Counted from the stretch's first letter, positions 1 to 64,000 are shown. The stretch: DNA of 64,000 bases from an uncultured Candidatus Rokubacteria bacterium (GCA_963758635.1 CAVWWD010000002.1:32001-96000), one strand, 5' to 3'. The notes: generated by a model not told the origin, from the letters alone. Program-made: numbers and translations.

Positions 1-739
1 GCACCACGAAGCCCGGGGCGACCGTCGGCGGCGTCCAGCGGCTGGGCTGAAGCGGCTCGCGCGTGGGCGTGAAGGCGGGAATGACCACGAAGAGCCCGCT
101 CGTGACACCTCGTGTGACGCGCACCGCTGCCGAGTAGACGCCCATCTTCTCCGCATCGATGGGGTCGAGCGCGTCGTAGGGATTCACGAGGTCGGTGGGG
201 TTGTACGCGTCGCCCGTGCCCCAGGCGAAGACCTGTTTGCCCAGCGTGACCTCCACGGGATCGTGACGCAGCCGCAGCACCGCCTCGCGGAGGTTCAGGA
301 TGCTCCGGCGCTCCTCGGTCTCGGGGATCTGGAAGTACACGCCGTCGGTCAGGTCGGCGTCGTCGCCGCGCGCCTCCACCACCGCCGTGACGTGCGCCCA
401 CGCGGCGAGGCGTCGCTGCCACTCCACGCGCAGGATGCCCTCGTTGCGGAACTGCTCATCGCCCGCCGGCGACTCCTGGAAGTGCGAGAAGTTCTTGTAG
501 ATGAGCGCGCCCTTCAGCCCGAGCCCCGTCCACCAAGACGGCGCCGGCTCGGCCGCCGGCGGCGCCTCGCCGGTGGGCTTTGCCCCTTCCGTGGGCTGGG
601 CCTGGCCGGTCGTCTGCGCCTCACCCGTGGGCGGCGCCTCGCCGCGCGCCTGCGCGGCCCCTCGCGCCGGCCACAAGCCGCCGGCCCCGCACACCAGCGC
701 CAGGCAGAGGACGAGCAGACAGGGTCGTGACGGTGTCAC
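1..739 (-). CDS. Putative outer-membrane beta-barrel protein (DUF1302-like), 3' end outside the window
   Basis: Read manually (absent from the ORF track because there is no stop in the window): GTG at 739, signal-peptide-like MTPSRPCLLVLCLALVCGAGG, low-complexity linker, then VTLGKQVFAWGTGDAYNPTDLVNPYD motif. Confidence 0.6.
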   Translation of the reverse strand, partial: MTPSRPCLLVLCLALVCGAGGLWPARGAAQARGEAPPTGEAQTTGQAQPTEGAKPTGEAPPAAEPAPSWWTGLGLKGALIYKNFSHFQESPAGDEQFRNEGILRVEWQRRLAAWAHVTAVVEARGDDADLTDGVYFQIPETEERRSILNLREAVLRLRHDPVEVTLGKQVFAWGTGDAYNPTDLVNPYDALDPIDAEKMGVYSAAVRVTRGVTSGLFVVIPAFTPTREPLQPSRWTPPTVAPGFVV

Positions 740-987
740 GCAGGAAGACGGGAGAGTCACGGCCGGGCGGCGGCACGCCGCGAGTTCACGGCCCGTCCTG
801 TTGCGTGCGCGAGCGCCTGCATGTCCGACCAGCGTTCTCCTCGCGTGGCGTGTGCCCGTGGGCGCTGCCGCGGCAGGCACGATACAGTACACCGCTTCGC
901 GTCTCTCGCGCGAATCGGCGCCCAGCCCGCGGGACCCGCTGATAGCGGTCTGGCCATACCGTCCCACGTCGTCTACCCTTGGGAGCC

Positions 988-3316
988 ATGACACCTACAA
1001 CGACCGCCGCCACACCGTCGAAGCTCATGGGCGCCTCGGTGAAGCGCAAGGAAGACCCGCGGCTCATCACCGGCGCCTCCACCTACGTGACCGATGTCGC
1101 CCTGCCCGGGATGCAGTGGGTGGCCTTCGTGCGCAGCCCTCACGCCCACGCCCGCGTCGGCAGGATCGACGCCACGGCCGCGCTCCGCGTGCCCGGGGTG
1201 AAGCAGGTCGTCACCGGCGAGGAGATCCGGACCATGGCCAAGGCCCTGCCGCCGGCGAGCGCGTCGGCCGAGGGCGGCGGCAGCGCCGGCGCGCCGGGCC
1301 GCCAGCACTGGGCGCTGTCGACGGGCGTCGTGCGCCACGTGGGCGAGGCGGTCGCGGCGGTGATCGCCGACAGTGACGCCGCGGCCCACGACGGCGCCGA
1401 GGCGGTCGAGGTCGACTGGCAGCCCATGCCCGCGGTGACCGACATCTGGAAGGCGATGGAGGCCGGCGCCCCGCAGCTCCACGCCGACGCGGCCGGCAAC
1501 ATCGAGCACAAGAACCAGATCACCGCCGGCGACGTCGACGCCGCCTTCGGCCGGGCCGGGCGCGTGGTCCGGCAGCGCATCGTGAGCCAGCGCCTGTGCG
1601 GCATGTCGCTGGAGCCGCGGGCGTGCGTGGCCGCTCCCGAGGGGATCAACGGCGGCATCGTGGTCTACGCCACCCACCAGGCGCCGCACATGCTGCGGGC
1701 CGACCTGGCCGGCGTGCTCGGCATGGACGCGAACCTGATCCGCGTGGTCAATCCCGACATGGGCGGCGGCTTCGGGGTGAAGTTCGGCTGCTACCCGGAG
1801 GACGTGGTGCTCGCCGCGCTCGCGAAGAAGCTCCGCCGTCCGCTCAAGTGGGTGGAGACCCGCGTCGAGCACATGCTGGCGACGACGCACGGGCGCGACC
1901 AGGTCGCGGACCTCGAGGCCGCGGTGGAGGACGACGGCACCGTCACCGCGCTCCGCATGAAGGTGACGGCGAACATCGGCGCGTACCCGGTGTTCACGTT
2001 CATCCCCGACCTCACGCTGTTCATGGGCGTGGGCGTCTACAAGTTCACCAACGTCGACGTGTCGTCCACGTGCGTGTTCACCAACACCACGACGGTCGCC
2101 GCGTATCGCGGGGCCGGACGGCCGGAGGCCGCGTACTACCTCGAGCGGCTCATGGACATCATCGCCGCCGAGCTCGGCCTGCCCCCGGAGCAGGTACGCC
2201 GGAAGAACTTCATCCCCCCGAGCGCGTTCCCGTACGACACGCCCACCGGCCAGAGCTACGACTCCGGCGAGTACGACAAGGCGCTCACCGAGGCCCTCCG
2301 CATGTCCGACGTGGGCCGGTGGCGGAAGGAGCAGGCGGAGCGGGTGAAGCGCGGCGATACCAAGCGCCTCGGCGTCGGCATGGCCTGCTACGTCGAGATG
2401 TGCGGGTTCGGGCCGTACGAGAGCGCGATCGTGCGCGTGGACTCGTCGGGCACGGTGACGGTCTATACCGGCACGTCCGCCCACGGCCAGGGGCACGAGA
2501 CGACCTTCGCCCAGATCGTGTCCGACCACCTCGGCGTCGACTTCGACCGCATCCAGGTGCGGCACGGCGACACCGCGGCGATCCCGATGGGCAACGGGAC
2601 GGGCGGCTCGCGGAGCGTGGCGGTGGGCGGCACGTCGATCTACAACGCGACGCTCAAGGTGCAGGAGAAGGCGCGCCGCATCGCCGCCTCGATGCTGGAG
2701 GCGGCGTTCGAGGACGTGGTGCTCACGGACGGCCGCTACCAGGTGCGCGGCGCGCCGGCCAAGGCGCTGGGGCTCGCGGAGATCGCCGCGATGGCGCACG
2801 GCGAGACGCTCGCGCCGGGGCTCGAGCACGGGCTCGAGGGCACCGAGTTCTGGCGGCCGCCGGCGCTCGTGTACCCGTTCGGCGCCCACGTCGCCGTGGT
2901 CGAGGTGGACACGGAGACGGGCGCCGTCCGGCTGCTCGACTACGTGTCGGTGGACGACTGCGGCGTGCGGATCTCGCCCAACCTCGTGTCCGGTCAGGTG
3001 CACGGCGGCCTCGCCCAGGGCATCGCGCAGGCCCTCTGGGAGGAGCTGCGATACGGCGACGACGGCCAGCTCCTCACCGGGACGCTGATGGACTACGCGG
3101 TGCCGCGGGCCGACGACCTGCCCGTCGTTCCGCGACGCGGCCACCGTCACCCCGACCCCGCGCAACCCGCTCGGCGCCAAGGGCATCGGCGAGGCCGCCA
3201 CGATCGGCTCGACGCCCGCGGTGGTCAACGCGGTGGTGGACGCGCTGCGCGCCGGCGGGACGCGGCACCTCGACATGCCGCTCCGGCCTTCGGCGCTGGT
3301 GGCGGTCAAGAAATAG
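988..3316 (+). CDS. Molybdopterin-binding large subunit, xanthine dehydrogenase family / form II CoxL-like (frameshift near 3125)
   Basis: RKEDPRLITG, GGGFG, AYRGAGRPEA (form II signature), GQGHETT and GQVHGG motifs; C-terminus NPLGAKGIGEAATIG continues in another frame to TAG at 3316; GGGAG RBS. Confidence 0.85.
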
Positions 3317-3328
3317 GGCGGGCGCTCC

Positions 3329-4541
3329 TCAGTCGCAGGACCCGCCCTCGTCCGGCCGCCACGGGTTCGAGAACGTGCTGAGCGACTCGAGGAAGACGAC
3401 CAGGTCGGTCTGCTCGCGCGGGGTGAGGTCCAGGCGCTCCGCGGCCGAGGGCCGCCAGTCCTTCGTGGAGCATCCGGAGGGGATCCACGCTCGAGTAGTG
3501 CCGCACGACCTCGGCGAGGGTCTCGATGCTGCCGTCGCGGCCGTACGGCGCGGTCAGCATGAGGTTGCGGAGGGACGGCACCTTGAACTCTCCGGGACTG
3601 GCCTTCTCGCGCGCGGCCTGGCGCGTCTGCTCGGCGCTCGCCCTCGTCGGGTCGTCGTTGTACGGGCCGAGCAGGTTGAACCGGCTTTCGAGAGCCTGGC
3701 GGATGCCGTCGGGGCGCCCGGGATCGGGCGTGCCCCGGGGGGCGAAGCGGGACAGGCCCGTGTGGAAGAACTCGCCGTTGGTGAAGTTCGGGCCCGAGTG
3801 GCACGACACGCAGCCGCCCTTGCCGATGAAGATCTTGAGTCCCCGCTGGGCCGACTCGGAATAGCCGGAGGCCGAGGGCGCGACCCCGCGCGCCAGGGCC
3901 TCGCGGAATCGATCGAACGGCGTGCCGCCGCTCGTCAGCGTTTCCAGGAAGGCGGCCAGGACCTTCCCGGCATCCACGAACAGCGCCTCGTCGGCCGCGG
4001 ACGCCGGCGCGGCTCCGAAGGCCCGCCGGTAGCGACACGACAGGTCCTGGTCCTTCCGGATCAGCTCGGCGACATGGCGCGGCGTCGCGGCCAGCTCCCG
4101 CTGGTCGACGATCGCGCGAAGGCCCTGGGACCAGAGGCTGTCGGCGGCGCCGCCCCAGCCGGACCAGCGCTGGCCGTGCAGGTTGGCGACGGTCGGCGTG
4201 TTGCGGTCCACCTCGGCCAGGCCGACGCCGCGCCGGAGGTTGTCGCTCCAGTGGCGCTCCGGCACGTGGCAGGTCGAGCAGGAGACCGTGCCGCTTCCGG
4301 ACAGGCGCTGATCGAAGAACAGGCGCGTCCCGAGCTCGATCGCGTGCCGGTTCCCCGAGACTCGGTTGCTCGGATCCTGCCCCACGGGCGACCGCCACGG
4401 CCCCTGGAAGAGGATGATCCTGATCTCCTTCTCGGTGAACGCGGGCCCGGGGCCGGCGCCGTCGTCCGCCTGACCGGTCCACGGAAGCGCCACGCACGCT
4501 GCGCCGACCACGGCGGATGCGACACGCATCGCCACCCGCAT
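3329..4541 (-). CDS. Di-heme cytochrome c peroxidase / MauG family periplasmic protein (frameshift near 3470)
   Basis: Signal peptide, LGTRLFFDQRLSG, two CxxCH motifs (CSTCH, CVSCH), FKVPSLRNL, C-terminal EQTDLVVFLESLS; AAGGAGG RBS upstream. Confidence 0.85.
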
Positions 4542-7500
4542 CACGAGCCTCCTTCGAGTCCTCGAGGCGACTGCCAGGTGCGCGACGGTCGGAGCGTCGA
4601 AGAACACGCGCAACGGCACGTCCACGTGGAAGCTGTCGAAGACGCGATTCAAGAGCTGCGTGGCCAGCAACGAGTGTCCGCCCACCTCGAAGAAGTCATC
4701 GTCGACGCCGACCGGGTCGTATCCGAGCACGTCTGCCCAGAGCCGCGCAAGCCCTCGCTCATACGGCGTGCGCGGGGCAACCGCCGGCAGGGGCCGTGCC
4801 GCCGATTCATGGGGCGGCACGGGCAGGGCCCGGCGGTCGACCTTGCCGTTCGGGAGCAGCGGCAATGCCTCCAGGTGAACGATGCTCGCCGGGATCATGT
4901 GGCTCGGAACGTGTTCTTGCATGAAGCGCCGTAGCTCGCTGACGGTGGGTGCCAGGCGCCGTGGCCGAGACCACGTAGGCCGCCAGCCCGGGTTCCCCGG
5001 GTGGTCCTCGCGGGACATGACCACCGCATCGTTCACCGCGGCGTGTCGCACGAGCACGCCTTCCACCTCGGCGGGGTCGACGAGATGGCCGCGGATCTTC
5101 ACGCGCGCGTCCTTCCGCCCCAGGTACAGCAGGCAGCCATCGGAGCGCAGACGGCCCAGGTCGCCCGTGCGATAGAGTCGTGCATCGCTTCCCTGCGGGT
5201 CAGGGAGCAAGGCACGTGCGGGTCAGCTCCGGCTGGCGCCAGTAACCCCGGAACAGGTAGCGGCTCTTGATCGTGATCTCACCGACCTCGTGGCTGTCGA
5301 CCTCGTACCCGCGCTCATCGCGCAGGAGGATCTCCGTGTCCGTCACCGGATAGCCGACAGGCACCGTGCCGCCGGCGAGGGGCGTATCGTGATCGAGGAA
5401 GTACTGCCGGGCGATCCCCATCTCCGTGATGCCCATCCGGTTGTGGAGCAGGCAATGGCGGGGGAAGTGACGCCGGTAACGCTCCACCTCGCGCGGGGTA
5501 ACGGGCTCGCCGGCCAGCTCGATCAGCCGTAGCGCCGGAAATGCCTGGGCGCCGGTCAGGGTGTCGGCGAAGTAGCGGAACACCGTCGGCACCGAGTGGT
5601 ACACGGTGATGCCTCCCGATCCACGCGCGCCGCCAGCTGGGCCATCGTCTCCTTCCGGAGATCGTACGGGAAGAGGCTCGCCCCGTTGAGCAAGGCGCCG
5701 AAGATGTTCGTCATGGCCGCGCCGAAGCCGTAGGAGAACAGGAGCGTCAGGCGGTCGTCGGCCGAGATGTGCGAGCCGTTCGTGTACTTCATGATCGGTG
5801 TGCAGCAGCCGCAGTGATCGTGCACGACGCCCTTCGGCTGTCCGGTCGAGCCCGACGTGTACAGGATGTAGGCGAGGCATCCGGAGCGATGGGCAGCGCC
5901 AGATCGTCTGACGGGAGAGCCGGGTCGAGGGCATCGACATCGAGGAGATGGACCCCGGGGCCAGCCAGCTGCTGGGCCAGTGACCGCGACGATGCGCCCG
6001 TGATCAGCAGCCGGCTGTCCGTGTCGGACAGCATCGTCGTCAGCCGGCCCCTCGGGTACGTCGGGTCCAGCGCCACGAAACACTTCCCCGCCTTCAACAC
6101 CCCCAGGAGCGCGACGAGCATCGGCGCTCCGTGCTCGAACAGCAGCGCGATGGGCTCCGACGCCCCCACGGCGCGCGCCATGACTGCGCGCGCGACGCGA
6201 TTCGCGGCATGGTTCAAGGCCGTGTAGGTCAGCGCGAGCTGGGGCGTCCGGACGGCCAGTCCGTCGGCGTGCTCGCGCACTTGCTGCTCGAAGCGCGCAG
6301 GGATGGATTGCTCGACGGCCGACGCGGGGAACGGCACGAACGGTGTGGTCGGCTCCACGCGGCGCGGCGGCAGCGCGGTGCGGCGCCGGGCCGCGCGCCG
6401 GCGGCGGAGGTGGCGGCCGGCGCCCACTCACGGCGCACCAGCGGGGACTTGCCGGTGCGGGGGTCGACGGCGATGCTGCGGCAACCGGCCGACCCGGAAG
6501 GTGGTGCGCGTCGCATCCTTCATGTTCAGCCAGCGCTGGAAGGCTCGCCCGACCGCGTCGTCGAACGTCCTCCTGCGGCCACGTAGTCGACACGGACATG
6601 GTCCGGCCGCTCCGAGACGAACTGGACGCGCTCCAGCCCGGGCACGAGCAACGTCGCCAGCAGCGTCGGAGGTAGCGCATCGACCGCGCCGTGGCGCATG
6701 ACCACCGGCAAGGCGTCGTCGGTCCGTCCCTCGATGCTCCGGATGGTGGTAAAGGCGCTCTCGTGTGCGGCGGTCACCGACCGTCACGTAGTCGGCCAGC
6801 TCGTATCGGATGAGGGGGAGCGTGTAGTTGAAGAGGTTCGTTTCCACAGCATGGCCCTGGCCGCCGGGCGGAACCGGCCGCCGTGCTTCGTCCAGCACCT
6901 CCAGGATGTTCAGATCGTCCATCACGGTCATCTCGTCTCGCGCCGGCGACCTGACGGCCATGTACGGCGCTTCCGAGGCGCTGTACGTGACGTAGACCTG
7001 CGCGTCCCACACACGCTCGATGCTCTGCGCCATGCGCTCGGTGAACCGCTCGCCGCTCACGAGAACCGTCCGGGGACGGATCCGCAGCGTCCCCTTCTGC
7101 GCCAGGTCCGCCAAGGTGGCGATGCCGCTCGAATACCCGGTCAGACGATCAGGCTGAAAGTTGTTCAAGGATTCCACCACCGTGTGCACGCTGTCCATCA
7201 CCGAGAGGAACAGGCAGTCGTAGGTGGCGGCGGGCATGTGCTTCGCGGTGGTGATCCCGGCGAAGTGCCCATGCGTGGCCAGAAAGAAGGCGGCGCGGGT
7301 CTTCCCGCCTACGCCACGTTCGGGGGGCGGAAGGCGTGGCGCGATGGTGCTGTTCATCACCTGCCAGTCGGCGCGGCTGTACACGAAGATGCCGAAGCGG
7401 CCCGAGGACCCCGAGCCGTGCACCATGACGAACTGCTGCTGGTAGCACCTCGGCCGGGTCCTGGTTGTCCTGCAGCCAGCGCTCGATGTCGTGCCGACGC

Positions 7501-7751
7501 AGCCGCCGATCGGTCACGGCCGTGTCGAAATGCTCCATGACGCGACGCTTGGAGACGAACGGGAGATCCTCGACCGTCAGCTCCGGAAGGTCTTTCTCGG
7601 CGATCCCGTGGCTCGCGTAGTAGTCGCGATAGAACGCCGAGTGTCGCCAGACGTGGCGGAGGAGGGCGCGGTGGCCGCGCCGTTGCTAGTCTGAACCTTC
7701 TCAGCGGGTGGCCGGCACAGCGGGGAGGCGGAGGGCCGCGCGCTGATTCAT
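4541..7751 (-). CDS. NRPS-like protein: PaaK/phenylacetate-CoA-ligase-like domain + adenylation domain + carrier (T) domain, multiply frameshifted
   Basis: Fragments in several frames: HSAFYRDYY..DLPFVSK..MEHFD, GSGSSG, TNLFNYTLPLIRYE (PaaK-like); LTYTALNHAANR, AYILYTSGSTGQPKGV, YRTGDLGR, GRKDARVKIRG, PLLPNGKVDR (A domain); DDDFFEVGGHSL (T domain). One gene versus two cannot be resolved. Confidence 0.7.
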
Positions 7752-7823
7752 GGCGTTGGTGTCCCGACTGTAGCATCCGCGGCGGTGTCGACTGGCCCGG
7801 CGGCGCGTCCGTGAGCGGGGGGG

Positions 7824-8476
7824 TCAGGGGCCTCGGCGTCGTGAACGCCCGCGCTCGCGCAGCGCGGCGTCCACCAGGGCGTCCATCATCCAGCGCACCA
7901 CCGCCTCCGTTTCGCGGTCGGTCGCGCCGCAGATGTCCTTGAGGATGACCATCGGCTCGATGCCGTAGACGACGGCCAGCGCCTTGAGCAGGCGTCGATA
8001 CGTCGCCGGGCGGCAGGCGTCGTCTCAGGGGATGGAGCGTGGTGGCGAGGATCTCGGTGCGCTGGCCGCGACGGAAGGGCTCCTCCTCCAGCAGCCCGGC
8101 GGCCTCCAGCGAGCGATGCTCGAGGGCCAGCTGGAGCGCGGCGCGCATGTGCGGCTCGTACTCGGCGAACCGCGAGTAGGTGCGGTCGAGCAGCTCGTGA
8201 AGGCGCTGCTTGGCGTCGCCTTGCTGCGGCACGGCCCGCCGCACCGGGCCCAGGGCCTCGGCGATCACCGCGCTCACGAGCTTGGACCGCGACGGGAAGT
8301 AGCGGTACGCCGTGGCGCGGGACACGCCGGCGCTCTGGGCCACCTCGGCCACGGACGGGATGCGGCCCGCGTCGCACGAGCCGGACGGCCTCGTCGAGGA
8401 GTCGGCGGAACACCCGGCTCCGGTGGCCGGAGCCGAGGTCGGGCAAGGCGTAGAAGGGTCTGGCGCCTTTCCTCAC
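7824..8476 (-). CDS. TetR/AcrR family transcriptional regulator (frameshifted)
   Basis: HTH SVAEVAQSAGVSRATAYRYFPSR; C-terminal LAVVYGIEPMVILKDICG in an adjacent frame, ending at TGA 7824. Confidence 0.85.
8452..8474 (+). repeat. 23-bp direct repeat, copy 1 (AGAAGGGTCTGGCGCCTTTCCTC)
   Basis: Identical to 12934-12956; extends to 31 bp with 2 mismatches. Confidence 0.95.
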
Positions 8477-8523
8477 TGGTCCTGCTTCAGGGGCGGTCGA
8501 GACCGGTCACGAGGGCGCGCGGC

Positions 8524-8904
8524 TCACCTCGGGAGGCCGCGTCCATCACGCGAGTGCTGGAGCAGCTGGACCGGCCGGACCTCGAGCACCGCGACGCGCG
8601 CCGCCGGAAATCTCGCCGCGACGGCGCAGGCCTCGTCCATGTCCTTGGCCTCGATGACGAAGAATCCACCCAGCTGTTCCCTGGTCTCGGCAAAGGGGCT
8701 GGCCGTGGTGGAGGCCTGACCGTCGCCGACGCGGATGGTCCGCGCCGTCCGGACAGGCTGCAGGGCATCGGTGGCGACGAGGTGGCCGGTTCGCCTGAGC
8801 TCCTCGGCGTACTCGATCGAGGCGTCGACGAGGGCCCCCAACTCCTTCTCGGGCATCGCGGCCAGCTCGTTCTCGTCGTGGTAGATCGTGAACATGAATC
8901 TCAT
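8524..8904 (-). CDS. YCII-related domain protein (DGPF-type)
   Basis: ALQPVRTARTIRV..SPFAETREQLGGFFVIEAKDMDEA..EVRPV; GAGGAGG RBS. Confidence 0.9.
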   Translation of the reverse strand: MRFMFTIYHDENELAAMPEKELGALVDASIEYAEELRRTGHLVATDALQPVRTARTIRVGDGQASTTASPFAETREQLGGFFVIEAKDMDEACAVAARFPAARVAVLEVRPVQLLQHSRDGRGLPR

Positions 8905-9002
8905 CGCATCCTCCTCGCGAGCGGAGCCCGTGGGCCCTGGGCTCGCGCTGGGGTCACTCTGGAGAAGGTATACCAGGCCGGTGTCCTTCTCGCGCGACAG
9001 CG

Positions 9003-12000
9003 TCACCTGGCGAGGCGGGCGCGCTCGAGCGCCGCCACGCGGCGATACTGATCGGAGCCCAGCTCCGCGGCGAGGGCGTCCACGGACCCGAGCGCGCTCG
9101 CGATCGCCGCGCGGTCGGCGGCGGGCTCCGAAGCCACGAGGCGAGCCCACGCCAGCGCGACATCGAAGGCGCCGAGCCGCCAGCCTCGTCCCCGATCCAC
9201 GAGCTCACGCGCCTCGGCGAGGAGCCCGCGGGCTTCGGCGCGGGCGCCCGCGGCCCGCTTCGCGTCCGCGAGCGTCGCGAGGATGCGCGGCTCGTACCAT
9301 AGCGCGGTGCGCCGATCGCGCGCGAGCGCGAGGGCCTGCTCGAGCACGCCCGTGGCCGCGTCCAGATCGCCGTCGGCGAGCTCCGCGGCGCCGAGAAACC
9401 CCGCCGCCTCCACCCGAGAGAACACGCTTCCGCCCTCTTCCGCGAGCTCGACGGCACGGCGGCCGTGCGCGAGCGCCCCGGGCACGTCTCCTCGCAAGCG
9501 CAGCACCTCGCACAGGAACGCGTGCGTTCCGTAGAGGGCCTGGAGCGGGGGCTCGCTCTCCTCGGCGAGGAGGGCTCGCAGGGCGGTCTCGCCCTCGCCC
9601 GAGCGCCCGAGATGCGTGCTCGCCAGCGCCCACCACACGCGGCACAAGCCAGGTGCGGTGGAGTGCCCGACCGCCTCCCGCAGCCCGGGCACCCGCGCGA
9701 CCTCGGCAAGAGCCCGCTCCGCGGTCGCGCGGGCGGGAGCGAGGCGGCCGGCGGCGAGCTGTGCGTGGGCCAGCACCGAACGGATCTCGAACTCGAAGGC
9801 GGCGTCGGATCCTTCGGCAAGCTCCATCGCATGCTCCGCGCACGCGAGGTACTGCCCGACATCGCCCGCGAGCCCGCAGAGGCGCCCATAGGAGGTGAGC
9901 AGGAACGCGTGGCCGGCCTTGTCCTGAAGCCGCTCGGCGACCGCGCGCGCCTCGTCGAACAGGCCACGGGCCTCGCCCTCCTCGATTCCGGCGATCCGGC
10001 CGATCTCGAGCAGCGCGATGCGGGAGGTGAGCTCGAGCATCAGGGTCTCGCGGCGCTCCGGAACGGCGGCGAGGAGCGCGGTGACCCGACGGCAGTGTCT
10101 CGCGCCCTCCGCCGGGTCACTGCGCGCGACGCGGCGGCCCGCCTGCTCGTGCCAGCGCGCCGCGTCGAGATGCTCGCCGGCCTCGTCGAAGTGATGCGCG
10201 AGGATCGCCGCGTGGGTGACCGCCGAGGGTCCGTGGAGCGTCAGCAAGGCTCGCGCGATGGCGGCATGGGTTCCGCGGCGCCGATCCAGGAGCTGCGTGC
10301 GATAGGCCACCTCCTGTGTGAGGGGATGGCGGAAGGCGTGATCCCCCGGAGACCCGGCAGGCCCGAGAAGCTCGGCGGTCGAAAGCCGCTCGAGGGACGC
10401 GGCGAGCTCGGGCGCGGGCAGATCGATCACGGCGCGCAGCAGCTCGACCGGGACGTCCCGGCCGACCACGGCGGCGGCCTGGAGGACGTCCTTGTCGCGG
10501 TCCCCGAGCCGATCGATGCGCGAGGCGAGAACGGCCTGGACCGTCTCGGGCAGCGTGATCTCCTCGATCGGGGCGGCCAGCCGGTAAGCGCCGCGTTCGC
10601 CGCGCAGCCCGCCACCCTCCACGAGCGAGCGAATCATCTCCTCGAGGAAGAGCGGGTTGCCGCGAGCCCGGCCCTCGATCCGGTCGCGCAGGGGCGCGAG
10701 CCCCGGATCAGCCCCGAGCCAGTCGTCCAGCAACACCCCCCCTTCCTGAAGGCCGAGGGGCGCAAGGGAGAGGGTCTCGACACCCGACGACCACCGAGGC
10801 CGATACTCGGGCCGCATGGTCGCGAGCAACAGCAGCCGGCTCCCCGCCGACTCCGGGGCCAGGAGACGCTCGACGAGCATCTCCAGCGCCGCCTCGCTCG
10901 CGGGGTCGAGCCAGTGCAGGTCCTCGACCCAGAGCACCGTGAGCTCGCGCCGAGCGCGCGCCTCGATCACATCGAGCAGCGACCGGAAGAGACGTGCGCG
11001 GCGCGCTTCGGGATCGAGTCCTGACGGCGCGGGACCGTGATCGGACACCCCGAGGAGGTCGAGCCAGAGATCCAGGGTGGTCGGGTCGGGCGGCGCATGA
11101 CCGAGACCGCGTCGCACGGCCTCCCGGAGGTCCGACGGCGGCGCGACTTCGGCGACCCCGAAGAGACTGCGCGCAAGCGCGACGACCACGTGAAAGGGAA
11201 GCATGCGTCCGTGGGAGGGCGCGCGGACGGAGTGAAGCGCCACGCCGCGCGCGCGCTCCACGAACTCGTGACAGAGGCGGCTCTTTCCCGCGCCCGGCTC
11301 CGCGGTGACCAGGACGACGCCCGGGCGGCCCGACTGCGCCTCGCGCAGAGCGGCCTCGAGCAGAGCGAGCTCGCGCTCGCGGCCCACGAAGCGCGAGAAG
11401 CCGCGCGCCCGGGAGCGCTCGAGGCGGCTCCGGACCGGGCCCGGACCCCGCAGCTCGAACACGCGCACGGGATGGCTCGCGCCCTTGAGACGCTGTTCCC
11501 CGCGGTCGAGGAAGTCGAAGAAGCCCGCCGCGAGGCGCGCGGTCTGCCCGGTCACGGCGATGCCGCCCGGTGGCGCCAGCTGCTGCACCCGGGCCGCGAG
11601 CCCGACGACGTGCCCCTGCGCGGTGTAGTCCATGCGCAGGTCGTCGCCGATCCGCCCCACGACCACCTCGCCGGAGTTCAGGCCCATCCGGACCGCGAGG
11701 TCGAGCCCGCTCCGCCCCCGCACGTCGTCGGCGAGCGCGCCGAGCTCGCCCGTCAGGTCCAGGGCGGCCGCACAGGCGCGCTGGGCGTGATCCTCATGGG
11801 CGATCGGGGCGCCGAAGAGCGCCATGATGCCGTCGCCGGTGTACTGGTTCACGGTCCCCTCGTATCGGTGGACACCACCGGCGAGGATCCGGAACATGCG
11901 ATCGAGCAGGCGATGCCATTCCTCGGGATCGACGCGCTCCGCGAGCTCCATCGAGCGCACGACGTCCGCGAAGAGGACGGTGACCAGCTTGCGCTCGCCC

Positions 12001-12159
12001 CTGAGCGCGCTCCGGGACGCCAGGATCTTCTCGACGAGATGCCGCGGCGTGTAGGAGCGCGGCTCGGGGGAGGTTGTCGGCGCAGCGAGGTGCGCGCCAC
12101 AATCGTTGCAGAACCTCGCGCCGCGCGGGGTTCTCGTGTCCGCAGAATGGGCAGCTCAC
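9003..12159 (-). CDS. Adenylate/guanylate cyclase with N-terminal double zinc ribbon, AAA/NTPase domain and TPR-like C-terminus (frameshift near 12125)
   Basis: CPFCGHEN..FCNDCG, GERKLVTVLFADV, QYTGDGIMALFGAPIAHEDHA, FVGRERE, Walker A AEPGAGKSRL, VEDLHWLD, GNPLFLEE. Confidence 0.9.
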
Positions 12160-12219
12160 GGGGCCTCGCCCATCTTAGCCTCATCCGTGAGGCCGTCGCG
12201 CCGTGACGAGGAGGACAGC

Positions 12220-12888
12220 ATGACCGAGGGGATCAGTCCGAAGCAGTTCCACGAGTCCCAGGGCGTCGAGGACTGGCGGGTCATCGGCGACGGCGCCTGC
12301 GCGTACTTTCCGACCGCCTCGTTCGCGGCGAGCGCACGGCTCGTGGGGGCCATCGGCCAGCTGCCGGGCGTCGAGGACCACGCGCCGGACGTTGACCTGC
12401 GACCTGACGGGGTGACCGTGCGCCTGATCACGTACACGGACGACTACTACGGGATGAGCCAGCGCGACGTTGACATGGCCCGACAGATCTCGGCGGCGGC
12501 CCGACGGTTGGGCCTGGTCGCCGACCCGTCGGCCGTTCAGAGCCTGCTCGTCATCCCCGGCGCGGCCTCCACCGCCGAGGTGATGCCGTTCTGGCGCGCC
12601 GCGCTCGGGTATGAGCCCCGCCGCGACAGTCCCGCCGCTGACCTCGTGGATCCGCGCGGTCGGTGGCCGGGCTTCTGGTTCGAGCGGATGAACGAGCCGC
12701 GCGCGGACGGCGGCGGGGCGATCCACGTCGCCATGTGGGTACCGTCCGAGCGGGCGGAGGCGCGCATCGCGGCGGCGCTCGCCGCCGGCGGCCGCATGGT
12801 GCGCGACGAGTTCGCTCCATCGTGGTGGACGCTGGCCGACGCAGCCGGAAACGAGGTCGACATCGCCACCGCTCGCGGCCGCGACTGA
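12220..12888 (+). CDS. Pterin-4a-carbinolamine dehydratase-like domain fused to VOC/glyoxalase-like domain
   Basis: DHAPDVDLR, RDVDMARQIS, FWRAALGY, WWTLADAAGNEVDI; GAGGAGG RBS. Confidence 0.8.
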   Translation: MTEGISPKQFHESQGVEDWRVIGDGACAYFPTASFAASARLVGAIGQLPGVEDHAPDVDLRPDGVTVRLITYTDDYYGMSQRDVDMARQISAAARRLGLVADPSAVQSLLVIPGAASTAEVMPFWRAALGYEPRRDSPAADLVDPRGRWPGFWFERMNEPRADGGGAIHVAMWVPSERAEARIAAALAAGGRMVRDEFAPSWWTLADAAGNEVDIATARGRD

Positions 12889-12933
12889 GAGGTTGGGCCG
12901 CCCCCCGGCACGCTCCAGGCCCGGCCGGGGCGC

Positions 12934-12956
12934 AGAAGGGTCTGGCGCCTTTCCTC
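12934..12956 (+). repeat. 23-bp direct repeat, copy 2
   Basis: Identical to 8452-8474. Confidence 0.95.
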
Positions 12957-12982
12957 GCTTGGCGGTACCATGACCCACCTTT

Positions 12983-13000
12983 TTGAGACGCCCGTCTCAA
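12983..13000. promoter_or_regulatory. Perfect inverted repeat TTGAGACG-cc-CGTCTCAA, candidate TetR operator
   Basis: 8-bp arms with a 2-bp spacer, about 50 bp upstream of the hydrolase operon. Confidence 0.6.
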
Positions 13001-13050
13001 TCAGTGTGCCGCGCCGCGGCATCCGCGCCGCGGCATCCAGGAGGGTCCAG

Positions 13051-13905
13051 GTGCTCGTCGAGCGGATGGCCGTCGAGATCGAGGGCGAGGGCGAGCCGGT
13101 GCTGATGATCCACGGCCTCGGTGGAACATCGAACGTCTTCACGCCCGTGCTGCCGGCGCTGGCCCGCCACCGGACCATCCGGTTCGACCTCCCCGGATCC
13201 GGGCGCTCGCACCGCGCCGGTGGGCCGGGGCCGCTCTCCGCTCGCGCTGTTCGTCGACAAGGCTCGCCTGGTCATGGACCGGGCCGGCGTCGAGCGCGCG
13301 CACATCGTGGCGCACTCCATGGGCACGATCGTCGCGGCGCACCTCGCCGCGGCCGAGCCCGGGCGCGTCCTGAGCCTGGCGCTCTTCGGCCCGCTGCTGG
13401 CCCCGCCGGAGCCGGCCCGGGCGGCCATCCGCGCCCGCGGCGCTCAGGCGCGCCAGGGCGACATGCAGCCCATCGCCGACGCCCTGGTCCGGGCGCGAGC
13501 CTCTCGGCCGAGACGCGGGCGCGGCGACCCACGGCCGTGGCCTTCGTCCGCGAGTCGCTCATGCGGCAGGACCCCGAGGGCTACGCGCGTAGCTGCGAGG
13601 CCCTGGCCGAGATGGGGTCCGCCGACACGTCCCGGATCGACTGCCCGACGCTGCTCGTCACCGGCGACGAGGACGTTGTGGCCCCGCCCCAGGCGGTGCG
13701 CATGATGAGCGAGCGGATCACCGGAAGCCGGGTCGAGGTGCTGCGCGGCTGCGGGCACTGGACGCCGGTCGAGAAGCCCGAGGAATGCACCGGTCTGCTG
13801 CAGCGATTCCTGCTCGAGAGGAGACCGACATGGCGAACGTCCTCTTCACGAACGTCCGCATCATCGATGCGACCGGCGCCCAGCCCTATCAGGGCGAGGT
13901 CCTGA
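13051..13905 (+). CDS. Alpha/beta fold hydrolase (frameshifted)
   Basis: IHGLGG, FDLPGSGRS, nucleophile elbow AHSMG, TGDED, CGHW; AGGAGG RBS. Confidence 0.85.
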   Translation: MLVERMAVEIEGEGEPVLMIHGLGGTSNVFTPVLPALARHRTIRFDLPGSGRSHRAGGPGPLSARAVRRQGSPGHGPGRRRARAHRGALHGHDRRGAPRRGRARARPEPGALRPAAGPAGAGPGGHPRPRRSGAPGRHAAHRRRPGPGASLSAETRARRPTAVAFVRESLMRQDPEGYARSCEALAEMGSADTSRIDCPTLLVTGDEDVVAPPQAVRMMSERITGSRVEVLRGCGHWTPVEKPEECTGLLQRFLLERRPTWRTSSSRTSASSMRPAPSPIRARS

Positions 13906-15107
13906 TCCAGGGCAACCGCATCTCCCGCGTCGGCCGCGGGTCCCGCAGCCTCGCCACCTCCGGCGTCACCGTGATCGACGGCGCCGGCGCCACGCTCATG
14001 CCGGGCATGTGCGAGGCGCACACCCACTTCGGCTGGACCAACTCCAAGACGCTGGACGCCATCCAGAAGATGCCGCCGGAGGAGCACACCCTCTGGGCGG
14101 CCCAGGTGGCCAAGACCTACCTCGACCACGGCTGGACCTCGTGCGTGGGCGCGGCCACCCCGAAGCCGCGGCTCGACTGCGTGATCCGCGACGCCATCAA
14201 CTCCGGGCAGATCCCGGGGCCGCGGTACCTCGCGGCGAGCCAGGAGATCACGGTGACGGGCTCGCTCGGCGACGACATGCTCCCCCACCTGCCCTTCCCG
14301 GAGATGTCCTTCGGCTGCGTGGTGGACGGCCCCGACGGCATGCGCAAGGCGGTGCGGATGTTCCTCAAGTACGGCGTGGACCAGGTGAAGCTCAACCTGT
14401 CCGGCGACAACCTGGTGCCGGGGGCCGACGCCCGCACGAGCTGGATGAGCGACGAGGAGGTGGCCGTGGCCGCCCACGAGGTGAAGGTGCGCGGCAAGCG
14501 GCTGGCCTCCCACGCGCGCTCGAGCGAGTCCGTGAAGCAGAGCCTGCGCCACGGCGTGGAGGTGATCTACCACGCCAGCTTCACCGACGAGGAGGCGCTC
14601 GACGGGCTGGAGGCCCGGAAGGACAAGATCTTCGTCGCGCCCGGCCTCTCCGTGATCATCCGCCTGCTCTACGAGGGCGAGGTGGTCGGCATCTCGAACG
14701 ACGACGCCAAGCGGATGGGCTACGAGCTGGAGCTCGAGGCGGCGGTGAACAGCATGAAGGCGATGCTCCGGCGCGGGATCCGCGTGCTGCCCGGCGGCGA
14801 CTACGGCTTCGCCTGGGCGCCGCACGGCGAGAACGCGAAGGACCTGGAGTACTTCGTGAAGTACCTCAACATGACGCCGATGGAGGCCATCATCTCGGCC
14901 ACGCGCTGGGGCGGTCAGATCATGATGCGCCGCGACCTGGGCGAGATTCGCGAGGGCTGGCTGGCCGACCTGCTGCTGGTGGACGGCGACCCGCTGGCGA
15001 ACATCTCCATCCTCCAGGACAAGTCCAAGCTGCTGGCGATCATGAAGGACGGCGAGTTCACGAAGGCGCCCGAGATCCGGTCCACCCGGAGCCGCTGGGT
15101 CGCGTGA
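13830..15107 (+). CDS. Amidohydrolase superfamily protein (prolidase/Xaa-Pro dipeptidase-like)
   Basis: IDGAGATLMPGMCEAHTH, GVDQVKL, SHAR, GGDYG, ADLLLVDGDPL. Confidence 0.9.
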   Translation: MANVLFTNVRIIDATGAQPYQGEVLIQGNRISRVGRGSRSLATSGVTVIDGAGATLMPGMCEAHTHFGWTNSKTLDAIQKMPPEEHTLWAAQVAKTYLDHGWTSCVGAATPKPRLDCVIRDAINSGQIPGPRYLAASQEITVTGSLGDDMLPHLPFPEMSFGCVVDGPDGMRKAVRMFLKYGVDQVKLNLSGDNLVPGADARTSWMSDEEVAVAAHEVKVRGKRLASHARSSESVKQSLRHGVEVIYHASFTDEEALDGLEARKDKIFVAPGLSVIIRLLYEGEVVGISNDDAKRMGYELELEAAVNSMKAMLRRGIRVLPGGDYGFAWAPHGENAKDLEYFVKYLNMTPMEAIISATRWGGQIMMRRDLGEIREGWLADLLLVDGDPLANISILQDKSKLLAIMKDGEFTKAPEIRSTRSRWVA

Positions 15108-16051
15108 CGCGACTCTGGATCGCGCTCTGGGCGGTCCTCATCGGGCTGCCGGTCGTCGTCTTCGCGGCCTGGGCGCTCCAGGACAACGCGCGCCTGTTCG
15201 TCGTCACGCTGCTCAACGGCCTCACGCTGGCCTCGCTCTACTTCATCGTGGCGCGCGGCTTCACGCTGGTGTTCGGGCTCATGCGCAACGTGAACCTGGC
15301 GCACGGCTCGCTGTACCTCCTGGGCGGCTACCTCGGGTTCTACACCGGGCAGTTCACCGGCTCGTGGCTGCTCGCGCTGGCCGTGGGCTTTGCCGCCGCC
15401 GCGGTCGTCGGCCTCGCCATGCAAGTGTCGATCTTCCGCTTCATGCCCGGCCAGGACCTGCGGCAGACGATGGTCACGATCGGGCTCTCGATCGTCATCG
15501 CCGACCTCCTCATGTGGGCGATCGGCGCTCAGGTCCACCAGATGTCGCCCCCGCCCTGGCTCGACGGTCCCCTGCGCAACCTGCCGGTGATCCGCGCCTA
15601 CTCGACGTACCGGCTCTCGCTGCTGCCCATCGGCATCGTGATCGGCGTGGCGCTCTGGCTGTTCCTGAACCGCACGCGGGTCGGCATGATGATCCGCGCC
15701 GGCGTCGACGACCGCGCCATGCTCGCGGCGGCGGGCGTCAACGTCAACCTGGTGTTCGCCACGACGTTCGCGCTCGGGGCCGGGCTGGCCGGCCTCGGCG
15801 GCGTCATCGGCGTGGTGGAGCTTTCCATGGTGCCCGGCGAGGACACGCGCCTTCTCCTGGCGTCGCTCGTGGTGGTGATCGTTGGCGGTATGGGCAGCGT
15901 GGTGGGGGCGGCGATCGGCGCCGCCATCCTCGGCCTGGCCGAGACCTACGGCCTCGCCTACGCGCCCACCTACAGCGTGATGTTCACCTTCGTGATCCTC
16001 GTGCTGGTGCTCGCTTTCCGTCCGCGCGGCATCCTCGGCCGGCCCGCATGA
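15104..16051 (+). CDS. Branched-chain amino acid-type ABC transporter permease (LivH-like)
   Basis: GFTLVFGLMRNVNLAHG, RTRVGMMIRA, VVVIVGGMGS; GTGA overlap with the upstream gene. Confidence 0.9.
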   Translation: MTRLWIALWAVLIGLPVVVFAAWALQDNARLFVVTLLNGLTLASLYFIVARGFTLVFGLMRNVNLAHGSLYLLGGYLGFYTGQFTGSWLLALAVGFAAAAVVGLAMQVSIFRFMPGQDLRQTMVTIGLSIVIADLLMWAIGAQVHQMSPPPWLDGPLRNLPVIRAYSTYRLSLLPIGIVIGVALWLFLNRTRVGMMIRAGVDDRAMLAAAGVNVNLVFATTFALGAGLAGLGGVIGVVELSMVPGEDTRLLLASLVVVIVGGMGSVVGAAIGAAILGLAETYGLAYAPTYSVMFTFVILVLVLAFRPRGILGRPA

Positions 16052-17205
16052 GCGCCGCCGACTGGCGCCGCGCCATGAATCTCCAGCCCCGCCCGCTGGG
16101 CACGCCGGCGGGGCGCCCGGCCGTCCGGGCCGCCGGCGCGCCGCGGGCGCCCCGGCGTCGGCTCACGAATCCCGTGCGCGCGCGGCATGTGATCGTGCTC
16201 GCCTTCCTGCTCGCCTACCCGTGGTTCGCGCCGCCGTTCTTCACGTACCAGATCGGGGCGCAGGCCCTGGCGCTCGGCCTCATCGCGCTGTCACTCACCT
16301 TCCTGGCCGGATACGGCGGCATGATCTCGCTCGCGCAGATGACGGTGGCGGGCATCGCCGGCTACATGCTGGCGATCTTCGGCACCGCGGCCACGGACGG
16401 GGTCACGCTCGGCTGGCCGTGGTGGCTCGCCGTCATCATCGCGCTCCTCATCGCGGTCCTGGCCGCCGCGGGCATCGGCTGGCTCTCCGTCCGCACCGAG
16501 GGCATCTACACCATCATGATCACGCTGGCCATCGGCGTGGCGTTCTACTACCTGGCCCTGCAGAACTACACCGTGTTCAACGGCTTCCAGGGCATGCAGA
16601 AGGTGTTCCCGCCGACGCTCGCCGGCGTCTACTGGCGCGACCCCACGCCGTTCTACTACCTGGCGCTGGCCTGCGCGCTGGCCGGCTACCTCTTCGTGGT
16701 CTACCTGATGCGCACGCCCTTCGGGATCGCGCTCCAGGGCATCCGCGACAACCCGCGCCGGATGCACGCGCTGGGCTTCAACGTGACGGCCCACCGGGTG
16801 GCGGCCTACGCGGTGGGCGGCGCGCTCGCCGCGGTGGGCGGGGTGCTGTTCACCTGGTACAACGGCCTCGTGACGCCGGGCTCGGTGGGCACGGGGTGGC
16901 TCATCAACATCCTCATCATCGCGGTGCTCGGTGGCATGCGGCATCCGGTCGGCGCCTTCCTCGGCGCCATCGTCTTCGTGCTCGTCCAGAACTTCGCCAT
17001 CGACGTCATCAACCGCGAGCGCTTCAACCTGGTGATCGGAGTGGTGTTCCTCGTCATCGTGCTGTTCTCGCGCGACGGCCTGCTCGGCTGGTGGGCGGCC
17101 CTGAGCGCCCGGGTGTCAACTCAAAGAGGAGGGAGTCCATGGACATCGGCAAGAAGACGCTGGTATGCGCGCTCGTCGTCGCCGTCGGCATCGTCGCCGT
17201 CCTGA
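16048..17205 (+). CDS. Branched-chain amino acid-type ABC transporter permease (LivM-like)
   Basis: GYGGMISLAQ, GIYTIMITLA, IRDNPRRMHALG, AVLGG; the true 3' end may be earlier. Confidence 0.88.
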   Translation: MSAADWRRAMNLQPRPLGTPAGRPAVRAAGAPRAPRRRLTNPVRARHVIVLAFLLAYPWFAPPFFTYQIGAQALALGLIALSLTFLAGYGGMISLAQMTVAGIAGYMLAIFGTAATDGVTLGWPWWLAVIIALLIAVLAAAGIGWLSVRTEGIYTIMITLAIGVAFYYLALQNYTVFNGFQGMQKVFPPTLAGVYWRDPTPFYYLALACALAGYLFVVYLMRTPFGIALQGIRDNPRRMHALGFNVTAHRVAAYAVGGALAAVGGVLFTWYNGLVTPGSVGTGWLINILIIAVLGGMRHPVGAFLGAIVFVLVQNFAIDVINRERFNLVIGVVFLVIVLFSRDGLLGWWAALSARVSTQRGGSPWTSARRRWYARSSSPSASSPS

Positions 17206-18387
17206 GCGCGGGGGCGATCGCGCAGGCGCCCCCGGTCAAGATCGGGCTGCTCGCCACGCTGGAAGGTCCGTTCGCGGCCGGCGGCCAGGACGGCATGCGC
17301 GGCGCCGAGCTGGCGGTGCGCCAGCGGAACGGCGTGGTCGCCGGCCGCAAGATCGAGATCGTCAAGGCCTCGTCCGACGCGAAGCCCGACGTGGCGGTGA
17401 ACGCCACCCGGAAGCTGGTCGAGCAGGACAAGGTCGACATCATGGTGGGGCCGCTCTCCGGCTCCGAGGGCATCGCGGTCAAGGAGTACTCGAAGACGCA
17501 GCCCAACATCACGTTCATCAACGGCTCGTCGGGCGCCCAGGCCACGACGCTCGTCAACCCGTCGCCGAACTTCTTCCGCTTCAACACGGACGGCGGCCAG
17601 TGGATGGTGGGCCTCGGCAAGGCGGCGCTGGACAAGGGCTACAAGCGCGTGATGGTCATCGCCGAGGACTACGCCTTCCCCTACTCGCAGGTGCAGGGCT
17701 TCATGACCGAGTACTGCAAGCTGGGCGGCAAGGTCCCGCTGAAGGCGTGGGTGCCGCTCGGCGGCAAGGACTACTCCTCGGTGATCGCGCGCATCCCCAA
17801 GGACGTGGACGCGCTGGTGGTGGTGCTGGGCGGCGCCGACGCGGTGAACTTCCTGAACCAGTACGAGCAGGCCGGCGGTGACAAGCCGATGGTCGGCGGC
17901 TCGATCACGGTGAGCCAGGACATCCTCAACTACAAGGGCAAGCGCCGCGACTCGCTGGTGGGCACCATCGCCGGCGCGCCGATCGCCGACGCCTACGAGG
18001 CGCCGGAGTGGCGAGCGTTCGTCGCCGACTACAAGAAGAACTTCCCCGACGGCTATCCCAGCCCGTCGCTGTTCGCGCTGGTCTACTACCTCAACATGAA
18101 GGCGACGCTCGACGGCCTGGACGCCGTCAAGGGCGACCTCTCGGACGGCCAGAAGAAGTACCGCGACGCGCTCAGCAAGATGACGCTCAAGTCGCCCGTC
18201 GGCGACGTTCAAGCTGGACGCCAACCGGCAGGCCATCGGCACGACGTTCATCACCGAGGTGGTGAAGGACAGCCAGGGCAACCTCTACAACAAGGTGCTC
18301 CGGAAGATCGACAACGTGAACCAGACGATGGGCATGACGCCGGCCGATTTCAAGATCGGCTCGCGCGACGAGCCGAATTGCCCATAG
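17139..18387 (+). CDS. ABC transporter substrate-binding protein (LivK/PBP1 type; frameshift near 18210)
   Basis: Signal peptide, VKIGLLATLEGPFA, KLVEQDKVD; C-terminus continues in another frame to GSRDEPNCP*. Confidence 0.88.
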
Positions 18388-18409
18388 TGAGGGGCCCCGT
18401 CGGGGCATA

Positions 18410-19169
18410 GTGGCGGATTCACCCACCCGCGTCTCGGGTGACGCCCTCGTGCTGGAGGGCGTCACCCGGACGTTCGGCGCGCTCCACGCGATCGAGGACG
18501 TTCTCGTTCTCGGTCGCGGTGGGGGAGCGTCGCGCCGTGATCGGCGCCAACGGCGCCGGCAAGACCACCCTGTTCAACGTCGTCACCGGCGACTTCCCGG
18601 CCACGCGGGGGCGCGTGCGGTTCTTCGGCGAGGACGTGACCACGCTGCCGCCTCACGAGCGCATTCGCATGGGCATGCGCCGGACGTATCAGTCCTCGCT
18701 CCTGTTCCGTGACCTCACCGTGCGCGACAACCTGTTCCTGGCCGTGCGCGGCGTCGCGCGCAACCGCTTCAGCTTCCTGCGGGCGTCGAGGAACGGTCCG
18801 GCCGACGAGCTCCTCGATCGGGTGCGGCTCACCCCCGTGGCCGAGTCCCCGGTGGCCGCGCTGTCCCACGGCCAGCAGCGCCAGCTCGAGATCGGCATGG
18901 CGCTGGCGGGCGCGCCGCGCCTGATCCTGTTCGACGAGCCCGCCGCGGGACTGTCGCCCGCCGAGCGCGGGGAGCTGGTGACGCTGCTGCGGGGCCTGCC
19001 CGCGCACATCGGCTTCATCCTGATCGAGCACGACCTGGACATCGCGCTCCGCGTGGTCGACCGCGTCACGGTGCTCCACAACTCCCGCGTGCTCAAGCAC
19101 GGGAGCCCGGCGGAGATCGAGAACGACGCCGAGGTGCAGGCGATCTACATGGGGGACCGGGCCCGGTGA
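18410..19169 (+). CDS. ABC transporter ATP-binding protein (LivG-like; frameshift near 18500)
   Basis: [32 protein letters not shown]. Confidence 0.88.
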
Positions 19170-19185
19170 TCGGGGGGCGCGGGCG

Positions 19186-21451
19186 GTGATCCTCGAGATC
19201 CGGAACCTGGACGTTCTACTACGGCCGGGCTCACGCGCTCCAGGGCGTGTCGCTCGCGCTGGACCGTGGCGTCCTGGCCGTGGTGGGCCGGAACGGCATG
19301 GGCAAGACCACGCTCTGCAACGCGGTGACGGGGCTGGTCCCCGCCTCGGGGAGCGTGAAGCTCGCCGGCGAGGAGATCCTGGGGCTGGCGCCGAACGCGA
19401 TCACGACCAAGGGCGTCGGGTACGTGCCCCAGGGCCGTCGCGTGTGGCCCTCGCTGTCCGTGGACGAGCACCTCCGGCTGGCCCGGCGGCGGGGGCCGTG
19501 GACGGTGGAGCGCATCTACCAGACCTTCCCGCGCCTGGCCGAGCGCAAGGGAAACGGCGGCGCCGAGCTGTCGGGCGGCGAGCAGCAGATGCTCGCCATC
19601 TCCCGCGCGCTGCTGCTCAACCCCAAGCTGCTGGTCATGGACGAGCCCACCGAGGGGCTGGCCCCGATCATCGTGCAGCAGGTCGAGGCCATGCTGAAGG
19701 CGCTCACCGCCGAGGGCGCGATCTCGGTGCTGCTGATCGAGCAGAACCTGGGCGTGGCCATCGACGTGGCCGACACCGTGGACGTGATGGTGAACGGCCG
19801 CATCGCGCGCTCGATGCCCACCGCCGCGCTGGCCGCCGACCGCGACCTGCAGCAGCGCCTGCTCGGCGTGAAGCTCGACACCGAGCTGACGGCGGAGGTG
19901 GCGGTCGAGCCCGAGGGCGAAGCCCGTCGCCGACCCGAGGGCGAAGCCCGTCGCCGAGAGGACGCGGGCCCGGCGGTGCAGGTGCTGACGGTGCGGCGCG
20001 CCACCGACTCCGTGGTGGTCGAGCCTTCCTCGCCGGCGTCTGCGCCCGCGCCTGCGGAGGAGCGGACCATCCGAGGCTTCACGCGCTGGGGCTCGACCGG
20101 CCGCGACCACGTCGTGGGCGCGCCGGAGCCGGTGGCGGCCGACGCCCACGCGGCGGAGCTCCGTGGGGGAGAGCAACAGCCCCGCGCCGGAGAGTTGCTG
20201 CCGGTGGCCCAGATGGTTGGCCGCGCCGCCTACATCGCCGGCACCTTCGACACCAAGGGCCGCGAGCTGTTCTACCTGCGCACGTGCCTCGAGAGGCTCG
20301 GCGTGCGCACGGTGACCGTGGACCTGGCCACGTCGGGCACGCCGTCGCCCGCCATGGTCCATCCGCGCGAGGTGGCGCGGCACCATCCCGGCGGCGAGCG
20401 CGCGGTGTTCACCGGCGACCGCGGCTCCGCGGTCACCGAGATGGCCGTGGCCTTCGAGGAGTTCGTGACCCGCCGGCGCGACATCGGCGGCCTGATCTCG
20501 GCGGGCGGGTCGGGCGGCACCGCGCTCGCCACCCGCGCCATGCGCCGGCTGCCCATCGGCGTGCCCAAGGTGATGGTGTCCACGGTGGCGTCGGGCGACG
20601 TGAAGCCCTACGTCGGCCCCTCCGACATCTGCATGATGTACTCCGTCACCGACGTGGCCGGCATCAACCGCATCTCGGAGAAGGTGCTCGCCAACGCGGC
20701 GCACGCGCTGGCCGGCATGCTGGCCTTCGCCCGCTCGCCCGCCTCGCCCGAGGCGCAGAGCAAGCCCGCCCTCGGTCTGACGATGTTCGGCCTCACCACC
20801 CCGTGCGTGCAGGCAGTGTGCAAGCAACTCGAGGACGAGTACGACTGCCTGATCTTCCACGCCACCGGCACCGGCGGGCAGAGCCTGGAGAAGCTCGCCG
20901 ACTCCGGCCTGCTCGCCGCGGTGCTCGACCTCACCACCACCGAGGTCGCCGACGAGGTCGTGGGCGGCGTGCTCTCCGCGGGTCCCACGCGGATGGACGT
21001 GTTCGCGCGAACCACCATCCCCTACGTCGGCTCCTGCGGCGCGCTCGACATGGTCAACTTCTGGGCCCGGCCCACCGTGCCCGAGCGCTTCAAGGAGCGG
21101 ACCCTCCACGTCCACAACCCGAACGTCACCCTGATGCGCACCACGTCCGACGAGGCGCGACGCATCGGCCGGTTCATCGCCGACAAGCTCAATCGCATGG
21201 AGGGGCCGGTGCGGTTCCTGATCCCCGAGGGCGGCCTCTCCGGCCTCGACCGGCCCGGCGGCTCCTTCTGGGACCCGGCCGCGAACACGGCGCTCTTCGA
21301 CGCGCTCGCCGCCGAGTTCCGCGCCGGCACGAACCGCAAGCTCACCAGAGTGCCGCACCACATCAACGACCCCGCGTTCGCCGACACGGTGGTCGCCACC
21401 TTCCGCGAGGTCAGGACCGCATGGCCCGAATCGATCGCCAGGACATCCTGA
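19186..21451 (+). CDS. LivF-like ABC ATPase fused to Tm-1-like (UPF0261) domain (frameshift near 19215)
   Basis: [17 protein letters not shown] and MDEPTEG, then in the same frame [50 protein letters not shown]. Confidence 0.88.
19910..19957 (+). repeat. 24-bp tandem duplication (CCCGAGGGCGAAGCCCGTCGCCGA x2)
   Basis: Two exact adjacent copies, each with a GGGC-GAA-GCCC hairpin; encodes PEGEARRR twice. Confidence 0.9.
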
Positions 21452-22272
21452 GTCGGCTCTCCGGCATGGCCCGTCGCGGCGAGCCGATCATCGGCGGCGG
21501 CGCCGGCACCGGGCTGTCCGCCAAGTGCGAGGAGGCCGGCGGCATCGACCTCATCGTGATCTACAACTCGGGGCGGTATCGCATGGCCGGGCGCGGCTCG
21601 CTCGCCGGCCTGCTCGCCTACGGCAACGCCAACGAGATCGTGCTGGACATGGCGCGCGAGGTGCTGCCCGTGGTCACGCGCACGCCGGTGCTGGCCGGGG
21701 TCAACGGCACCGACCCCTTCCTGCTGCTCGACCCATTTTTGAAGACGCTGGGCGAGCTGGGGTTCTCGGGCGTGCAGAACTTCCCGACGGTCGGCCTCTT
21801 CGACGGGGTCATCCGGGCCCAGCTCGAGGAGACGGGCATGGGCTACGCGCTCGAGGTGCAGATGATCGAGCGCGCCCGAGCGCACGACCTCCTCACCACG
21901 CCCTACGTCTTCTCGGAGGACAACGCCCGCGACATGGCCCGGGCCGGCGCCGACATCGTGGTGTGCCACCTGGGGCTCACCACGGGCGGCGCCGTCGGCG
22001 CGCGCACCGCGGTCACCCTCGAGGCCTGCGTGCCCCTCATCGACGCGTGGGCGGCGGCGGCCCGCGCGGTGAACCCGGACGTCCTCGTCCTGTGCCACGG
22101 CGGGCCGATCGCCACCCCGGACGATGCCGCGTACGTCCTGGCCAAGACCCGGAGCTGTCACGGCTTCTACGGCGCCTCCAGCATGGAGCGCCTGCCGACC
22201 GAAATCGCGCTGACGGAGACCACGCGGTCGTTCAAACGCATCGGCCTCCGTCCGAAGGAGAAGGCGTCATGA
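21421..22272 (+). CDS. Phosphoenolpyruvate hydrolase-like / TIM-barrel signal transduction family protein
   Basis: [63 protein letters not shown]. Confidence 0.9.
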
Positions 22273-23843
22273 CAGGGGCCCAGCTCGGCCAGCTCGTCCT
22301 GGCCATCATCGTCCTCGCCGCGGTCGTGGCGATCGTCGCCTGGCTGCTCAACTGGCTCTACCTGCGCTCCTCCAAGGAGCGCGCCTTCGTCCGCACCGGC
22401 TTCGGCGGACAGAAGGTCGTGGTGAACGGCGGCGCCCTCGTGCTGCCGATCGTCCACGAGGTGATCCCGGTGAACATGAACACGCTTCGCCTGGCGGTGA
22501 CGCGCGGCCGCGACCGGGCCCTCATCACCAAGGACCGCATGCGCGTGGACGTGATCGCCGAGTTCTACGTGCGCGTGCAGGCCGCGCCCGAGGCCATCGC
22601 CGCCGCCGCCCAGACGCTGGGCCAGCGCACCATGCAGCCGGAGATGCTCGGCGAGCTGGTGGAAGGCAAATTTGTCGACGCGCTCCGAACAGTAGCCGCC
22701 GAGATGACCATGGAGGAGATGCACGAGAAGCGCGGCGACTACGTCAAGCGCGTGCGCGCCGTGGTGGCGGCCGACCTGCTGCAGAACGGCCTGGAGCTGG
22801 AGACGGTGTCGCTCACCCAGCTCGACCAGACCGCCATGGAGTTCTTCAACCCCTCGAACGCCTTCGACGCCGAGGGCCTGACGCGGCTCACCGAGACCAT
22901 CGAGACGCGCAAGAAGAAGCGGAACGACATCGAGCAGGACACCATGATCCAGATCCGCAACAAGAACCTGGACACCGAGCGCCAGGCCCTGGACATCGAC
23001 CGCGAGCTCGAGTACGCGCGCCTGGAGCAGACCCGGGAGCTGGAGGTGAAGCGCGCGGGCCAGCGCGCCGACGTGGCGCGGGAGCAGGCGGTCAAGGCCC
23101 AGGAGGCCGAGCGCGCCCAGATCCAGGCCCGCGAGCAGGTGGAGCGCGCGCGGATCACCTCCGAGCGCGCGGTGGAGGAGGAGCGCATCGCCCGCGAGCG
23201 GCAGATCGAGTCGCTGGAGGTGGAGCGCCGCACGGCGATCGAGCTGGCCGAGCAGCAGCGGGCCATCGCCGTCGCCGAGCAGTCCCGGATCCAGTCCGAG
23301 GCTCAGGCCGCCGCCGACCAGGCCCGCGCCAAGGCCGTGACCGAGGAGGAGCGCGTGTTCACCGCCCGCGACACCGAGACGGCCGAGCGGCGCAAGCGGG
23401 TGGAGATCGTCCAGGCCGAGGCCGACGCCGAGGCCAGCCGCATCCGTGCCATGGCCGCGAAGATCCACCACGAGGTGGAAGCCGCGGGCCTCACGCTCAT
23501 GAACACGGCGGCCAACCTGCTCACCCCGGAGGCGCGCCAGTCCGCGCTGCGCCGCCAGCTCATCGACAGGCTGGAGGGCATCATCCGCGAGTCGGTGAAG
23601 CCCATGGAGCGCATCGAGGGCATCCGCATCCTGCACGTCGAGGGGCTGGGCGGCAGCCGCGGCGGCGGGCCGGGCAACGGGGGCGGCGGCGGGATCGCCG
23701 ACAGCGTCGTGGACTCGGCCCTGCGCTTCCGGGCCCAGGCGCCGCTCATCGACCAGCTGCTGCGCGAGATCGGCGTGCAGGGCGGCGATGTCGGCCAGGC
23801 GGCCAAGGCGCTGCTCGAGCGCAGCGAGCAGCCCGCGGAATGA
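22269..23843 (+). CDS. Flotillin / SPFH (band 7, YqiK-like) protein
   Basis: N-terminal [34 protein letters not shown], long Glu/Ala coiled coil. Confidence 0.9.
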
Positions 23844-23912
23844 GCGGCGGGCGGCAGTGAACGGCGAGCGGCCGGCGGCGAGCAGCGGCCACCCGGCGGC
23901 GCGGGCGGCGGC

Positions 23913-24350
23913 ATGATCAAGGTCTACACGTCGAGCGTCATCGACGCGCCCGCCGACGCCGTCTGGGCGCAGGTGCGCGACTTCAACGGCCTGCCGCGCT
24001 GGACGCCGTTCGTGGCCGAGTCCCGCATCGAGGAGGGCCAGCCCGCGGACCGCATCGGCTGCGTGCGGAACTTCCGGCTGCGGGACGGCGGCGTGATCCG
24101 CGAGCGCCTGCTGACGCTCTCGGACTACGACTACCAGTGCACCTACTCCATCCTGGAGTCCCCGATGGGGGTCGAGAACTACGTCGCCACCCTCAAGCTG
24201 ACGCCGGTGACGGACGGCGGCCGCACCTTCGCGGAGTGGTGGGCCGAGTTCGACTGCGCCCCCGAGCGCGAGGCGGCGCTGGCGGAGCAGATCGGCCAGG
24301 GCGTCTTCCAGGCGGCGTTCGACTCGCTGAAGAAGGTCTTCGCCCGGTAG
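23913..24350 (+). CDS. SRPBCC / polyketide cyclase-like protein
   Basis: IDAPADAVWAQVRDFNGLPRW, IRERLL, TFAEWWAEF. Confidence 0.88.
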   Translation: MIKVYTSSVIDAPADAVWAQVRDFNGLPRWTPFVAESRIEEGQPADRIGCVRNFRLRDGGVIRERLLTLSDYDYQCTYSILESPMGVENYVATLKLTPVTDGGRTFAEWWAEFDCAPEREAALAEQIGQGVFQAAFDSLKKVFAR

Positions 24351-24364
24351 GCGAGGTCGGCGTC

Positions 24365-25810
24365 GTGTCGAGGATCCGGGTTCGCCGGTCCGCCGTGATC
24401 GACGCGCCGATCGAGCGCGTGTGGGCGGTGCTGCGCGATTTCAACAGCCACTCGGCCTGGCACCCCGCGGTCGGCCCCTCCGAGATCGAGCGTGGCGAGG
24501 CGGCCGACCAGGTCGGCTGCGTGCGCGACTTCACGCTCAAGGACGGCAACCACATCCGCGAGCAGCTCCTGGCCCTGTCCGACCGCGACCACGTCTCGAC
24601 CTACTGCATCCTCGACGCGACGCTGCCGATGCGGAACTACGTCGCCACGGTGGAGCTCAAGCGGGTGACGGACGGCGATCGCACGTTCTGGCACTGGGAG
24701 TCCACGTTCGACGTTCCGCGCGGCCGGGAGCGCGAGTTCGAAGAGCTGGTCGGCGGCCAGGTGTACGAGGCGGGCTTCACCGGCCTCGCGGCGTACCTGC
24801 GGCGGGACGGGCGCGTGGGCTCGCATCCCCGCGTGGTGGATGCCTGGGCCCCGGTGGATGCCCGGGCCGTCGTGGCGACGGCGTTCGGCGGTCCGGAGGT
24901 GCTGCAGCTTCGGCGCGTCGACGCGCCCCCGCCGCGCTCTGGCGAGGTCAAGCTGCGCCAGACGGCGATCGGCGTGAACTACATCAACGTCTACGTGCGC
25001 GCCGGCGTCTACCGCATGATCGAGCCCCCGGCGGCCATCGGCATGGAGGCGGCCGGCGTCGTCCTGGAGAGCGGCGCCCCGGGCTTCCGCCCCGGCGACC
25101 GCGTCGCGTATGCGTGCACTCCGCCGGGCGCGTACGCCACCGTGCGCACGCTGCCCGCATCCGCGCTCGTGCTCCTCCCCGACGACGTGAGCGAGGAGAC
25201 GGCGGCTGCGCTCATGCTGAAGGGCATGACCGCCGAGTACCTCCTGCACCGCACGTACCGCGTCCGGCCCGGCGACGCCGTGCTGGTGCACGCCGCGGCC
25301 GGCGGCGTCGGGCTCCTGCTCTGCCAGTGGGCCCGGGCGCTGGGCGCGCGCGTCATCGGCACGGTGTCGAGCGAGGCCAAGGCGGAGCTGGCCCGGGTCC
25401 ACGGCTGCGAGCACCCGATCGTGACCAGGACCTATTCCTTCGCGGAGCAGGTGAAGCGGATCACCGGCGGCCGCGGCGCCGACGTGATCTACGACGGCCT
25501 CGGCCGCGACGCGGCATCCGAGAACCTGACGGCGCTCGCCGTGCGCGGCCACTGGGTGAGCTACGGACACGCCACCGGCCCCCTCGATCCCGTGAACCTG
25601 GCCGAGAAGTCCGGCACCCTGTCCCAGCCGGTGCTCTTCCACTACACCGAGGATCTCCTGCAGCAGATGGCCGGCCGGGTGTTCGCCGCGTTGCGCGACG
25701 GCATCATCCGGCCCGACGTGCGCCACCGCTATCCCCTCGCCGCCGCGGCCGACGCCCACCGCGACCTGGAAGCGCGGCGGACCACCGGGCAGATCGTCCT
25801 GCTGCCCTGA
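24365..25810 (+). CDS. SRPBCC domain fused to quinone oxidoreductase (zeta-crystallin/MDR family)
   Basis: IDAPIERVWAVLRDFNSHSAWHP, then GGPEVL, IGVNYI, GMEAAG, VHAAAGGVG, RRTTGQIVL. Confidence 0.88.
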   Translation: MSRIRVRRSAVIDAPIERVWAVLRDFNSHSAWHPAVGPSEIERGEAADQVGCVRDFTLKDGNHIREQLLALSDRDHVSTYCILDATLPMRNYVATVELKRVTDGDRTFWHWESTFDVPRGREREFEELVGGQVYEAGFTGLAAYLRRDGRVGSHPRVVDAWAPVDARAVVATAFGGPEVLQLRRVDAPPPRSGEVKLRQTAIGVNYINVYVRAGVYRMIEPPAAIGMEAAGVVLESGAPGFRPGDRVAYACTPPGAYATVRTLPASALVLLPDDVSEETAAALMLKGMTAEYLLHRTYRVRPGDAVLVHAAAGGVGLLLCQWARALGARVIGTVSSEAKAELARVHGCEHPIVTRTYSFAEQVKRITGGRGADVIYDGLGRDAASENLTALAVRGHWVSYGHATGPLDPVNLAEKSGTLSQPVLFHYTEDLLQQMAGRVFAALRDGIIRPDVRHRYPLAAAADAHRDLEARRTTGQIVLLP

Positions 25811-25844
25811 GCCTCCCGCCGCGGGCACCCTGCCTGCGCTGCGC

Positions 25845-26853
25845 TCAGGGCGCTCGCGTCGCCGAGACCAGCCGGGTGATCGTGGGAATGACCTCGCGAT
25901 CCCGGATGTCCGTGAAGCCCCGCGCGACGAGCTGGGCCGAGAGCGCGCCCGGCGTGAGCAGGCCGGCGTCGGGATCGTTCAACAGGCCGGACAGGAGCCA
26001 GAGGGCGGCGGACGTGGGCCCGCTGCCGTCGTCGTCCACCATGAAGTCGTGCACGAGCAGGGTGCCCCCCGGCGCCAGCGCTCCGAACGAGCGCGAGAGC
26101 AGCTCCGTCTTCGCTGCCGCGCTCACCGCGCTCATCAGGTAGGAGATCAGCACAACGTCCTGGGCGCCGGGCCACGGCGTCTCGAGCGCGTTGCCGGCCA
26201 GGAACGTGATGCGGCCGTCGAGCCCGGCCTCCCGCGCGAAGCGTTCCGCGACGGTCTGCACCTGGGGGAAGTCGAGGATCGTGCAGCGCAGGCCGGGGTG
26301 GCGCCGGCAGAGCGTGATGCTGAAGGCGCCGCTGCCACCGGCCACGTCGAGGAGCGTGCGCGCGCCCGACAGGTCCACGAGCTTGCTCGTCACCACCGCG
26401 GGGCCGAGGGAGCCCGCGTGCTGCGCGCGGCTGAAGTACTCGGCCTCCTCGTCGTTCTGGGTCAGCCCGTAGAACTGCATGCGCTTGCCCCGGAGCGCTT
26501 CGGAAAGCCCCGCGAAGGCCGGGTACACCTGCCGGTCGATCTGGAAGCGATAGTAGTCGCCGAAGTAGCGGGGCGCCGTCCGCACCAGGTACTCCTGGGC
26601 CGCCGGCGCGTTGGCGAAGGCGTCGCCCGACTTCCCGAGCAGGCCCATGCTCACGCAGGCCGTGAGCAGCACGGCGAGCCGCGGAGCCGGGACGCCGGTG
26701 CCGCCCGCCAGCTCCTCGAGCGTCCTGGGCCCGTCCGCGAGCCGGCCGAACACGTCGAGCTCGAGCGCCGTGAAGAACGCTTTCGACGCCATGAAGCCGT
26801 AGGCGAGCCGGGAGATGTCCCGGAACGTCGGTCAGCGGGGCAACACCAGCCAT
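25845..26853 (-). CDS. SAM-dependent O-methyltransferase with dimerisation domain (frameshift near 26825)
   Basis: GFMASKAFFTALELDVF, LLDVAGGSG, LAPGGTLLVHDF; AAGGAGG RBS. Confidence 0.85.
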
Positions 26854-27013
26854 GTGCGCCTCCTTCGAGCGGAGATCACCGTTGCGTCTCGCTGTCCACA
26901 GGGCATGTGTCCCCCGCGCGCAGCGGGCGCCGGCGCGGCGTCGAGGATACCCTGACACACACGCGAGGCAAGGTCGCGCTGGAAGGGCGGCTCGCCTTGT
27001 AGTGAAAAAGGGG

Positions 27014-27044
27014 TTGCACGACGTTATGGTCTGTGTAACCTTAT
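27014..27044 (+). promoter_or_regulatory. Putative promoter (TTGCAC-16-TAACCT) overlapped by NrtR box TTATGGTCTGTGTAACCTTAT (27024-27044)
   Basis: 21-bp imperfect palindrome with the GT-N7-AC core typical of NrtR sites, directly upstream of nrtR. Confidence 0.7.
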
Positions 27045-27840
27045 GTCTCACGTAGCCATGGAGACGCTATCGCGCACGGGCGCCGGCTCGAGAAAGCAGT
27101 CCACTCCGCGATCGCCGGGCGTTCAGGCATCCGTCGTCGTCGCCGTCGTCATCTTCAGCCTCCGGCCCGATGCCGCCGACAAACCGCCTCTTCAAGTCCT
27201 GCTCGTCCGGCGCGCGGTCGAGCCGTTTGCCGGGTACTGGGCGCTGCCGGGCGGCAAGCTCTGGGGCGGCGAGGCGCTCGACGAGGCGGCGTGGCGCCAG
27301 CTGGAGGAGAAGACGTCGCTCCGAGCGTCGTACCTCGAACAGCTCTACACCTTCGAGCTCTGCGACGCGGGACGGCAGCTCGAGGCCGCGGTGACCGCGT
27401 ACTTCGCGCTCGTCCGCACCGACCGCGCCGAGATCGCCCCCGGGCGCAACACCATGGAGGCCGCCTGGTTCCCGGTGGACGGGCTGCCGAAGCAGCTCGC
27501 GTTCGACAACGACGAGATCATCCACTTCGCGCTGCAGCGCCTGCGCAACAAGGTGGAATACGCCCACGTGGCGTTCCAGTTCCTTCCGCCATCGTTCACG
27601 ATGGCGCAACTCCGCGCCGTGTACGAGGTGATCCTCGGCCGCCGTCTCGACCCGACGAACTTCCGCCGGCGCGTCGAGGCCACCGGCACGATCGTGCCCA
27701 CCGGCCACGTGGTCTCGGGCGGCCGACATCGCCCGCCGGCGCTGTACCACTGCGCGGACGACCCGGTCATGCTGGTCAAGACGATGCGCCCTCGGCGGAC
27801 CCTGAGGGCCCGCCTTTCCCTGCACGCCGACAATCCGTGA
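27043..27840 (+). CDS. nrtR: NrtR family regulator (NUDIX + winged HTH)
   Basis: VLLVRR..PFAGYWALPGG, YLEQLYTF, LAFDN, RLRNK, FTMAQLRAVYEVILG..LDPTNFRR, RPPALY; precedes nad genes. Start may be 27058. Confidence 0.88.
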   Translation: MSHVAMETLSRTGAGSRKQSTPRSPGVQASVVVAVVIFSLRPDAADKPPLQVLLVRRAVEPFAGYWALPGGKLWGGEALDEAAWRQLEEKTSLRASYLEQLYTFELCDAGRQLEAAVTAYFALVRTDRAEIAPGRNTMEAAWFPVDGLPKQLAFDNDEIIHFALQRLRNKVEYAHVAFQFLPPSFTMAQLRAVYEVILGRRLDPTNFRRRVEATGTIVPTGHVVSGGRHRPPALYHCADDPVMLVKTMRPRRTLRARLSLHADNP

Positions 27841-27878
27841 CCCGGTCCAGAGGAGGACAGCCCATCCATGTGCTCAAG

Positions 27879-27899
27879 TAATGGTGGGAGACACCTTAA
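27879..27899. promoter_or_regulatory. Second NrtR box TAATGGTGGGAGACACCTTAA upstream of nadA
   Basis: Shares T-ATGGT-N7-ACCTTA with the box upstream of nrtR. Confidence 0.7.
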
Positions 27900-27948
27900 C
27901 AAACGCGCAGAAAGCGCTCACCAAGCAGTCGATGAGGGAGGACACGCG

Positions 27949-29268
27949 ATGGCGACGATGACGGCGAAGATCCAGTCGGCGGCCACGGACAGCCTGTGCA
28001 GCGACGAGCTCAAATGGGATCCATGGGCTCACGATTCGACACCCGCGACGCCTCGCCCGCCGGTGTACGGCCCAGGCGCGAGCCAGTGGGATGCGATTCC
28101 GGCCTCGGCTCCCGTGCAGACCGAGATCCCCGAAGCGTATCGGCGCATGGATGCCGACGAGATCGCGGAACGGATCGCGTCGGCGAAGGCGGCGCTGGGC
28201 TCCCGCCTCGTGATCCTCGGCCACCACTACCAGCGTGACGAAGTCGTCCGCTGGGCCGACTTCCGCGGCGACTCGCTCAAGCTCTCCCAGCAGGCCGCGG
28301 GGCAGCGGGACGCCGACTCCATCGTCTTCTGCGGCGTGCACTTCATGGCCGAGAGCGCCGACATCCTCGCCGGCGATCACCAGCGCGTGATCCTGCCCAA
28401 CATGGCCGCGGGCTGCTCGATGGCCGACATGGCCGACGAGCCACAGGTGCTCTCCTGCTGGCAGCAGCTCGCCGAGGCGCTCGGCGTCGACGCCGGGAGC
28501 CCACGTGCCGCGGTCCTACCCGTCACCTACATGAACTCGTCGGCCGCGCTCAAGGCCTTCTGCGGCGACCGCGGTGGGCTGGTCTGCACGTCCTCGAACG
28601 CGACGCGTGTGCTCGAGTGGGCCTTCGAGCGCGGCGAGCGCGTGCTGTTCTTCCCCGACGAGCATCTCGGCCGCAACACCGGAGTGAAGCTCCGGATCGC
28701 CGACGACGCCATGGTGGTGTGGGATCCGCGCCGGCCTCTCGGGGGCGCCTCGCCGGAGCGCCTGCGTCGCGCGCGGCTGATCCTCTGGCGCGGCTGGTGC
28801 TCCGTCCACGCGCGGTTCTCGGTGGCGCAGATCGCGCGCGCCCGCCGCGAGCATCCGGGCGTCACCGTGATCGTGCACCCGGAGTGCCGGCGCGAGGTCG
28901 TGGATGCCGCCGACCTGGACGGCTCGACGGAGGTCATCCTCGACACGATCGCGTCGGCCCCGTCCGGGACCGCGTGGGCCGTCGGCACCGAGATCAACAT
29001 GGTCAACCGTCTGGCCGCCGAGCACCCGGACAAGACGATCTTCTGCCTCGATCCGGTGATCTGCCCCTGCTCGACGATGTATCGGATCCACCCGGCGTAT
29101 CTCGCCTGGGTCCTGGACGCTCTCGTCGACGGCCGCGTGGTCAACGAGATCACCGTCGCCGAGCATGTGAAGGCCTCGGCGCGCGTGGCCCTCGAGCGCA
29201 TGCTCTCCCTTTCCGGCCGGACCGCGCCGCGCGACGCCGTCCGGGCGGGCTTGGAGGTATCGCCGTGA
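27949..29268 (+). CDS. nadA: Quinolinate synthase
   Basis: ILGHHYQR, VFCGVHFMAE, AGCSMADM, YMNSSA, CTSSNA, CSVH, VHPEC, GTE, CPCSTM. Confidence 0.95.
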   Translation: MATMTAKIQSAATDSLCSDELKWDPWAHDSTPATPRPPVYGPGASQWDAIPASAPVQTEIPEAYRRMDADEIAERIASAKAALGSRLVILGHHYQRDEVVRWADFRGDSLKLSQQAAGQRDADSIVFCGVHFMAESADILAGDHQRVILPNMAAGCSMADMADEPQVLSCWQQLAEALGVDAGSPRAAVLPVTYMNSSAALKAFCGDRGGLVCTSSNATRVLEWAFERGERVLFFPDEHLGRNTGVKLRIADDAMVVWDPRRPLGGASPERLRRARLILWRGWCSVHARFSVAQIARARREHPGVTVIVHPECRREVVDAADLDGSTEVILDTIASAPSGTAWAVGTEINMVNRLAAEHPDKTIFCLDPVICPCSTMYRIHPAYLAWVLDALVDGRVVNEITVAEHVKASARVALERMLSLSGRTAPRDAVRAGLEVSP

Positions 29269-30122
29269 CGCATCCACCGCTCTCCCAGGTCCGCGAGATC
29301 ATCCGGCGCGCGCTCGACGAGGACATCGGCGCGGGCGACGTCACCACCGACAGCTGCATCCCCGCCGAGCAACGGTCGCGCGCCACCCTGCTCGCCAAGC
29401 AGGACGGCGTCCTCTGCGGCGGGCGCGTTTTCGCCGAGACGCTGGCGCTGGTGGATCCGGGCGTCACGGTCGACCTGGTCGTCCGCGACGGGGCGCCGAT
29501 CCGCACGGGCGACGTGGTCGCCCGCATCGAGGGGCCGACGCGCGCGCTGCTGACCGGCGAGCGGACGGCCCTCAACTTCGTCCAGCGGCTGAGCGGGATC
29601 GCGACGGCGACGGCGGCATTCGTCGAGCGGCTGCGCGGGCTTCGCACGCGGCTGGTGGACACCCGCAAGACCACTCCCGGGCTGCGCGTGCTGGAGAAGT
29701 ACGCGGTGCGCGTCGGCGGCGGACACAACCACCGGTTCAACCTGGCCGACGCCGTGCTGATGAAGGACAACCACCTGGCCGCCCTGCGGACCCGGGGCCT
29801 CGAGCTCGCCGCCGCGGTCAAGACGGTGCGGGAGCAGATCCCTCACACGATGCGGATCGAGGTCGAGGTCACGTCCCTCGCCGAGGTCGACGAGGCGCTG
29901 GCCGGCGGCGCCGACATCATCCTGCTCGACAACATGACCACCGAGGCGATGCGCCACGCCGTCCGTCGGATCGGCGGCCGGGCACTGACCGAGTGCTCCG
30001 GCACCGTCACGCTGGAGACCGTCCGAGAGCGGGCCGAGACCGGGGTCGATCTCATCTCGTCCGGCGCCCTCACGCACTCGTCGCGAGCCCTCGACCTCAG
30101 CCTGGAGATCGAGGCCGCATGA
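29265..30122 (+). CDS. nadC: Nicotinate-nucleotide pyrophosphorylase (QAPRTase)
   Basis: ALDEDIGAGDVTT, ERTALN, DTRKTTPGLR, HRFNL, KDNH, IEVEV, LLDNM. Confidence 0.95.
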   Translation: MTHPPLSQVREIIRRALDEDIGAGDVTTDSCIPAEQRSRATLLAKQDGVLCGGRVFAETLALVDPGVTVDLVVRDGAPIRTGDVVARIEGPTRALLTGERTALNFVQRLSGIATATAAFVERLRGLRTRLVDTRKTTPGLRVLEKYAVRVGGGHNHRFNLADAVLMKDNHLAALRTRGLELAAAVKTVREQIPHTMRIEVEVTSLAEVDEALAGGADIILLDNMTTEAMRHAVRRIGGRALTECSGTVTLETVRERAETGVDLISSGALTHSSRALDLSLEIEAA

Positions 30123-31312
30123 AGCCGATCTACGCCGACTACGCCTCCACCACTCCGGTCCACCCCCTCGTCCTCCAGGCCATGGAGCCCTACCTGCGCG
30201 AGCACTTCGGCAACCCCTCGAGCCCGTACCGTCCCGGCCGGAGCGCCGCCGACGCGATCGACCGCGCCCGCGCGACGGTGGCGCGCATCCTCGGCTGCCA
30301 CGACGACGAGGTCGTGTTCACCGGCGGGGGCACCGAGAGCGACAATCTGGCCGTGAAGGGCATCGCGCTGGCCGCCGGCGCGCGCAAGCGACACATCGTC
30401 ACGACGGCCATCGAGCACAGCGCTGTGCTCGAGGCCGTTCACGCGCTGCAGGAGCATCTCGGCGTCGACGTCACCTACGTTCCCGTCGACCCCGACGGGC
30501 TCGTCGATCCGGCCGTGGTCGCCGGCGCCATCCGCCCGGAGACGTGCCTGGTCAGCGTGATGCTCGCCAACAACGAGATCGGCACGATCCAGCCGGTCGC
30601 CGAGATCGGGCGACTGGCCGCGGAGCGCGGCGTCCCGGTGCACACGGACGCGGTGCAGGCCGCGGGACTCCTGGACCTGAACGTCGATCGGCTCGGGGTT
30701 CACGCGCTCGCGCTCTCCGCGCACAAGTTCTACGCGCCGAAGGGTGTGGGCGTGCTCTACGTCCGGCGGGGCACGGCGCTGGCGCCGCTCGTCCACGGCG
30801 GCAGCCAGGAGCGCCAGCGCCGCGCCGGAACGGAGAACGTCGCCGGCATCGTGGCCTGCGCCGCCGCGCTCGAGCTGGTCGAGCGGCACCGGGCGTCCAC
30901 CGCCGCGCGCCTGACGGCGCTGCGCGATCGGCTGATCGATGGCATCGAGGCCAGCGTCCCCGGGGCCCTGCTCAACGGCCATCGCCGGCGTCGCCTCCCC
31001 GGCAACGCGAGCTTCTGCTTCCCCGACGTGCAGGGCGAGAGCATCCTGCTCGAGCTCGAGGCGGACGACGTGTATGCGTCGAGCGGCTCGGCCTGTCATG
31101 CCGGCTCGCAGGATCCTTCGCACGTGCTGCTGGCCATCGGCCGCGAGCCGGAGCTGGCTCACACCGCGGTGCGGCTCACGCTGGGCGCGCCGACCACGGA
31201 GGAGGAGGTCGACCGGCTGCTGGAGCTGGTGCCACGGGGCGTGACCCGGCTACGCGAGCGGGGAGCCTCCGCCGCCCGGCCACGCGGCCGGCCTGCGCCG
31301 GCAAGGCCTTAG
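30119..31312 (+). CDS. Cysteine desulfurase (IscS/NifS group I)
   Basis: [45 protein letters not shown]. Confidence 0.93.
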
Positions 31313-34300
31313 CGAGGCTCCACGCCCTCGTCCAGGTCGGCGCCGCGCGCGGCGGGGCGCCGACGCCACTCGGCGAGACGCTCGACGGCCACGTAGAACG
31401 CCGGCACCAGCAGCACGCCCAGGAGCGTGATCGCCAGCATGCCGCCGACGACGGTGACGCCCATCGAGTGGCGGCTCGCCGCGCCGGCGCCCGTCGCGAA
31501 CATCAGCGGCAGCGAGCCGAGAATGAACGCGAACGACGTCATCAGGATCGGCCGGAAGCGCAGCCGGGCCGCCTCGCGCGCGGCCTCGCGGATGGCCATG
31601 CCGCCCTCGCGGCGGTCCTTGGCGAACTCCACGATCAGGATCGCGTTCTTGGCGGCGAGGCCGATCAGGAGCGCGAGCCCGACCTGGGCGAACAGGTCGT
31701 TGGCGGTGCCGCTGAGCCAGAGCGCCAGGAGAGCGCCGAGCACGCCGAGGGGCACCGCCAGCATCACCGCCAGCGGCACCAGCCAGCTCTCGTACTGCGC
31801 GGCCAGCACGAGGAAGACGAACAGCGCCGACAGCGCGAACACGATCCCGGCCCACGAGCCCGCCTCCTTCTCCTGGAACGCGAGTCCCGTCCACTCGTAG
31901 GACATCCCGGCCGGGAGATGCTGGCGCGCCAGCTCCTCCATGATCTGGATCGCCTGGCCCGAGCTGACGCCGGGCGCGGTGTCGCCGGCGATCTCCGCCG
32001 CGCGGTAGAGGTTGTAGTGGGAGATCGTGTCCGGCCCGGTCGTCGGCTTCACCGTGACCAGCGTGCTGAGCGGCACCATCTGGGGCGCCTGGCCGTTCGG
32101 CCCCGGCAGGCTCCGCACGTAGAGACGAGACACGTCGGCGGGCGTGGCCCGGAACGCGGGCTCGGCCTGCAGCTGCACGCGGTACACGCGCCCGAACGCG
32201 TTGAAGTCGTTCACGTAGAGCGAGCCGAGGAAGATCTGGAGGCTCGAGAACACGTCGGAGAGCGGCACGCCCAGGGCCTTCGCCTTGGCGCGGTCCACCT
32301 CGGCGTTCAGCTGCGGCACGCCGGGCCGGAACGCGGTGAAGGTCGAGGCCAGCTCCGGCCGCTGGCGCGTGGCCTCGATCAGCCGTCGCGTGGCGGCGTC
32401 CAGGTCCGCCAGCGAGCCCCCGCCCACGCTCTGCACCTCGAACTGGAAGCCCCCGCCCGAGCTGATGCCGCGGATCGGCGGCGGCGGGAACACCAGCACG
32501 AACGCCTCCTGGATCCCGGACAGCCGCGCGCGCAGGCGGCCGAGGATCGCATCGGCCTGGAGCTCCGGCGACTTCCGGTGATGCCACGGCGCGAGCCGCG
32601 GGAAGAGCGAGGCCACGTTCGGCCCGTTCACGCCGGTGATGAAGCTCCGGCCGCCGATCGCGACGACCGTCTCCACTCCCGGGGTCTCCCGCAGGATCTG
32701 CTCGATCTGGCGCACGACCGCGTCCGTGCGCTCGAGCGACGCCGCATCCGGGAGCTGCACGTTCACCAGGAGGTACCCCTGGTCCTCCGTCGGCGCGAAC
32801 CCCGAGGGCACCGCGCGCAGCAGGGCATACGACACGCCGCTCAGCACCAGCAGCGCCACCACGGCCAGCGCGGCTCTTCGCAGGATCCGCTGGACGAGGA
32901 GGTCATAGCCGCTGGTCACGCGCGCGAACGCCGCGTTCCACGCCCGCGTCAGCCAGCGCTGCCGCCTCGCGCTGGCCGGGCGGAGCAGGAGCGCGGACAG
33001 CGCCGGCGTCAGCGTCAGCGCATTCACCGCCGAGAGGGCCACCGACACCGCGATGGTCAGCGCGAACTGCCGGTAGAGCTGGCCCGTGATGCCGGGCAGG
33101 AAAGCGATCGGGATGAACACCGCCATCAACACGAGGGCGGTGGCAATGACGGGCCCGACGACCTCGGCGGTCGCCCGCCGGGCCGCGTCGCGGGCGCCGA
33201 TGGCGCCCTCGTCGAGGTGGCGCCGGGTGTTCTCGACCACCACGATCGCGTCGTCGACCACGATGCCGATCGCCAGCACCAGCCCGAACAGGGTGAGCGT
33301 GTTGATGGAGAAGCCGAACACGCTGATGACCGCGAACGTCCCGATCAGGGACACCGGGATCGTGAGCGCCGGGATCAGCGTGGCCCGCCAGTCCTGGAGG
33401 AACACGTACACGGTGATCACGACGAGCGCGATCGCCACGAGGAGCGTGACCACGACCTCCTCGATCGAGACGCGCACGAACTCCGTCGTGTTGTATGGCC
33501 GCGTGTGGGTGACCCCGCTCGGGAACGCGGGGGCCAGCCGCGCCACCGTCGCCTGCACGCCCTGCGACACCTGGAGCGCGTTCGCGCCGGGCAGCTGGAA
33601 CACGCCGATCAACGCCGCCGGCCTGCCGCCCACGCGCCCGAACGAGCCGTAGCTCTGGGCGCCCAGCTCGACGCGCGCCACGTCGCGGACGCGGAGGACC
33701 GACCCGTCGGCGCGCGTCCGCAGGATGATCTCCTCGAACTCCGCCGGCACGGAGAGCCGCCCGCGCGTCGTCACCGTGTACTGGAACTGCTGCCCGGGCA
33801 GTCCCGGCGGCTGCCCGATCTGGCCCGCGGCGGCCTGGAGGTTCTGCTCCCGCACCGCGTCGGCGACGTCGTCGGGGGTCAGGCCGAGGCTGGCGAGGCG
33901 GTCCGGGTCGAGCCACAAGCGCATGCCGTAGTCTCGGCCGTTGAACACCGTCACCTGCCCCACGCCGGGCACGCGCGCCAGGACGTCCACGACGTTCAGC
34001 GTGGCGTAGTTCGACAGGTACAGCTCGTCCCGGCTCCCGTCCGGGGAGGTCAGCGCGACGATCTCGACGAGGTCCGGGGCCTGCTTGACGACGGTGATCC
34101 CCTGCCGAGTCACCTCGAGCGGGAGCTTCGCCTGCGCGATCTGCACGCGGTTCTGCACGTTGACCGCGGCGATGTCCAGGTCGGTGCCGACGCGGAAGGT
34201 GATCGTCAACGACATCGTCCCGTCGCTGCCGCTGCGGGACGACATGTAGATCATGTCCTCGACGCCGTTGACCTGCTGCTCGATCGGCGTCGTCACCGTC

Positions 34301-34476
34301 TGCTCGACGACCTCCGCGCTCGCGCCCGGATACGTGGCGGTCACCACCACCTGAGGCGGCGTGATCTCCGGGAACTGCGCGATGGGCAGGAACGGGATCG
34401 CCACCGCGCCCGCCACCACGACGACCATGGCCAGGACCGAGGCGAAGATCGGCCGATCGATGAAGAAGTTGACCAT
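31309..34476 (-). CDS. RND efflux permease (HAE1/AcrB family)
   Basis: [49 protein letters not shown]. Confidence 0.95.
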
Positions 34477-34482
34477 CCGGCG

Positions 34483-35892
34483 CTACCCGCGAGACGCGCC
34501 CGCTCCGCCGGGCGCAGGGAACCGGGCCGTCGCCGGATCGGCGGCGGCCGCCGGCAACGGCTCCACGGTAGGTGTCACCTTCGCGCCCGGCCGCGCCAGG
34601 TGGAACCCCTTCGTGATCACCGTCTCGCCCGGCTTGACGCCCTCCTCGACCACCCACAGCGGCCCGAGCCGGGGGCCCATCTTCACTGCGCGCGCCTGGA
34701 CGGTGCCGTCGGCGCCTACCACGAGGACGGACGCCGAGCCCTGGCTCTCCACCACCGCGGCCTGGGGCACCACCACCGCGTCCGGCCGCTCCTCCAGCAG
34801 CACGCGCAGGCGCACGTACTGTCCGGGCTGGAGCAGGCGCTCCGCGTTCGGGAACGTCGCGCGGAGGGCCAGGGTGCCCGTGCGCGGATCCACGGCGCGA
34901 TCCACGAAGTCGAGCCGCCCCGGATGCGGATAGGCGCTGTCGTCGGGCAGGGTGATCGTGATGCCGGAGCCGCCGGGCCGCGCCTGGCGGCCGCGCCACA
35001 CCTGGAGCGCCTCGCGCTCGCTCACGCTCCAGTTCACGTGCATCGGATCCTGCGTCGACACGGTCGCGAGGAGCGTGGGCTCACCCTTGCCGACCAGCGC
35101 GCCCACGCGCACCTCGGCCCGGCCCATGCGTCCGTCGAGCGGCGAGCGGATCACGGTGTAGCCGAGCTGGAGCTGGGCCTGCTCGACGGCGGTGTCCGCG
35201 GCTCGCACCGCCGCCCGCGCGTTCTCGATCGTCGCCATGGCCGCGGCGAGCGACGCCCGCGCGTTCCCGATCGCCGCCTGGCCCGCCTTCACGGTGGCGT
35301 CGAGCGCCGTCATGTTCGTCCGGATCTGATCGTACTGCTCCAGCGCGATCAGCTCGCGCTCGAAGAGCGTGCGCCAGCGCACCTCCTGGGCGCGCGCGTT
35401 GTCCGCCTGCGCGACGTCGCGCGCCAGGTTCGCCTCGGCCTGCGCCACGTCGGCCTGCCGCTGGACGAGCGCTGCCTCGGCCTGGCGGAGCCCCGCCGTC
35501 TCGCGCGCCACGTTCGCCTCGGCCTGGCGCAGTGCCACCTCGAACGGCTTGGGGTCGATCACGAACAGCACGTCGCCGGACTTGACGTCCGCCCCGTCGG
35601 GCGCGACCTGTCGCCCGACGTAGCCCTCGACGCGCGCGCGGATCTCCACCGTCTTCACCGCGTCGGTCTGGCCGACATAGTGGCCGTACACGGGAACCGG
35701 CCGCTGGGCCGCCGCCACGACCGTCACGGCCGGCGGCGTCTGCGGCGGCTCGGCGGACGGCGAGCCGCTGCATGCCGCGCCGCCGGCGAGCGCGGCCAGC
35801 AGAAGCGCGATCGCGCCTGCCGTGGTGCCGAGACGGCGGCGCGAGACTCGGGCGAAACGCCCGCTACCGCCTCTCATCGAACCGAGACCCAT
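34483..35892 (-). CDS. RND efflux periplasmic adaptor (MFP)
   Basis: Lipobox-like GAAC, VEIRARVEG, IRSPLDGR, VDPRTGT, LQPGQYVR. Confidence 0.93.
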   Translation of the reverse strand: MGLGSMRGGSGRFARVSRRRLGTTAGAIALLLAALAGGAACSGSPSAEPPQTPPAVTVVAAAQRPVPVYGHYVGQTDAVKTVEIRARVEGYVGRQVAPDGADVKSGDVLFVIDPKPFEVALRQAEANVARETAGLRQAEAALVQRQADVAQAEANLARDVAQADNARAQEVRWRTLFERELIALEQYDQIRTNMTALDATVKAGQAAIGNARASLAAAMATIENARAAVRAADTAVEQAQLQLGYTVIRSPLDGRMGRAEVRVGALVGKGEPTLLATVSTQDPMHVNWSVSEREALQVWRGRQARPGGSGITITLPDDSAYPHPGRLDFVDRAVDPRTGTLALRATFPNAERLLQPGQYVRLRVLLEERPDAVVVPQAAVVESQGSASVLVVGADGTVQARAVKMGPRLGPLWVVEEGVKPGETVITKGFHLARPGAKVTPTVEPLPAAAADPATARFPAPGGAGASRG

Positions 35893-36425
35893 GTCTCACA
35901 CTCCCTGGATGCAGAACGAGCAACATGACCTTCGGATGGCGACGGGCCGCCCCCGGCTTCTCGTGCGCGCGCGAATTGTCGCGGATCGACGATTCTGCGG
36001 GGTGCCTACTCGAGAGGGCGGCCGACGCCCGGTGAAGCAACCTCAGGCCTTGCGCCACGATACGAGGGGCCTTCACGAGACCCCCGAGCACGATCAAAGC
36101 GTACCGCGGACCACGTCGTCTGCCCAGCCGAGTCGCTGGTGCAACGCCATCAAGGCGGATCTGAACAGCCACACCGTGGTCGTCGGCATCTCGCTGAGAT
36201 TCTGATCGCCCTGCCCAAGACCGGCGGCGCGGCGCCCGACCGAGAGCACGGGGCGACGCGGGCGGGATGTACTCTGCCGCCGCGCGTCGCTACAGGACGA
36301 TCCGCGAAGCTCCCTGCACGTCGTTGATCACGGTCACGAGCTCCGTCGTGGCCTGAAAGATGCGGCGCGGTCAGGCTCGTGTATCGTAGCTATCAAAGCC
36401 CCCACATGATAAGGAGACCGTCGCC

Positions 36426-37462
36426 ATGAAGGCAGAGCTGAACGCCACCGCCAGGACGCTGGTGTCCGAGGGCAAGGGCATCCTCGCCGCCGACGAGAGC
36501 CATCCGAGCATCGCCCGGCGCTTCGCGTCGGTCGGGGTCGAGAACACCGCGGAGAACCGCCGGGTCTACCGGCAGATGCTCTTCACCACCAAGGGCGCGG
36601 CGGAGTTCATCAGCGGCGTGATCCTCTACGACGAGACCATCCGCCAGGCCGCCGACGACGGCACCCCGCTGAGCCAGGTCCTGTCCCGCCAGGGCATCCT
36701 CCCCGGCATCAAGGTGGACAAGGGCACGAAGCCGCTCGCCGGGGCCCCGGGCGAGCTGCGTCACCGAGGGCCTGGACGGGCTGCGCGAGCGGCTGGCCGA
36801 GTATCGCGAGCTCGGCGCGCGGTTCGCGAAGTGGCGCGCCGTCATCACCATCGGCCCGGACATTCCCACCCCGGCCTGCCTGGGCGCCAACGCGCACGCC
36901 CTCGCGCGATACGCCGCGCTGTGCCAGGAGGCCGGCCTCGTCCCCATCGTCGAGCCCGAGGTGCTCATGGACGGCGACCACACCATCGAGCGCTGCGAGG
37001 CCGTGACCGAGGCGACGCTCGACGCGGTCTTCCGAGCAGCTCAAGGAGCAGCGCGTGCTCCTCGAGGGGATCCTGCTCAAGCCCAGCATGGTGCTCTCGG
37101 GCAGCCAGTGTCCTCGCCAGGCCACGGTGCCCGAGGTCGCGGAAGCCACCCTCCGCTGCTTCCGCCGCGCGGTCCCGGCCGCGGTGTCGGGCATCGTGTT
37201 CCTGTCCGGGGGGCAGCGCGACGAGGTGGCCACCGCGCATCTGAACGCCATGAACGCGATGGCGGAGCCGGCTCCCTGGCCGCTCAGCTTCTCCTACGGC
37301 CGCGCGCTGCAGGCGCCCGTGCTCGCGGCCTGGCGGGGCGAGCCCGGGCGGATCGCCGCGGGCCAGCAGGCGTTCTACCATCGGGCCCGCTGCAACAGCG
37401 CCGCCCGCTACGGCCGCTACACCGCGGACCTCGAGCGCGCGGGCGCCTGCGGCACATGGTGA
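36426..37462 (+). CDS. Fructose-bisphosphate aldolase class I (frameshifts near 36760 and 37035)
   Basis: GKGILAADES, GIKVDKG, FAKWRAV, VPIVEPEV, LLKPSMV, FLSGGQ, FSYGRALQ across three frames. Confidence 0.9.
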
Positions 37463-37478
37463 AAGGTCGCGGGACGCG

Positions 37479-38731
37479 ATGAAGACACTGGCGATTCTCG
37501 TGGGCGGCGGCCCGTCGCCCGGCATCAACGCGGTGATCGCCGCCGCGGCGATCGAGGCGCGCAACAGTGACCTGCGCGTCCTCGGCTGCCACGACGGCTA
37601 CAAGTGGCTGATGCGCGGCGATCGCGTCCCACGTCCAGGAGCTGACGATCGACGCACTGTCCCGGATCCACTTCGAGGGCGGCTCGATCATCCGCACCTC
37701 GCGCGCCAACCCGACCCGGACCGAGGACGACGCTGCGCCGGGTGACGGAGAGCCTCCAGAACCTGGGCGTCTCCTACCTGCTCACCATCGGCGGCGACGA
37801 CACGGCCTTCGCCACCGCGCAGGTGGCGCGCGCGCTGGAGGGGCGGCTCGCCGTGGTGCACGTGCCGAAGACGATCGACAACGACCTGCCCCTTCCGCCG
37901 GACGTGCCGACGTTCGGGTTCAACACGGCGGTGAACCTGGGCAAGGACCTGGTCAAGAACCTGATGAACGACGCGGCCACCACCGACAAGTGGTTCTTCG
38001 TGACGGTGATGGGGCGGCACACGGGACACCTGGCGCTCGGGATCGGCGGGTCCGCCGGCGCCACCCTGACCATCATCGGCGAGGAGTTTCCGGAGCCCCG
38101 CGTGCCCCTCGCGCGCGTGGTGGACATCCTGGAGGGGGCGATCATCAAGCGCCGCGCCGCGGGCCGCGAGCACGGCGTGGCCCTCCTCGCCGAAGGCCTC
38201 CTGGAGAAGTTCGACCCGGAGACGCTGGGCGGCGTCTCCCACGACAGTTACGGCAACGTACGGCTCGAGGAGCTGGAGCTGTCGCGGCTCCTGAAGCAGC
38301 GGGTGAGCGCCAGCCTGAAGAGCCGCGGTGTCGAGGTGAGCATCGTGGCCAAGGACCTTGGCTACGAGCTCCGCTGTGCGCCGCCCGGCGCCTTCGACAT
38401 CACGTACTGCCGCGGCCTCGGCTACTGGGCCACGCGTTTCCTGCTCGACGGTGGCACCGAGGCGATGGCCACCATCCAGGGCGGCCGGTTCGTCCCCATC
38501 CCGTTCACGGAGATGATCGATCCGCGTACCGGCCGCGTGCGCATCCGCGCCGTGGACATGGCCTCCGAGGCCTACCAGACGCTCCACGCGTACATGATCC
38601 GGCTCAAGGCCGAGGACTTCACGCGCCCCGGACAGGTTCGCGCCCTTGCCGAGGCCGGACGGCTCACCGAGGAGGCGTTCGTCGACCGCTTCGGCGCGCT
38701 GGCGGACATGCCCGCTCCCCGCCGGTCCTGA
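37479..38731 (+). CDS. pfp: Phosphofructokinase, probably PPi-dependent (frameshifted)
   Basis: GGGPSPGINAVI, TIGGDDT, VPKTIDND, VMGR, LAEG, LGYELR; GGDD plus PKT are PPi-type residues. Confidence 0.82.
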
Positions 38732-38785
38732 CACGCCGGGACGGCGCGGACGGCCGAACCCGGCGGACGACGGCGACCGCGACGA

Positions 38786-39685
38786 TCAGGCGCCCTTGAC
38801 CTCGATCCGCGCCCACGACTCGAACAGCTTGACGATGGCCGCGAAATCGTTCGAACCCTCTCCCAGGGCGGCGCAGGCGTTGTAGAGCTGATGAAGCAGA
38901 CTCGTCGCCGGCACCGGCACGTCGTGGCTGCGGGCCATGTCCACGGCCAGGCCGAGGTCCTTGCGAGCGAGATCCACCGTGAAGCCCGGCACGAAGTTGC
39001 GGGCCAGGATGTTGGGGAAGCGCTTCTCGAAGTGGTACGAGCGGCCGGCGCTCGTGCGGAGGATCTCGAGCAGGCGCTGTGGCTCCATCCCCGCCCGGAC
39101 GCCGAGCACGAACGCCTCGGCGGCGACCAGCACGTTGCCCATCGACATGACGTTGTTGACGAGCTTGACGACGTTGCCGGCGCCGGAGGGCCCCGCGTAG
39201 TGAACGGCGGGCCCCAGCACGGCCAGCACGTCGCGGACGCGGTCGAAGGCCTCCCGGTCGCCGCCCACGATGATGACGAGCGCGCCGGTCTCCGCCTCCC
39301 GCCAGCCCCCGCTCACCGGCGCGTCGAGGTGATGGACGCCGCGAGCGGCGGCGGCCGCGCTGACGGCGCGGGTCGTCTCCGGGTCCACCGTGCTCGTGTC
39401 CACGGAGATGGCGCCCGGCCGCGCGCCCTCGAGCACGCCGTCGGATCCCAGGTAGACCGACCGCACCGTGGCCGGCAGGGGCAGGCTCGAGAAGACGATC
39501 TCGCTCCGCTGCGCCACCTCCCTGGGGGAGACGCAGGCAGTGGCCCCGGCGGCGGTCAGCGCGTCGACCTTGGCGCGGTCGACGTCGTGAACGGCGAGGG
39601 GGTGACCCGCCCGCGCCAGCGTCCCGGCCATGCGGCTGCCCATGACGCCGAGGCCGATGAACCCGATCCGCGCTCGCTCGCTCAT
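38786..39685 (-). CDS. NAD(P)-dependent beta-hydroxyacid dehydrogenase (3-hydroxyisobutyrate dehydrogenase family)
   Basis: IGFIGLGVMG, DAPVSGG, VKLVNN, KDLGLA. Confidence 0.92.
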   Translation of the reverse strand: MSERARIGFIGLGVMGSRMAGTLARAGHPLAVHDVDRAKVDALTAAGATACVSPREVAQRSEIVFSSLPLPATVRSVYLGSDGVLEGARPGAISVDTSTVDPETTRAVSAAAAARGVHHLDAPVSGGWREAETGALVIIVGGDREAFDRVRDVLAVLGPAVHYAGPSGAGNVVKLVNNVMSMGNVLVAAEAFVLGVRAGMEPQRLLEILRTSAGRSYHFEKRFPNILARNFVPGFTVDLARKDLGLAVDMARSHDVPVPATSLLHQLYNACAALGEGSNDFAAIVKLFESWARIEVKGA

Positions 39686-39727
39686 CGCGTGGTCCCCTTC
39701 AGGTGGTCCGAGGCGCGGCGGCAGGGC

Positions 39728-40036
39728 TCAGAGCTTCGAGAAGTCGATCTCGTCCGCGCGCGTCCAGTCCAGGGCCCGGCCAGCGCCGACCTTCCCGCGA
39801 AGGTCGCGGACGAACTCGTGGCCTTCCACGGTCAGCTTGAAGTGGGCGGGGGGGCCGACGGGCTCGATGAGGCCGGTCTCGGTGAGACGCTTGATCGCGG
39901 CCGCGCGCTCCGCGGCGCCTCCCGTCTTGCTCGTGAACCACGCCCGGCTTCGGCCGCCCTTCTGGATCTCCAGCAGGACCTCGAGGTGGAAGAGCTTCTG
40001 GCGAAGATTGCGGGCGCTGTCCAGTAGACCGGCCAT
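39728..40036 (-). CDS. Small hypothetical protein, possible winged-helix fold
   Basis: 102-aa ORF with genome-like codon use; AIKRLTETGLIE..FKLTVEG resembles a wHTH wing. Confidence 0.6.
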   Translation of the reverse strand: MAGLLDSARNLRQKLFHLEVLLEIQKGGRSRAWFTSKTGGAAERAAAIKRLTETGLIEPVGPPAHFKLTVEGHEFVRDLRGKVGAGRALDWTRADEIDFSKL

Positions 40037-40201
40037 GGCCCGACAGTCTACTCCAGTGCCGCTCCAATCTCATGTGGCCAGCGTGGAGGGATAGCCGAGG
40101 TCGCCAGCCGTGACGTTGCGCGACCGGCGCTCCTGCGGCATCGTGATCGAGTCGTTACAGGGAGCCATCGTGCCCCGCCACGAGATCGAGGAGGAAGGCC
40201 C

Positions 40202-40897
40202 GTGCCGCGTCGTCACCTCGAACGTCATCGTTCTGGTCGTATCGGCTGGCTCCGCGCCGCGGTCCTCGGCGCGAACGACGGGATCGTGTCCACGGCAAGC
40301 CTCGTCGTCGGAGTGGCGGCCGCCAGCGCGCCCCACCGCCAGGTGATCGTAGCGGGTGTCGCCGGCCTGGTGGCTGGGGCGATGTCCATGGCGACCGGCG
40401 AGTACGTGTCGGTCAGCTCCCAGGCGGACACGGAGCGCGCCGACCTCGACAGGGAACGCCACGAGCTGGCCACCTCTCCCTCCAGCGAGCGTGCCGAGCT
40501 GGCGGCCATCTACGTCGGGCGCGGGCTCGATCCCGTCCTGGCCGGCCAGGTGGCCGAGCAGCTCATGGCCCACGACGCCCTGGGAGCCCACGTGCGAGAT
40601 GAGCTGGGGATCTCGGACATCCACACGGCTCGACCCATCCAGGCCGCGCTGACCTCGGCCGTCACGTTCGCGGTGGGCGCCCTCCTGCCTCTCGTCGCGG
40701 CCGCCCTGTCCCCCCGGGCTGTGATGATTCCAGTGGTGGCCGTCGCCTCCTTGCTGCTCCTGTGCCTGCTGGGCGGTGCGGCGGCGCGGGCGGGCGGTGC
40801 GTCGGCTCTCGTCGGCTCCGTGCGCGTCGTCTTCTGGAGCGCCCTGGCCATGGCCCTGACCGCGAGCGCGGGCATTCTGTTCGGCGCGGCCGGCTGA
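40202..40897 (+). CDS. VIT1/CCC1 family Fe/Mn transporter
   Basis: WLRAAVLGANDGIVST, AGAMSMATGEYVSVSSQ, AHVRDELG. Confidence 0.93.
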   Translation: MPRRHLERHRSGRIGWLRAAVLGANDGIVSTASLVVGVAAASAPHRQVIVAGVAGLVAGAMSMATGEYVSVSSQADTERADLDRERHELATSPSSERAELAAIYVGRGLDPVLAGQVAEQLMAHDALGAHVRDELGISDIHTARPIQAALTSAVTFAVGALLPLVAAALSPRAVMIPVVAVASLLLLCLLGGAAARAGGASALVGSVRVVFWSALAMALTASAGILFGAAG

Positions 40898-40975
40898 GCC
40901 TTACCCGCCACCGGTGAAGACGCGAGCGCGCCATGCTCTAGATCGGATACTCGTCCACGACGATGCCGTGATGTC

Positions 40976-41195
40976 TCACTCCTTGGTGGGTGTCTTCGTA
41001 GCCCCCGCGTCCAGCGTCTTCCGCACGAAATCAATGCGGATGCCCTCGTTCGCGCCGTAAGTTCCCGGCAGTCCGTGCAGGCGCGGCATCTCTCTTGCGC
41101 CAGCGTGGTGGATGGCGATGACCTTCCACAGAGCGTTGAACACGGGACTCCCGCCGCTGCCCGGCTCGGTCGGCGTCCGATAAATGTGAAGTGCG
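40976..41195 (-). pseudogene. C-terminal remnant of a trypsin-like serine protease
   Basis: YRTPTEPGSGGSPVFNALWKVIAIHHAG..NEGI; catalytic His/Asp half missing and GSSGSP changed to GSGGSP. Confidence 0.65.
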
Positions 41196-41254
41196 CGGAG
41201 TCGAGCCGCGGGAACACACGCAGGACGTGCCATCGTGTTCTCCCGGCCGGCCCG

Positions 41255-41323
41255 GCCGGCGTCACACAGCGTAGCGCCGGACGGCGTCCTCGTCCCACTC
41301 GATGCCCGCGCCCGGACGCTCGG
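41255..41323 (-). repeat. Diverged duplicate of the 3' end of the adjacent mandelate racemase-family gene
   Basis: Matches 41458-41526; both encode ERPGAGIEWDEDAVRRYAV*. Confidence 0.92.
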
Positions 41324-41464
41324 CCGCTGCCGGCGGTGGGTAACCGGCTATCGAGACTCGGCCTAGTCGAATGCCCCCTGGAAGTCCACGGCCGCGCCGA
41401 TCGGCTTACGGGCCGGCCGTAACAGGTCGGAGTGGGCGACCGTGTCGCGCGGCGCCCGCCGGCG

Positions 41465-42541
41465 TCAGACGGCATAGCGGCGGACGGCGTCCTCGTCCCA
41501 CTCGATGCCGGCGCCCGGGCGCTCGGGAATATGGGCCACGCCGTCCTTTACTCGCAGGGGCTCCCGCAGCAGCGGCGCCGCCCAGTCCATGTACTCCAGC
41601 CAGTGGCCCGTGGGGGTCACCCCGAGCAGGTGCACGCTGAACTCGGGGAAGAGGTGGCTCGACATCTCGATGCCGTGGGCGTGGGCGAGCGCGGCCGCGC
41701 GCAGCCAGCCGGTGACGCCGCCGATGCGCTGGACGTCCGGCATGACGAAGTCGAGCGAGCGCGCGGCGATGGCCCGCGCCATCTCGAACGTGTCGACCAG
41801 GTTCTCCCCGGTCTGGATGGGCGTGGCCACCTCGGCCGCGATGCGCGCGTAGCCCTCGTAGTCGTCGTGACGGATCGGCTCCTCGATCCAGTAGAGCCCC
41901 TCGCCGTCGAGGGCGCGCGCGCGGCGAAGCGCCTCGCTCACCGTGAGGCGCTGGTTGAAGTCGCACATGAGGATCGCGCCGTCGCCGATCCGCTTCTTCA
42001 CCGCGCGCACCGCGGCCAGGTCCTCCGCGAAGGCGTCACGGCCGACGCGGAGCTTGACGGCGCGGAAGCCCTCGCCGAGGAGCGCCTCCGCTTCGTCGGC
42101 CAGCCCGTCGACCGGCTGGATCCAGAGACCGGTGCTGTTGTAGGCCGGGATCGCCTTCGGCGCGCCGCCGAGCAGCGAGACGAGCGGGACCCCGCGCGCG
42201 CGGGCCAGCGCATCCCAGGCGGCCATGTCGAGCCCGGCCAGGGCCAGGCCCACGAGCCCCGGGCTATCCAGCAGCGCGAGCTGGCGCCGCAGCTTGGCCT
42301 CGATGTCGGCCGGCGCCAGGAGATCGCCCTTGACCATCTCGAACAGGCCCTGGGCGCACCCGACGATGGGGGCGAGCGCCCACGGCGCGAAGCCGAAGAC
42401 GTAGGAGCGTCCGGTGACGCCCTCGTCGGTCTCCAGGTCGAACAGCACGAGCGCCGCCCTGGCGATCGCGCCGCTGGCGCTGACCGGGGGCCGGCGGAAC
42501 GGCGGCAGCACGGCGCGGGCGCGGAGGGCGGAGAGCTTCAT
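41465..42541 (-). CDS. Mandelate racemase / muconate lactonizing enzyme family
   Basis: LDMAAWDA, KLR, CDFNQ, WIEEP, TGEN, PDVQRIGG, SSH, PGAGIEWD. Confidence 0.92.
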   Translation of the reverse strand: MKLSALRARAVLPPFRRPPVSASGAIARAALVLFDLETDEGVTGRSYVFGFAPWALAPIVGCAQGLFEMVKGDLLAPADIEAKLRRQLALLDSPGLVGLALAGLDMAAWDALARARGVPLVSLLGGAPKAIPAYNSTGLWIQPVDGLADEAEALLGEGFRAVKLRVGRDAFAEDLAAVRAVKKRIGDGAILMCDFNQRLTVSEALRRARALDGEGLYWIEEPIRHDDYEGYARIAAEVATPIQTGENLVDTFEMARAIAARSLDFVMPDVQRIGGVTGWLRAAALAHAHGIEMSSHLFPEFSVHLLGVTPTGHWLEYMDWAAPLLREPLRVKDGVAHIPERPGAGIEWDEDAVRRYAV

Positions 42542-42560
42542 GGCACAGGGATCGCGTGCG

Positions 42561-44789
42561 CTATGACGCGAGGTGACGGATCGTCTGGGTGGCGCGCCGC
42601 AGCCGGCCGCTCACCTCGCGGGCGAGGCTGCCATGCAGGCTGATCGCGATGGTGGGGTGCTTCGCCTCGAGCTCGCGGAAGGCCGCCTCCGTCAGGACGA
42701 AGCACGTGAGCTCCTCGTCCGCGACGACGGTGGCCGAGCGCGGCGCGTGATCGAGGAGCGCGATCTCGCCGAGCACGGCGCCGGCGGAGACGCTGGCGAT
42801 CCGCGTGACGCGGCCGTCCGGCTCCCGCAGGTGCACGCTCGCGCGGCCGCGGGTGACGAGAAAGAGATCCGACTCCGTGGCGCCTTCGGCGATGACCACG
42901 TCGCCGGCCGCATAGCGACGGGTCTCCAGCGCGCCGCGAAGCGTGGCGCGGTCCGTCACGCTCAACCCCCGGAACACTTCCAGGTCCTCGATCTCGAGCG
43001 CGCTCGCGGCAGCGGGCCGATCGACGGCGTCGTCGCCCGCGGCGGCAAGGATCTGGTCCTCCGCCCACTCGACGGCCCGATCGCTGTCGGGAAACGGCTG
43101 ATCACCCGACCCCGGTGTCGTCACGCCAAGGTCGCGCAGCGTGCGCCACCACTGGCTGTGCTCGATCCGCCCGGCCAGGAGGAGATGGCCGCCGCGCGTG
43201 GCCAGATCCGCCTCGATCTGCGCGAGGAGCCGCCCCCCGGTGCCGTCCACGTCGGTCACGCGGCCGAGGTCGAGGACCAGGAAGCGCGCGCCTTCGGCCA
43301 CCGCACGGTCGACGGCGTCGGCCAGCCGCCCGACCGTCCCGAAGAAGATGGCGCCCTCCAGCTGGAGAACGTGAACGAGTCGCCCGTGCTCGGCCAGGAG
43401 GGCCCGCTGGCGCGCGCCGCGCTCGCGGCGCGACGGCACCGCGTCACCACGGTAGGTCCGCCGCACCAGCGAGCTGCTCATGCGCAGGATGAACAGCACG
43501 ATGGCAATGCCCGCGCCCAGGAGGACGGCGTGGACGATGTCGAGCACGATCGACAGGGTCGCGACCAGCAGGATCACGAAGAGGTCCAGCCCGAGGCTGG
43601 CGCGGCTCGCGACGCGACCCGACGCGAGCCGCCTGACGAGCTGGATCGTGGACGGATCGACGTGCTGGATGGCCACCACCATGATGACGGCCGAGAGCGC
43701 CGCCCGGGGCACGTGGCCGAGGACGGGCAGCAGGAGCATCGCGGCCGCGAGCACCGCGGCGGCGTTGACGAGAACGGACAGGGGGGTGCGCGCGCCGTAC
43801 GCGCGGTTGATGGCGCTCGGGCCCAGGTTGACGCCGCCCGTGATGCCCCCCGAGCTGGCCGCCGCCATGTTGGCGAGGCCCAGCCGCATGAGCTGCCCGT
43901 TCACGTCCGGGCGCGGATCCCCCGGGCGAGCGAGAAGCTGGGCGCACAGCAGCGCGTCGATCGACGCGATGATGGCGAGCCCCAGGCCTCCCGTCACCAC
44001 GACGGGCAGGATGTCGGTGACGCCGGGCTCCGCGACGAGCGCCCCGAACGCCCACAGGTTCCACGGCCCCGGCATCGCGGCCGGCGTTGGCCCGATCGAG
44101 GGGCCGAGCCAGGTCGAGAAGCCCAGGAAGGCCAGCGCGTGATGCGTGGCCGTGCCCGCGAGCAGCCCGGTCAGGAGCGGAGGCATCGCCGTGGTGACTC
44201 GCCGCGCCTGCCACATGACGGCCATGGTGACCAGCGTGACCGCCACGGACAGCGGCTTCGCCGAGCCCAGGTTCGGCACGACCTGGGCAAGGCGCGTGTG
44301 TGTCTCGTACCCCAGGACGTTGCCGAGCTGCACCAGGAAGAGCAGCAGCGCGGCCGCGTTCTGGAACCCCGCCATCACCGGCTGCGGCGTGTGCTTGATG
44401 AGCGTGCCGAGCCGCACGAGGCCGAACAGGGCCTGGAAGGCGCCCGCGACGAGGATGACCGAGAAGACGACGGCCAGCGTGTGCTCGACGTTGTGTGTCC
44501 GGATGATGGGCGCGGCGGAGTGCGCGAGCCCGAAGACGAGGGAGCCGAGGAAGAACGTGGTGACCACGCGCGGCGCGTAGAGGGTGTGCGTCCGGTCGCC
44601 CGTGGCCACGGACACGAGGCCCACGATGACGGCGGTGCACAGGCCCGCGAGCACCCCGTGCCCGAAGTACCCGTCGCCCAGCGCGACGAACGCGAACATC
44701 CCGAAGCCCATGGCCAGCGGGATGGCGAGGGCGGCGGACACCAGTCCGCCCACCACGTCGTTCCGGGCCCTCACGAGCCACGCACGCAT
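42561..44789 (-). CDS. SulP family anion transporter with STAS and cNMP-binding domains
   Basis: IPLAMGFG, PVMAGFQN, GLANM, STAS LEGAIFFGT..DVDGTG, cNMP GEIALLDHAPRSATV. Confidence 0.9.
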   Translation of the reverse strand: MRAWLVRARNDVVGGLVSAALAIPLAMGFGMFAFVALGDGYFGHGVLAGLCTAVIVGLVSVATGDRTHTLYAPRVVTTFFLGSLVFGLAHSAAPIIRTHNVEHTLAVVFSVILVAGAFQALFGLVRLGTLIKHTPQPVMAGFQNAAALLLFLVQLGNVLGYETHTRLAQVVPNLGSAKPLSVAVTLVTMAVMWQARRVTTAMPPLLTGLLAGTATHHALAFLGFSTWLGPSIGPTPAAMPGPWNLWAFGALVAEPGVTDILPVVVTGGLGLAIIASIDALLCAQLLARPGDPRPDVNGQLMRLGLANMAAASSGGITGGVNLGPSAINRAYGARTPLSVLVNAAAVLAAAMLLLPVLGHVPRAALSAVIMVVAIQHVDPSTIQLVRRLASGRVASRASLGLDLFVILLVATLSIVLDIVHAVLLGAGIAIVLFILRMSSSLVRRTYRGDAVPSRRERGARQRALLAEHGRLVHVLQLEGAIFFGTVGRLADAVDRAVAEGARFLVLDLGRVTDVDGTGGRLLAQIEADLATRGGHLLLAGRIEHSQWWRTLRDLGVTTPGSGDQPFPDSDRAVEWAEDQILAAAGDDAVDRPAAASALEIEDLEVFRGLSVTDRATLRGALETRRYAAGDVVIAEGATESDLFLVTRGRASVHLREPDGRVTRIASVSAGAVLGEIALLDHAPRSATVVADEELTCFVLTEAAFRELEAKHPTIAISLHGSLAREVSGRLRRATQTIRHLAS

Positions 44790-46027
44790 CAGGAGTAGAC
44801 GGCCTTCCCCGTGCCCGCCGCCCCGGTGGCCTTCACCTCGCGCACCGCCGCTCCGAGGTCGGCCAGGTATTCCTCGAGGACCCCCGCGTGCACGGGGGTG
44901 ATCATCAGGTGGATGCCGCGGGGCTCCCGGATGCGGCCCGGCCACCAGCCGCGGGCGGTCAGCCGGTCCGCCACCGCGTGGATGTCGTAGCCCTGCGCCC
45001 CGATGCCCACGGCCCACAGGTCGGGCTCGCCCCACACGTGCAGGCCCGGATCGACGCCGCCGAGCGCCTCGAGCAGGCTGCCCCGCGTCCGCATCACGGT
45101 TTCCGCGATGCGCAGGTAGCCGCGCTCGCCCAGGTGCTGCAGCACGGCCCACGCCGCGGCGATGGCGCCGCCGGGGCGCGTCCCCACGAAGGTGTGTGTG
45201 CTGTAGAGCCCGGACGGCCACCGGTCGAAGTCGTACCGCCCGGCCGCCTGGTGCTCGGCGGTGCGGAACAGCACGACGGAGGCCCCCTTGGCCGCGTAGC
45301 CGGACTTGTGGACGTCCACGGAGACCGACGTCACCCCCGGCACGCGAAAGCCGAACTCCGGCACCGGGAAGCCGAGCCGCCGCACGAAGGGCGCCAGGAC
45401 GCCGCCCACGCACGCGTCGACGTGCAGCCACAGCCCGCGCGCCGCCGCCAGCTCGCCCGCCGCGGCGATCGGATCGATGACGCCCAGCGAGTACGCCGGC
45501 GCCGAGACGTAGCACATGACCGTGCGCGGGCTCACCGCCGCGGCCAGCGCCTCGACGTCGGCGCGGAAGTCCGGTCCCGTGGGCACGCGGACGACCCGCA
45601 GCCCCAGGTAGTGCGCCGCCTTGTCGAGCGCGGGGTGGGCGGAGAACGGCGCGACGACCTCCGGCACGGCGACGTCGGGCCGATGTCGTCGCGCCCACTC
45701 GCGCGCCGCGTGCACGGCGCAGAAGATGCTCTCGGTGCCGCCGGTGGTCATGTGGCCGGCGACGGACTCCACCGATCCCACGAGATCGGCGACGATCCCG
45801 ACCACGTCGCCCTCCATCCGCCGGAGGCTCGGGAACGCCCGAAGGCCGAGCCCGTTCTCCGTCATGAAGAGCCCGTGCGCCTGCCGGACGACCTCCTCCA
45901 CCTCGTCGTCGGCATGCCACACGTACGCCGCGTGCCGGCCTCGGCGCCAGTCGAGGTCGTCGCGCTTGAGCTCGCGCATCTCGCGCTCGAGGTCCTTCCA
46001 GTCACGTCCCTCCGCGGGCAGCGGCAT
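44789..46027 (-). CDS. PLP-dependent group II decarboxylase / sphingosine-1-phosphate lyase-like protein
   Basis: TTGGTESI, SAHPALDKA, LHVDACVGG, SVSVDVHK, GTRPG. Confidence 0.88.
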   Translation of the reverse strand: MPLPAEGRDWKDLEREMRELKRDDLDWRRGRHAAYVWHADDEVEEVVRQAHGLFMTENGLGLRAFPSLRRMEGDVVGIVADLVGSVESVAGHMTTGGTESIFCAVHAAREWARRHRPDVAVPEVVAPFSAHPALDKAAHYLGLRVVRVPTGPDFRADVEALAAAVSPRTVMCYVSAPAYSLGVIDPIAAAGELAAARGLWLHVDACVGGVLAPFVRRLGFPVPEFGFRVPGVTSVSVDVHKSGYAAKGASVVLFRTAEHQAAGRYDFDRWPSGLYSTHTFVGTRPGGAIAAAWAVLQHLGERGYLRIAETVMRTRGSLLEALGGVDPGLHVWGEPDLWAVGIGAQGYDIHAVADRLTARGWWPGRIREPRGIHLMITPVHAGVLEEYLADLGAAVREVKATGAAGTGKAVYS

Positions 46028-46048
46028 GGCGGCGCTGGATCAGCCTCT

Positions 46049-47275
46049 CTACAGCACGCCCTCGGCCTTGAGCGCGGCGATCTCCGCGGCGTCCATCCCG
46101 AGCCAGGCGCCCAGCACCTCCGCGCTGTGCTCGCCGAGGAGCGGCGAGGGCTTGATGCGGGGCGGCTTGCCGTCCACGCGCACCGGCCAGGCCGGCATCT
46201 TGAACGGCCCCTTCGGGTGCTCCATCACCTGCATGATGCCGCGCTCCTCGAACGACGGATCCTTCTGCAGCTCCATCGTGTCGAAGACGGCGCCGGCGGG
46301 CACGCCGACCCCGCTGACCAGCGCCATCGCCTCTTCCTTCGTGTGCTTGCGCGTCCACTCGCCGACGATCGCGTCCACCTCGGCCTCGCGCTCGAAGCGC
46401 GCGGCGCCGGTCGCGTAGCGCGGATCGTCGATCAGATCCTCGCGCCCGATCAGCCGCATCAGCCGGCCCCAGTGCTCGGGGTTGCCGCGGCTGGTCGTGA
46501 TGTAGACCCAGTCGTTCGGGCCGCCGGGATGGCACGGGTACAGGCCTGAGGGCGAGTTGTTGCCGCCGGCGGTCTTGCCGCCGCGGCGCGGCGCCGCCTT
46601 GCCGGTGCGCGCCTGCGCGGCGAAGCAGGTCCGCATGTAGTGGAGCATCGCGTCCTGCATGGCGACCTGGAGACGCTTGCCCTGGCCCGTCCGCTGGCGC
46701 TCGTACAGCGCGCCGAGGATGGTCACGGCCATCAGCATGCCGGTGCCGGTGTCGCCGAAGCTCGGGCCGGGCTTCACGGGAGGCCGGTCGGCCTCGCCGG
46801 TCACGCTGATCATGCCGCCGGCGGCCTGCGCGATCATGTCGAAGGCCAGCCCGCTCTCGTACTTGCTGCCCGTGCCGAACCCCTGGATCTGGCAGAAGAT
46901 GATGCCGGGGTTGATCTTCTTCACCTCGTCGTAGCCGAGGCCGAGCCGCTCGATCGTGCCCGGCGCCATGTTCTCGACCGTGATGTCCGCCTTCTTCAGC
47001 ATCTCTTTCACCACGGCGAGGCCACGCGGCGACTTGAGGTTGATGGCGAGCGACTTCTTGTTGGCGTTGAACATGTGGAAGTACCACGGGTCGTCGTCGG
47101 GCTTGCCCGGGCGCAGCCGCCGCCCCGGATCGCCGGTCTTCGGGTTCTCGATCTTCACCACCTCGGCCCCGAGCCAGGCGAGCGCCTCCGTGCAGGACGT
47201 GCCCGCCTCGAACTGGGTGAAGTCGACCACTCGGACACCGGCGAGACTCTGGAGGTCCTGGCTCCTGTCGCTCAT
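46049..47275 (-). CDS. Family III CoA transferase (CaiB/BaiF, formyl-CoA transferase-like)
   Basis: VRVVDFTQFEAG, GDPGR, NANKKS, FDMIAQA, PLLGEH. Confidence 0.92.
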   Translation of the reverse strand: MSDRSQDLQSLAGVRVVDFTQFEAGTSCTEALAWLGAEVVKIENPKTGDPGRRLRPGKPDDDPWYFHMFNANKKSLAINLKSPRGLAVVKEMLKKADITVENMAPGTIERLGLGYDEVKKINPGIIFCQIQGFGTGSKYESGLAFDMIAQAAGGMISVTGEADRPPVKPGPSFGDTGTGMLMAVTILGALYERQRTGQGKRLQVAMQDAMLHYMRTCFAAQARTGKAAPRRGGKTAGGNNSPSGLYPCHPGGPNDWVYITTSRGNPEHWGRLMRLIGREDLIDDPRYATGAARFEREAEVDAIVGEWTRKHTKEEAMALVSGVGVPAGAVFDTMELQKDPSFEERGIMQVMEHPKGPFKMPAWPVRVDGKPPRIKPSPLLGEHSAEVLGAWLGMDAAEIAALKAEGVL

Positions 47276-47525
47276 CGTCGCTCCTTCGCGCCGTGGGCTG
47301 CTCGTTTCGTCCCCGTCCCCCGTGACCGACTCGACGCCGGGCGCCGGTGGGCCTCGGGGCACACGCCGGAGAGTCACCCTCCCGGCGATGATGACACGGT
47401 TCTCGTCAGCCATCGCGGCCAGACTCGCGCGCTCCGCGCTATAGTCGTCGAGCGCTCAAAGCCCTGGCGCCCGGTGCAGATGTTCGGCCCGTCAGTGGCG
47501 CGACGACACCTGGATGGAGGACCCC

Positions 47526-47740
47526 ATGACCCGGCGGGAACTGCGCACTCAGGGCGAGGCCACCCTCGCGGACCTCTTCGGATCGGACGCGCAGACGCGC
47601 GGCCTGGCGAACCTGCTGACCGAGGCGGTGTACGGGCTTGACGCAGACCGAGGTGGTGGAAGCGATCATCCAGACCGCGCCGGCCACCGGATTCCGCCGG
47701 CGCTCAACGCCCTGGGCGCCATCAGCGCCGTGTTCGGTAG
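47526..47740 (+). pseudogene. Carboxymuconolactone decarboxylase (CMD/AhpD-like) remnant with internal deletion
   Basis: MTRRELRTQGEATL..LTEAVYG joined out of frame to GLTQTEVVEAIIQTAP.TGF.PALNAL; the conserved middle is absent. Confidence 0.6.
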
Positions 47741-47839
47741 CGCCCGGGACGTGCGCTCCTCGGCGGGGGGCCTACCGAGGGAACCCATTCGACGACGTGG
47801 ACGAATGTCGTCGCTCTCCGGGGGCGAGGCCCGGGTTCC

Positions 47840-48307
47840 TCAGGAGGCGGCAGGCACACCGTCCCGAGGAGAAGGCCCTTTGGAACCGACCATGCGCGCC
47901 CTCGCGAGCCGCCCCGGGCGGACGATCACTTGCCACGAGTTGCCCAGGAAGACCATGGAGAGCCCGAGCAGGTTGAGCGCGATTGGCGTGATCTTCCCGG
48001 GCAACGGCGCATACACCCAGTACGCGAGGGTGCTCGTGGCCAGGAGTGGCACGAGGAGCAGAGCACGGGGCGGCCAGTGACGCTGCCATAGCCGAATGAG
48101 CGCTTCGCCCAGGTCGCCTTCGAGCCTCTTGTGGAGAACGAGCCATGACACCCACGCGGCCACGACCAGCGCGGGGAGCCATTGCTCCACCCACAGGGCG
48201 GACGTGACGAGCAGAAGCGTGCCGGCTCGCCGCCGGTGGCGGTCGTCGCTCACGGTCCCGGAGCGGATCATCGCGCCTGCGTGCTCGTCTCCATGCATCG
48301 CCGTCAC
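47840..48307 (-). CDS. Hypothetical membrane protein
   Basis: 155-aa ORF with 3-4 hydrophobic segments; GTGA overlap with the upstream gene. Confidence 0.55.
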   Translation of the reverse strand: MTAMHGDEHAGAMIRSGTVSDDRHRRRAGTLLLVTSALWVEQWLPALVVAAWVSWLVLHKRLEGDLGEALIRLWQRHWPPRALLLVPLLATSTLAYWVYAPLPGKITPIALNLLGLSMVFLGNSWQVIVRPGRLARARMVGSKGPSPRDGVPAAS

Positions 48308-48976
48308 GGGCCCTGATTGGCCCCGGGTATCAGGCGCGCTTCGCGAGTCCGCAGCCTGTCGAGCAGGGTGGCGAAGGAGGAGGTCTTGATGATCGAGCCG
48401 AACTGGCTCCGATAGCTGGAGACGAGGCTCACGTCTCCCGCGACGACGTCATAGACCGCCCATTGCCCCACGCTCTGCTGCAGGCGGTACTCGATCGGGA
48501 TCTCCGTGCGGCGGTCGGTGAGGATGCGAGAGTACACGCGGGCCGACGAGCCGTCGACGGACTCGCGCTGGAAGGTGATCGTCGCGAGACGGTAGCTCCC
48601 GATGACGGTCAGGTACGACCGCTCGAGGAGATTCGTGAAGAGGCGGACGAACTCCTCCTGCTCCTGCGGGGAACGGTCGCTCCAGTGCTGCGCCAGCGTC
48701 CGCCGGGCCATCTCGTTGAAGTCGAACAGCGTCACCGCGACCTCGCGCACCGCGGCTCGTCGCTCGTCCGTGTCCGGCTGCGACTTCACCAACGCCATCA
48801 CGCGTGAGACGGACGATTCGACCAGGCGTGAGCGGCCCTATCGACCCGGGGGAGGTGCTCTTCCCAGCGTCCTGGGCAGGGGCCGGCTGTGGTCCGAGCA
48901 CGAGGGCGGCCATCGCGATGGCGAGCAGGAGCAACCGGCGGACGTGACGCGCGAAGAACTCGGTGAGCTGGCTCAT
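48304..48976 (-). CDS. MlaC/Ttg2D family phospholipid-binding periplasmic protein (frameshift near 48825)
   Basis: Signal peptide, FDFNEMARRTL..W, FVRLFTNLLERSY, IEYRL, WAVYDV..VSLVSSYRSQF. Confidence 0.88.
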
Positions 48977-49056
48977 GACGTGGCACTCCTTCCGTGACGG
49001 GCGCGTGCGGCGTCTCCCACGGGCTCAGACTAGTCCTCGCGATTCCACCTGCCCAC

Positions 49057-49072
49057 CAGGACCTTGGTCCAA
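49057..49072 (-). promoter_or_regulatory. Regulon palindrome CAGGACCTTGGTCCAA; -10 TAGTCT at 49027-49032 (minus strand)
   Basis: 24-bp spacer to the hexamer; upstream of the mlaC-like gene. Confidence 0.75.
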
Positions 49073-49136
49073 TGCGCCGCCCCGACGGCGCCCGATGCCG
49101 GTCGCCGGAGGACGCTATCGCTTCCGCGGAAGACCG

Positions 49137-50313
49137 CTATTGGACCGGTCTCGCAAGGCGGGCGCGCGCAGCGGCGGACAGATCACTGTTGGGCTCGAGC
49201 ACAACGAGTCTGTCTCTCTTCAACTCTGCGACCGATCCCTCGTCTTCGTCGCCGTCGACGGGAGACTTGTCGGGGGCCTGCAAACGTCGCGCAACGATCC
49301 GGACGGCCGCCATCACGGGGGCGGCGAGGAACATTCCGGCCACACCCGCGATCTCACCGCCCGCCAGCACACCCACGATCACCAGAGCGGGATGGATGTC
49401 GATGCCGCGGGCCATGACGAGCGGGTTGACCGCGTAGTCCTGGATCAACCGCCATACGAGGATGAACAGCGCGAGCAGCCAGGGGTGCTCGTAGCCGGCG
49501 AACAGGCACACCCCGATGGCGACGACGCCGGCCGTCAGCGGGCCGACGACCGGAACGACCTCGAGGGCGCCGCCGATCCCGGCGAGAACGAGAGCGTACG
49601 GCGCGCCGGCGGCCAGGAATACCGCCGACCAGGCGACGAACGTGATCAGGGCCAGGAGCAGGAGCGCCCGGACGTACTGGCCGAGCAGAAGATGCAGGTC
49701 CTCGGCGATGCCCCACCACACGCGCCGGCGGCGCCCTTCATGACCGAGTCGCCATATCGCCGTCGAGGTGAATCGCTCGAACGTCCTTCAGGATGAAGAA
49801 CGCGAGGACGGGGATGAGCACGATGACCCACGCCCCGGCGAGCCACTTCAGGACCGACGCCGCGGCCTGTTGAGCGTAGAGGACGATCTCTCCCATGTGG
49901 CTCTGCACCAGCCGGTCGATCTCGCGGATCTGCTGCGACTCCCATCCCCCACGCGCAAGGAAACCGACGACGATCTCGCCGTTCTGGATCCGCTTGGTCA
50001 TCTCCGGAAGCTTCTGCGCCAGCCCCTGGACCTCGGCGGCCAGGCGTGGCCCGACGGCGATCGCGGCCCCGCCGAGAATCGCGAGGACCACCAGGTACAC
50101 CACCACGATCGTCAGCGCCCGGCTGCGGATCCCCCGCCGTTGCACGAAGTGGACAAGGGGGAACAACAGGTACGCGAAGAACAGGGACAGCGCGATGAGG
50201 AAGAGCACCTGCCGCAGGGCATAGGCCAACCCGAGGGCGGCGAGCAACACCAGGATGGTCCATGTGACTCTCACCGCCCGCAGGTCGAGGCCGAACCGGC
50301 TACTCCGGAGCAT
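49137..50313 (-). CDS. AI-2E (PerM) family transporter (frameshift near 49780)
   Basis: LFFAYLLFPLV, IPVLAFFILKD, YVRALLL, LEVVPVVGP, IQDYAVNPLVM, IHPALVI, GVAGMFLAAP. Confidence 0.88.
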
Positions 50314-50350
50314 CGATCGGAACTCTAGCTCGCCCGGGGCGGCCGACCTA

Positions 50351-50366
50351 TTGGACGAAGGTCTAA
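50351..50366 (-). promoter_or_regulatory. Regulon palindrome TTGGACGAAGGTCTAA; -10 TAGAGT at 50322-50327 (minus strand)
   Basis: 23-bp spacer; upstream of the AI-2E gene. Confidence 0.7.
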
Positions 50367-50466
50367 ATCCGCCTCACGTCACCAGTCCCGCGTAGCATGA
50401 CTCGCCCGCGTAGCATGTGACCCGCCCTCCTCAGGCAGAGCCGCCTTGACGGACGGGGACGCGGCA

Positions 50467-50482
50467 CTAGACGTAGGTCCAA
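50467..50482 (+). promoter_or_regulatory. Regulon palindrome CTAGACGTAGGTCCAA; -10 TAGAGT at 50506-50511
   Basis: 23-bp spacer; upstream of the 23-aa micro-protein. Confidence 0.7.
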
Positions 50483-50532
50483 TGTGTGGGCGGCGTCATG
50501 ACGGCTAGAGTGACGGGAGAGGAGGACAACTC

Positions 50533-50604
50533 ATGAACATCTTCTACGTCATCGGGGTCGTCGTCGTGGTGCTCGCTGTCTTTGGATACCTCAGGCTCGG
50601 CTAG
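50533..50604 (+). CDS. 23-aa single-TM micro-protein MNIFYVIGVVVVVLAVFGYLRLG
   Basis: Strong GGAGGAGG RBS, promoter directly upstream, one hydrophobic helix; below the ORF-track cut-off. Confidence 0.7.
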   Translation: MNIFYVIGVVVVVLAVFGYLRLG

Positions 50605-50705
50605 AGTTCGCCACGTCTGGGCTTGCCCCAGACGCAAAATCGCTCTGGAGCCCCGCGTTGGATCGGGGCCATGCAGTGGTCCGGTGAACAAGGAAAGGAG
50701 AGCCT

Positions 50706-50894
50706 GTGAGCTTGATAGGGATCGTGCTGACGCTGGTGGTGGTCGGGGTGCTGCTCTGGCTGCTGAACAACTACGTGCCCATGGATGGGAAGATCAAGTC
50801 GATCGTCAACGTCGTGGTTGTCATCGTCGTTGTGATCTGGGTGTTGCAGGCCGTCGGCCTTCTCGGGTCCTTGCAGAACATCCGTATTCGGTGA
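50706..50894 (+). CDS. Small two-TM membrane protein (Thivi_2564-like family)
   Basis: LVVVGVLLWLLNNYVPMDGKIKSIVNVVVVIVVVIWVLQ; AAGGAG RBS. Confidence 0.8.
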   Translation: MSLIGIVLTLVVVGVLLWLLNNYVPMDGKIKSIVNVVVVIVVVIWVLQAVGLLGSLQNIRIR

Positions 50895-50928
50895 CGCGCA
50901 GGTCCGGTGCGATGTGGACGCAAGGGGA

Positions 50929-50954
50929 AGGGGCGCGCCCGGCGCCGCGCCCCT
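50929..50954. terminator. GC-rich hairpin between convergent genes
   Basis: AGGGGCGCG/CGCGCCCCT 9-bp stem, no U-tract. Confidence 0.35.
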
Positions 50955-51027
50955 GCTCAACGGGGGTGAGCGACAGAACCAGCCGAGACGCGTCAATCCG
51001 GCGAGGCGGGGAGCTCGAGGACGCCTC

Positions 51028-52890
51028 TCAGGCGTTCGCGGTGCCCTGCGCGGCCAGGAGCGCGGTGAGCGTGTCGCGATCCACGACTTCCTGTTCGATC
51101 AGCACCTTCGCCAGCGTCTCGAGCACGTTCCGCTTCGCGGTCAGCGTTTCCCGGACGCGATCGTGGCCCGCCTGCAGCAGGGCCCGGACCTCCCGGTCGA
51201 TCATCCGGGCCGTGTCCTCGCTGTACACCCGCTCGGTGGGGTTCGGACCGTTGAGGAACAGCGCCTGGCGAGGACGCTCGAACGTTCCCAGGCCCAGCGC
51301 ATCGCTCATCCCGTATTGCGTCACCATGTGCCGCACGAGATCGCTCGCCCGCTGCAGATCGTCGTGCGCCCCTGTCGAGACATCCCCGAAGATGATCTCC
51401 TCGGCGACCCGCCCGCCGAGGAGCACGTCCAGCCGGTCCAGGAGCTCCGCCCGCGTCATCAGGTACCGATCCTCCGTCGGCTGCTGCTGCGTGTAGCCAA
51501 GCGCCGCCACCCCGCGCGGAATGATCGATATCTTGGCCACCTTGTCGGCCCGTTCCCGCGACTCGGCGACCAGAGCGTGGCCGGCCTCGTGGTGAGCGAC
51601 GATCTCCTTCTCCTTGGGGCTGATGATCCGCGACTTGCGCTCGAGACCCCCGACGATCCGGTCGATGGCCTGGTCGAAGTCCGCGGCGTCCACCGCCTCC
51701 TTGTCCTCGCGCGCGGCGTGGAGCGCCGCCTCGTTGACGAGGTTCGCGAGGTCGGCGCCCACGAATCCCGGTGTGCGCGCCGCGATGAGGGACAGGTCGA
51801 GTGCCGGGGCCAGCGTGACCGTTCGCGTGTGGACCTGGAGGATCTTGGTCCGGCCCTTGAGGTCCGGTCGATCGATGACCACCTGACGGTCGAATCGACC
51901 GGGGCGCAGGAGGGCCTGATCGAGGATCTCCGGGCGATTGGTGGCGGCGAGGATGATGACGCCGGCTCGCGAGTCGAACCCATCGAGCTCCGCGAGGAGC
52001 TGGTTGAGGGTCTGCTCGTGTTCGTCGTGTCCCCCGAAGCCGGGGGTGATCCCCCGAGCCTTTCCGACGGCATCCAGCTCGTCGATGAACACGATGCTCG
52101 GCGCCTTCGTCTGCGCCTGGGCGAACAGGTCGCGCACGCGGGCGGCTCCCACACCGACGAACATCTCCACGAAGTCGGATCCGTTCAGGCTGAAGAAGGG
52201 GACTCCCGCTTCCCCGGCCACGGCCTTGGCCAGCAGGGTCTTCCCGGTTCCCGGCGCCCCGACCAGCAGCACTCCCTTCGGGATCTTTCCGCCGAGTCGC
52301 CGGTAGCGCTCGGGCCTCTTCAAGAAGTCCACGATCTCCATCAGCTCACCGCGGGCCTCGTCGATGCCCGCGATGTCGTCGAACGACACCCCCGTCTTCT
52401 GCTCGACGTAGACCTTGGCCCGGCTCTTGCCGAGGCTCATGAGCCCCTTCTGCGGATTCATTCGGCTCACGAGGAAGAACCAGAGGCCGAAGAAGATCGC
52501 TGTCGGCACGATCCATGACAGAAGGGTGAAGAGCCACGTGCTCTCGGTATGCCCCGTGAAGCGGACGCGTGCGACTTCGAGCTCGGGCACGAGGGCGGCG
52601 TCCTCGACGCGCGTCGTCACGAACGCGTACGTACCCTTCCCGAGGCGCTTGATCTTCTCGATCTTCTCCTTCGAAAGGATGGCGTCGAGGCCCGCGGGCG
52701 ACAGCGCCCCTTCGATGGTGTCCCGGTACAGGGCCACCTCGGAGACTTTTCCCGCTTTCAGGAGGGCCTTGAACTCGCTGTACGAGATGTTGTCCGGATG
52801 GGGCGCCAGGAACAGCGCCTGGCCGCCCACGAAGACGGCGATCGCGATCAGTGCGTACCACACGGAGAACGTCCGCTGCTTCAGTTGCAT
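51028..52890 (-). CDS. ftsH: ATP-dependent zinc metalloprotease FtsH
   Basis: Two TMs, [36 protein letters not shown]. Confidence 0.96.
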
Positions 52891-52974
52891 GGTCCCTCTT
52901 GCAGGCCCGCGGCGGGACGGCGGATCGACGCTCGGCGGTGGTGAGCGTCCCGTACGCGAGGTCGAGGTCGGGAG

Positions 52975-53415
52975 CTACGGCACCTTCGACGAGAAGGTGA
53001 CGCGTCGATTGGAGGCCCGGCACGCCGCCGTGCTCTCCGTGCACGCGGGGCGCTCCCCGCTGCGTGACTGGATCTCGAGCCGATGCGCCTTCACGCCCCG
53101 CGACACGAGATAGGCCTCGGCCGCGCGCGCCCGGTCTCGGCCCACCTCCGCGCTGAGAGCGCGAGCTCCCGGCTCGTCGGTATGCCCCTCGATGAGGAGC
53201 CCCCGGTGTCCGGCCCGGCTGAGCCACACGACGTGGGCGTCGAGGACCGTTCTGTCACGCGGACGGATGTCCGTCGTCCCCGCATCGAAGTAGATCGGCT
53301 TCAGGGTCGTGGCGTTCACCGGCGCACCCTGCACTTGTGGATAGCTTGCGACAATGGCGACCAGGGCCATGACGACGGGAGCCACGAGACATGCGGTTCT
53401 CCAGCCTCTCGACAA
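52975..53415 (-). CDS. OmpA/Pal-like peptidoglycan-binding domain protein
   Basis: PIYFD, IEGHTDE, RARAAEAYLVSRGV, GERPAC..CRASNRRV. Confidence 0.82.
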   Translation of the reverse strand: MSRGWRTACLVAPVVMALVAIVASYPQVQGAPVNATTLKPIYFDAGTTDIRPRDRTVLDAHVVWLSRAGHRGLLIEGHTDEPGARALSAEVGRDRARAAEAYLVSRGVKAHRLEIQSRSGERPACTESTAACRASNRRVTFSSKVP

Positions 53416-53501
53416 GCCAAGTCTCCTAGTCCCGCCTGATCTCCGCGGCTCGCCGAGCGGTCCGCACCTGTGAATCTAGTCTCTCGCCCGCTGCGTGCCT
53501 A

Positions 53502-53517
53502 TTGGACCTTGGTCGCC
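53502..53517 (-). promoter_or_regulatory. Regulon palindrome TTGGACCTTGGTCGCC; -10 TAGATT at 53473-53478 (minus strand)
   Basis: 23-bp spacer; upstream of OmpA-like gene and ftsH. Confidence 0.72.
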
Positions 53518-53531
53518 CTGCCGGTAGCCAC

Positions 53532-55602
53532 TCATCGCTCCTCCTCACGCCGCGCCGCGGCCCCGCTGGTGTCATCGTAGAGGCGGTCCTGGGCGCGAAG
53601 GGCGGGCTCGCCATCGGCCCGGATGCGGACGGATCGACCGTCCGGGAGGATGCGCCGGGCCTTCACCGTGTCGGCGAGCTGGATCTCGAGGATCTCCTGG
53701 ACGCGAGACTGCAGGCCGGGATCCAGCACCGGGAAGGCGATCTCCACCCGGCGGTCCAGGTTCCTGGGCATCCAATCCGCGGAGGCGAGGAGGCACTCCG
53801 GCTGCCCGGCGTTGGCGAAGTGGACGATGCGCGCGTGCTCGAGGTACCGATCGACGATCGAAATGACCCGAACGTTGGCAGAGAGGCCCGGCACCCCGGG
53901 ACGAAGGCAGCAGATGCCGCGCACGATCAAATCAATCGTCACGCCCGCGCCGCTGGCGGCGTACAGCTCCTCGATCAGCCGGCGGTCCACGAGACCGTTC
54001 ATCTTCGCGATGATCCGCGCCGGCCTCCCGGCCCTGGCATGGCCGGCCTCCCGGCGGATGCGCTGGACGAGCCCGTCGCGCAGATCGGCGGGCGCGACGA
54101 GCAGGTGATGGAAGCGGGGCGGCCGTGCGCAGCCGCTCAGGCGGTCGAACAGCTCGGTGACGTCCTCGCCGAACGAGACGCGGCTCGTGAAGAGGCCCAG
54201 GTCGCCGTAGAACGTCCCCCGTCCGCGCGTTGTAGTTGCCCGTGGCGAGGTGGCAGTAGAGCCGGACCCCGTCGGCTTCCTGCCGGACGACGAGGCAAGC
54301 CTTGCAGTGGGTCTTGTATCCCGGGAGGCCGTGGACCACGTGCGCACCCACCTTCTCGAGCTCGCGGGCCCAGCGGATGTTCGCCTCCTCGTCGAATCGG
54401 GCCTGGAGCTCGACGAGCACGGCCACCTTCTTCCCGTTCTCGGCCGCCGTGCGCAGGGCCTGGGCGATAGGCGAGGCCGGGCTCACCCGGTAGAGCGTCA
54501 TCTTGATCGCGAGGACGGCGGGATCGAGGGCGGCCTCGCGCACGAAGCGAGTGACGCTGGCGAAGGCCTGGTAGGGGTGATGCACGAGGACGTCCCTGGC
54601 GCGGATCGCGCTCCAGATGTCCGGCGCGCGCTCGAACGCCGCGACGGAGTGCGGCGGGCGCGGCCCCTCCTTGAGCCGGGGCAGGTCGACGGCGGCATAG
54701 AGCTGGAGCAGATCGGTGAAGGCCGTGAAGCCCGTGCTCGCGTAGAGGTCCTCGGGCGCCAGCTCCAGCTCGTCGACCAGCGTGGCCAGGACGTCGGCGG
54801 GCAGCTCCGCGTCGTACTCGAGGCGCACCGCGGCGCCGAGGCGGCGGTCGCGCAGGCTCGCCTCGATGCTCGCGATCAGATCCTCGGCGCGGCCCCGCGT
54901 CGCCAGGGTCGCGTCGCGAGTCACGCGGATCGCGTGGCTCCATACGACATCGCGGCCTCCGTGGATGCCCGACAGGTACGGCCGGATCGCGTCCTCGAGC
55001 AGCATGAAGGCGTGCGGGCGAACGGAATCGGGCACGGCCACGAAGCGCGGCAAGGCTGGGCTCGGCACGTGGATCACAGAAAGCGAGCTTGCGGCCATCG
55101 CCGAGGCGGCGGCCGGGCGGATCGAGGCGACGATACACAGCGATCGGTTGCCGAGGTAGGGGAAGGGACGGCCGGGGTCGACGGCCAGGGGCGTCAGCGT
55201 GCCGGGCAGCAGGCGACGGACGTGCTGTTCGACGAAGCGCCGCTGCTCGGCGGTAATGTCCTGGTGCCGGAGGAGGACGATGCCTTCCGCGGCGAGGAGC
55301 GGCAGGATCTCGAGGAAGCAGCGGCGGTGCTCGTCGACGAGCTCGTGGACCCGGCCCGCCACCGCCGCCAAGGTCTCCGCCGGCGTGAGCCCGTCGGGCC
55401 CCGCCTGCGCCTCGCCCGCGTCGATGCGGCGCTTCAGCGCGGCCACGCGGACCATGAAGAACTCGTCCAGGTTCGCGCTGAAAATGGCCAGGAACTTCAC
55501 GCGCTCGAGGAGGGGCACGCTCGGATCCTGTGCCTCCTCGAGCACCCGGCGATTGAACTCCAGCCAGGACAGCTCGCGATTGACGAACGCCGCCTCGGTC
55601 AC
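53532..55602 (-). CDS. ppk1: Polyphosphate kinase 1 (frameshift near 54220)
   Basis: NRELSWLEFNRRVL, NLDEFFMVRVA, HHPY, IKMTLYR, ARFDEEANI, KTHCK, TGNYN, RYLEHAR, SADWMPRNL. Confidence 0.93.
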
Positions 55603-55603
55603 G

Positions 55604-56567
55604 TCAGTCCCGCGTATTGAACGTCTCACGCAGGAGGATGCCGTCACGGACTCCCCGCGTGCAGACGACGAGCGTCAGGTATCCGCCGAAGACCATGGTC
55701 TCCTCGATCACCATTGCTCCAGCCAGGATGATGTCGGCGCGCTCGGACTTGAGGCCGGGGACCTTCTCACGGTCGTGGTGCGTGAGGCCTTCCAGGCGCT
55801 CGCGCACCGCCGTGACGTCGGACTGTCGGAGCGAGAGCCCGTGGCGGTGCTTGCGGGCGCCGCGGCGGGCGCGGAGATGGACGCGGGCGAGGCTGCGCAC
55901 GATGCCGCCGAGGCCGACCAGGACCTCGCCGGGCGCAGCGACGGGCAGAGCGCCTCGGAGCTGCTCGCGGATGGCGCCCCGGAGGGCGTGGACCTCGCGT
56001 GGGGTGGGCGGATCGTGCCGGAGAAGACCTCGCGTGCTGCGGATGGCTCCAAGCGGGAGGCTCGCGCTGGACACGATCCTGCGCGCCCGGACCCGGCTGA
56101 GCTGCAGGCTGGCGCCGCCGAGGTCCGCGACGGCCCCGTCCTTGAAGGGGAGGCTCTCGAGCGCCGCGCAGACACCCAGCCGCGCCTCGTCCCGGGCGCT
56201 CAGCACGTGCACCGTGATGCCCTCGTTGCAACGGAGGGGATGGAGCAACTGTTCCTGGTTGCGCGCGTCCCGGACGGCCGAACGTCGCCACCGCCACGAC
56301 GCGCGGGCCACCGCCACTCGGCGAGACCCGCGCCATGAAGTGGTGGACGGCCCGAAGGGTCTGGTCGATCGCCGCGCGGGGCAACGTGCCGGGCGGGCCG
56401 CCACCCAGCCGGGTCGGCACCCGTTCCTCCGCCAGCACACGGTAGCCGGTGCCCGGGGTGATCCGGGCGAGCAGAAAGCGAACGGCGGTCGATCCCAGAT
56501 CGACCACGGCCACCAGCTCCGCCCGCTCAGCCACGCGAGGGCGCACAGGTTCCGAGATCCACGACAC
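55604..56567 (-). CDS. ppx: Exopolyphosphatase Ppx/GppA family, short form (frameshift near 56283)
   Basis: VVDLGSTAVR, VATSAVRDARN, DEAR, DLGGASLQ, RADIILAG, GVRDG; AAGGAGG RBS. Confidence 0.88.
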
Positions 56568-56692
56568 TCCTCCTTCAGGGGCGGCCGCCAGTCCCGATAT
56601 CCGCCCCACACCCGGAAGGCCCCAAGCGCGGACCAGCATGAGAAGGAGATCGCGATCGCCTGCACTCTAGCCAGGCCGATTCACCCCGCCCA

Positions 56693-56708
56693 TTGGACCT
56701 TCGTCCAG
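56693..56708. promoter_or_regulatory. Regulon palindrome TTGGACCTTCGTCCAG with -10 hexamers on both sides (TAGAGT minus 56664-56669; TAGACT plus 56733-56738)
   Basis: 23-bp and 24-bp spacers; lies between divergent genes. Confidence 0.78.
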
Positions 56709-56800
56709 TGTTCTGCCCGTGGAGTCGATCCTTAGACTGTGGGGGTGGGGAAGACGTCGCGGCGGCGGTTCGATACCTGGGTTGAAATCGGGAGAGAGAC

Positions 56801-57148
56801 GTGGCAGAGATAAGCGGCCTCATGACGGAGCTCAATGACCTTCGCGAGCAGAAGCATCTGACGTGGAGCGAGCAGGAGGCCGGATGGATCGGGACGCCGG
56901 CCGCGATCTTGGACGCGCTCGTCCGTGATGGATACGAGGAGTGCCAGCGCGAGACCACGACGAGTCATCGCGATGGCCGCCCGGCCGGCGGCCTCTGGCG
57001 GGGAGTCAACCCGCGCACGGGATCCGTGGCGTCGGCGATCTGGGTGACGCGCCCGGCGGCGGCAGCCTTGGTGTTCATCCAGATCGATGGGGAACTGGTG
57101 GCACGACCGGGGAGGGGGCCGCATGAGGAGGAAGGCGGGCAGGGCTGA
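56801..57148 (+). CDS. Hypothetical protein
   Basis: 115-aa ORF with plausible composition and purine-rich RBS. Confidence 0.6.
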   Translation: MAEISGLMTELNDLREQKHLTWSEQEAGWIGTPAAILDALVRDGYEECQRETTTSHRDGRPAGGLWRGVNPRTGSVASAIWVTRPAAAALVFIQIDGELVARPGRGPHEEEGGQG

Positions 57149-57248
57149 CGCTTGCCGGGCCGCAGGCTCGAATCTATGAGGAGGCCACAATGAAGAACGT
57201 TTCTACGATGACTCTGCCGTGCCCCCAGGTCCCGTGGGGCCGCCGCCG

Positions 57249-58001
57249 ATGATCGAGCTCGGGATCATCTTCCTTGTGACCATGGCGCTCACGCAGACCG
57301 CGGTCCTCGCCACGACGGTCTACCTGCATCGCGCCCTCGCGCATCGCGCCCTCGTCGTCCACCCGGTCACGGACGTCTTCTTCCGGACCGCCCTCTGGCT
57401 CACGACGGGCTTGAGCCGCCAGCAGTGGGTGGCTGTCCATCGCAAGCATCACGCCTTCACCGACCGGGACGGCGATCCTCACAGCCCGCGGCTGCAAGGC
57501 ATCTGGCACGTCCAGATCCTGAACGCCTACTACTACATGCGGGAGGCACGGAACCCCGAGACGCTGCGGAAGTTCGCGGCGGACCTCCCCGAAGACCGGC
57601 TGGATCGCCTGCTCTTCTCCCGGGGCTGGTGCGGCCTCGGGATCGGGATCACGCTGCTTTGCCTCGTCCTCGGTTTCTGGCCCGGACTCATCGCCAGCCT
57701 CGTGCATGCCATCCAGTACGTCTTCATCGTGGCCCCGCTCATCAACGGCCTGGGACATTGGCGAGGAGCACAGAACTTCGCGAGCAACACCGCGTACAAT
57801 TCACGCGTGCTCGCCTGGCTGACGGGGGGCGAAAGCCTCCACAACAACCACCATGCGCATCCGCGGGCGCCCAAGTTCAGCATGAGACGCTTCGAGTTCG
57901 ATCCGGCGTGGCTCGTGATCCGCGCCCTGGCGCGAATCCGTGCCCTCGCGATCCTCGGGACGACGGTCAGGCTGCAGACCGGCGCGGGGCCGGCGCGGTG
58001 A
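57249..58001 (+). CDS. Membrane fatty-acid desaturase (delta-9 acyl-CoA/lipid type)
   Basis: His boxes HRALAH, HRKHH and HNNHH; DPHSP; GESLHNNHHA. Confidence 0.92.
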   Translation: MIELGIIFLVTMALTQTAVLATTVYLHRALAHRALVVHPVTDVFFRTALWLTTGLSRQQWVAVHRKHHAFTDRDGDPHSPRLQGIWHVQILNAYYYMREARNPETLRKFAADLPEDRLDRLLFSRGWCGLGIGITLLCLVLGFWPGLIASLVHAIQYVFIVAPLINGLGHWRGAQNFASNTAYNSRVLAWLTGGESLHNNHHAHPRAPKFSMRRFEFDPAWLVIRALARIRALAILGTTVRLQTGAGPAR

Positions 58002-58084
58002 CCGTGGACGGCGGGGAGCGCGCCACGCGCGACGACCGCGCACCCTCGAATGGATCGACCCTGAATGTCTCGAAGGGGAGGGAC

Positions 58085-58453
58085 ATGCAGGCACTGAAAC
58101 GGATCGGCCCGCCCGTGCCGACGGGTGTGCGCGGCGACGAATACGACCTGAGCGTTCCCCTGAACGGCACGCCTTCCGTGGACTGGCGGCGCGCGTTCCA
58201 CGCCTCCGAGAAATCGACCGAGCTGTGCCATCCGACTCGCGTCACGGTGAAGGACCGCGCGCTGACCTTCACGAGCGAGGAAGACCACGTGCGACTGTGG
58301 ATCCAGCTCATCGACGAGTGGATTGCTGGCGCGAATCAAGCGTGCGCCGAGCGGCCCACCTCCACGTCGAGACGCGAGGTCGAGCAGAGCGACGACGAGC
58401 GCGAGCGCCAGCGGCGGATTCGGGAGGCGGTGGAACGCTTCAAGAACCTGTGA
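58085..58453 (+). CDS. Hypothetical protein
   Basis: 122-aa ORF MQALKRIGPP.. with GGAGG RBS. Confidence 0.65.
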   Translation: MQALKRIGPPVPTGVRGDEYDLSVPLNGTPSVDWRRAFHASEKSTELCHPTRVTVKDRALTFTSEEDHVRLWIQLIDEWIAGANQACAERPTSTSRREVEQSDDERERQRRIREAVERFKNL

Positions 58454-58472
58454 CGCTCGCTCGAGACGGCCC

Positions 58473-58488
58473 CTGGACCAAGGTCCAG
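58473..58488 (+). promoter_or_regulatory. Regulon palindrome CTGGACCAAGGTCCAG; -10 TAGCCT at 58512-58517
   Basis: Perfect 7-bp arms; 23-bp spacer. Confidence 0.8.
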
Positions 58489-58549
58489 TAGGGCCACCCT
58501 GCCCGCTGCTGTAGCCTGACCTCACCGAGGACGCACGAAGGAGGAGACC

Positions 58550-58810
58550 ATGCACGTTCTACTCTTCATCCTGATCGGGTTGGTGGCAGGCGCGCTGGCC
58601 GGGCGGGTGGTGAGCGGCCATGGCTACGGCATGGTGGGGAACTTCGTCGTCGGAGTTCTCGGCGCCGTCCTGGGCGGATGGATGTTCACCACCTTCGCCG
58701 GCGTGACGAGCGGAGGAGTGTCCTTCAGCCTCTTCACGGCGCTCCTCGGCGCGGTCGCGCTGCTCTGGGTCGTCAGGCTGGTCGCCCCCGCCCGCGGCTT
58801 GAACCCCTGA
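58550..58810 (+). CDS. GlsB/YeaQ/YmgE (transglycosylase-associated) stress-response membrane protein
   Basis: LIGLVAGALA..GYGMVGNFVVGVLGAVLGG..ALLGAVALLW; AAGGAGG RBS. Confidence 0.88.
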   Translation: MHVLLFILIGLVAGALAGRVVSGHGYGMVGNFVVGVLGAVLGGWMFTTFAGVTSGGVSFSLFTALLGAVALLWVVRLVAPARGLNP

Positions 58811-58841
58811 AACCACACTCGATGTCTCGAGGAGGCCACCA

Positions 58842-59084
58842 ATGCTGCGTTTCATCTTGGGGGCGATCATGGGCGGTGTCGCGGTCTGGGCATGGCGAGA
58901 CGAGCTCCGTGAGTACATCGCCGACGGCACCCGCGGCCTGAGGACGACGGCGGCCGACCAGCTCCAGGCGGTCCAGACAGCCGCGGAGGGCGCACTCAAC
59001 ACCGCGAGGGATGGGATCAGCTCCGGCCTGCAAAGTGGGCAGGACGCGATCCGCCCGGAGGACGCATCGCGACCGGCACGATAG
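58842..59084 (+). CDS. Small protein with N-terminal TM and amphipathic tail (YtxH-like)
   Basis: MLRFILGAIMGGVAVWAW followed by an Ala/Gln-rich helix; GAGGAGG RBS. Confidence 0.6.
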   Translation: MLRFILGAIMGGVAVWAWRDELREYIADGTRGLRTTAADQLQAVQTAAEGALNTARDGISSGLQSGQDAIRPEDASRPAR

Positions 59085-59124
59085 TCCGTTCCCGCTCCGA
59101 ACACCCGCACGAGGAGGAACCGTC

Positions 59125-59358
59125 GTGAATAGAGCATCCGCGCTTCCCGTGGCCGTCCACGTGCCACACCTGTTCCCTCGAGCCCTGGTCCGGACGGCAA
59201 GGTCGGGGATCTATCTCGTCCGTGGGGTTCCACGCGACCTGCAGCGCACGGCGCGCGCCCGGGCGGCGCGGGAGACGACCACCTTGAGCGCCGTGCTCCG
59301 GCAGGCCTTGCGCGAGTACGCCGCCGGTACCTGGACGCCCGAACCCGCCGACACATGA
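59125..59358 (+). CDS. Small ribbon-helix-helix (FitA/Arc-like) protein
   Basis: YLVRGVPRDLQRTARARAARETTTLSAVLRQALREY pattern; GAGGAGG RBS before GTG. Confidence 0.6.
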   Translation: MNRASALPVAVHVPHLFPRALVRTARSGIYLVRGVPRDLQRTARARAARETTTLSAVLRQALREYAAGTWTPEPADT

Positions 59359-59388
59359 TGTGACGGCCGTTGCGCGGCCGTTGCGGCA

Positions 59389-59404
59389 CTGGACCTTGGT
59401 CCAC
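59389..59404 (+). promoter_or_regulatory. Regulon palindrome CTGGACCTTGGTCCAC; -10-like GAGACT at 59428-59433
   Basis: 23-bp spacer; upstream of the ORF at 59478. Confidence 0.75.
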
Positions 59405-59477
59405 TACCGTCTTTGCGGCGCCGGCTAGAGACTGACGTAGGGATCCGCCAAGAGAGCGGCCCTGGAGGAGGTGTCTC

Positions 59478-59849
59478 ATGCGAGTGCCAGTGTGGATCAA
59501 ACCGATGGTATGGGGCGGCGTCTTGGGCGCGATCGGGATCATGATTGTCGGATTCTCCTGGCTGGGGTGGACGCTCGACCACACGACCAAGAGACTCGTG
59601 ACGGAAGGCAGCGAGTCGGCCGTGGTCACTGCGCTGACTCCGTTCTGCGTCGCGAACTACATGAAGCAGCCCGACGCCGCTCAGAAGCTCGCCGTGCTCC
59701 GCGCCGACTCCTCGTCGTACACACAGCGCGAGATCATCGAAAAGGCCGGATTCGCAACCATGCCCGGAAAGACCGAACCAAGCTCAGGACTGGCGGCGGC
59801 CTGTGCGACCGCGCTTCAGACCGTCAGCCTTGCCGTCCCGAGCAAGTAG
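59478..59849 (+). CDS. Hypothetical membrane-anchored protein with two cysteines
   Basis: WIKPMVWGGVLGAIGIMIVGFSWLGW, LTPFCVANY, GFATMPG, LAAACA; GGAGGAGG RBS. Confidence 0.75.
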   Translation: MRVPVWIKPMVWGGVLGAIGIMIVGFSWLGWTLDHTTKRLVTEGSESAVVTALTPFCVANYMKQPDAAQKLAVLRADSSSYTQREIIEKAGFATMPGKTEPSSGLAAACATALQTVSLAVPSK

Positions 59850-60150
59850 TCGACGATAAGGCCACGCGGCCGCGCGCTCGGGCGGAGACGCCCGGGCCGC
59901 GCCGCCTCAGGCCTACTCGTCCGTCCGCCTTGCGGGCGTGAAACGCCAGGCGGAGCTCCGCAGCGGATCAGCCGCGCGGGTCAAGAGATCGATCCCGTCG
60001 GGCCACGCACATACTCGCGCTCGATCTCCGCGATGATCTCGCGGCGCTCAGAACGGGTCCACCATTCGCTCGTCCTACGACGGGACGCAGAACTCGGCCG
60101 TCATAGCGGAGGTCGGCTCGCCGCCGCTCCGGCGCGTGCTGACCCGCGCA

Positions 60151-60166
60151 CTGGACCAAGGTCCAC
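60151..60166 (+). promoter_or_regulatory. Regulon palindrome CTGGACCAAGGTCCAC; -10 TAGGCT at 60191-60196
   Basis: 24-bp spacer; upstream of the ORF at 60301. Confidence 0.78.
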
Positions 60167-60300
60167 TACGTTGCCCACGCGGGTGGCTGCTAGGCTGATG
60201 GCGTTCGCGCCACACCCACGGTTCGCGCACGAGACGATCCGATCGCGCCGGAGCCACACAGTCGGTGAACATATCGGACGATGCGCTCGGGAGGCCCTCC

Positions 60301-60489
60301 ATGGCGAAGTTCATCCAGATCTGCGCATCACAGAACGATCTGTTCGCTCTCGACCAGGACGGGGGCGTCCATCAGTACGACTTCAACACGAAGACGTGGG
60401 CGCAGCTCGCCCTGGACCGCCGCGACGAGGCGCCTTCGCGAAGTGACCGTCAGGCGAGCGGCGGCGCGCCGTGGGGGAGGCCGCCGTGA
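60301..60489 (+). CDS. Small hypothetical protein (62 aa)
   Basis: MAKFIQICASQNDLFALDQDGGVHQYDFNTKTW; GGGAGG RBS. Confidence 0.65.
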   Translation: MAKFIQICASQNDLFALDQDGGVHQYDFNTKTWAQLALDRRDEAPSRSDRQASGGAPWGRPP

Positions 60490-60624
60490 TCTCCGGCGAT
60501 TGCCCCAGTCAGATGGCTATCCCGTCGCAGTCTTCGCGTCCGCCCGTGAGTTCCTCGCCTCCGGGCCGCTCGGTCGCCTCGGCTGCCTCGTCCTGGACAT
60601 CCGCCTCGGGGAGATGACGGGCGG
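60480..60624 (+). pseudogene. Remnant of a FixJ-like response-regulator receiver domain
   Basis: RRDLRRLPQSDGYPVAVFASAREFLASG..GCLVLDIRLGEMTG; no start codon and no C-terminal half. Confidence 0.6.
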
Positions 60625-60646
60625 TTACCGCATTCTACGAGGGTCA

Positions 60647-60850
60647 TCAGACCTGCACGAGCGCCTTCCCGTTGGCCCCGAGCCACTCCACCACCTTGGC
60701 CCACGCAACAGGCTCCCGCTCCGTCCATGCCCTCACCGCCTGGGCGGGAACGACCACGTATGCGCGCTCAGGGTGCGCGGCCGCTTCCACCAGGCGGGCG
60801 AGATCGGTTCGGGATTGTCGAAGCTCCACGAGCAAGTCGCTGGTCGTCAT
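60647..60850 (-). CDS. Small hypothetical protein (67 aa)
   Basis: MTTSDLLVELRQSRTDLARLV..; CAGGAG RBS. Confidence 0.6.
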   Translation of the reverse strand: MTTSDLLVELRQSRTDLARLVEAAAHPERAYVVVPAQAVRAWTEREPVAWAKVVEWLGANGKALVQV

Positions 60851-60970
60851 GAGTTCTCCTGGGAATGCAGCAATGGATTCAGCACCGGTCGGCAGCACGG
60901 GGTCGCGACCCTCACCCCGGCTTGGAGTGCGCCCTCTCGGGAGCCTATCTGGCCGCTCGTCGGCGCGCCA

Positions 60971-60986
60971 TTGGACCTTGGTCAGG
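60971..60986 (-). promoter_or_regulatory. Regulon palindrome TTGGACCTTGGTCAGG; -10 TAGGCT at 60942-60947 (minus strand)
   Basis: 23-bp spacer; upstream of the ORF at 60850. Confidence 0.72.
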
Positions 60987-61129
60987 GAGCGCTCCGCTCC
61001 CTGATACTCACGCAGTCGTGATCGGCGAGGCCGCCCGGCTCATCAGCCGTGCTCAGGTTTCAGGGAGGCTCCGGGTTGTTGGCGACAACTCCAGATAGCG
61101 CGCTGGCGGTGCCGGACCCGCGACCGAGC

Positions 61130-62236
61130 TCAAGGCACGAACGCAAGGAACAAGAACGCCGCGAAGAGCACGAGGTGCACCGCCCCCTGCATCACGTAGG
61201 TGCGGCCGGTGCCGAGAGTGAACGCGCTCACCAGAAACGTCAGCATGAGCATCGCCATGTCCGCCGGCCCGACGCCCAGGACCAAGGGCAACTGGAAGGC
61301 GATCGATGCCAGTACCACGACGGGAACGGTGAGACCAATGCAGGCGAGCGCGGAGCCGATCGCAAGATTGATGCTGGTCTGAAGTCGATCGGCCCGGGCG
61401 GCCCGCACCGCGGCCCACGTTTCCGGCAGCAGGATCAGCCCGGCGATCACGATCCCGACCACAGCCCTGGGCGCATCGGCGGCCTCGACCACGCCCTCGA
61501 TCGTGGGCGAAAGCATCTTGGCAAGACCCACGACCGCCACGAGTGAGAGGAGGAGCAACCCGGAGCTCACCCATGCCTCCAGGGCCGTCGGCGGCTCGGC
61601 ATGCACGTCCAGGTTGTCCGCGCCGGCCGCCGGGATGAAATAGTCCCGATGGCGTACGGTCTGAACGAAGATGAAGATCGCCCAGAGCACGGCGGCCGTC
61701 ACGGCCACGAATCCGAGTTGCGAGCCGCTGTACGTGCCGGCGGGCGTGCTTGTCGTGAACACCGGCAAGACGAGCGTGAGGGTAGACATCACGATCAGCG
61801 CCGCAAGCCCTGCGCCAGCTCCCTCGATGCGGAAAGTCTGCTCTCGGTGCGCAAGACCGCCGAGGAGCACGCATATGCCTACGACACCGTTGCAGATGAT
61901 CATCACGGCGGCGTAGATCGCGTCGCGCGGCAGAGCGGCCATGTCCTCGCCGCCTGCAATCATCATCGACAGGATGAGCGCGGTCTCGATCGCGGTCACG
62001 GCCAAGGCAAGCACGAGCGTGCCGAGGGGCTCGCCCACGCGATGCGCGATGACTTCGGCGTGGTGGACCGCTGCGATGATCGCCCCGACCAGAGCGGCGC
62101 CGCACAGCACGGCGAGCAAGGTTCCCACGCCCGCGACGACCGCAGCCACGAGCAACGCGAGCGCCAACACGGGGACAAGCCAGGTCCAGAGAGGGATGGT
62201 TCGTCCTTGGCCCGGTGGTGTGGGCGTCACCACCAT
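61130..62236 (-). CDS. Ca2+/H+ antiporter ChaA-like (CaCA family)
   Basis: AVHHAEVIAHRVGEPLGTLVLA, RDAIYAAVM, LLPE, SINLAIGSALA, QGAVHLV. Confidence 0.9.
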   Translation of the reverse strand: MVVTPTPPGQGRTIPLWTWLVPVLALALLVAAVVAGVGTLLAVLCGAALVGAIIAAVHHAEVIAHRVGEPLGTLVLALAVTAIETALILSMMIAGGEDMAALPRDAIYAAVMIICNGVVGICVLLGGLAHREQTFRIEGAGAGLAALIVMSTLTLVLPVFTTSTPAGTYSGSQLGFVAVTAAVLWAIFIFVQTVRHRDYFIPAAGADNLDVHAEPPTALEAWVSSGLLLLSLVAVVGLAKMLSPTIEGVVEAADAPRAVVGIVIAGLILLPETWAAVRAARADRLQTSINLAIGSALACIGLTVPVVVLASIAFQLPLVLGVGPADMAMLMLTFLVSAFTLGTGRTYVMQGAVHLVLFAAFLFLAFVP

Positions 62237-62264
62237 CCCCCCACGCCGGGAATCGCGCAAGGGT

Positions 62265-64000
62265 TCATCCGCGCTCAGTCAGGTCTCGGGAAGGATCCGG
62301 GCTGTGGCGGGTCAGCACCTCGGCGAGGTCCGCAACGGTCGGCGTCTCGAGAAGCAGCCCGAGGGGCAGCGCGACCTGGAATCGCTCGATCACGCGGGAT
62401 AGGACCCGGGTCGCGGCGAGCGAGTGGCCCCCGAGATCGAGGAACGGGTCGTGGACGCCCACGCGGTCGAGGCCGAGCACGTCGGCCCAGATCGAGACCA
62501 AGGCCTCTTCCGTGACGGTGCGGGGCGCCTGAAACGCCACGTCGAGCTCTGGTCGCTGGCGCCCGGGATCGGCCAGGGCGCGCCGGTCGACCTTTCCGCC
62601 GGCGGTCAGCGGCAGTGCGTCGAGCCGGACGTAGGCTGACGGCAGCATGTAGTCGGGCACCCGGCCCGCGAGGGCGCGGCGGAGCTCGCCGATGGACAGC
62701 GGTCCGCCACGTTCGGGAACGACATGGGCCACGAGACCGGTCGCGCCCGTATGGTCCGCTCGCGCCGTGACCACGGCTTCCTTCACCGTCGGCAGGGCGA
62801 GGAGCGCGGACTCGATCTCCGCCAGCTCGACGCGGTTTCCCCTGATCTTCACTTGCTGGTCCGTGCGCCCCAGGTGGAGGAGGCCGCCGTCCGCCCGCAT
62901 GCGGCCGAGGTCTCCGGTGGGGTAGGTCACGCAGCCCGGCTCGGTCGGATCGGGCACGAAGCGAGCGCGCGTGAGCTCGGGTTGTCTCCAGTATCCCGGA
63001 GACAGATACCGGCTCCGGACGACGATCTCACCATGGCCGCCGGGGCTCACCACGCCGCCGTCGTCGTCGCGGAGCGTGATCTCCACGTCGTCGACCGGAT
63101 AGCCCACCGGCACCAGGTCATCCACTTCCGGGTAGGCGCCATCGAAGAAGCAGGTACACAGCGTGCCGGTCTCCGTGCTTCCCAGCCGGACCATCAGGAT
63201 GGTCGGCGTCGCGCGCCAATGGGCACGATACAGGTCGAGGTCGGCCCGGGTGACCGAGTCCGACCCGAGCTGGATGAGCCGCAGCGCCGGCAGCTCCGCG
63301 ACCCCGCCCAATCCGGCCACCCACTGGCGGAACACCGCGGGGACGGAGAAGTACACGGTGATCTCGTGTCCGGCCAGCCATGGCGTCAGCTGGTCGAGGC
63401 CCTGCCGCGCCAGGTCGAAGGGACAGAGCGCGGCGCCGTTCAGCAGCGCGGCGAGCGTGATCTTCAGGCCCTGGCTCGCGTGGCAGGGATAGAGGAGCGC
63501 GAGGCGATCCTCGGCGCAGATGCGCAGGCCGTTGGCGTAGAGCATGGCCTCGTGGAGCCCGTTCCGATGATTCTGCGTCACGCCCTTCGGCTGTCCCGTG
63601 GAGCCCGAGGTGTACACGATGTACGTGAGGTCGCCGGGCGCGATCGGAAGCGCGGGGTCGCTCGCGGGCAGCTCCGGGTCGAGCGCGTCGAGGTCCAGGA
63701 CCCGGCAATTCGCCGGCGCATGCGCGGCCCCGGTCGCCAGGCTCGCCCCGTCGGTGAGCATGAGCGGCGCCTGCGAGTCCGCGAGGACGGCTTCGATCCG
63801 CGCCCCGGGCCAGGACGGACCAAGCGGCACGAACAGCTTGCCCGCCTTGAGGATGCCGAGGAGCGCCGCGATCATGGCGGCGCCGGTCGGCAGGAGCAAC
63901 GCGATCGGCTCCTGGATCGAGCCCCGCTCGCGCAGCACCGCGTGGGCGATGCGGTTGGCGCGGCGGTTCAGCGCCTCGTACGTCAGCGTCTCGCCGGGGG
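62265..64000 (-). CDS. NRPS-like adenylation + carrier (A-T) protein, 5' end outside the window
   Basis: LTYEALNRRANR, YIVYTSGSTGQPKGV, YPTGDLGR, GRTDQQVKIRG, PLTAGGKVDR, FLDLGGHSL. Confidence 0.9.
   Translation of the reverse strand, partial: PGETLTYEALNRRANRIAHAVLRERGSIQEPIALLLPTGAAMIAALLGILKAGKLFVPLGPSWPGARIEAVLADSQAPLMLTDGASLATGAAHAPANCRVLDLDALDPELPASDPALPIAPGDLTYIVYTSGSTGQPKGVTQNHRNGLHEAMLYANGLRICAEDRLALLYPCHASQGLKITLAALLNGAALCPFDLARQGLDQLTPWLAGHEITVYFSVPAVFRQWVAGLGGVAELPALRLIQLGSDSVTRADLDLYRAHWRATPTILMVRLGSTETGTLCTCFFDGAYPEVDDLVPVGYPVDDVEITLRDDDGGVVSPGGHGEIVVRSRYLSPGYWRQPELTRARFVPDPTEPGCVTYPTGDLGRMRADGGLLHLGRTDQQVKIRGNRVELAEIESALLALPTVKEAVVTARADHTGATGLVAHVVPERGGPLSIGELRRALAGRVPDYMLPSAYVRLDALPLTAGGKVDRRALADPGRQRPELDVAFQAPRTVTEEALVSIWADVLGLDRVGVHDPFLDLGGHSLAATRVLSRVIERFQVALPLGLLLETPTVADLAEVLTRHSPDPSRDLTERG

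Follow-up and report, generated by a model that had tools for sequence, protein, structure and literature searches.

A palindromic box ahead of probable general-stress genes in a Candidatus Rokubacteria assembly and its likely FixJ/StyR-subfamily reader

What reads the nine 16-bp palindromes that stand in one gene island of an uncultured Candidatus Rokubacteria bacterium, and is that reader still present in the assembly? In the window (the whole stretch of DNA that was analysed, 64 kb), an initial annotation had ascribed them to a candidate undescribed regulon under a NarL/LuxR-type (or other dimeric) activator, and all nine palindromes were found again, each of them intergenic, at the coordinates of Table 1. 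Allowing up to 3 mismatches, the palindrome has 10 matches in the window compared with 1.11 expected from shuffled sequence (largest count 4; 0/100 shuffles attain 10). The tenth match, at 1227, carries 3 mismatches, lies within a long ORF and is not recovered by the box-plus-hexamer scan, so the first 48 kb are effectively box-free, as had been stated. The strict form first given as the motif, YTGGACC-WW-GGTCCAR, is matched exactly by one of the nine boxes (58473), whereas a looser working consensus, (A)YTGGAC-SWWS-GTCCAV(T), fits; the better-kept half is the promoter-proximal one.

Table 1. Boxes, promoter hexamers and genes of the island (positions counted from the first letter of the window)
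Feature	Coordinates	Strand	Hexamer and spacer, or profile match	Direction or remarks
Box 1	49057..49072	-	TAGTCT 49027-49032, spacer 24	toward MlaC-like gene
Box 2	50351..50366	-	TAGAGT 50322-50327, spacer 23	toward AI-2E gene
Box 3	50467..50482	+	TAGAGT 50506-50511, spacer 23	toward 23-aa micro-protein and Thivi_2564-family gene
Box 4	53502..53517	-	TAGATT 53473-53478, spacer 23	toward OmpA-like gene and ftsH
Box 5, divergent	56693..56708	both	TAGAGT 56664-56669	toward ppx-ppk1
Box 5, other side	56693..56708		TAGACT 56733-56738	toward 115-aa ORF, desaturase, 122-aa ORF
Box 6	58473..58488	+	TAGCCT 58512-58517	toward GlsB/YeaQ gene; sole exact match
Box 7	59389..59404	+	GAGACT 59428-59433	toward 123-aa membrane ORF; weakest -10
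Box 8	60151..60166	+	TAGGCT 60191-60196, spacer 24	toward 62-aa ORF
Box 9	60971..60986	-	TAGGCT 60942-60947	toward 67-aa ORF
MlaC-like gene	48304..48976	-	Pfam MlaC E 1.6e-40	leader and MlaC domain in separate frames, break near 48800-48830
AI-2E family transporter	49137..50313	-		two frames, break near 49780
23-aa hydrophobic micro-protein	50533..50604	+		comparable 24-aa ORFs behind boxes in L073, L294
Thivi_2564 family membrane protein	50706..50894	+	NCBIfam NF041949, 68.5 bits, cut-off 33	
FtsH protease	51028..52890	-	TIGR01241 776 bits	intact
OmpA/Pal-like protein	52975..53415	-	profile match	
Polyphosphate kinase ppk1	53532..55602	-		two frames, break near 54215
Ppx/GppA phosphatase	55604..56567	-		two frames, break within ~56280-56440; start read from sequence
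115-aa ORF	56801..57148	+		no known family; homologues in islands of relatives
Fatty acid desaturase	57249..58001	+	Pfam FA_desaturase E 1.3e-18	
122-aa ORF	58085..58453	+		no known family
GlsB/YeaQ/YmgE (Transgly_assoc) membrane protein	58550..58810	+		most frequent target cluster among relatives
80-aa small membrane ORF	58842..59084	+		no known family
Small ribbon-helix-helix-like ORF	59125..59358	+	Pfam FitA-like RHH E 0.004	
123-aa membrane ORF	59478..59849	+		similar-looking cluster behind box in 5 relatives' loci
62-aa ORF	60301..60489	+		no known family
Receiver-only protein relic	60506..60622	+		residues 22-60 of L214 counterpart, 67% identical
67-aa ORF	60647..60850	-		similar-looking ORFs behind boxes in G016

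Ten hexamers, exactly those first listed, follow the boxes at spacers of 23 or 24 bp, with box 56693 serving two directions. If the hexamer is taken as the -10, the box is predicted to be centred at -43.5/-44.5 and to span -51 to -36, which supports the activator geometry proposed earlier. The reported lack of a -35 consensus also stands: the best match is just 1-4 of 6 at each of the 10 box promoters, and 5-6 of 6 is reached in 30/184 generic upstream-region hexamers. A genome-wide scan for palindrome plus hexamer, which had been advised, gave 13 matches scoring at least 21 at spacer 23 and 6 at spacer 24, with 0-2 apiece at any other spacer from 15 to 35. Nine of these 19 matches fall outside the training set, and 19/20 matches scoring at least 20 are intergenic (with a gene caller covering 77% of the genome); the regulon reaches beyond the window.

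We consider it likely that the palindromes are sites for a response regulator (RR) of the FixJ/StyR subfamily that, bound directly ahead of the -35 position, would switch on what are probably general-stress genes. The candidate RR joins a receiver to a GerE/LuxR helix-turn-helix (HTH) (Pfam Response_reg and GerE on the RRs of contig C6; NCBIfam and PDB matches on those of L214 and G016), and its genes have a cognate-type histidine kinase next door. Its nearest solved full-length relative in the PDB comparison is StyR (1yio, E 4e-51 versus E 1.4e-12 for DevR), which places the likely reader in the FixJ/StyR subfamily and not with DosR; the NarL/LuxR-type HTH initially predicted for the reader is supported. 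As had been noted of a cognate activator, no LuxR-type HTH is encoded on the window's contig. A box lies within 3 kb of 70/88 RRs with an E-K-x-x-K helix versus 0/19 without the first Lys. This rate is not unbiased: loci entered the count through a box or a kinase, a good number of them are short, and the boxes of L067 lie slightly past the 3-kb limit. Kinases of the type encoded on contig C11 (C11-type) carry a GAF domain plus a weak ABC_sub_bind match, with no PAS domain found in the domain search; the kinase core is nearest to FixL, and the DosS/DosT chain is absent among 49 PDB matches of the kinase.

The motif, initially presented as undescribed, is not new in kind as judged by its sequence and position: the consensus of EL222 from Erythrobacter litoralis fits and the CrbR ACTU motif of Pseudomonas and Vibrio is similar. 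All nine box cores fit the published EL222 site RGNCYWWRGNCY (PMC10521638, in excerpt) at 11-12 of 12, the consensus itself being degenerate, and EL222 activates where its site overlaps a -35, according to an extract of PMC5001607. The best PDB match of the candidate HTH is EL222, with a near-identical recognition helix (EKTVKMHRG versus EKTVKVHRG). EL222 is, however, a one-component LOV-HTH light sensor, whereas the candidate RR has a receiver domain instead of a fused LOV sensor, together with a GAF kinase and stress-type targets. StyS/StyR of Pseudomonas fluorescens ST (also TodS/TodT) offers the closest solved full-length kin, and the StyR dimer, once phosphorylated, works as an activator at a position near -40 (excerpt of PMC2442086); it differs in its helix EVTVKVHR, without the first Lys, and in governing a single catabolic operon. 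In mycobacterial DosR/DevR, K179/K182/N183 contact GGGACT, the box has its centre close to -43.5 and the -35 is poor, as described in part of PMC13486717. DosR/DevR shares with the candidate system this box placement, a K-T-x-K helix that reads GGAC in DosR (both K kept in the candidate, N183 replaced by V) and a clustered stress-type regulon, yet its RR is distant and USP genes are few in the candidate regulon. The 10 of 14 positions first counted against the DosR core become 9-10 of 14, and the Streptomyces OsdR site is matched at 6-8 of 16.

FixJ of rhizobia and Caulobacter gives the candidate RR its subfamily and its top NCBIfam match, under the equivalog cut-off (204-224 vs 255 bits). The recognition helices differ, the FixJ site TAAGTAATTTCCCTTA matches the boxes at just 2-6 of 16, and the C11-type kinase, with GAF and not PAS, stays far from the FixL equivalog (180 bits vs cut-off 850). 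An operon with the order GAF histidine kinase, RR, box and receiver-only gene co-occurs with the box, and we take its kinase-RR-receiver-only layout to resemble fixLJT.

The survey of relatives, also advised at the outset, covered 124 genomes of the order, which as kin are not independent. Box plus -10 is present in 53/124 and tracks the FixJ-type RR, occurring in 49/75 genomes with such an RR versus 4/49 without, and in 40/45 with a close RR (E ~1e-68 or better) versus 9/30 with distant ones only; a reversed-pattern control matched in 5/124. Box and RR occur together in three genomes of genus g37 and are both missing from three, and genera g39 and g20 each have one genome with both and one with neither. 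When the spacer was left free, 118/122 TA...T hexamers behind boxes lay at 22-24 bp, and position 3 of the -10 is G in 93/118 box-associated hexamers versus 98/381 in generic upstream regions. The arrangement of box consensus, 23-24 bp and TA(G/C)NNT hexamer, lacking a good -35, is conserved order-wide and found also in other phyla; elsewhere, regulators other than the FixJ-type RR read this box. Kinase-RR pairs adjoin box clusters in G003, G016, G017, G018, G019, G020, G022 and G032. Eighty metagenome loci were retrieved by the C11 kinase; in 57 of them an RR extends as far as the HTH, and 41 contain a box, frequently directly behind the RR gene or ahead of the kinase. Among the exceptions, 4 genomes have the box with no RR detected and 9, including this assembly (G000), have distant paralogues only; G036 (99% complete) has a strong box island that stops at the contig end and a distant RR only. 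Additionally, 26 genomes have the RR without the strict pattern; for two of them, G007 and G034, relaxing the scan revealed boxes next to the RR. In Stenotrophomonas, box matches sit ahead of CoA-transferase and TonB-receptor genes.

Is the regulator intact in this assembly, which is 87% complete and 70% GC? The C11 kinase is present and 60-66% identical to island kinases, and in locus L214, whose kinase is 85% identical to it, the RR, box and receiver gene are intact. Compared with L214, G000 is without 624 bp carrying the RR and its box, the gap lying between two CCGGT words, a 5-bp repeat at each end as expected of a deletion, and the RR is reduced to a 15-codon stub. Judged from this comparison, the usual regulator gene is deleted from this assembly. 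Because the C11 kinase persists beside the stub and two RR paralogues are left on C6, we lean slightly towards an island that is orphaned, or merely cross-read by those paralogues. Nearly as plausible is a regulon that is fully live, with the C6 paralogues reading the boxes, an intact RR copy unassembled, or the C11 gap an artefact of assembly. Such a reading bears on how the regulon stands in this one genome and fits equally with the FixJ/StyR-type mechanism. The incomplete assembly leaves room for it, both C6 RRs retain the E-K-T-x-K helix, mixed boxes exist (each half of a different variant), the window's boxes are well preserved, and some of the frame breaks coincide with, or lie close to, single-base differences or gaps in related contigs (near 48827-48829 in the MlaC-like gene). 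On the other hand, the C6 RRs form a separate clade (FastTree support 0.91; the L214 RR falls in the island clade, 0.92) beside variant TRRGAC boxes, the repeat around the C11 gap is deletion-like, and frame breaks affect 6/18 testable genes in box-bearing islands versus 6/87 elsewhere (3/10 in window-type islands alone, with boundaries drawn post hoc).

It is improbable that the boxes are read by a CrbR/ErdR-type or DosR-type activator from the NarL subfamily, even though the ACTU sites, GAC-N4-GTC inverted repeats at -52 to -36 required for activation (PMC5715377, in part), are near twins of the boxes. The nine boxes match the PFLU5625 ACTU site at 8-14 of 16, box 3 reaching 14 of 16, and G000 encodes four NarL-type RRs, but a high-scoring box-plus-hexamer match lies near none of these genes and an ErdR orthologue was not found in this 87% complete assembly (best 88 bits, cut-off 390). 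CrbS/CrbR (ErdR) is like the candidate system in having a LuxR-family RR with a similarly placed repeat. It differs in its NarL subfamily, about 30% identity to the candidate (the protein compared being the ErdR-like RR of L063, 204 bits on the ErdR profile, which adjoins a box), SLC5-type kinase and acetate-use genes. Linkage and co-occurrence favour the FixJ-type RR, and acs/actP are absent from the window targets and from 69 target clusters of relatives.

More doubtful still is a role as repressor operator, or one in which half of the box serves an alternative sigma factor as its -35. The TAG bias of the -10 and the better-kept proximal half would suit such roles, and G000 encodes two additional sigma factors of primary-like or group 2-like kind, but the box is predicted to stop at -36, covering neither the -10 nor the start, no good -35 is available for repression, and single boxes serve divergent promoters. 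A spacer of 23-24 bp also exceeds what sigma-70-family promoters allow. The SigB, EcfG and RpoS general stress regulons overlap with the candidate regulon in target families and have a sigma-specific -35, whereas control here is apparently by an activator site. Reading by a CRP/FNR protein or by the window's small ribbon-helix-helix (RHH) protein is very unlikely: one relative's island holds a Crp/Fnr gene and the window its RHH-like ORF, but the listing of CRP/FNR candidates advised earlier returned none, a Crp HTH above the cut-off being found nowhere in G000. RHH occurs in 11/313 loci (2 being the window itself) versus the box in 200/313, the RHH of G019 and the Crp/Fnr gene of G099 sit behind a box like targets, and the window's RHH-like ORF is judged an island gene rather than the box reader. 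Non-regulatory chance matches or dispersed repeats, as the shortness of the motif at 70% genomic GC and many weak palindrome matches without a hexamer might suggest, have a negligible chance of being right: the shuffle control, the peak in spacer length, the placement between genes, the lack of related flanks and the conservation across 53/124 genomes all reject them.

The FixJ/StyR-subfamily activator would serve targets that, from their gene families, are probably general-stress genes. Across the window and relatives they include GlsB/YeaQ, CsbD-like, BON, DUF3309, lmo0937-like, YihY, ferritin-like and trehalose synthase families, which are associated with general stress and are among those that overlap with the sigma-driven regulons. 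The clustered, stress-type half of the stress/dormancy regulon first suggested is retained and the dormancy half is not, USP-type genes forming 1 target cluster among 69 in relatives. A literature search found no published description of this regulon. Its mechanism is most likely a familiar one, a two-component activator of FixJ/StyR type docking at a palindrome. The kinase would phosphorylate the RR, whose dimer, by analogy with DosR and EL222, would contact both GGAC halves via the K-T-x-K helix and, placed at -43.5/-44.5, would recruit RNA polymerase in substitution for the -35 contact, while the receiver-only protein, itself box-driven, may be a feedback phosphate sink or inhibitor. The output of the regulon, going by its gene families, would protect the envelope, proteins and phosphate stores.

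The initial annotation placed nine 16-bp palindromes (boxes 1–9) at 49057-60986 of the window, and a search allowing up to three mismatches recovers all nine among 10 matches where 1.11 are expected; the tenth, at position 1227, lies inside an ORF without a hexamer. Their coordinates hold; only one of the nine boxes fits the strict palindromic consensus exactly. The -10-like hexamers and their spacers agree with those first listed at every box, and the box centre falls at -43.5 or -44.5 if the hexamer is assigned to -12 to -7. At the box promoters the best -35 match reaches 1–4 of 6 positions, whereas 30 of 184 hexamers in ordinary upstream regions show one of 5–6 of 6. The third position of the -10 is also distinctive: it is G in 93 of 118 hexamers behind boxes versus 98 of 381 generic ones. 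The two-part matrix scan that had been proposed, trained on the sites of the window and run over the Rokubacteria assembly under study (G000) at spacers 15 to 35, peaked at spacer 23 (13 hits) and spacer 24 (6), every other spacer giving 0–2; 9 of the 19 hits at these two spacers lie outside the training set, and 19 of the top 20 hits are intergenic, as claimed, according to the analysis's own gene caller. When no spacer length was imposed, 118 of the 122 hexamers that follow boxes, in the genome's own and related loci, were found at 22–24 bp. Over 235 oriented sites the box consensus reads (A)YTGGAC-SWWS-GTCCAV(T), its core and the hexamer being preset by the search pattern. Three proteins of G000 carry sigma-70 region 3, and an RpoD paralogue or a group 2-like sigma factor (see the table) could account for the TAG-biased -10.

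RNA-library contigs from four studies span parts of the box-bearing gene cluster (the island), some crossing box 6; starts, strand and level are not readable from such contigs, and they are not taken to show expression. For one related contig (X14 record 14), 13 differences are listed; 10 fall in the 96-bp spacer that surrounds box 6, none in the box, and two at free positions of the box 6 hexamer. The signal is weak and would arise by chance about 1 time in 10.

As to the reader of the box, no Crp HTH passes the cut-off in G000 and no ErdR orthologue was found there. In relatives, the islands adjoin a gene for a GAF histidine kinase, behind which comes one for a FixJ-type response regulator (RR) and, often, a receiver-only gene. 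Among 124 genomes of the order, the pattern of box plus -10 was detected in 53 and a reversed-pattern control in 5. The box is present in 49 of the 75 genomes with a FixJ-type RR versus 4 of the 49 without (Fisher p 7e-11, too optimistic a value, as related genomes do not count independently), and in 40 of 45 genomes with a close RR versus 9 of 30 with distant RRs only. Among 80 metagenome loci retrieved by the kinase, an RR reaching the HTH was observed in 57 and a box in 41, usually directly behind the RR or ahead of the kinase, an arrangement suggestive of autoregulation. Additionally, in loci that were not sampled blind, 70 of the 88 RRs with an E-K-x-x-K recognition helix have a box at a distance of up to 3 kb, as against 0 of the 19 without the first Lys. 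The best PDB match of the RR HTH is EL222, whose recognition helix is almost identical. The kinase shows a GAF domain and a weak ABC_sub_bind match, PDB matches cover the kinase core only, and no PAS domain was seen in the island-type kinase. In the proposed mechanism, the kinase would pass phosphate to the RR, whose dimer would bind the box with Lys residues contacting each GGAC half; the RR at -43.5 would recruit polymerase, the receiver-only protein would give feedback and the output would be stress-protective.

Several known regulators work in a similar way. The EL222 site consensus is RGNCYWWRGNCY (PMC10521638, quoting its ref. 19), which the nine box cores fit at 11–12 of 12 positions, and an EL222 site overlapping a -35 leads to activation (PMC5001607). 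DosR contacts GGGACT through K179, K182 and N183, with a box centre near -43.5 (PMC13486717); StyR, the closest solved full-length relative of the candidate RR, activates from about -40 (PMC2442086); and the ACTU motif of CrbR, required for activation, lies between -52 and -36 (PMC5715377). Sites of rhizobial FixJ (PMC4999443) and Streptomyces OsdR (PMC5069765) match the boxes poorly. The mode of action of the box system would resemble that of EL222, CrbR, StyR and DosR, and the system falls outside FixLJ, CrbSR and DosRST proper.

In G000, the C-terminal part of the kinase on contig C11 shares 60–66% identity with island kinases from five relatives (G003, G016, G020, G022, G032), whereas the kinase on contig C6 shows 54–56% with the same five. 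A metagenome locus whose kinase is 85% identical to that of C11 (L214) carries an intact RR, then a box with its -10, then a receiver-only gene. G000 matches both flanks of this locus, and 624 bp between two CCGGT words are absent from the assembly; RR and box are missing at C11, and the -10 hexamer left there also serves as the stop codon of an RR stub. In the rest of the assembly only the two C6 paralogues match the missing piece, and a degenerate pattern of the stub found 0 metagenome records. In a FastTree phylogeny, the L214 RR clusters with those of the islands (support 0.92) and the C6 RRs fall in a separate clade (0.91), the members of which adjoin TRRGAC variant boxes; those on C6 have no hexamer at 23–24 bp in G000. 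The C6 system, together with a region of contig C7, looks to be related to acid stress.

Locations of the kinase, the RR stub and neighbouring or related features
Feature	Location	Remark
Kinase	G000 C11:58211-60703	
RR stub	C11:58167-58214	15 codons; resembles RR beginning; start overlapped by kinase stop
Clean gap	G000:C11:58164-58214 (L002:8165-8215) vs L214:885-1556	about 620 bp
RpoD paralogue	G000:C5:585349-586713	454 aa
Group 2-like sigma factor	G000:C5:230639-231583	314 aa
Direct repeat CCCGCGTAGCATG x2	window 50389-50417	copies 17 bp apart; between boxes 2 and 3
KaiC-like ATPase and hybrid kinase genes	L043:5517-8871; L040:14150-15673; L088	adjoin the kinase-RR pair in several relatives
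Second FixJ-type system	G000:C6:72000-97000 (L030, L031)	MASE1-GAF-PAS kinase, two full RRs, two receiver-only genes
TRRGAC variant boxes	C6:77558 and 84811	among tkt/pgi/glk-like, MscS and Ysc84 genes
C7 region	C7:411000-434000	Orn/Lys/Arg decarboxylase, AspT-type antiporters, RND efflux; several frame breaks
Hydrophobic micro-protein	window 50533-50604; L073:9046-9120; L294:3750-3824	23-24 aa, conserved; directly behind box in several genomes
Crp/Fnr gene	L306:13184-13837 (relative G099)	in operon behind box
Island flank	window 61130-64000	Ca2+/H+ exchanger-type (Na_Ca_ex) and AMP-binding/PP-binding (NRPS-like) genes; no box before either
Island G+C	G000:C2:79500-94300 (window 47500-62300)	68.2% vs 70-72% for contigs
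Candidate window targets		MlaC-like, AI-2E, 23-aa micro-protein, Thivi_2564 family, OmpA-like with ftsH, ppx-ppk1, desaturase, GlsB/YeaQ, several small ORFs
Other candidate G000 targets, outside window		DUF3309-like micro-protein with second AI-2E; Hsp20; lmo0937-family protein

Of the genes that could be tested, 6 of 18 in islands with boxes carry frame breaks versus 6 of 87 elsewhere, with boundaries drawn after the fact, an excess that fits decay of the regulon in G000. At window 48304-56567 the MlaC-like, AI-2E, ppk1 and ppx genes are each split over two frames, and ftsH between them is intact. Decay has to be weighed, however, against a genome that is 87% complete, boxes that are well kept and one-base differences near some of the breaks in related DNA, the latter being as compatible with assembly error as with strain-specific loss.

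The search for targets in relatives covered 60 loci and gave 118 sites, 4 of them inside ORFs and 88 with a gene called behind, which yielded 69 target clusters, named by Pfam for 35 proteins and otherwise from earlier annotation of the loci or inspection. The commonest are GlsB/YeaQ (10 genes), receiver-only protein (8) and superoxide dismutase (7), followed by GroES (6), MlaC (5) and GroEL (5); DUF3309-like, lmo0937-like, OmpA, BON, DedA/VTT, DksA-like, LapA, USP and Crp/Fnr clusters also occur, and the same islands carry ferritin-like, CBS, PRC-barrel, YihY and trehalose-synthase genes. Many of these target families are probably general-stress genes. The 23–24-aa micro-protein matched no Pfam or NCBIfam family. 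In G099, the Crp/Fnr gene behind a box hints at a FixJ-to-FixK-like cascade in some relatives.

Runs containing the stretch are mostly soil metagenomes, and similar target genes and regulators are present in Rokubacteria records. A scan of species genomes gave at least 79 loci in Acidobacteria, alpha-, beta-, gamma- and deltaproteobacteria, Planctomycetes and others; their intergenic status is soft (6 flagged in ORFs), as genes of non-relatives were called, unreliably, with the G000 codon model. Among the loci listed, a full-length FixJ-like RR lies no more than 6 kb away in 19 (two overlapping), and one has an ErdR-like RR; part of these cross-phylum matches are probably chance or CrbR-type regulons. 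Nine Stenotrophomonas loci (L048, L081, L087, L099, L100, L069, L104, L106, L109) show box plus -10 before CoA-transferase/TonB-receptor genes, and in locus L063 an ErdR-like RR adjoins the same box. The Xanthomonadales set is a probable CrbR/ErdR regulon. Genes behind boxes in Proteobacteria differ (NhaA, GltS, AspT-type antiporter, cytochrome bd, sulfatases). Paraburkholderia and Caballeronia records include box carriers in culture, which makes the regulon testable.

The box set is judged to be a real regulon of a known kind, probably one not yet described; no account of it was found in the literature covered, a search that did not extend to the regulon databases RegPrecise and CollecTF or to supplements and subscription journals, and the motif could be present in DAP-seq or SELEX atlases. 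Since the mechanism is familiar, it represents a new regulon and no new kind of system. More tentatively, and with considerable doubt, the general stress response may depend, in Rokubacteria and further uncultured bacteria of soil, on an activator box and not on a stress sigma factor. It would be run by a patchy cross-phylum module that combines a GAF kinase, an activator of FixJ type whose helix resembles that of EL222, and a receiver-only feedback protein; one helix lysine would mark box readers, and the G000 regulon would have been caught in decay once its activator was lost. The regulon ties the CrbR motif and the optogenetic EL222 consensus to a natural multi-gene system, with a prediction of specificity that comes down to one residue, and several small proteins without known family can be labelled probable stress genes. 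A large unnamed branch of FixJ/StyR type, common in uncultured soil lineages, gains a testable reader, site and target list.
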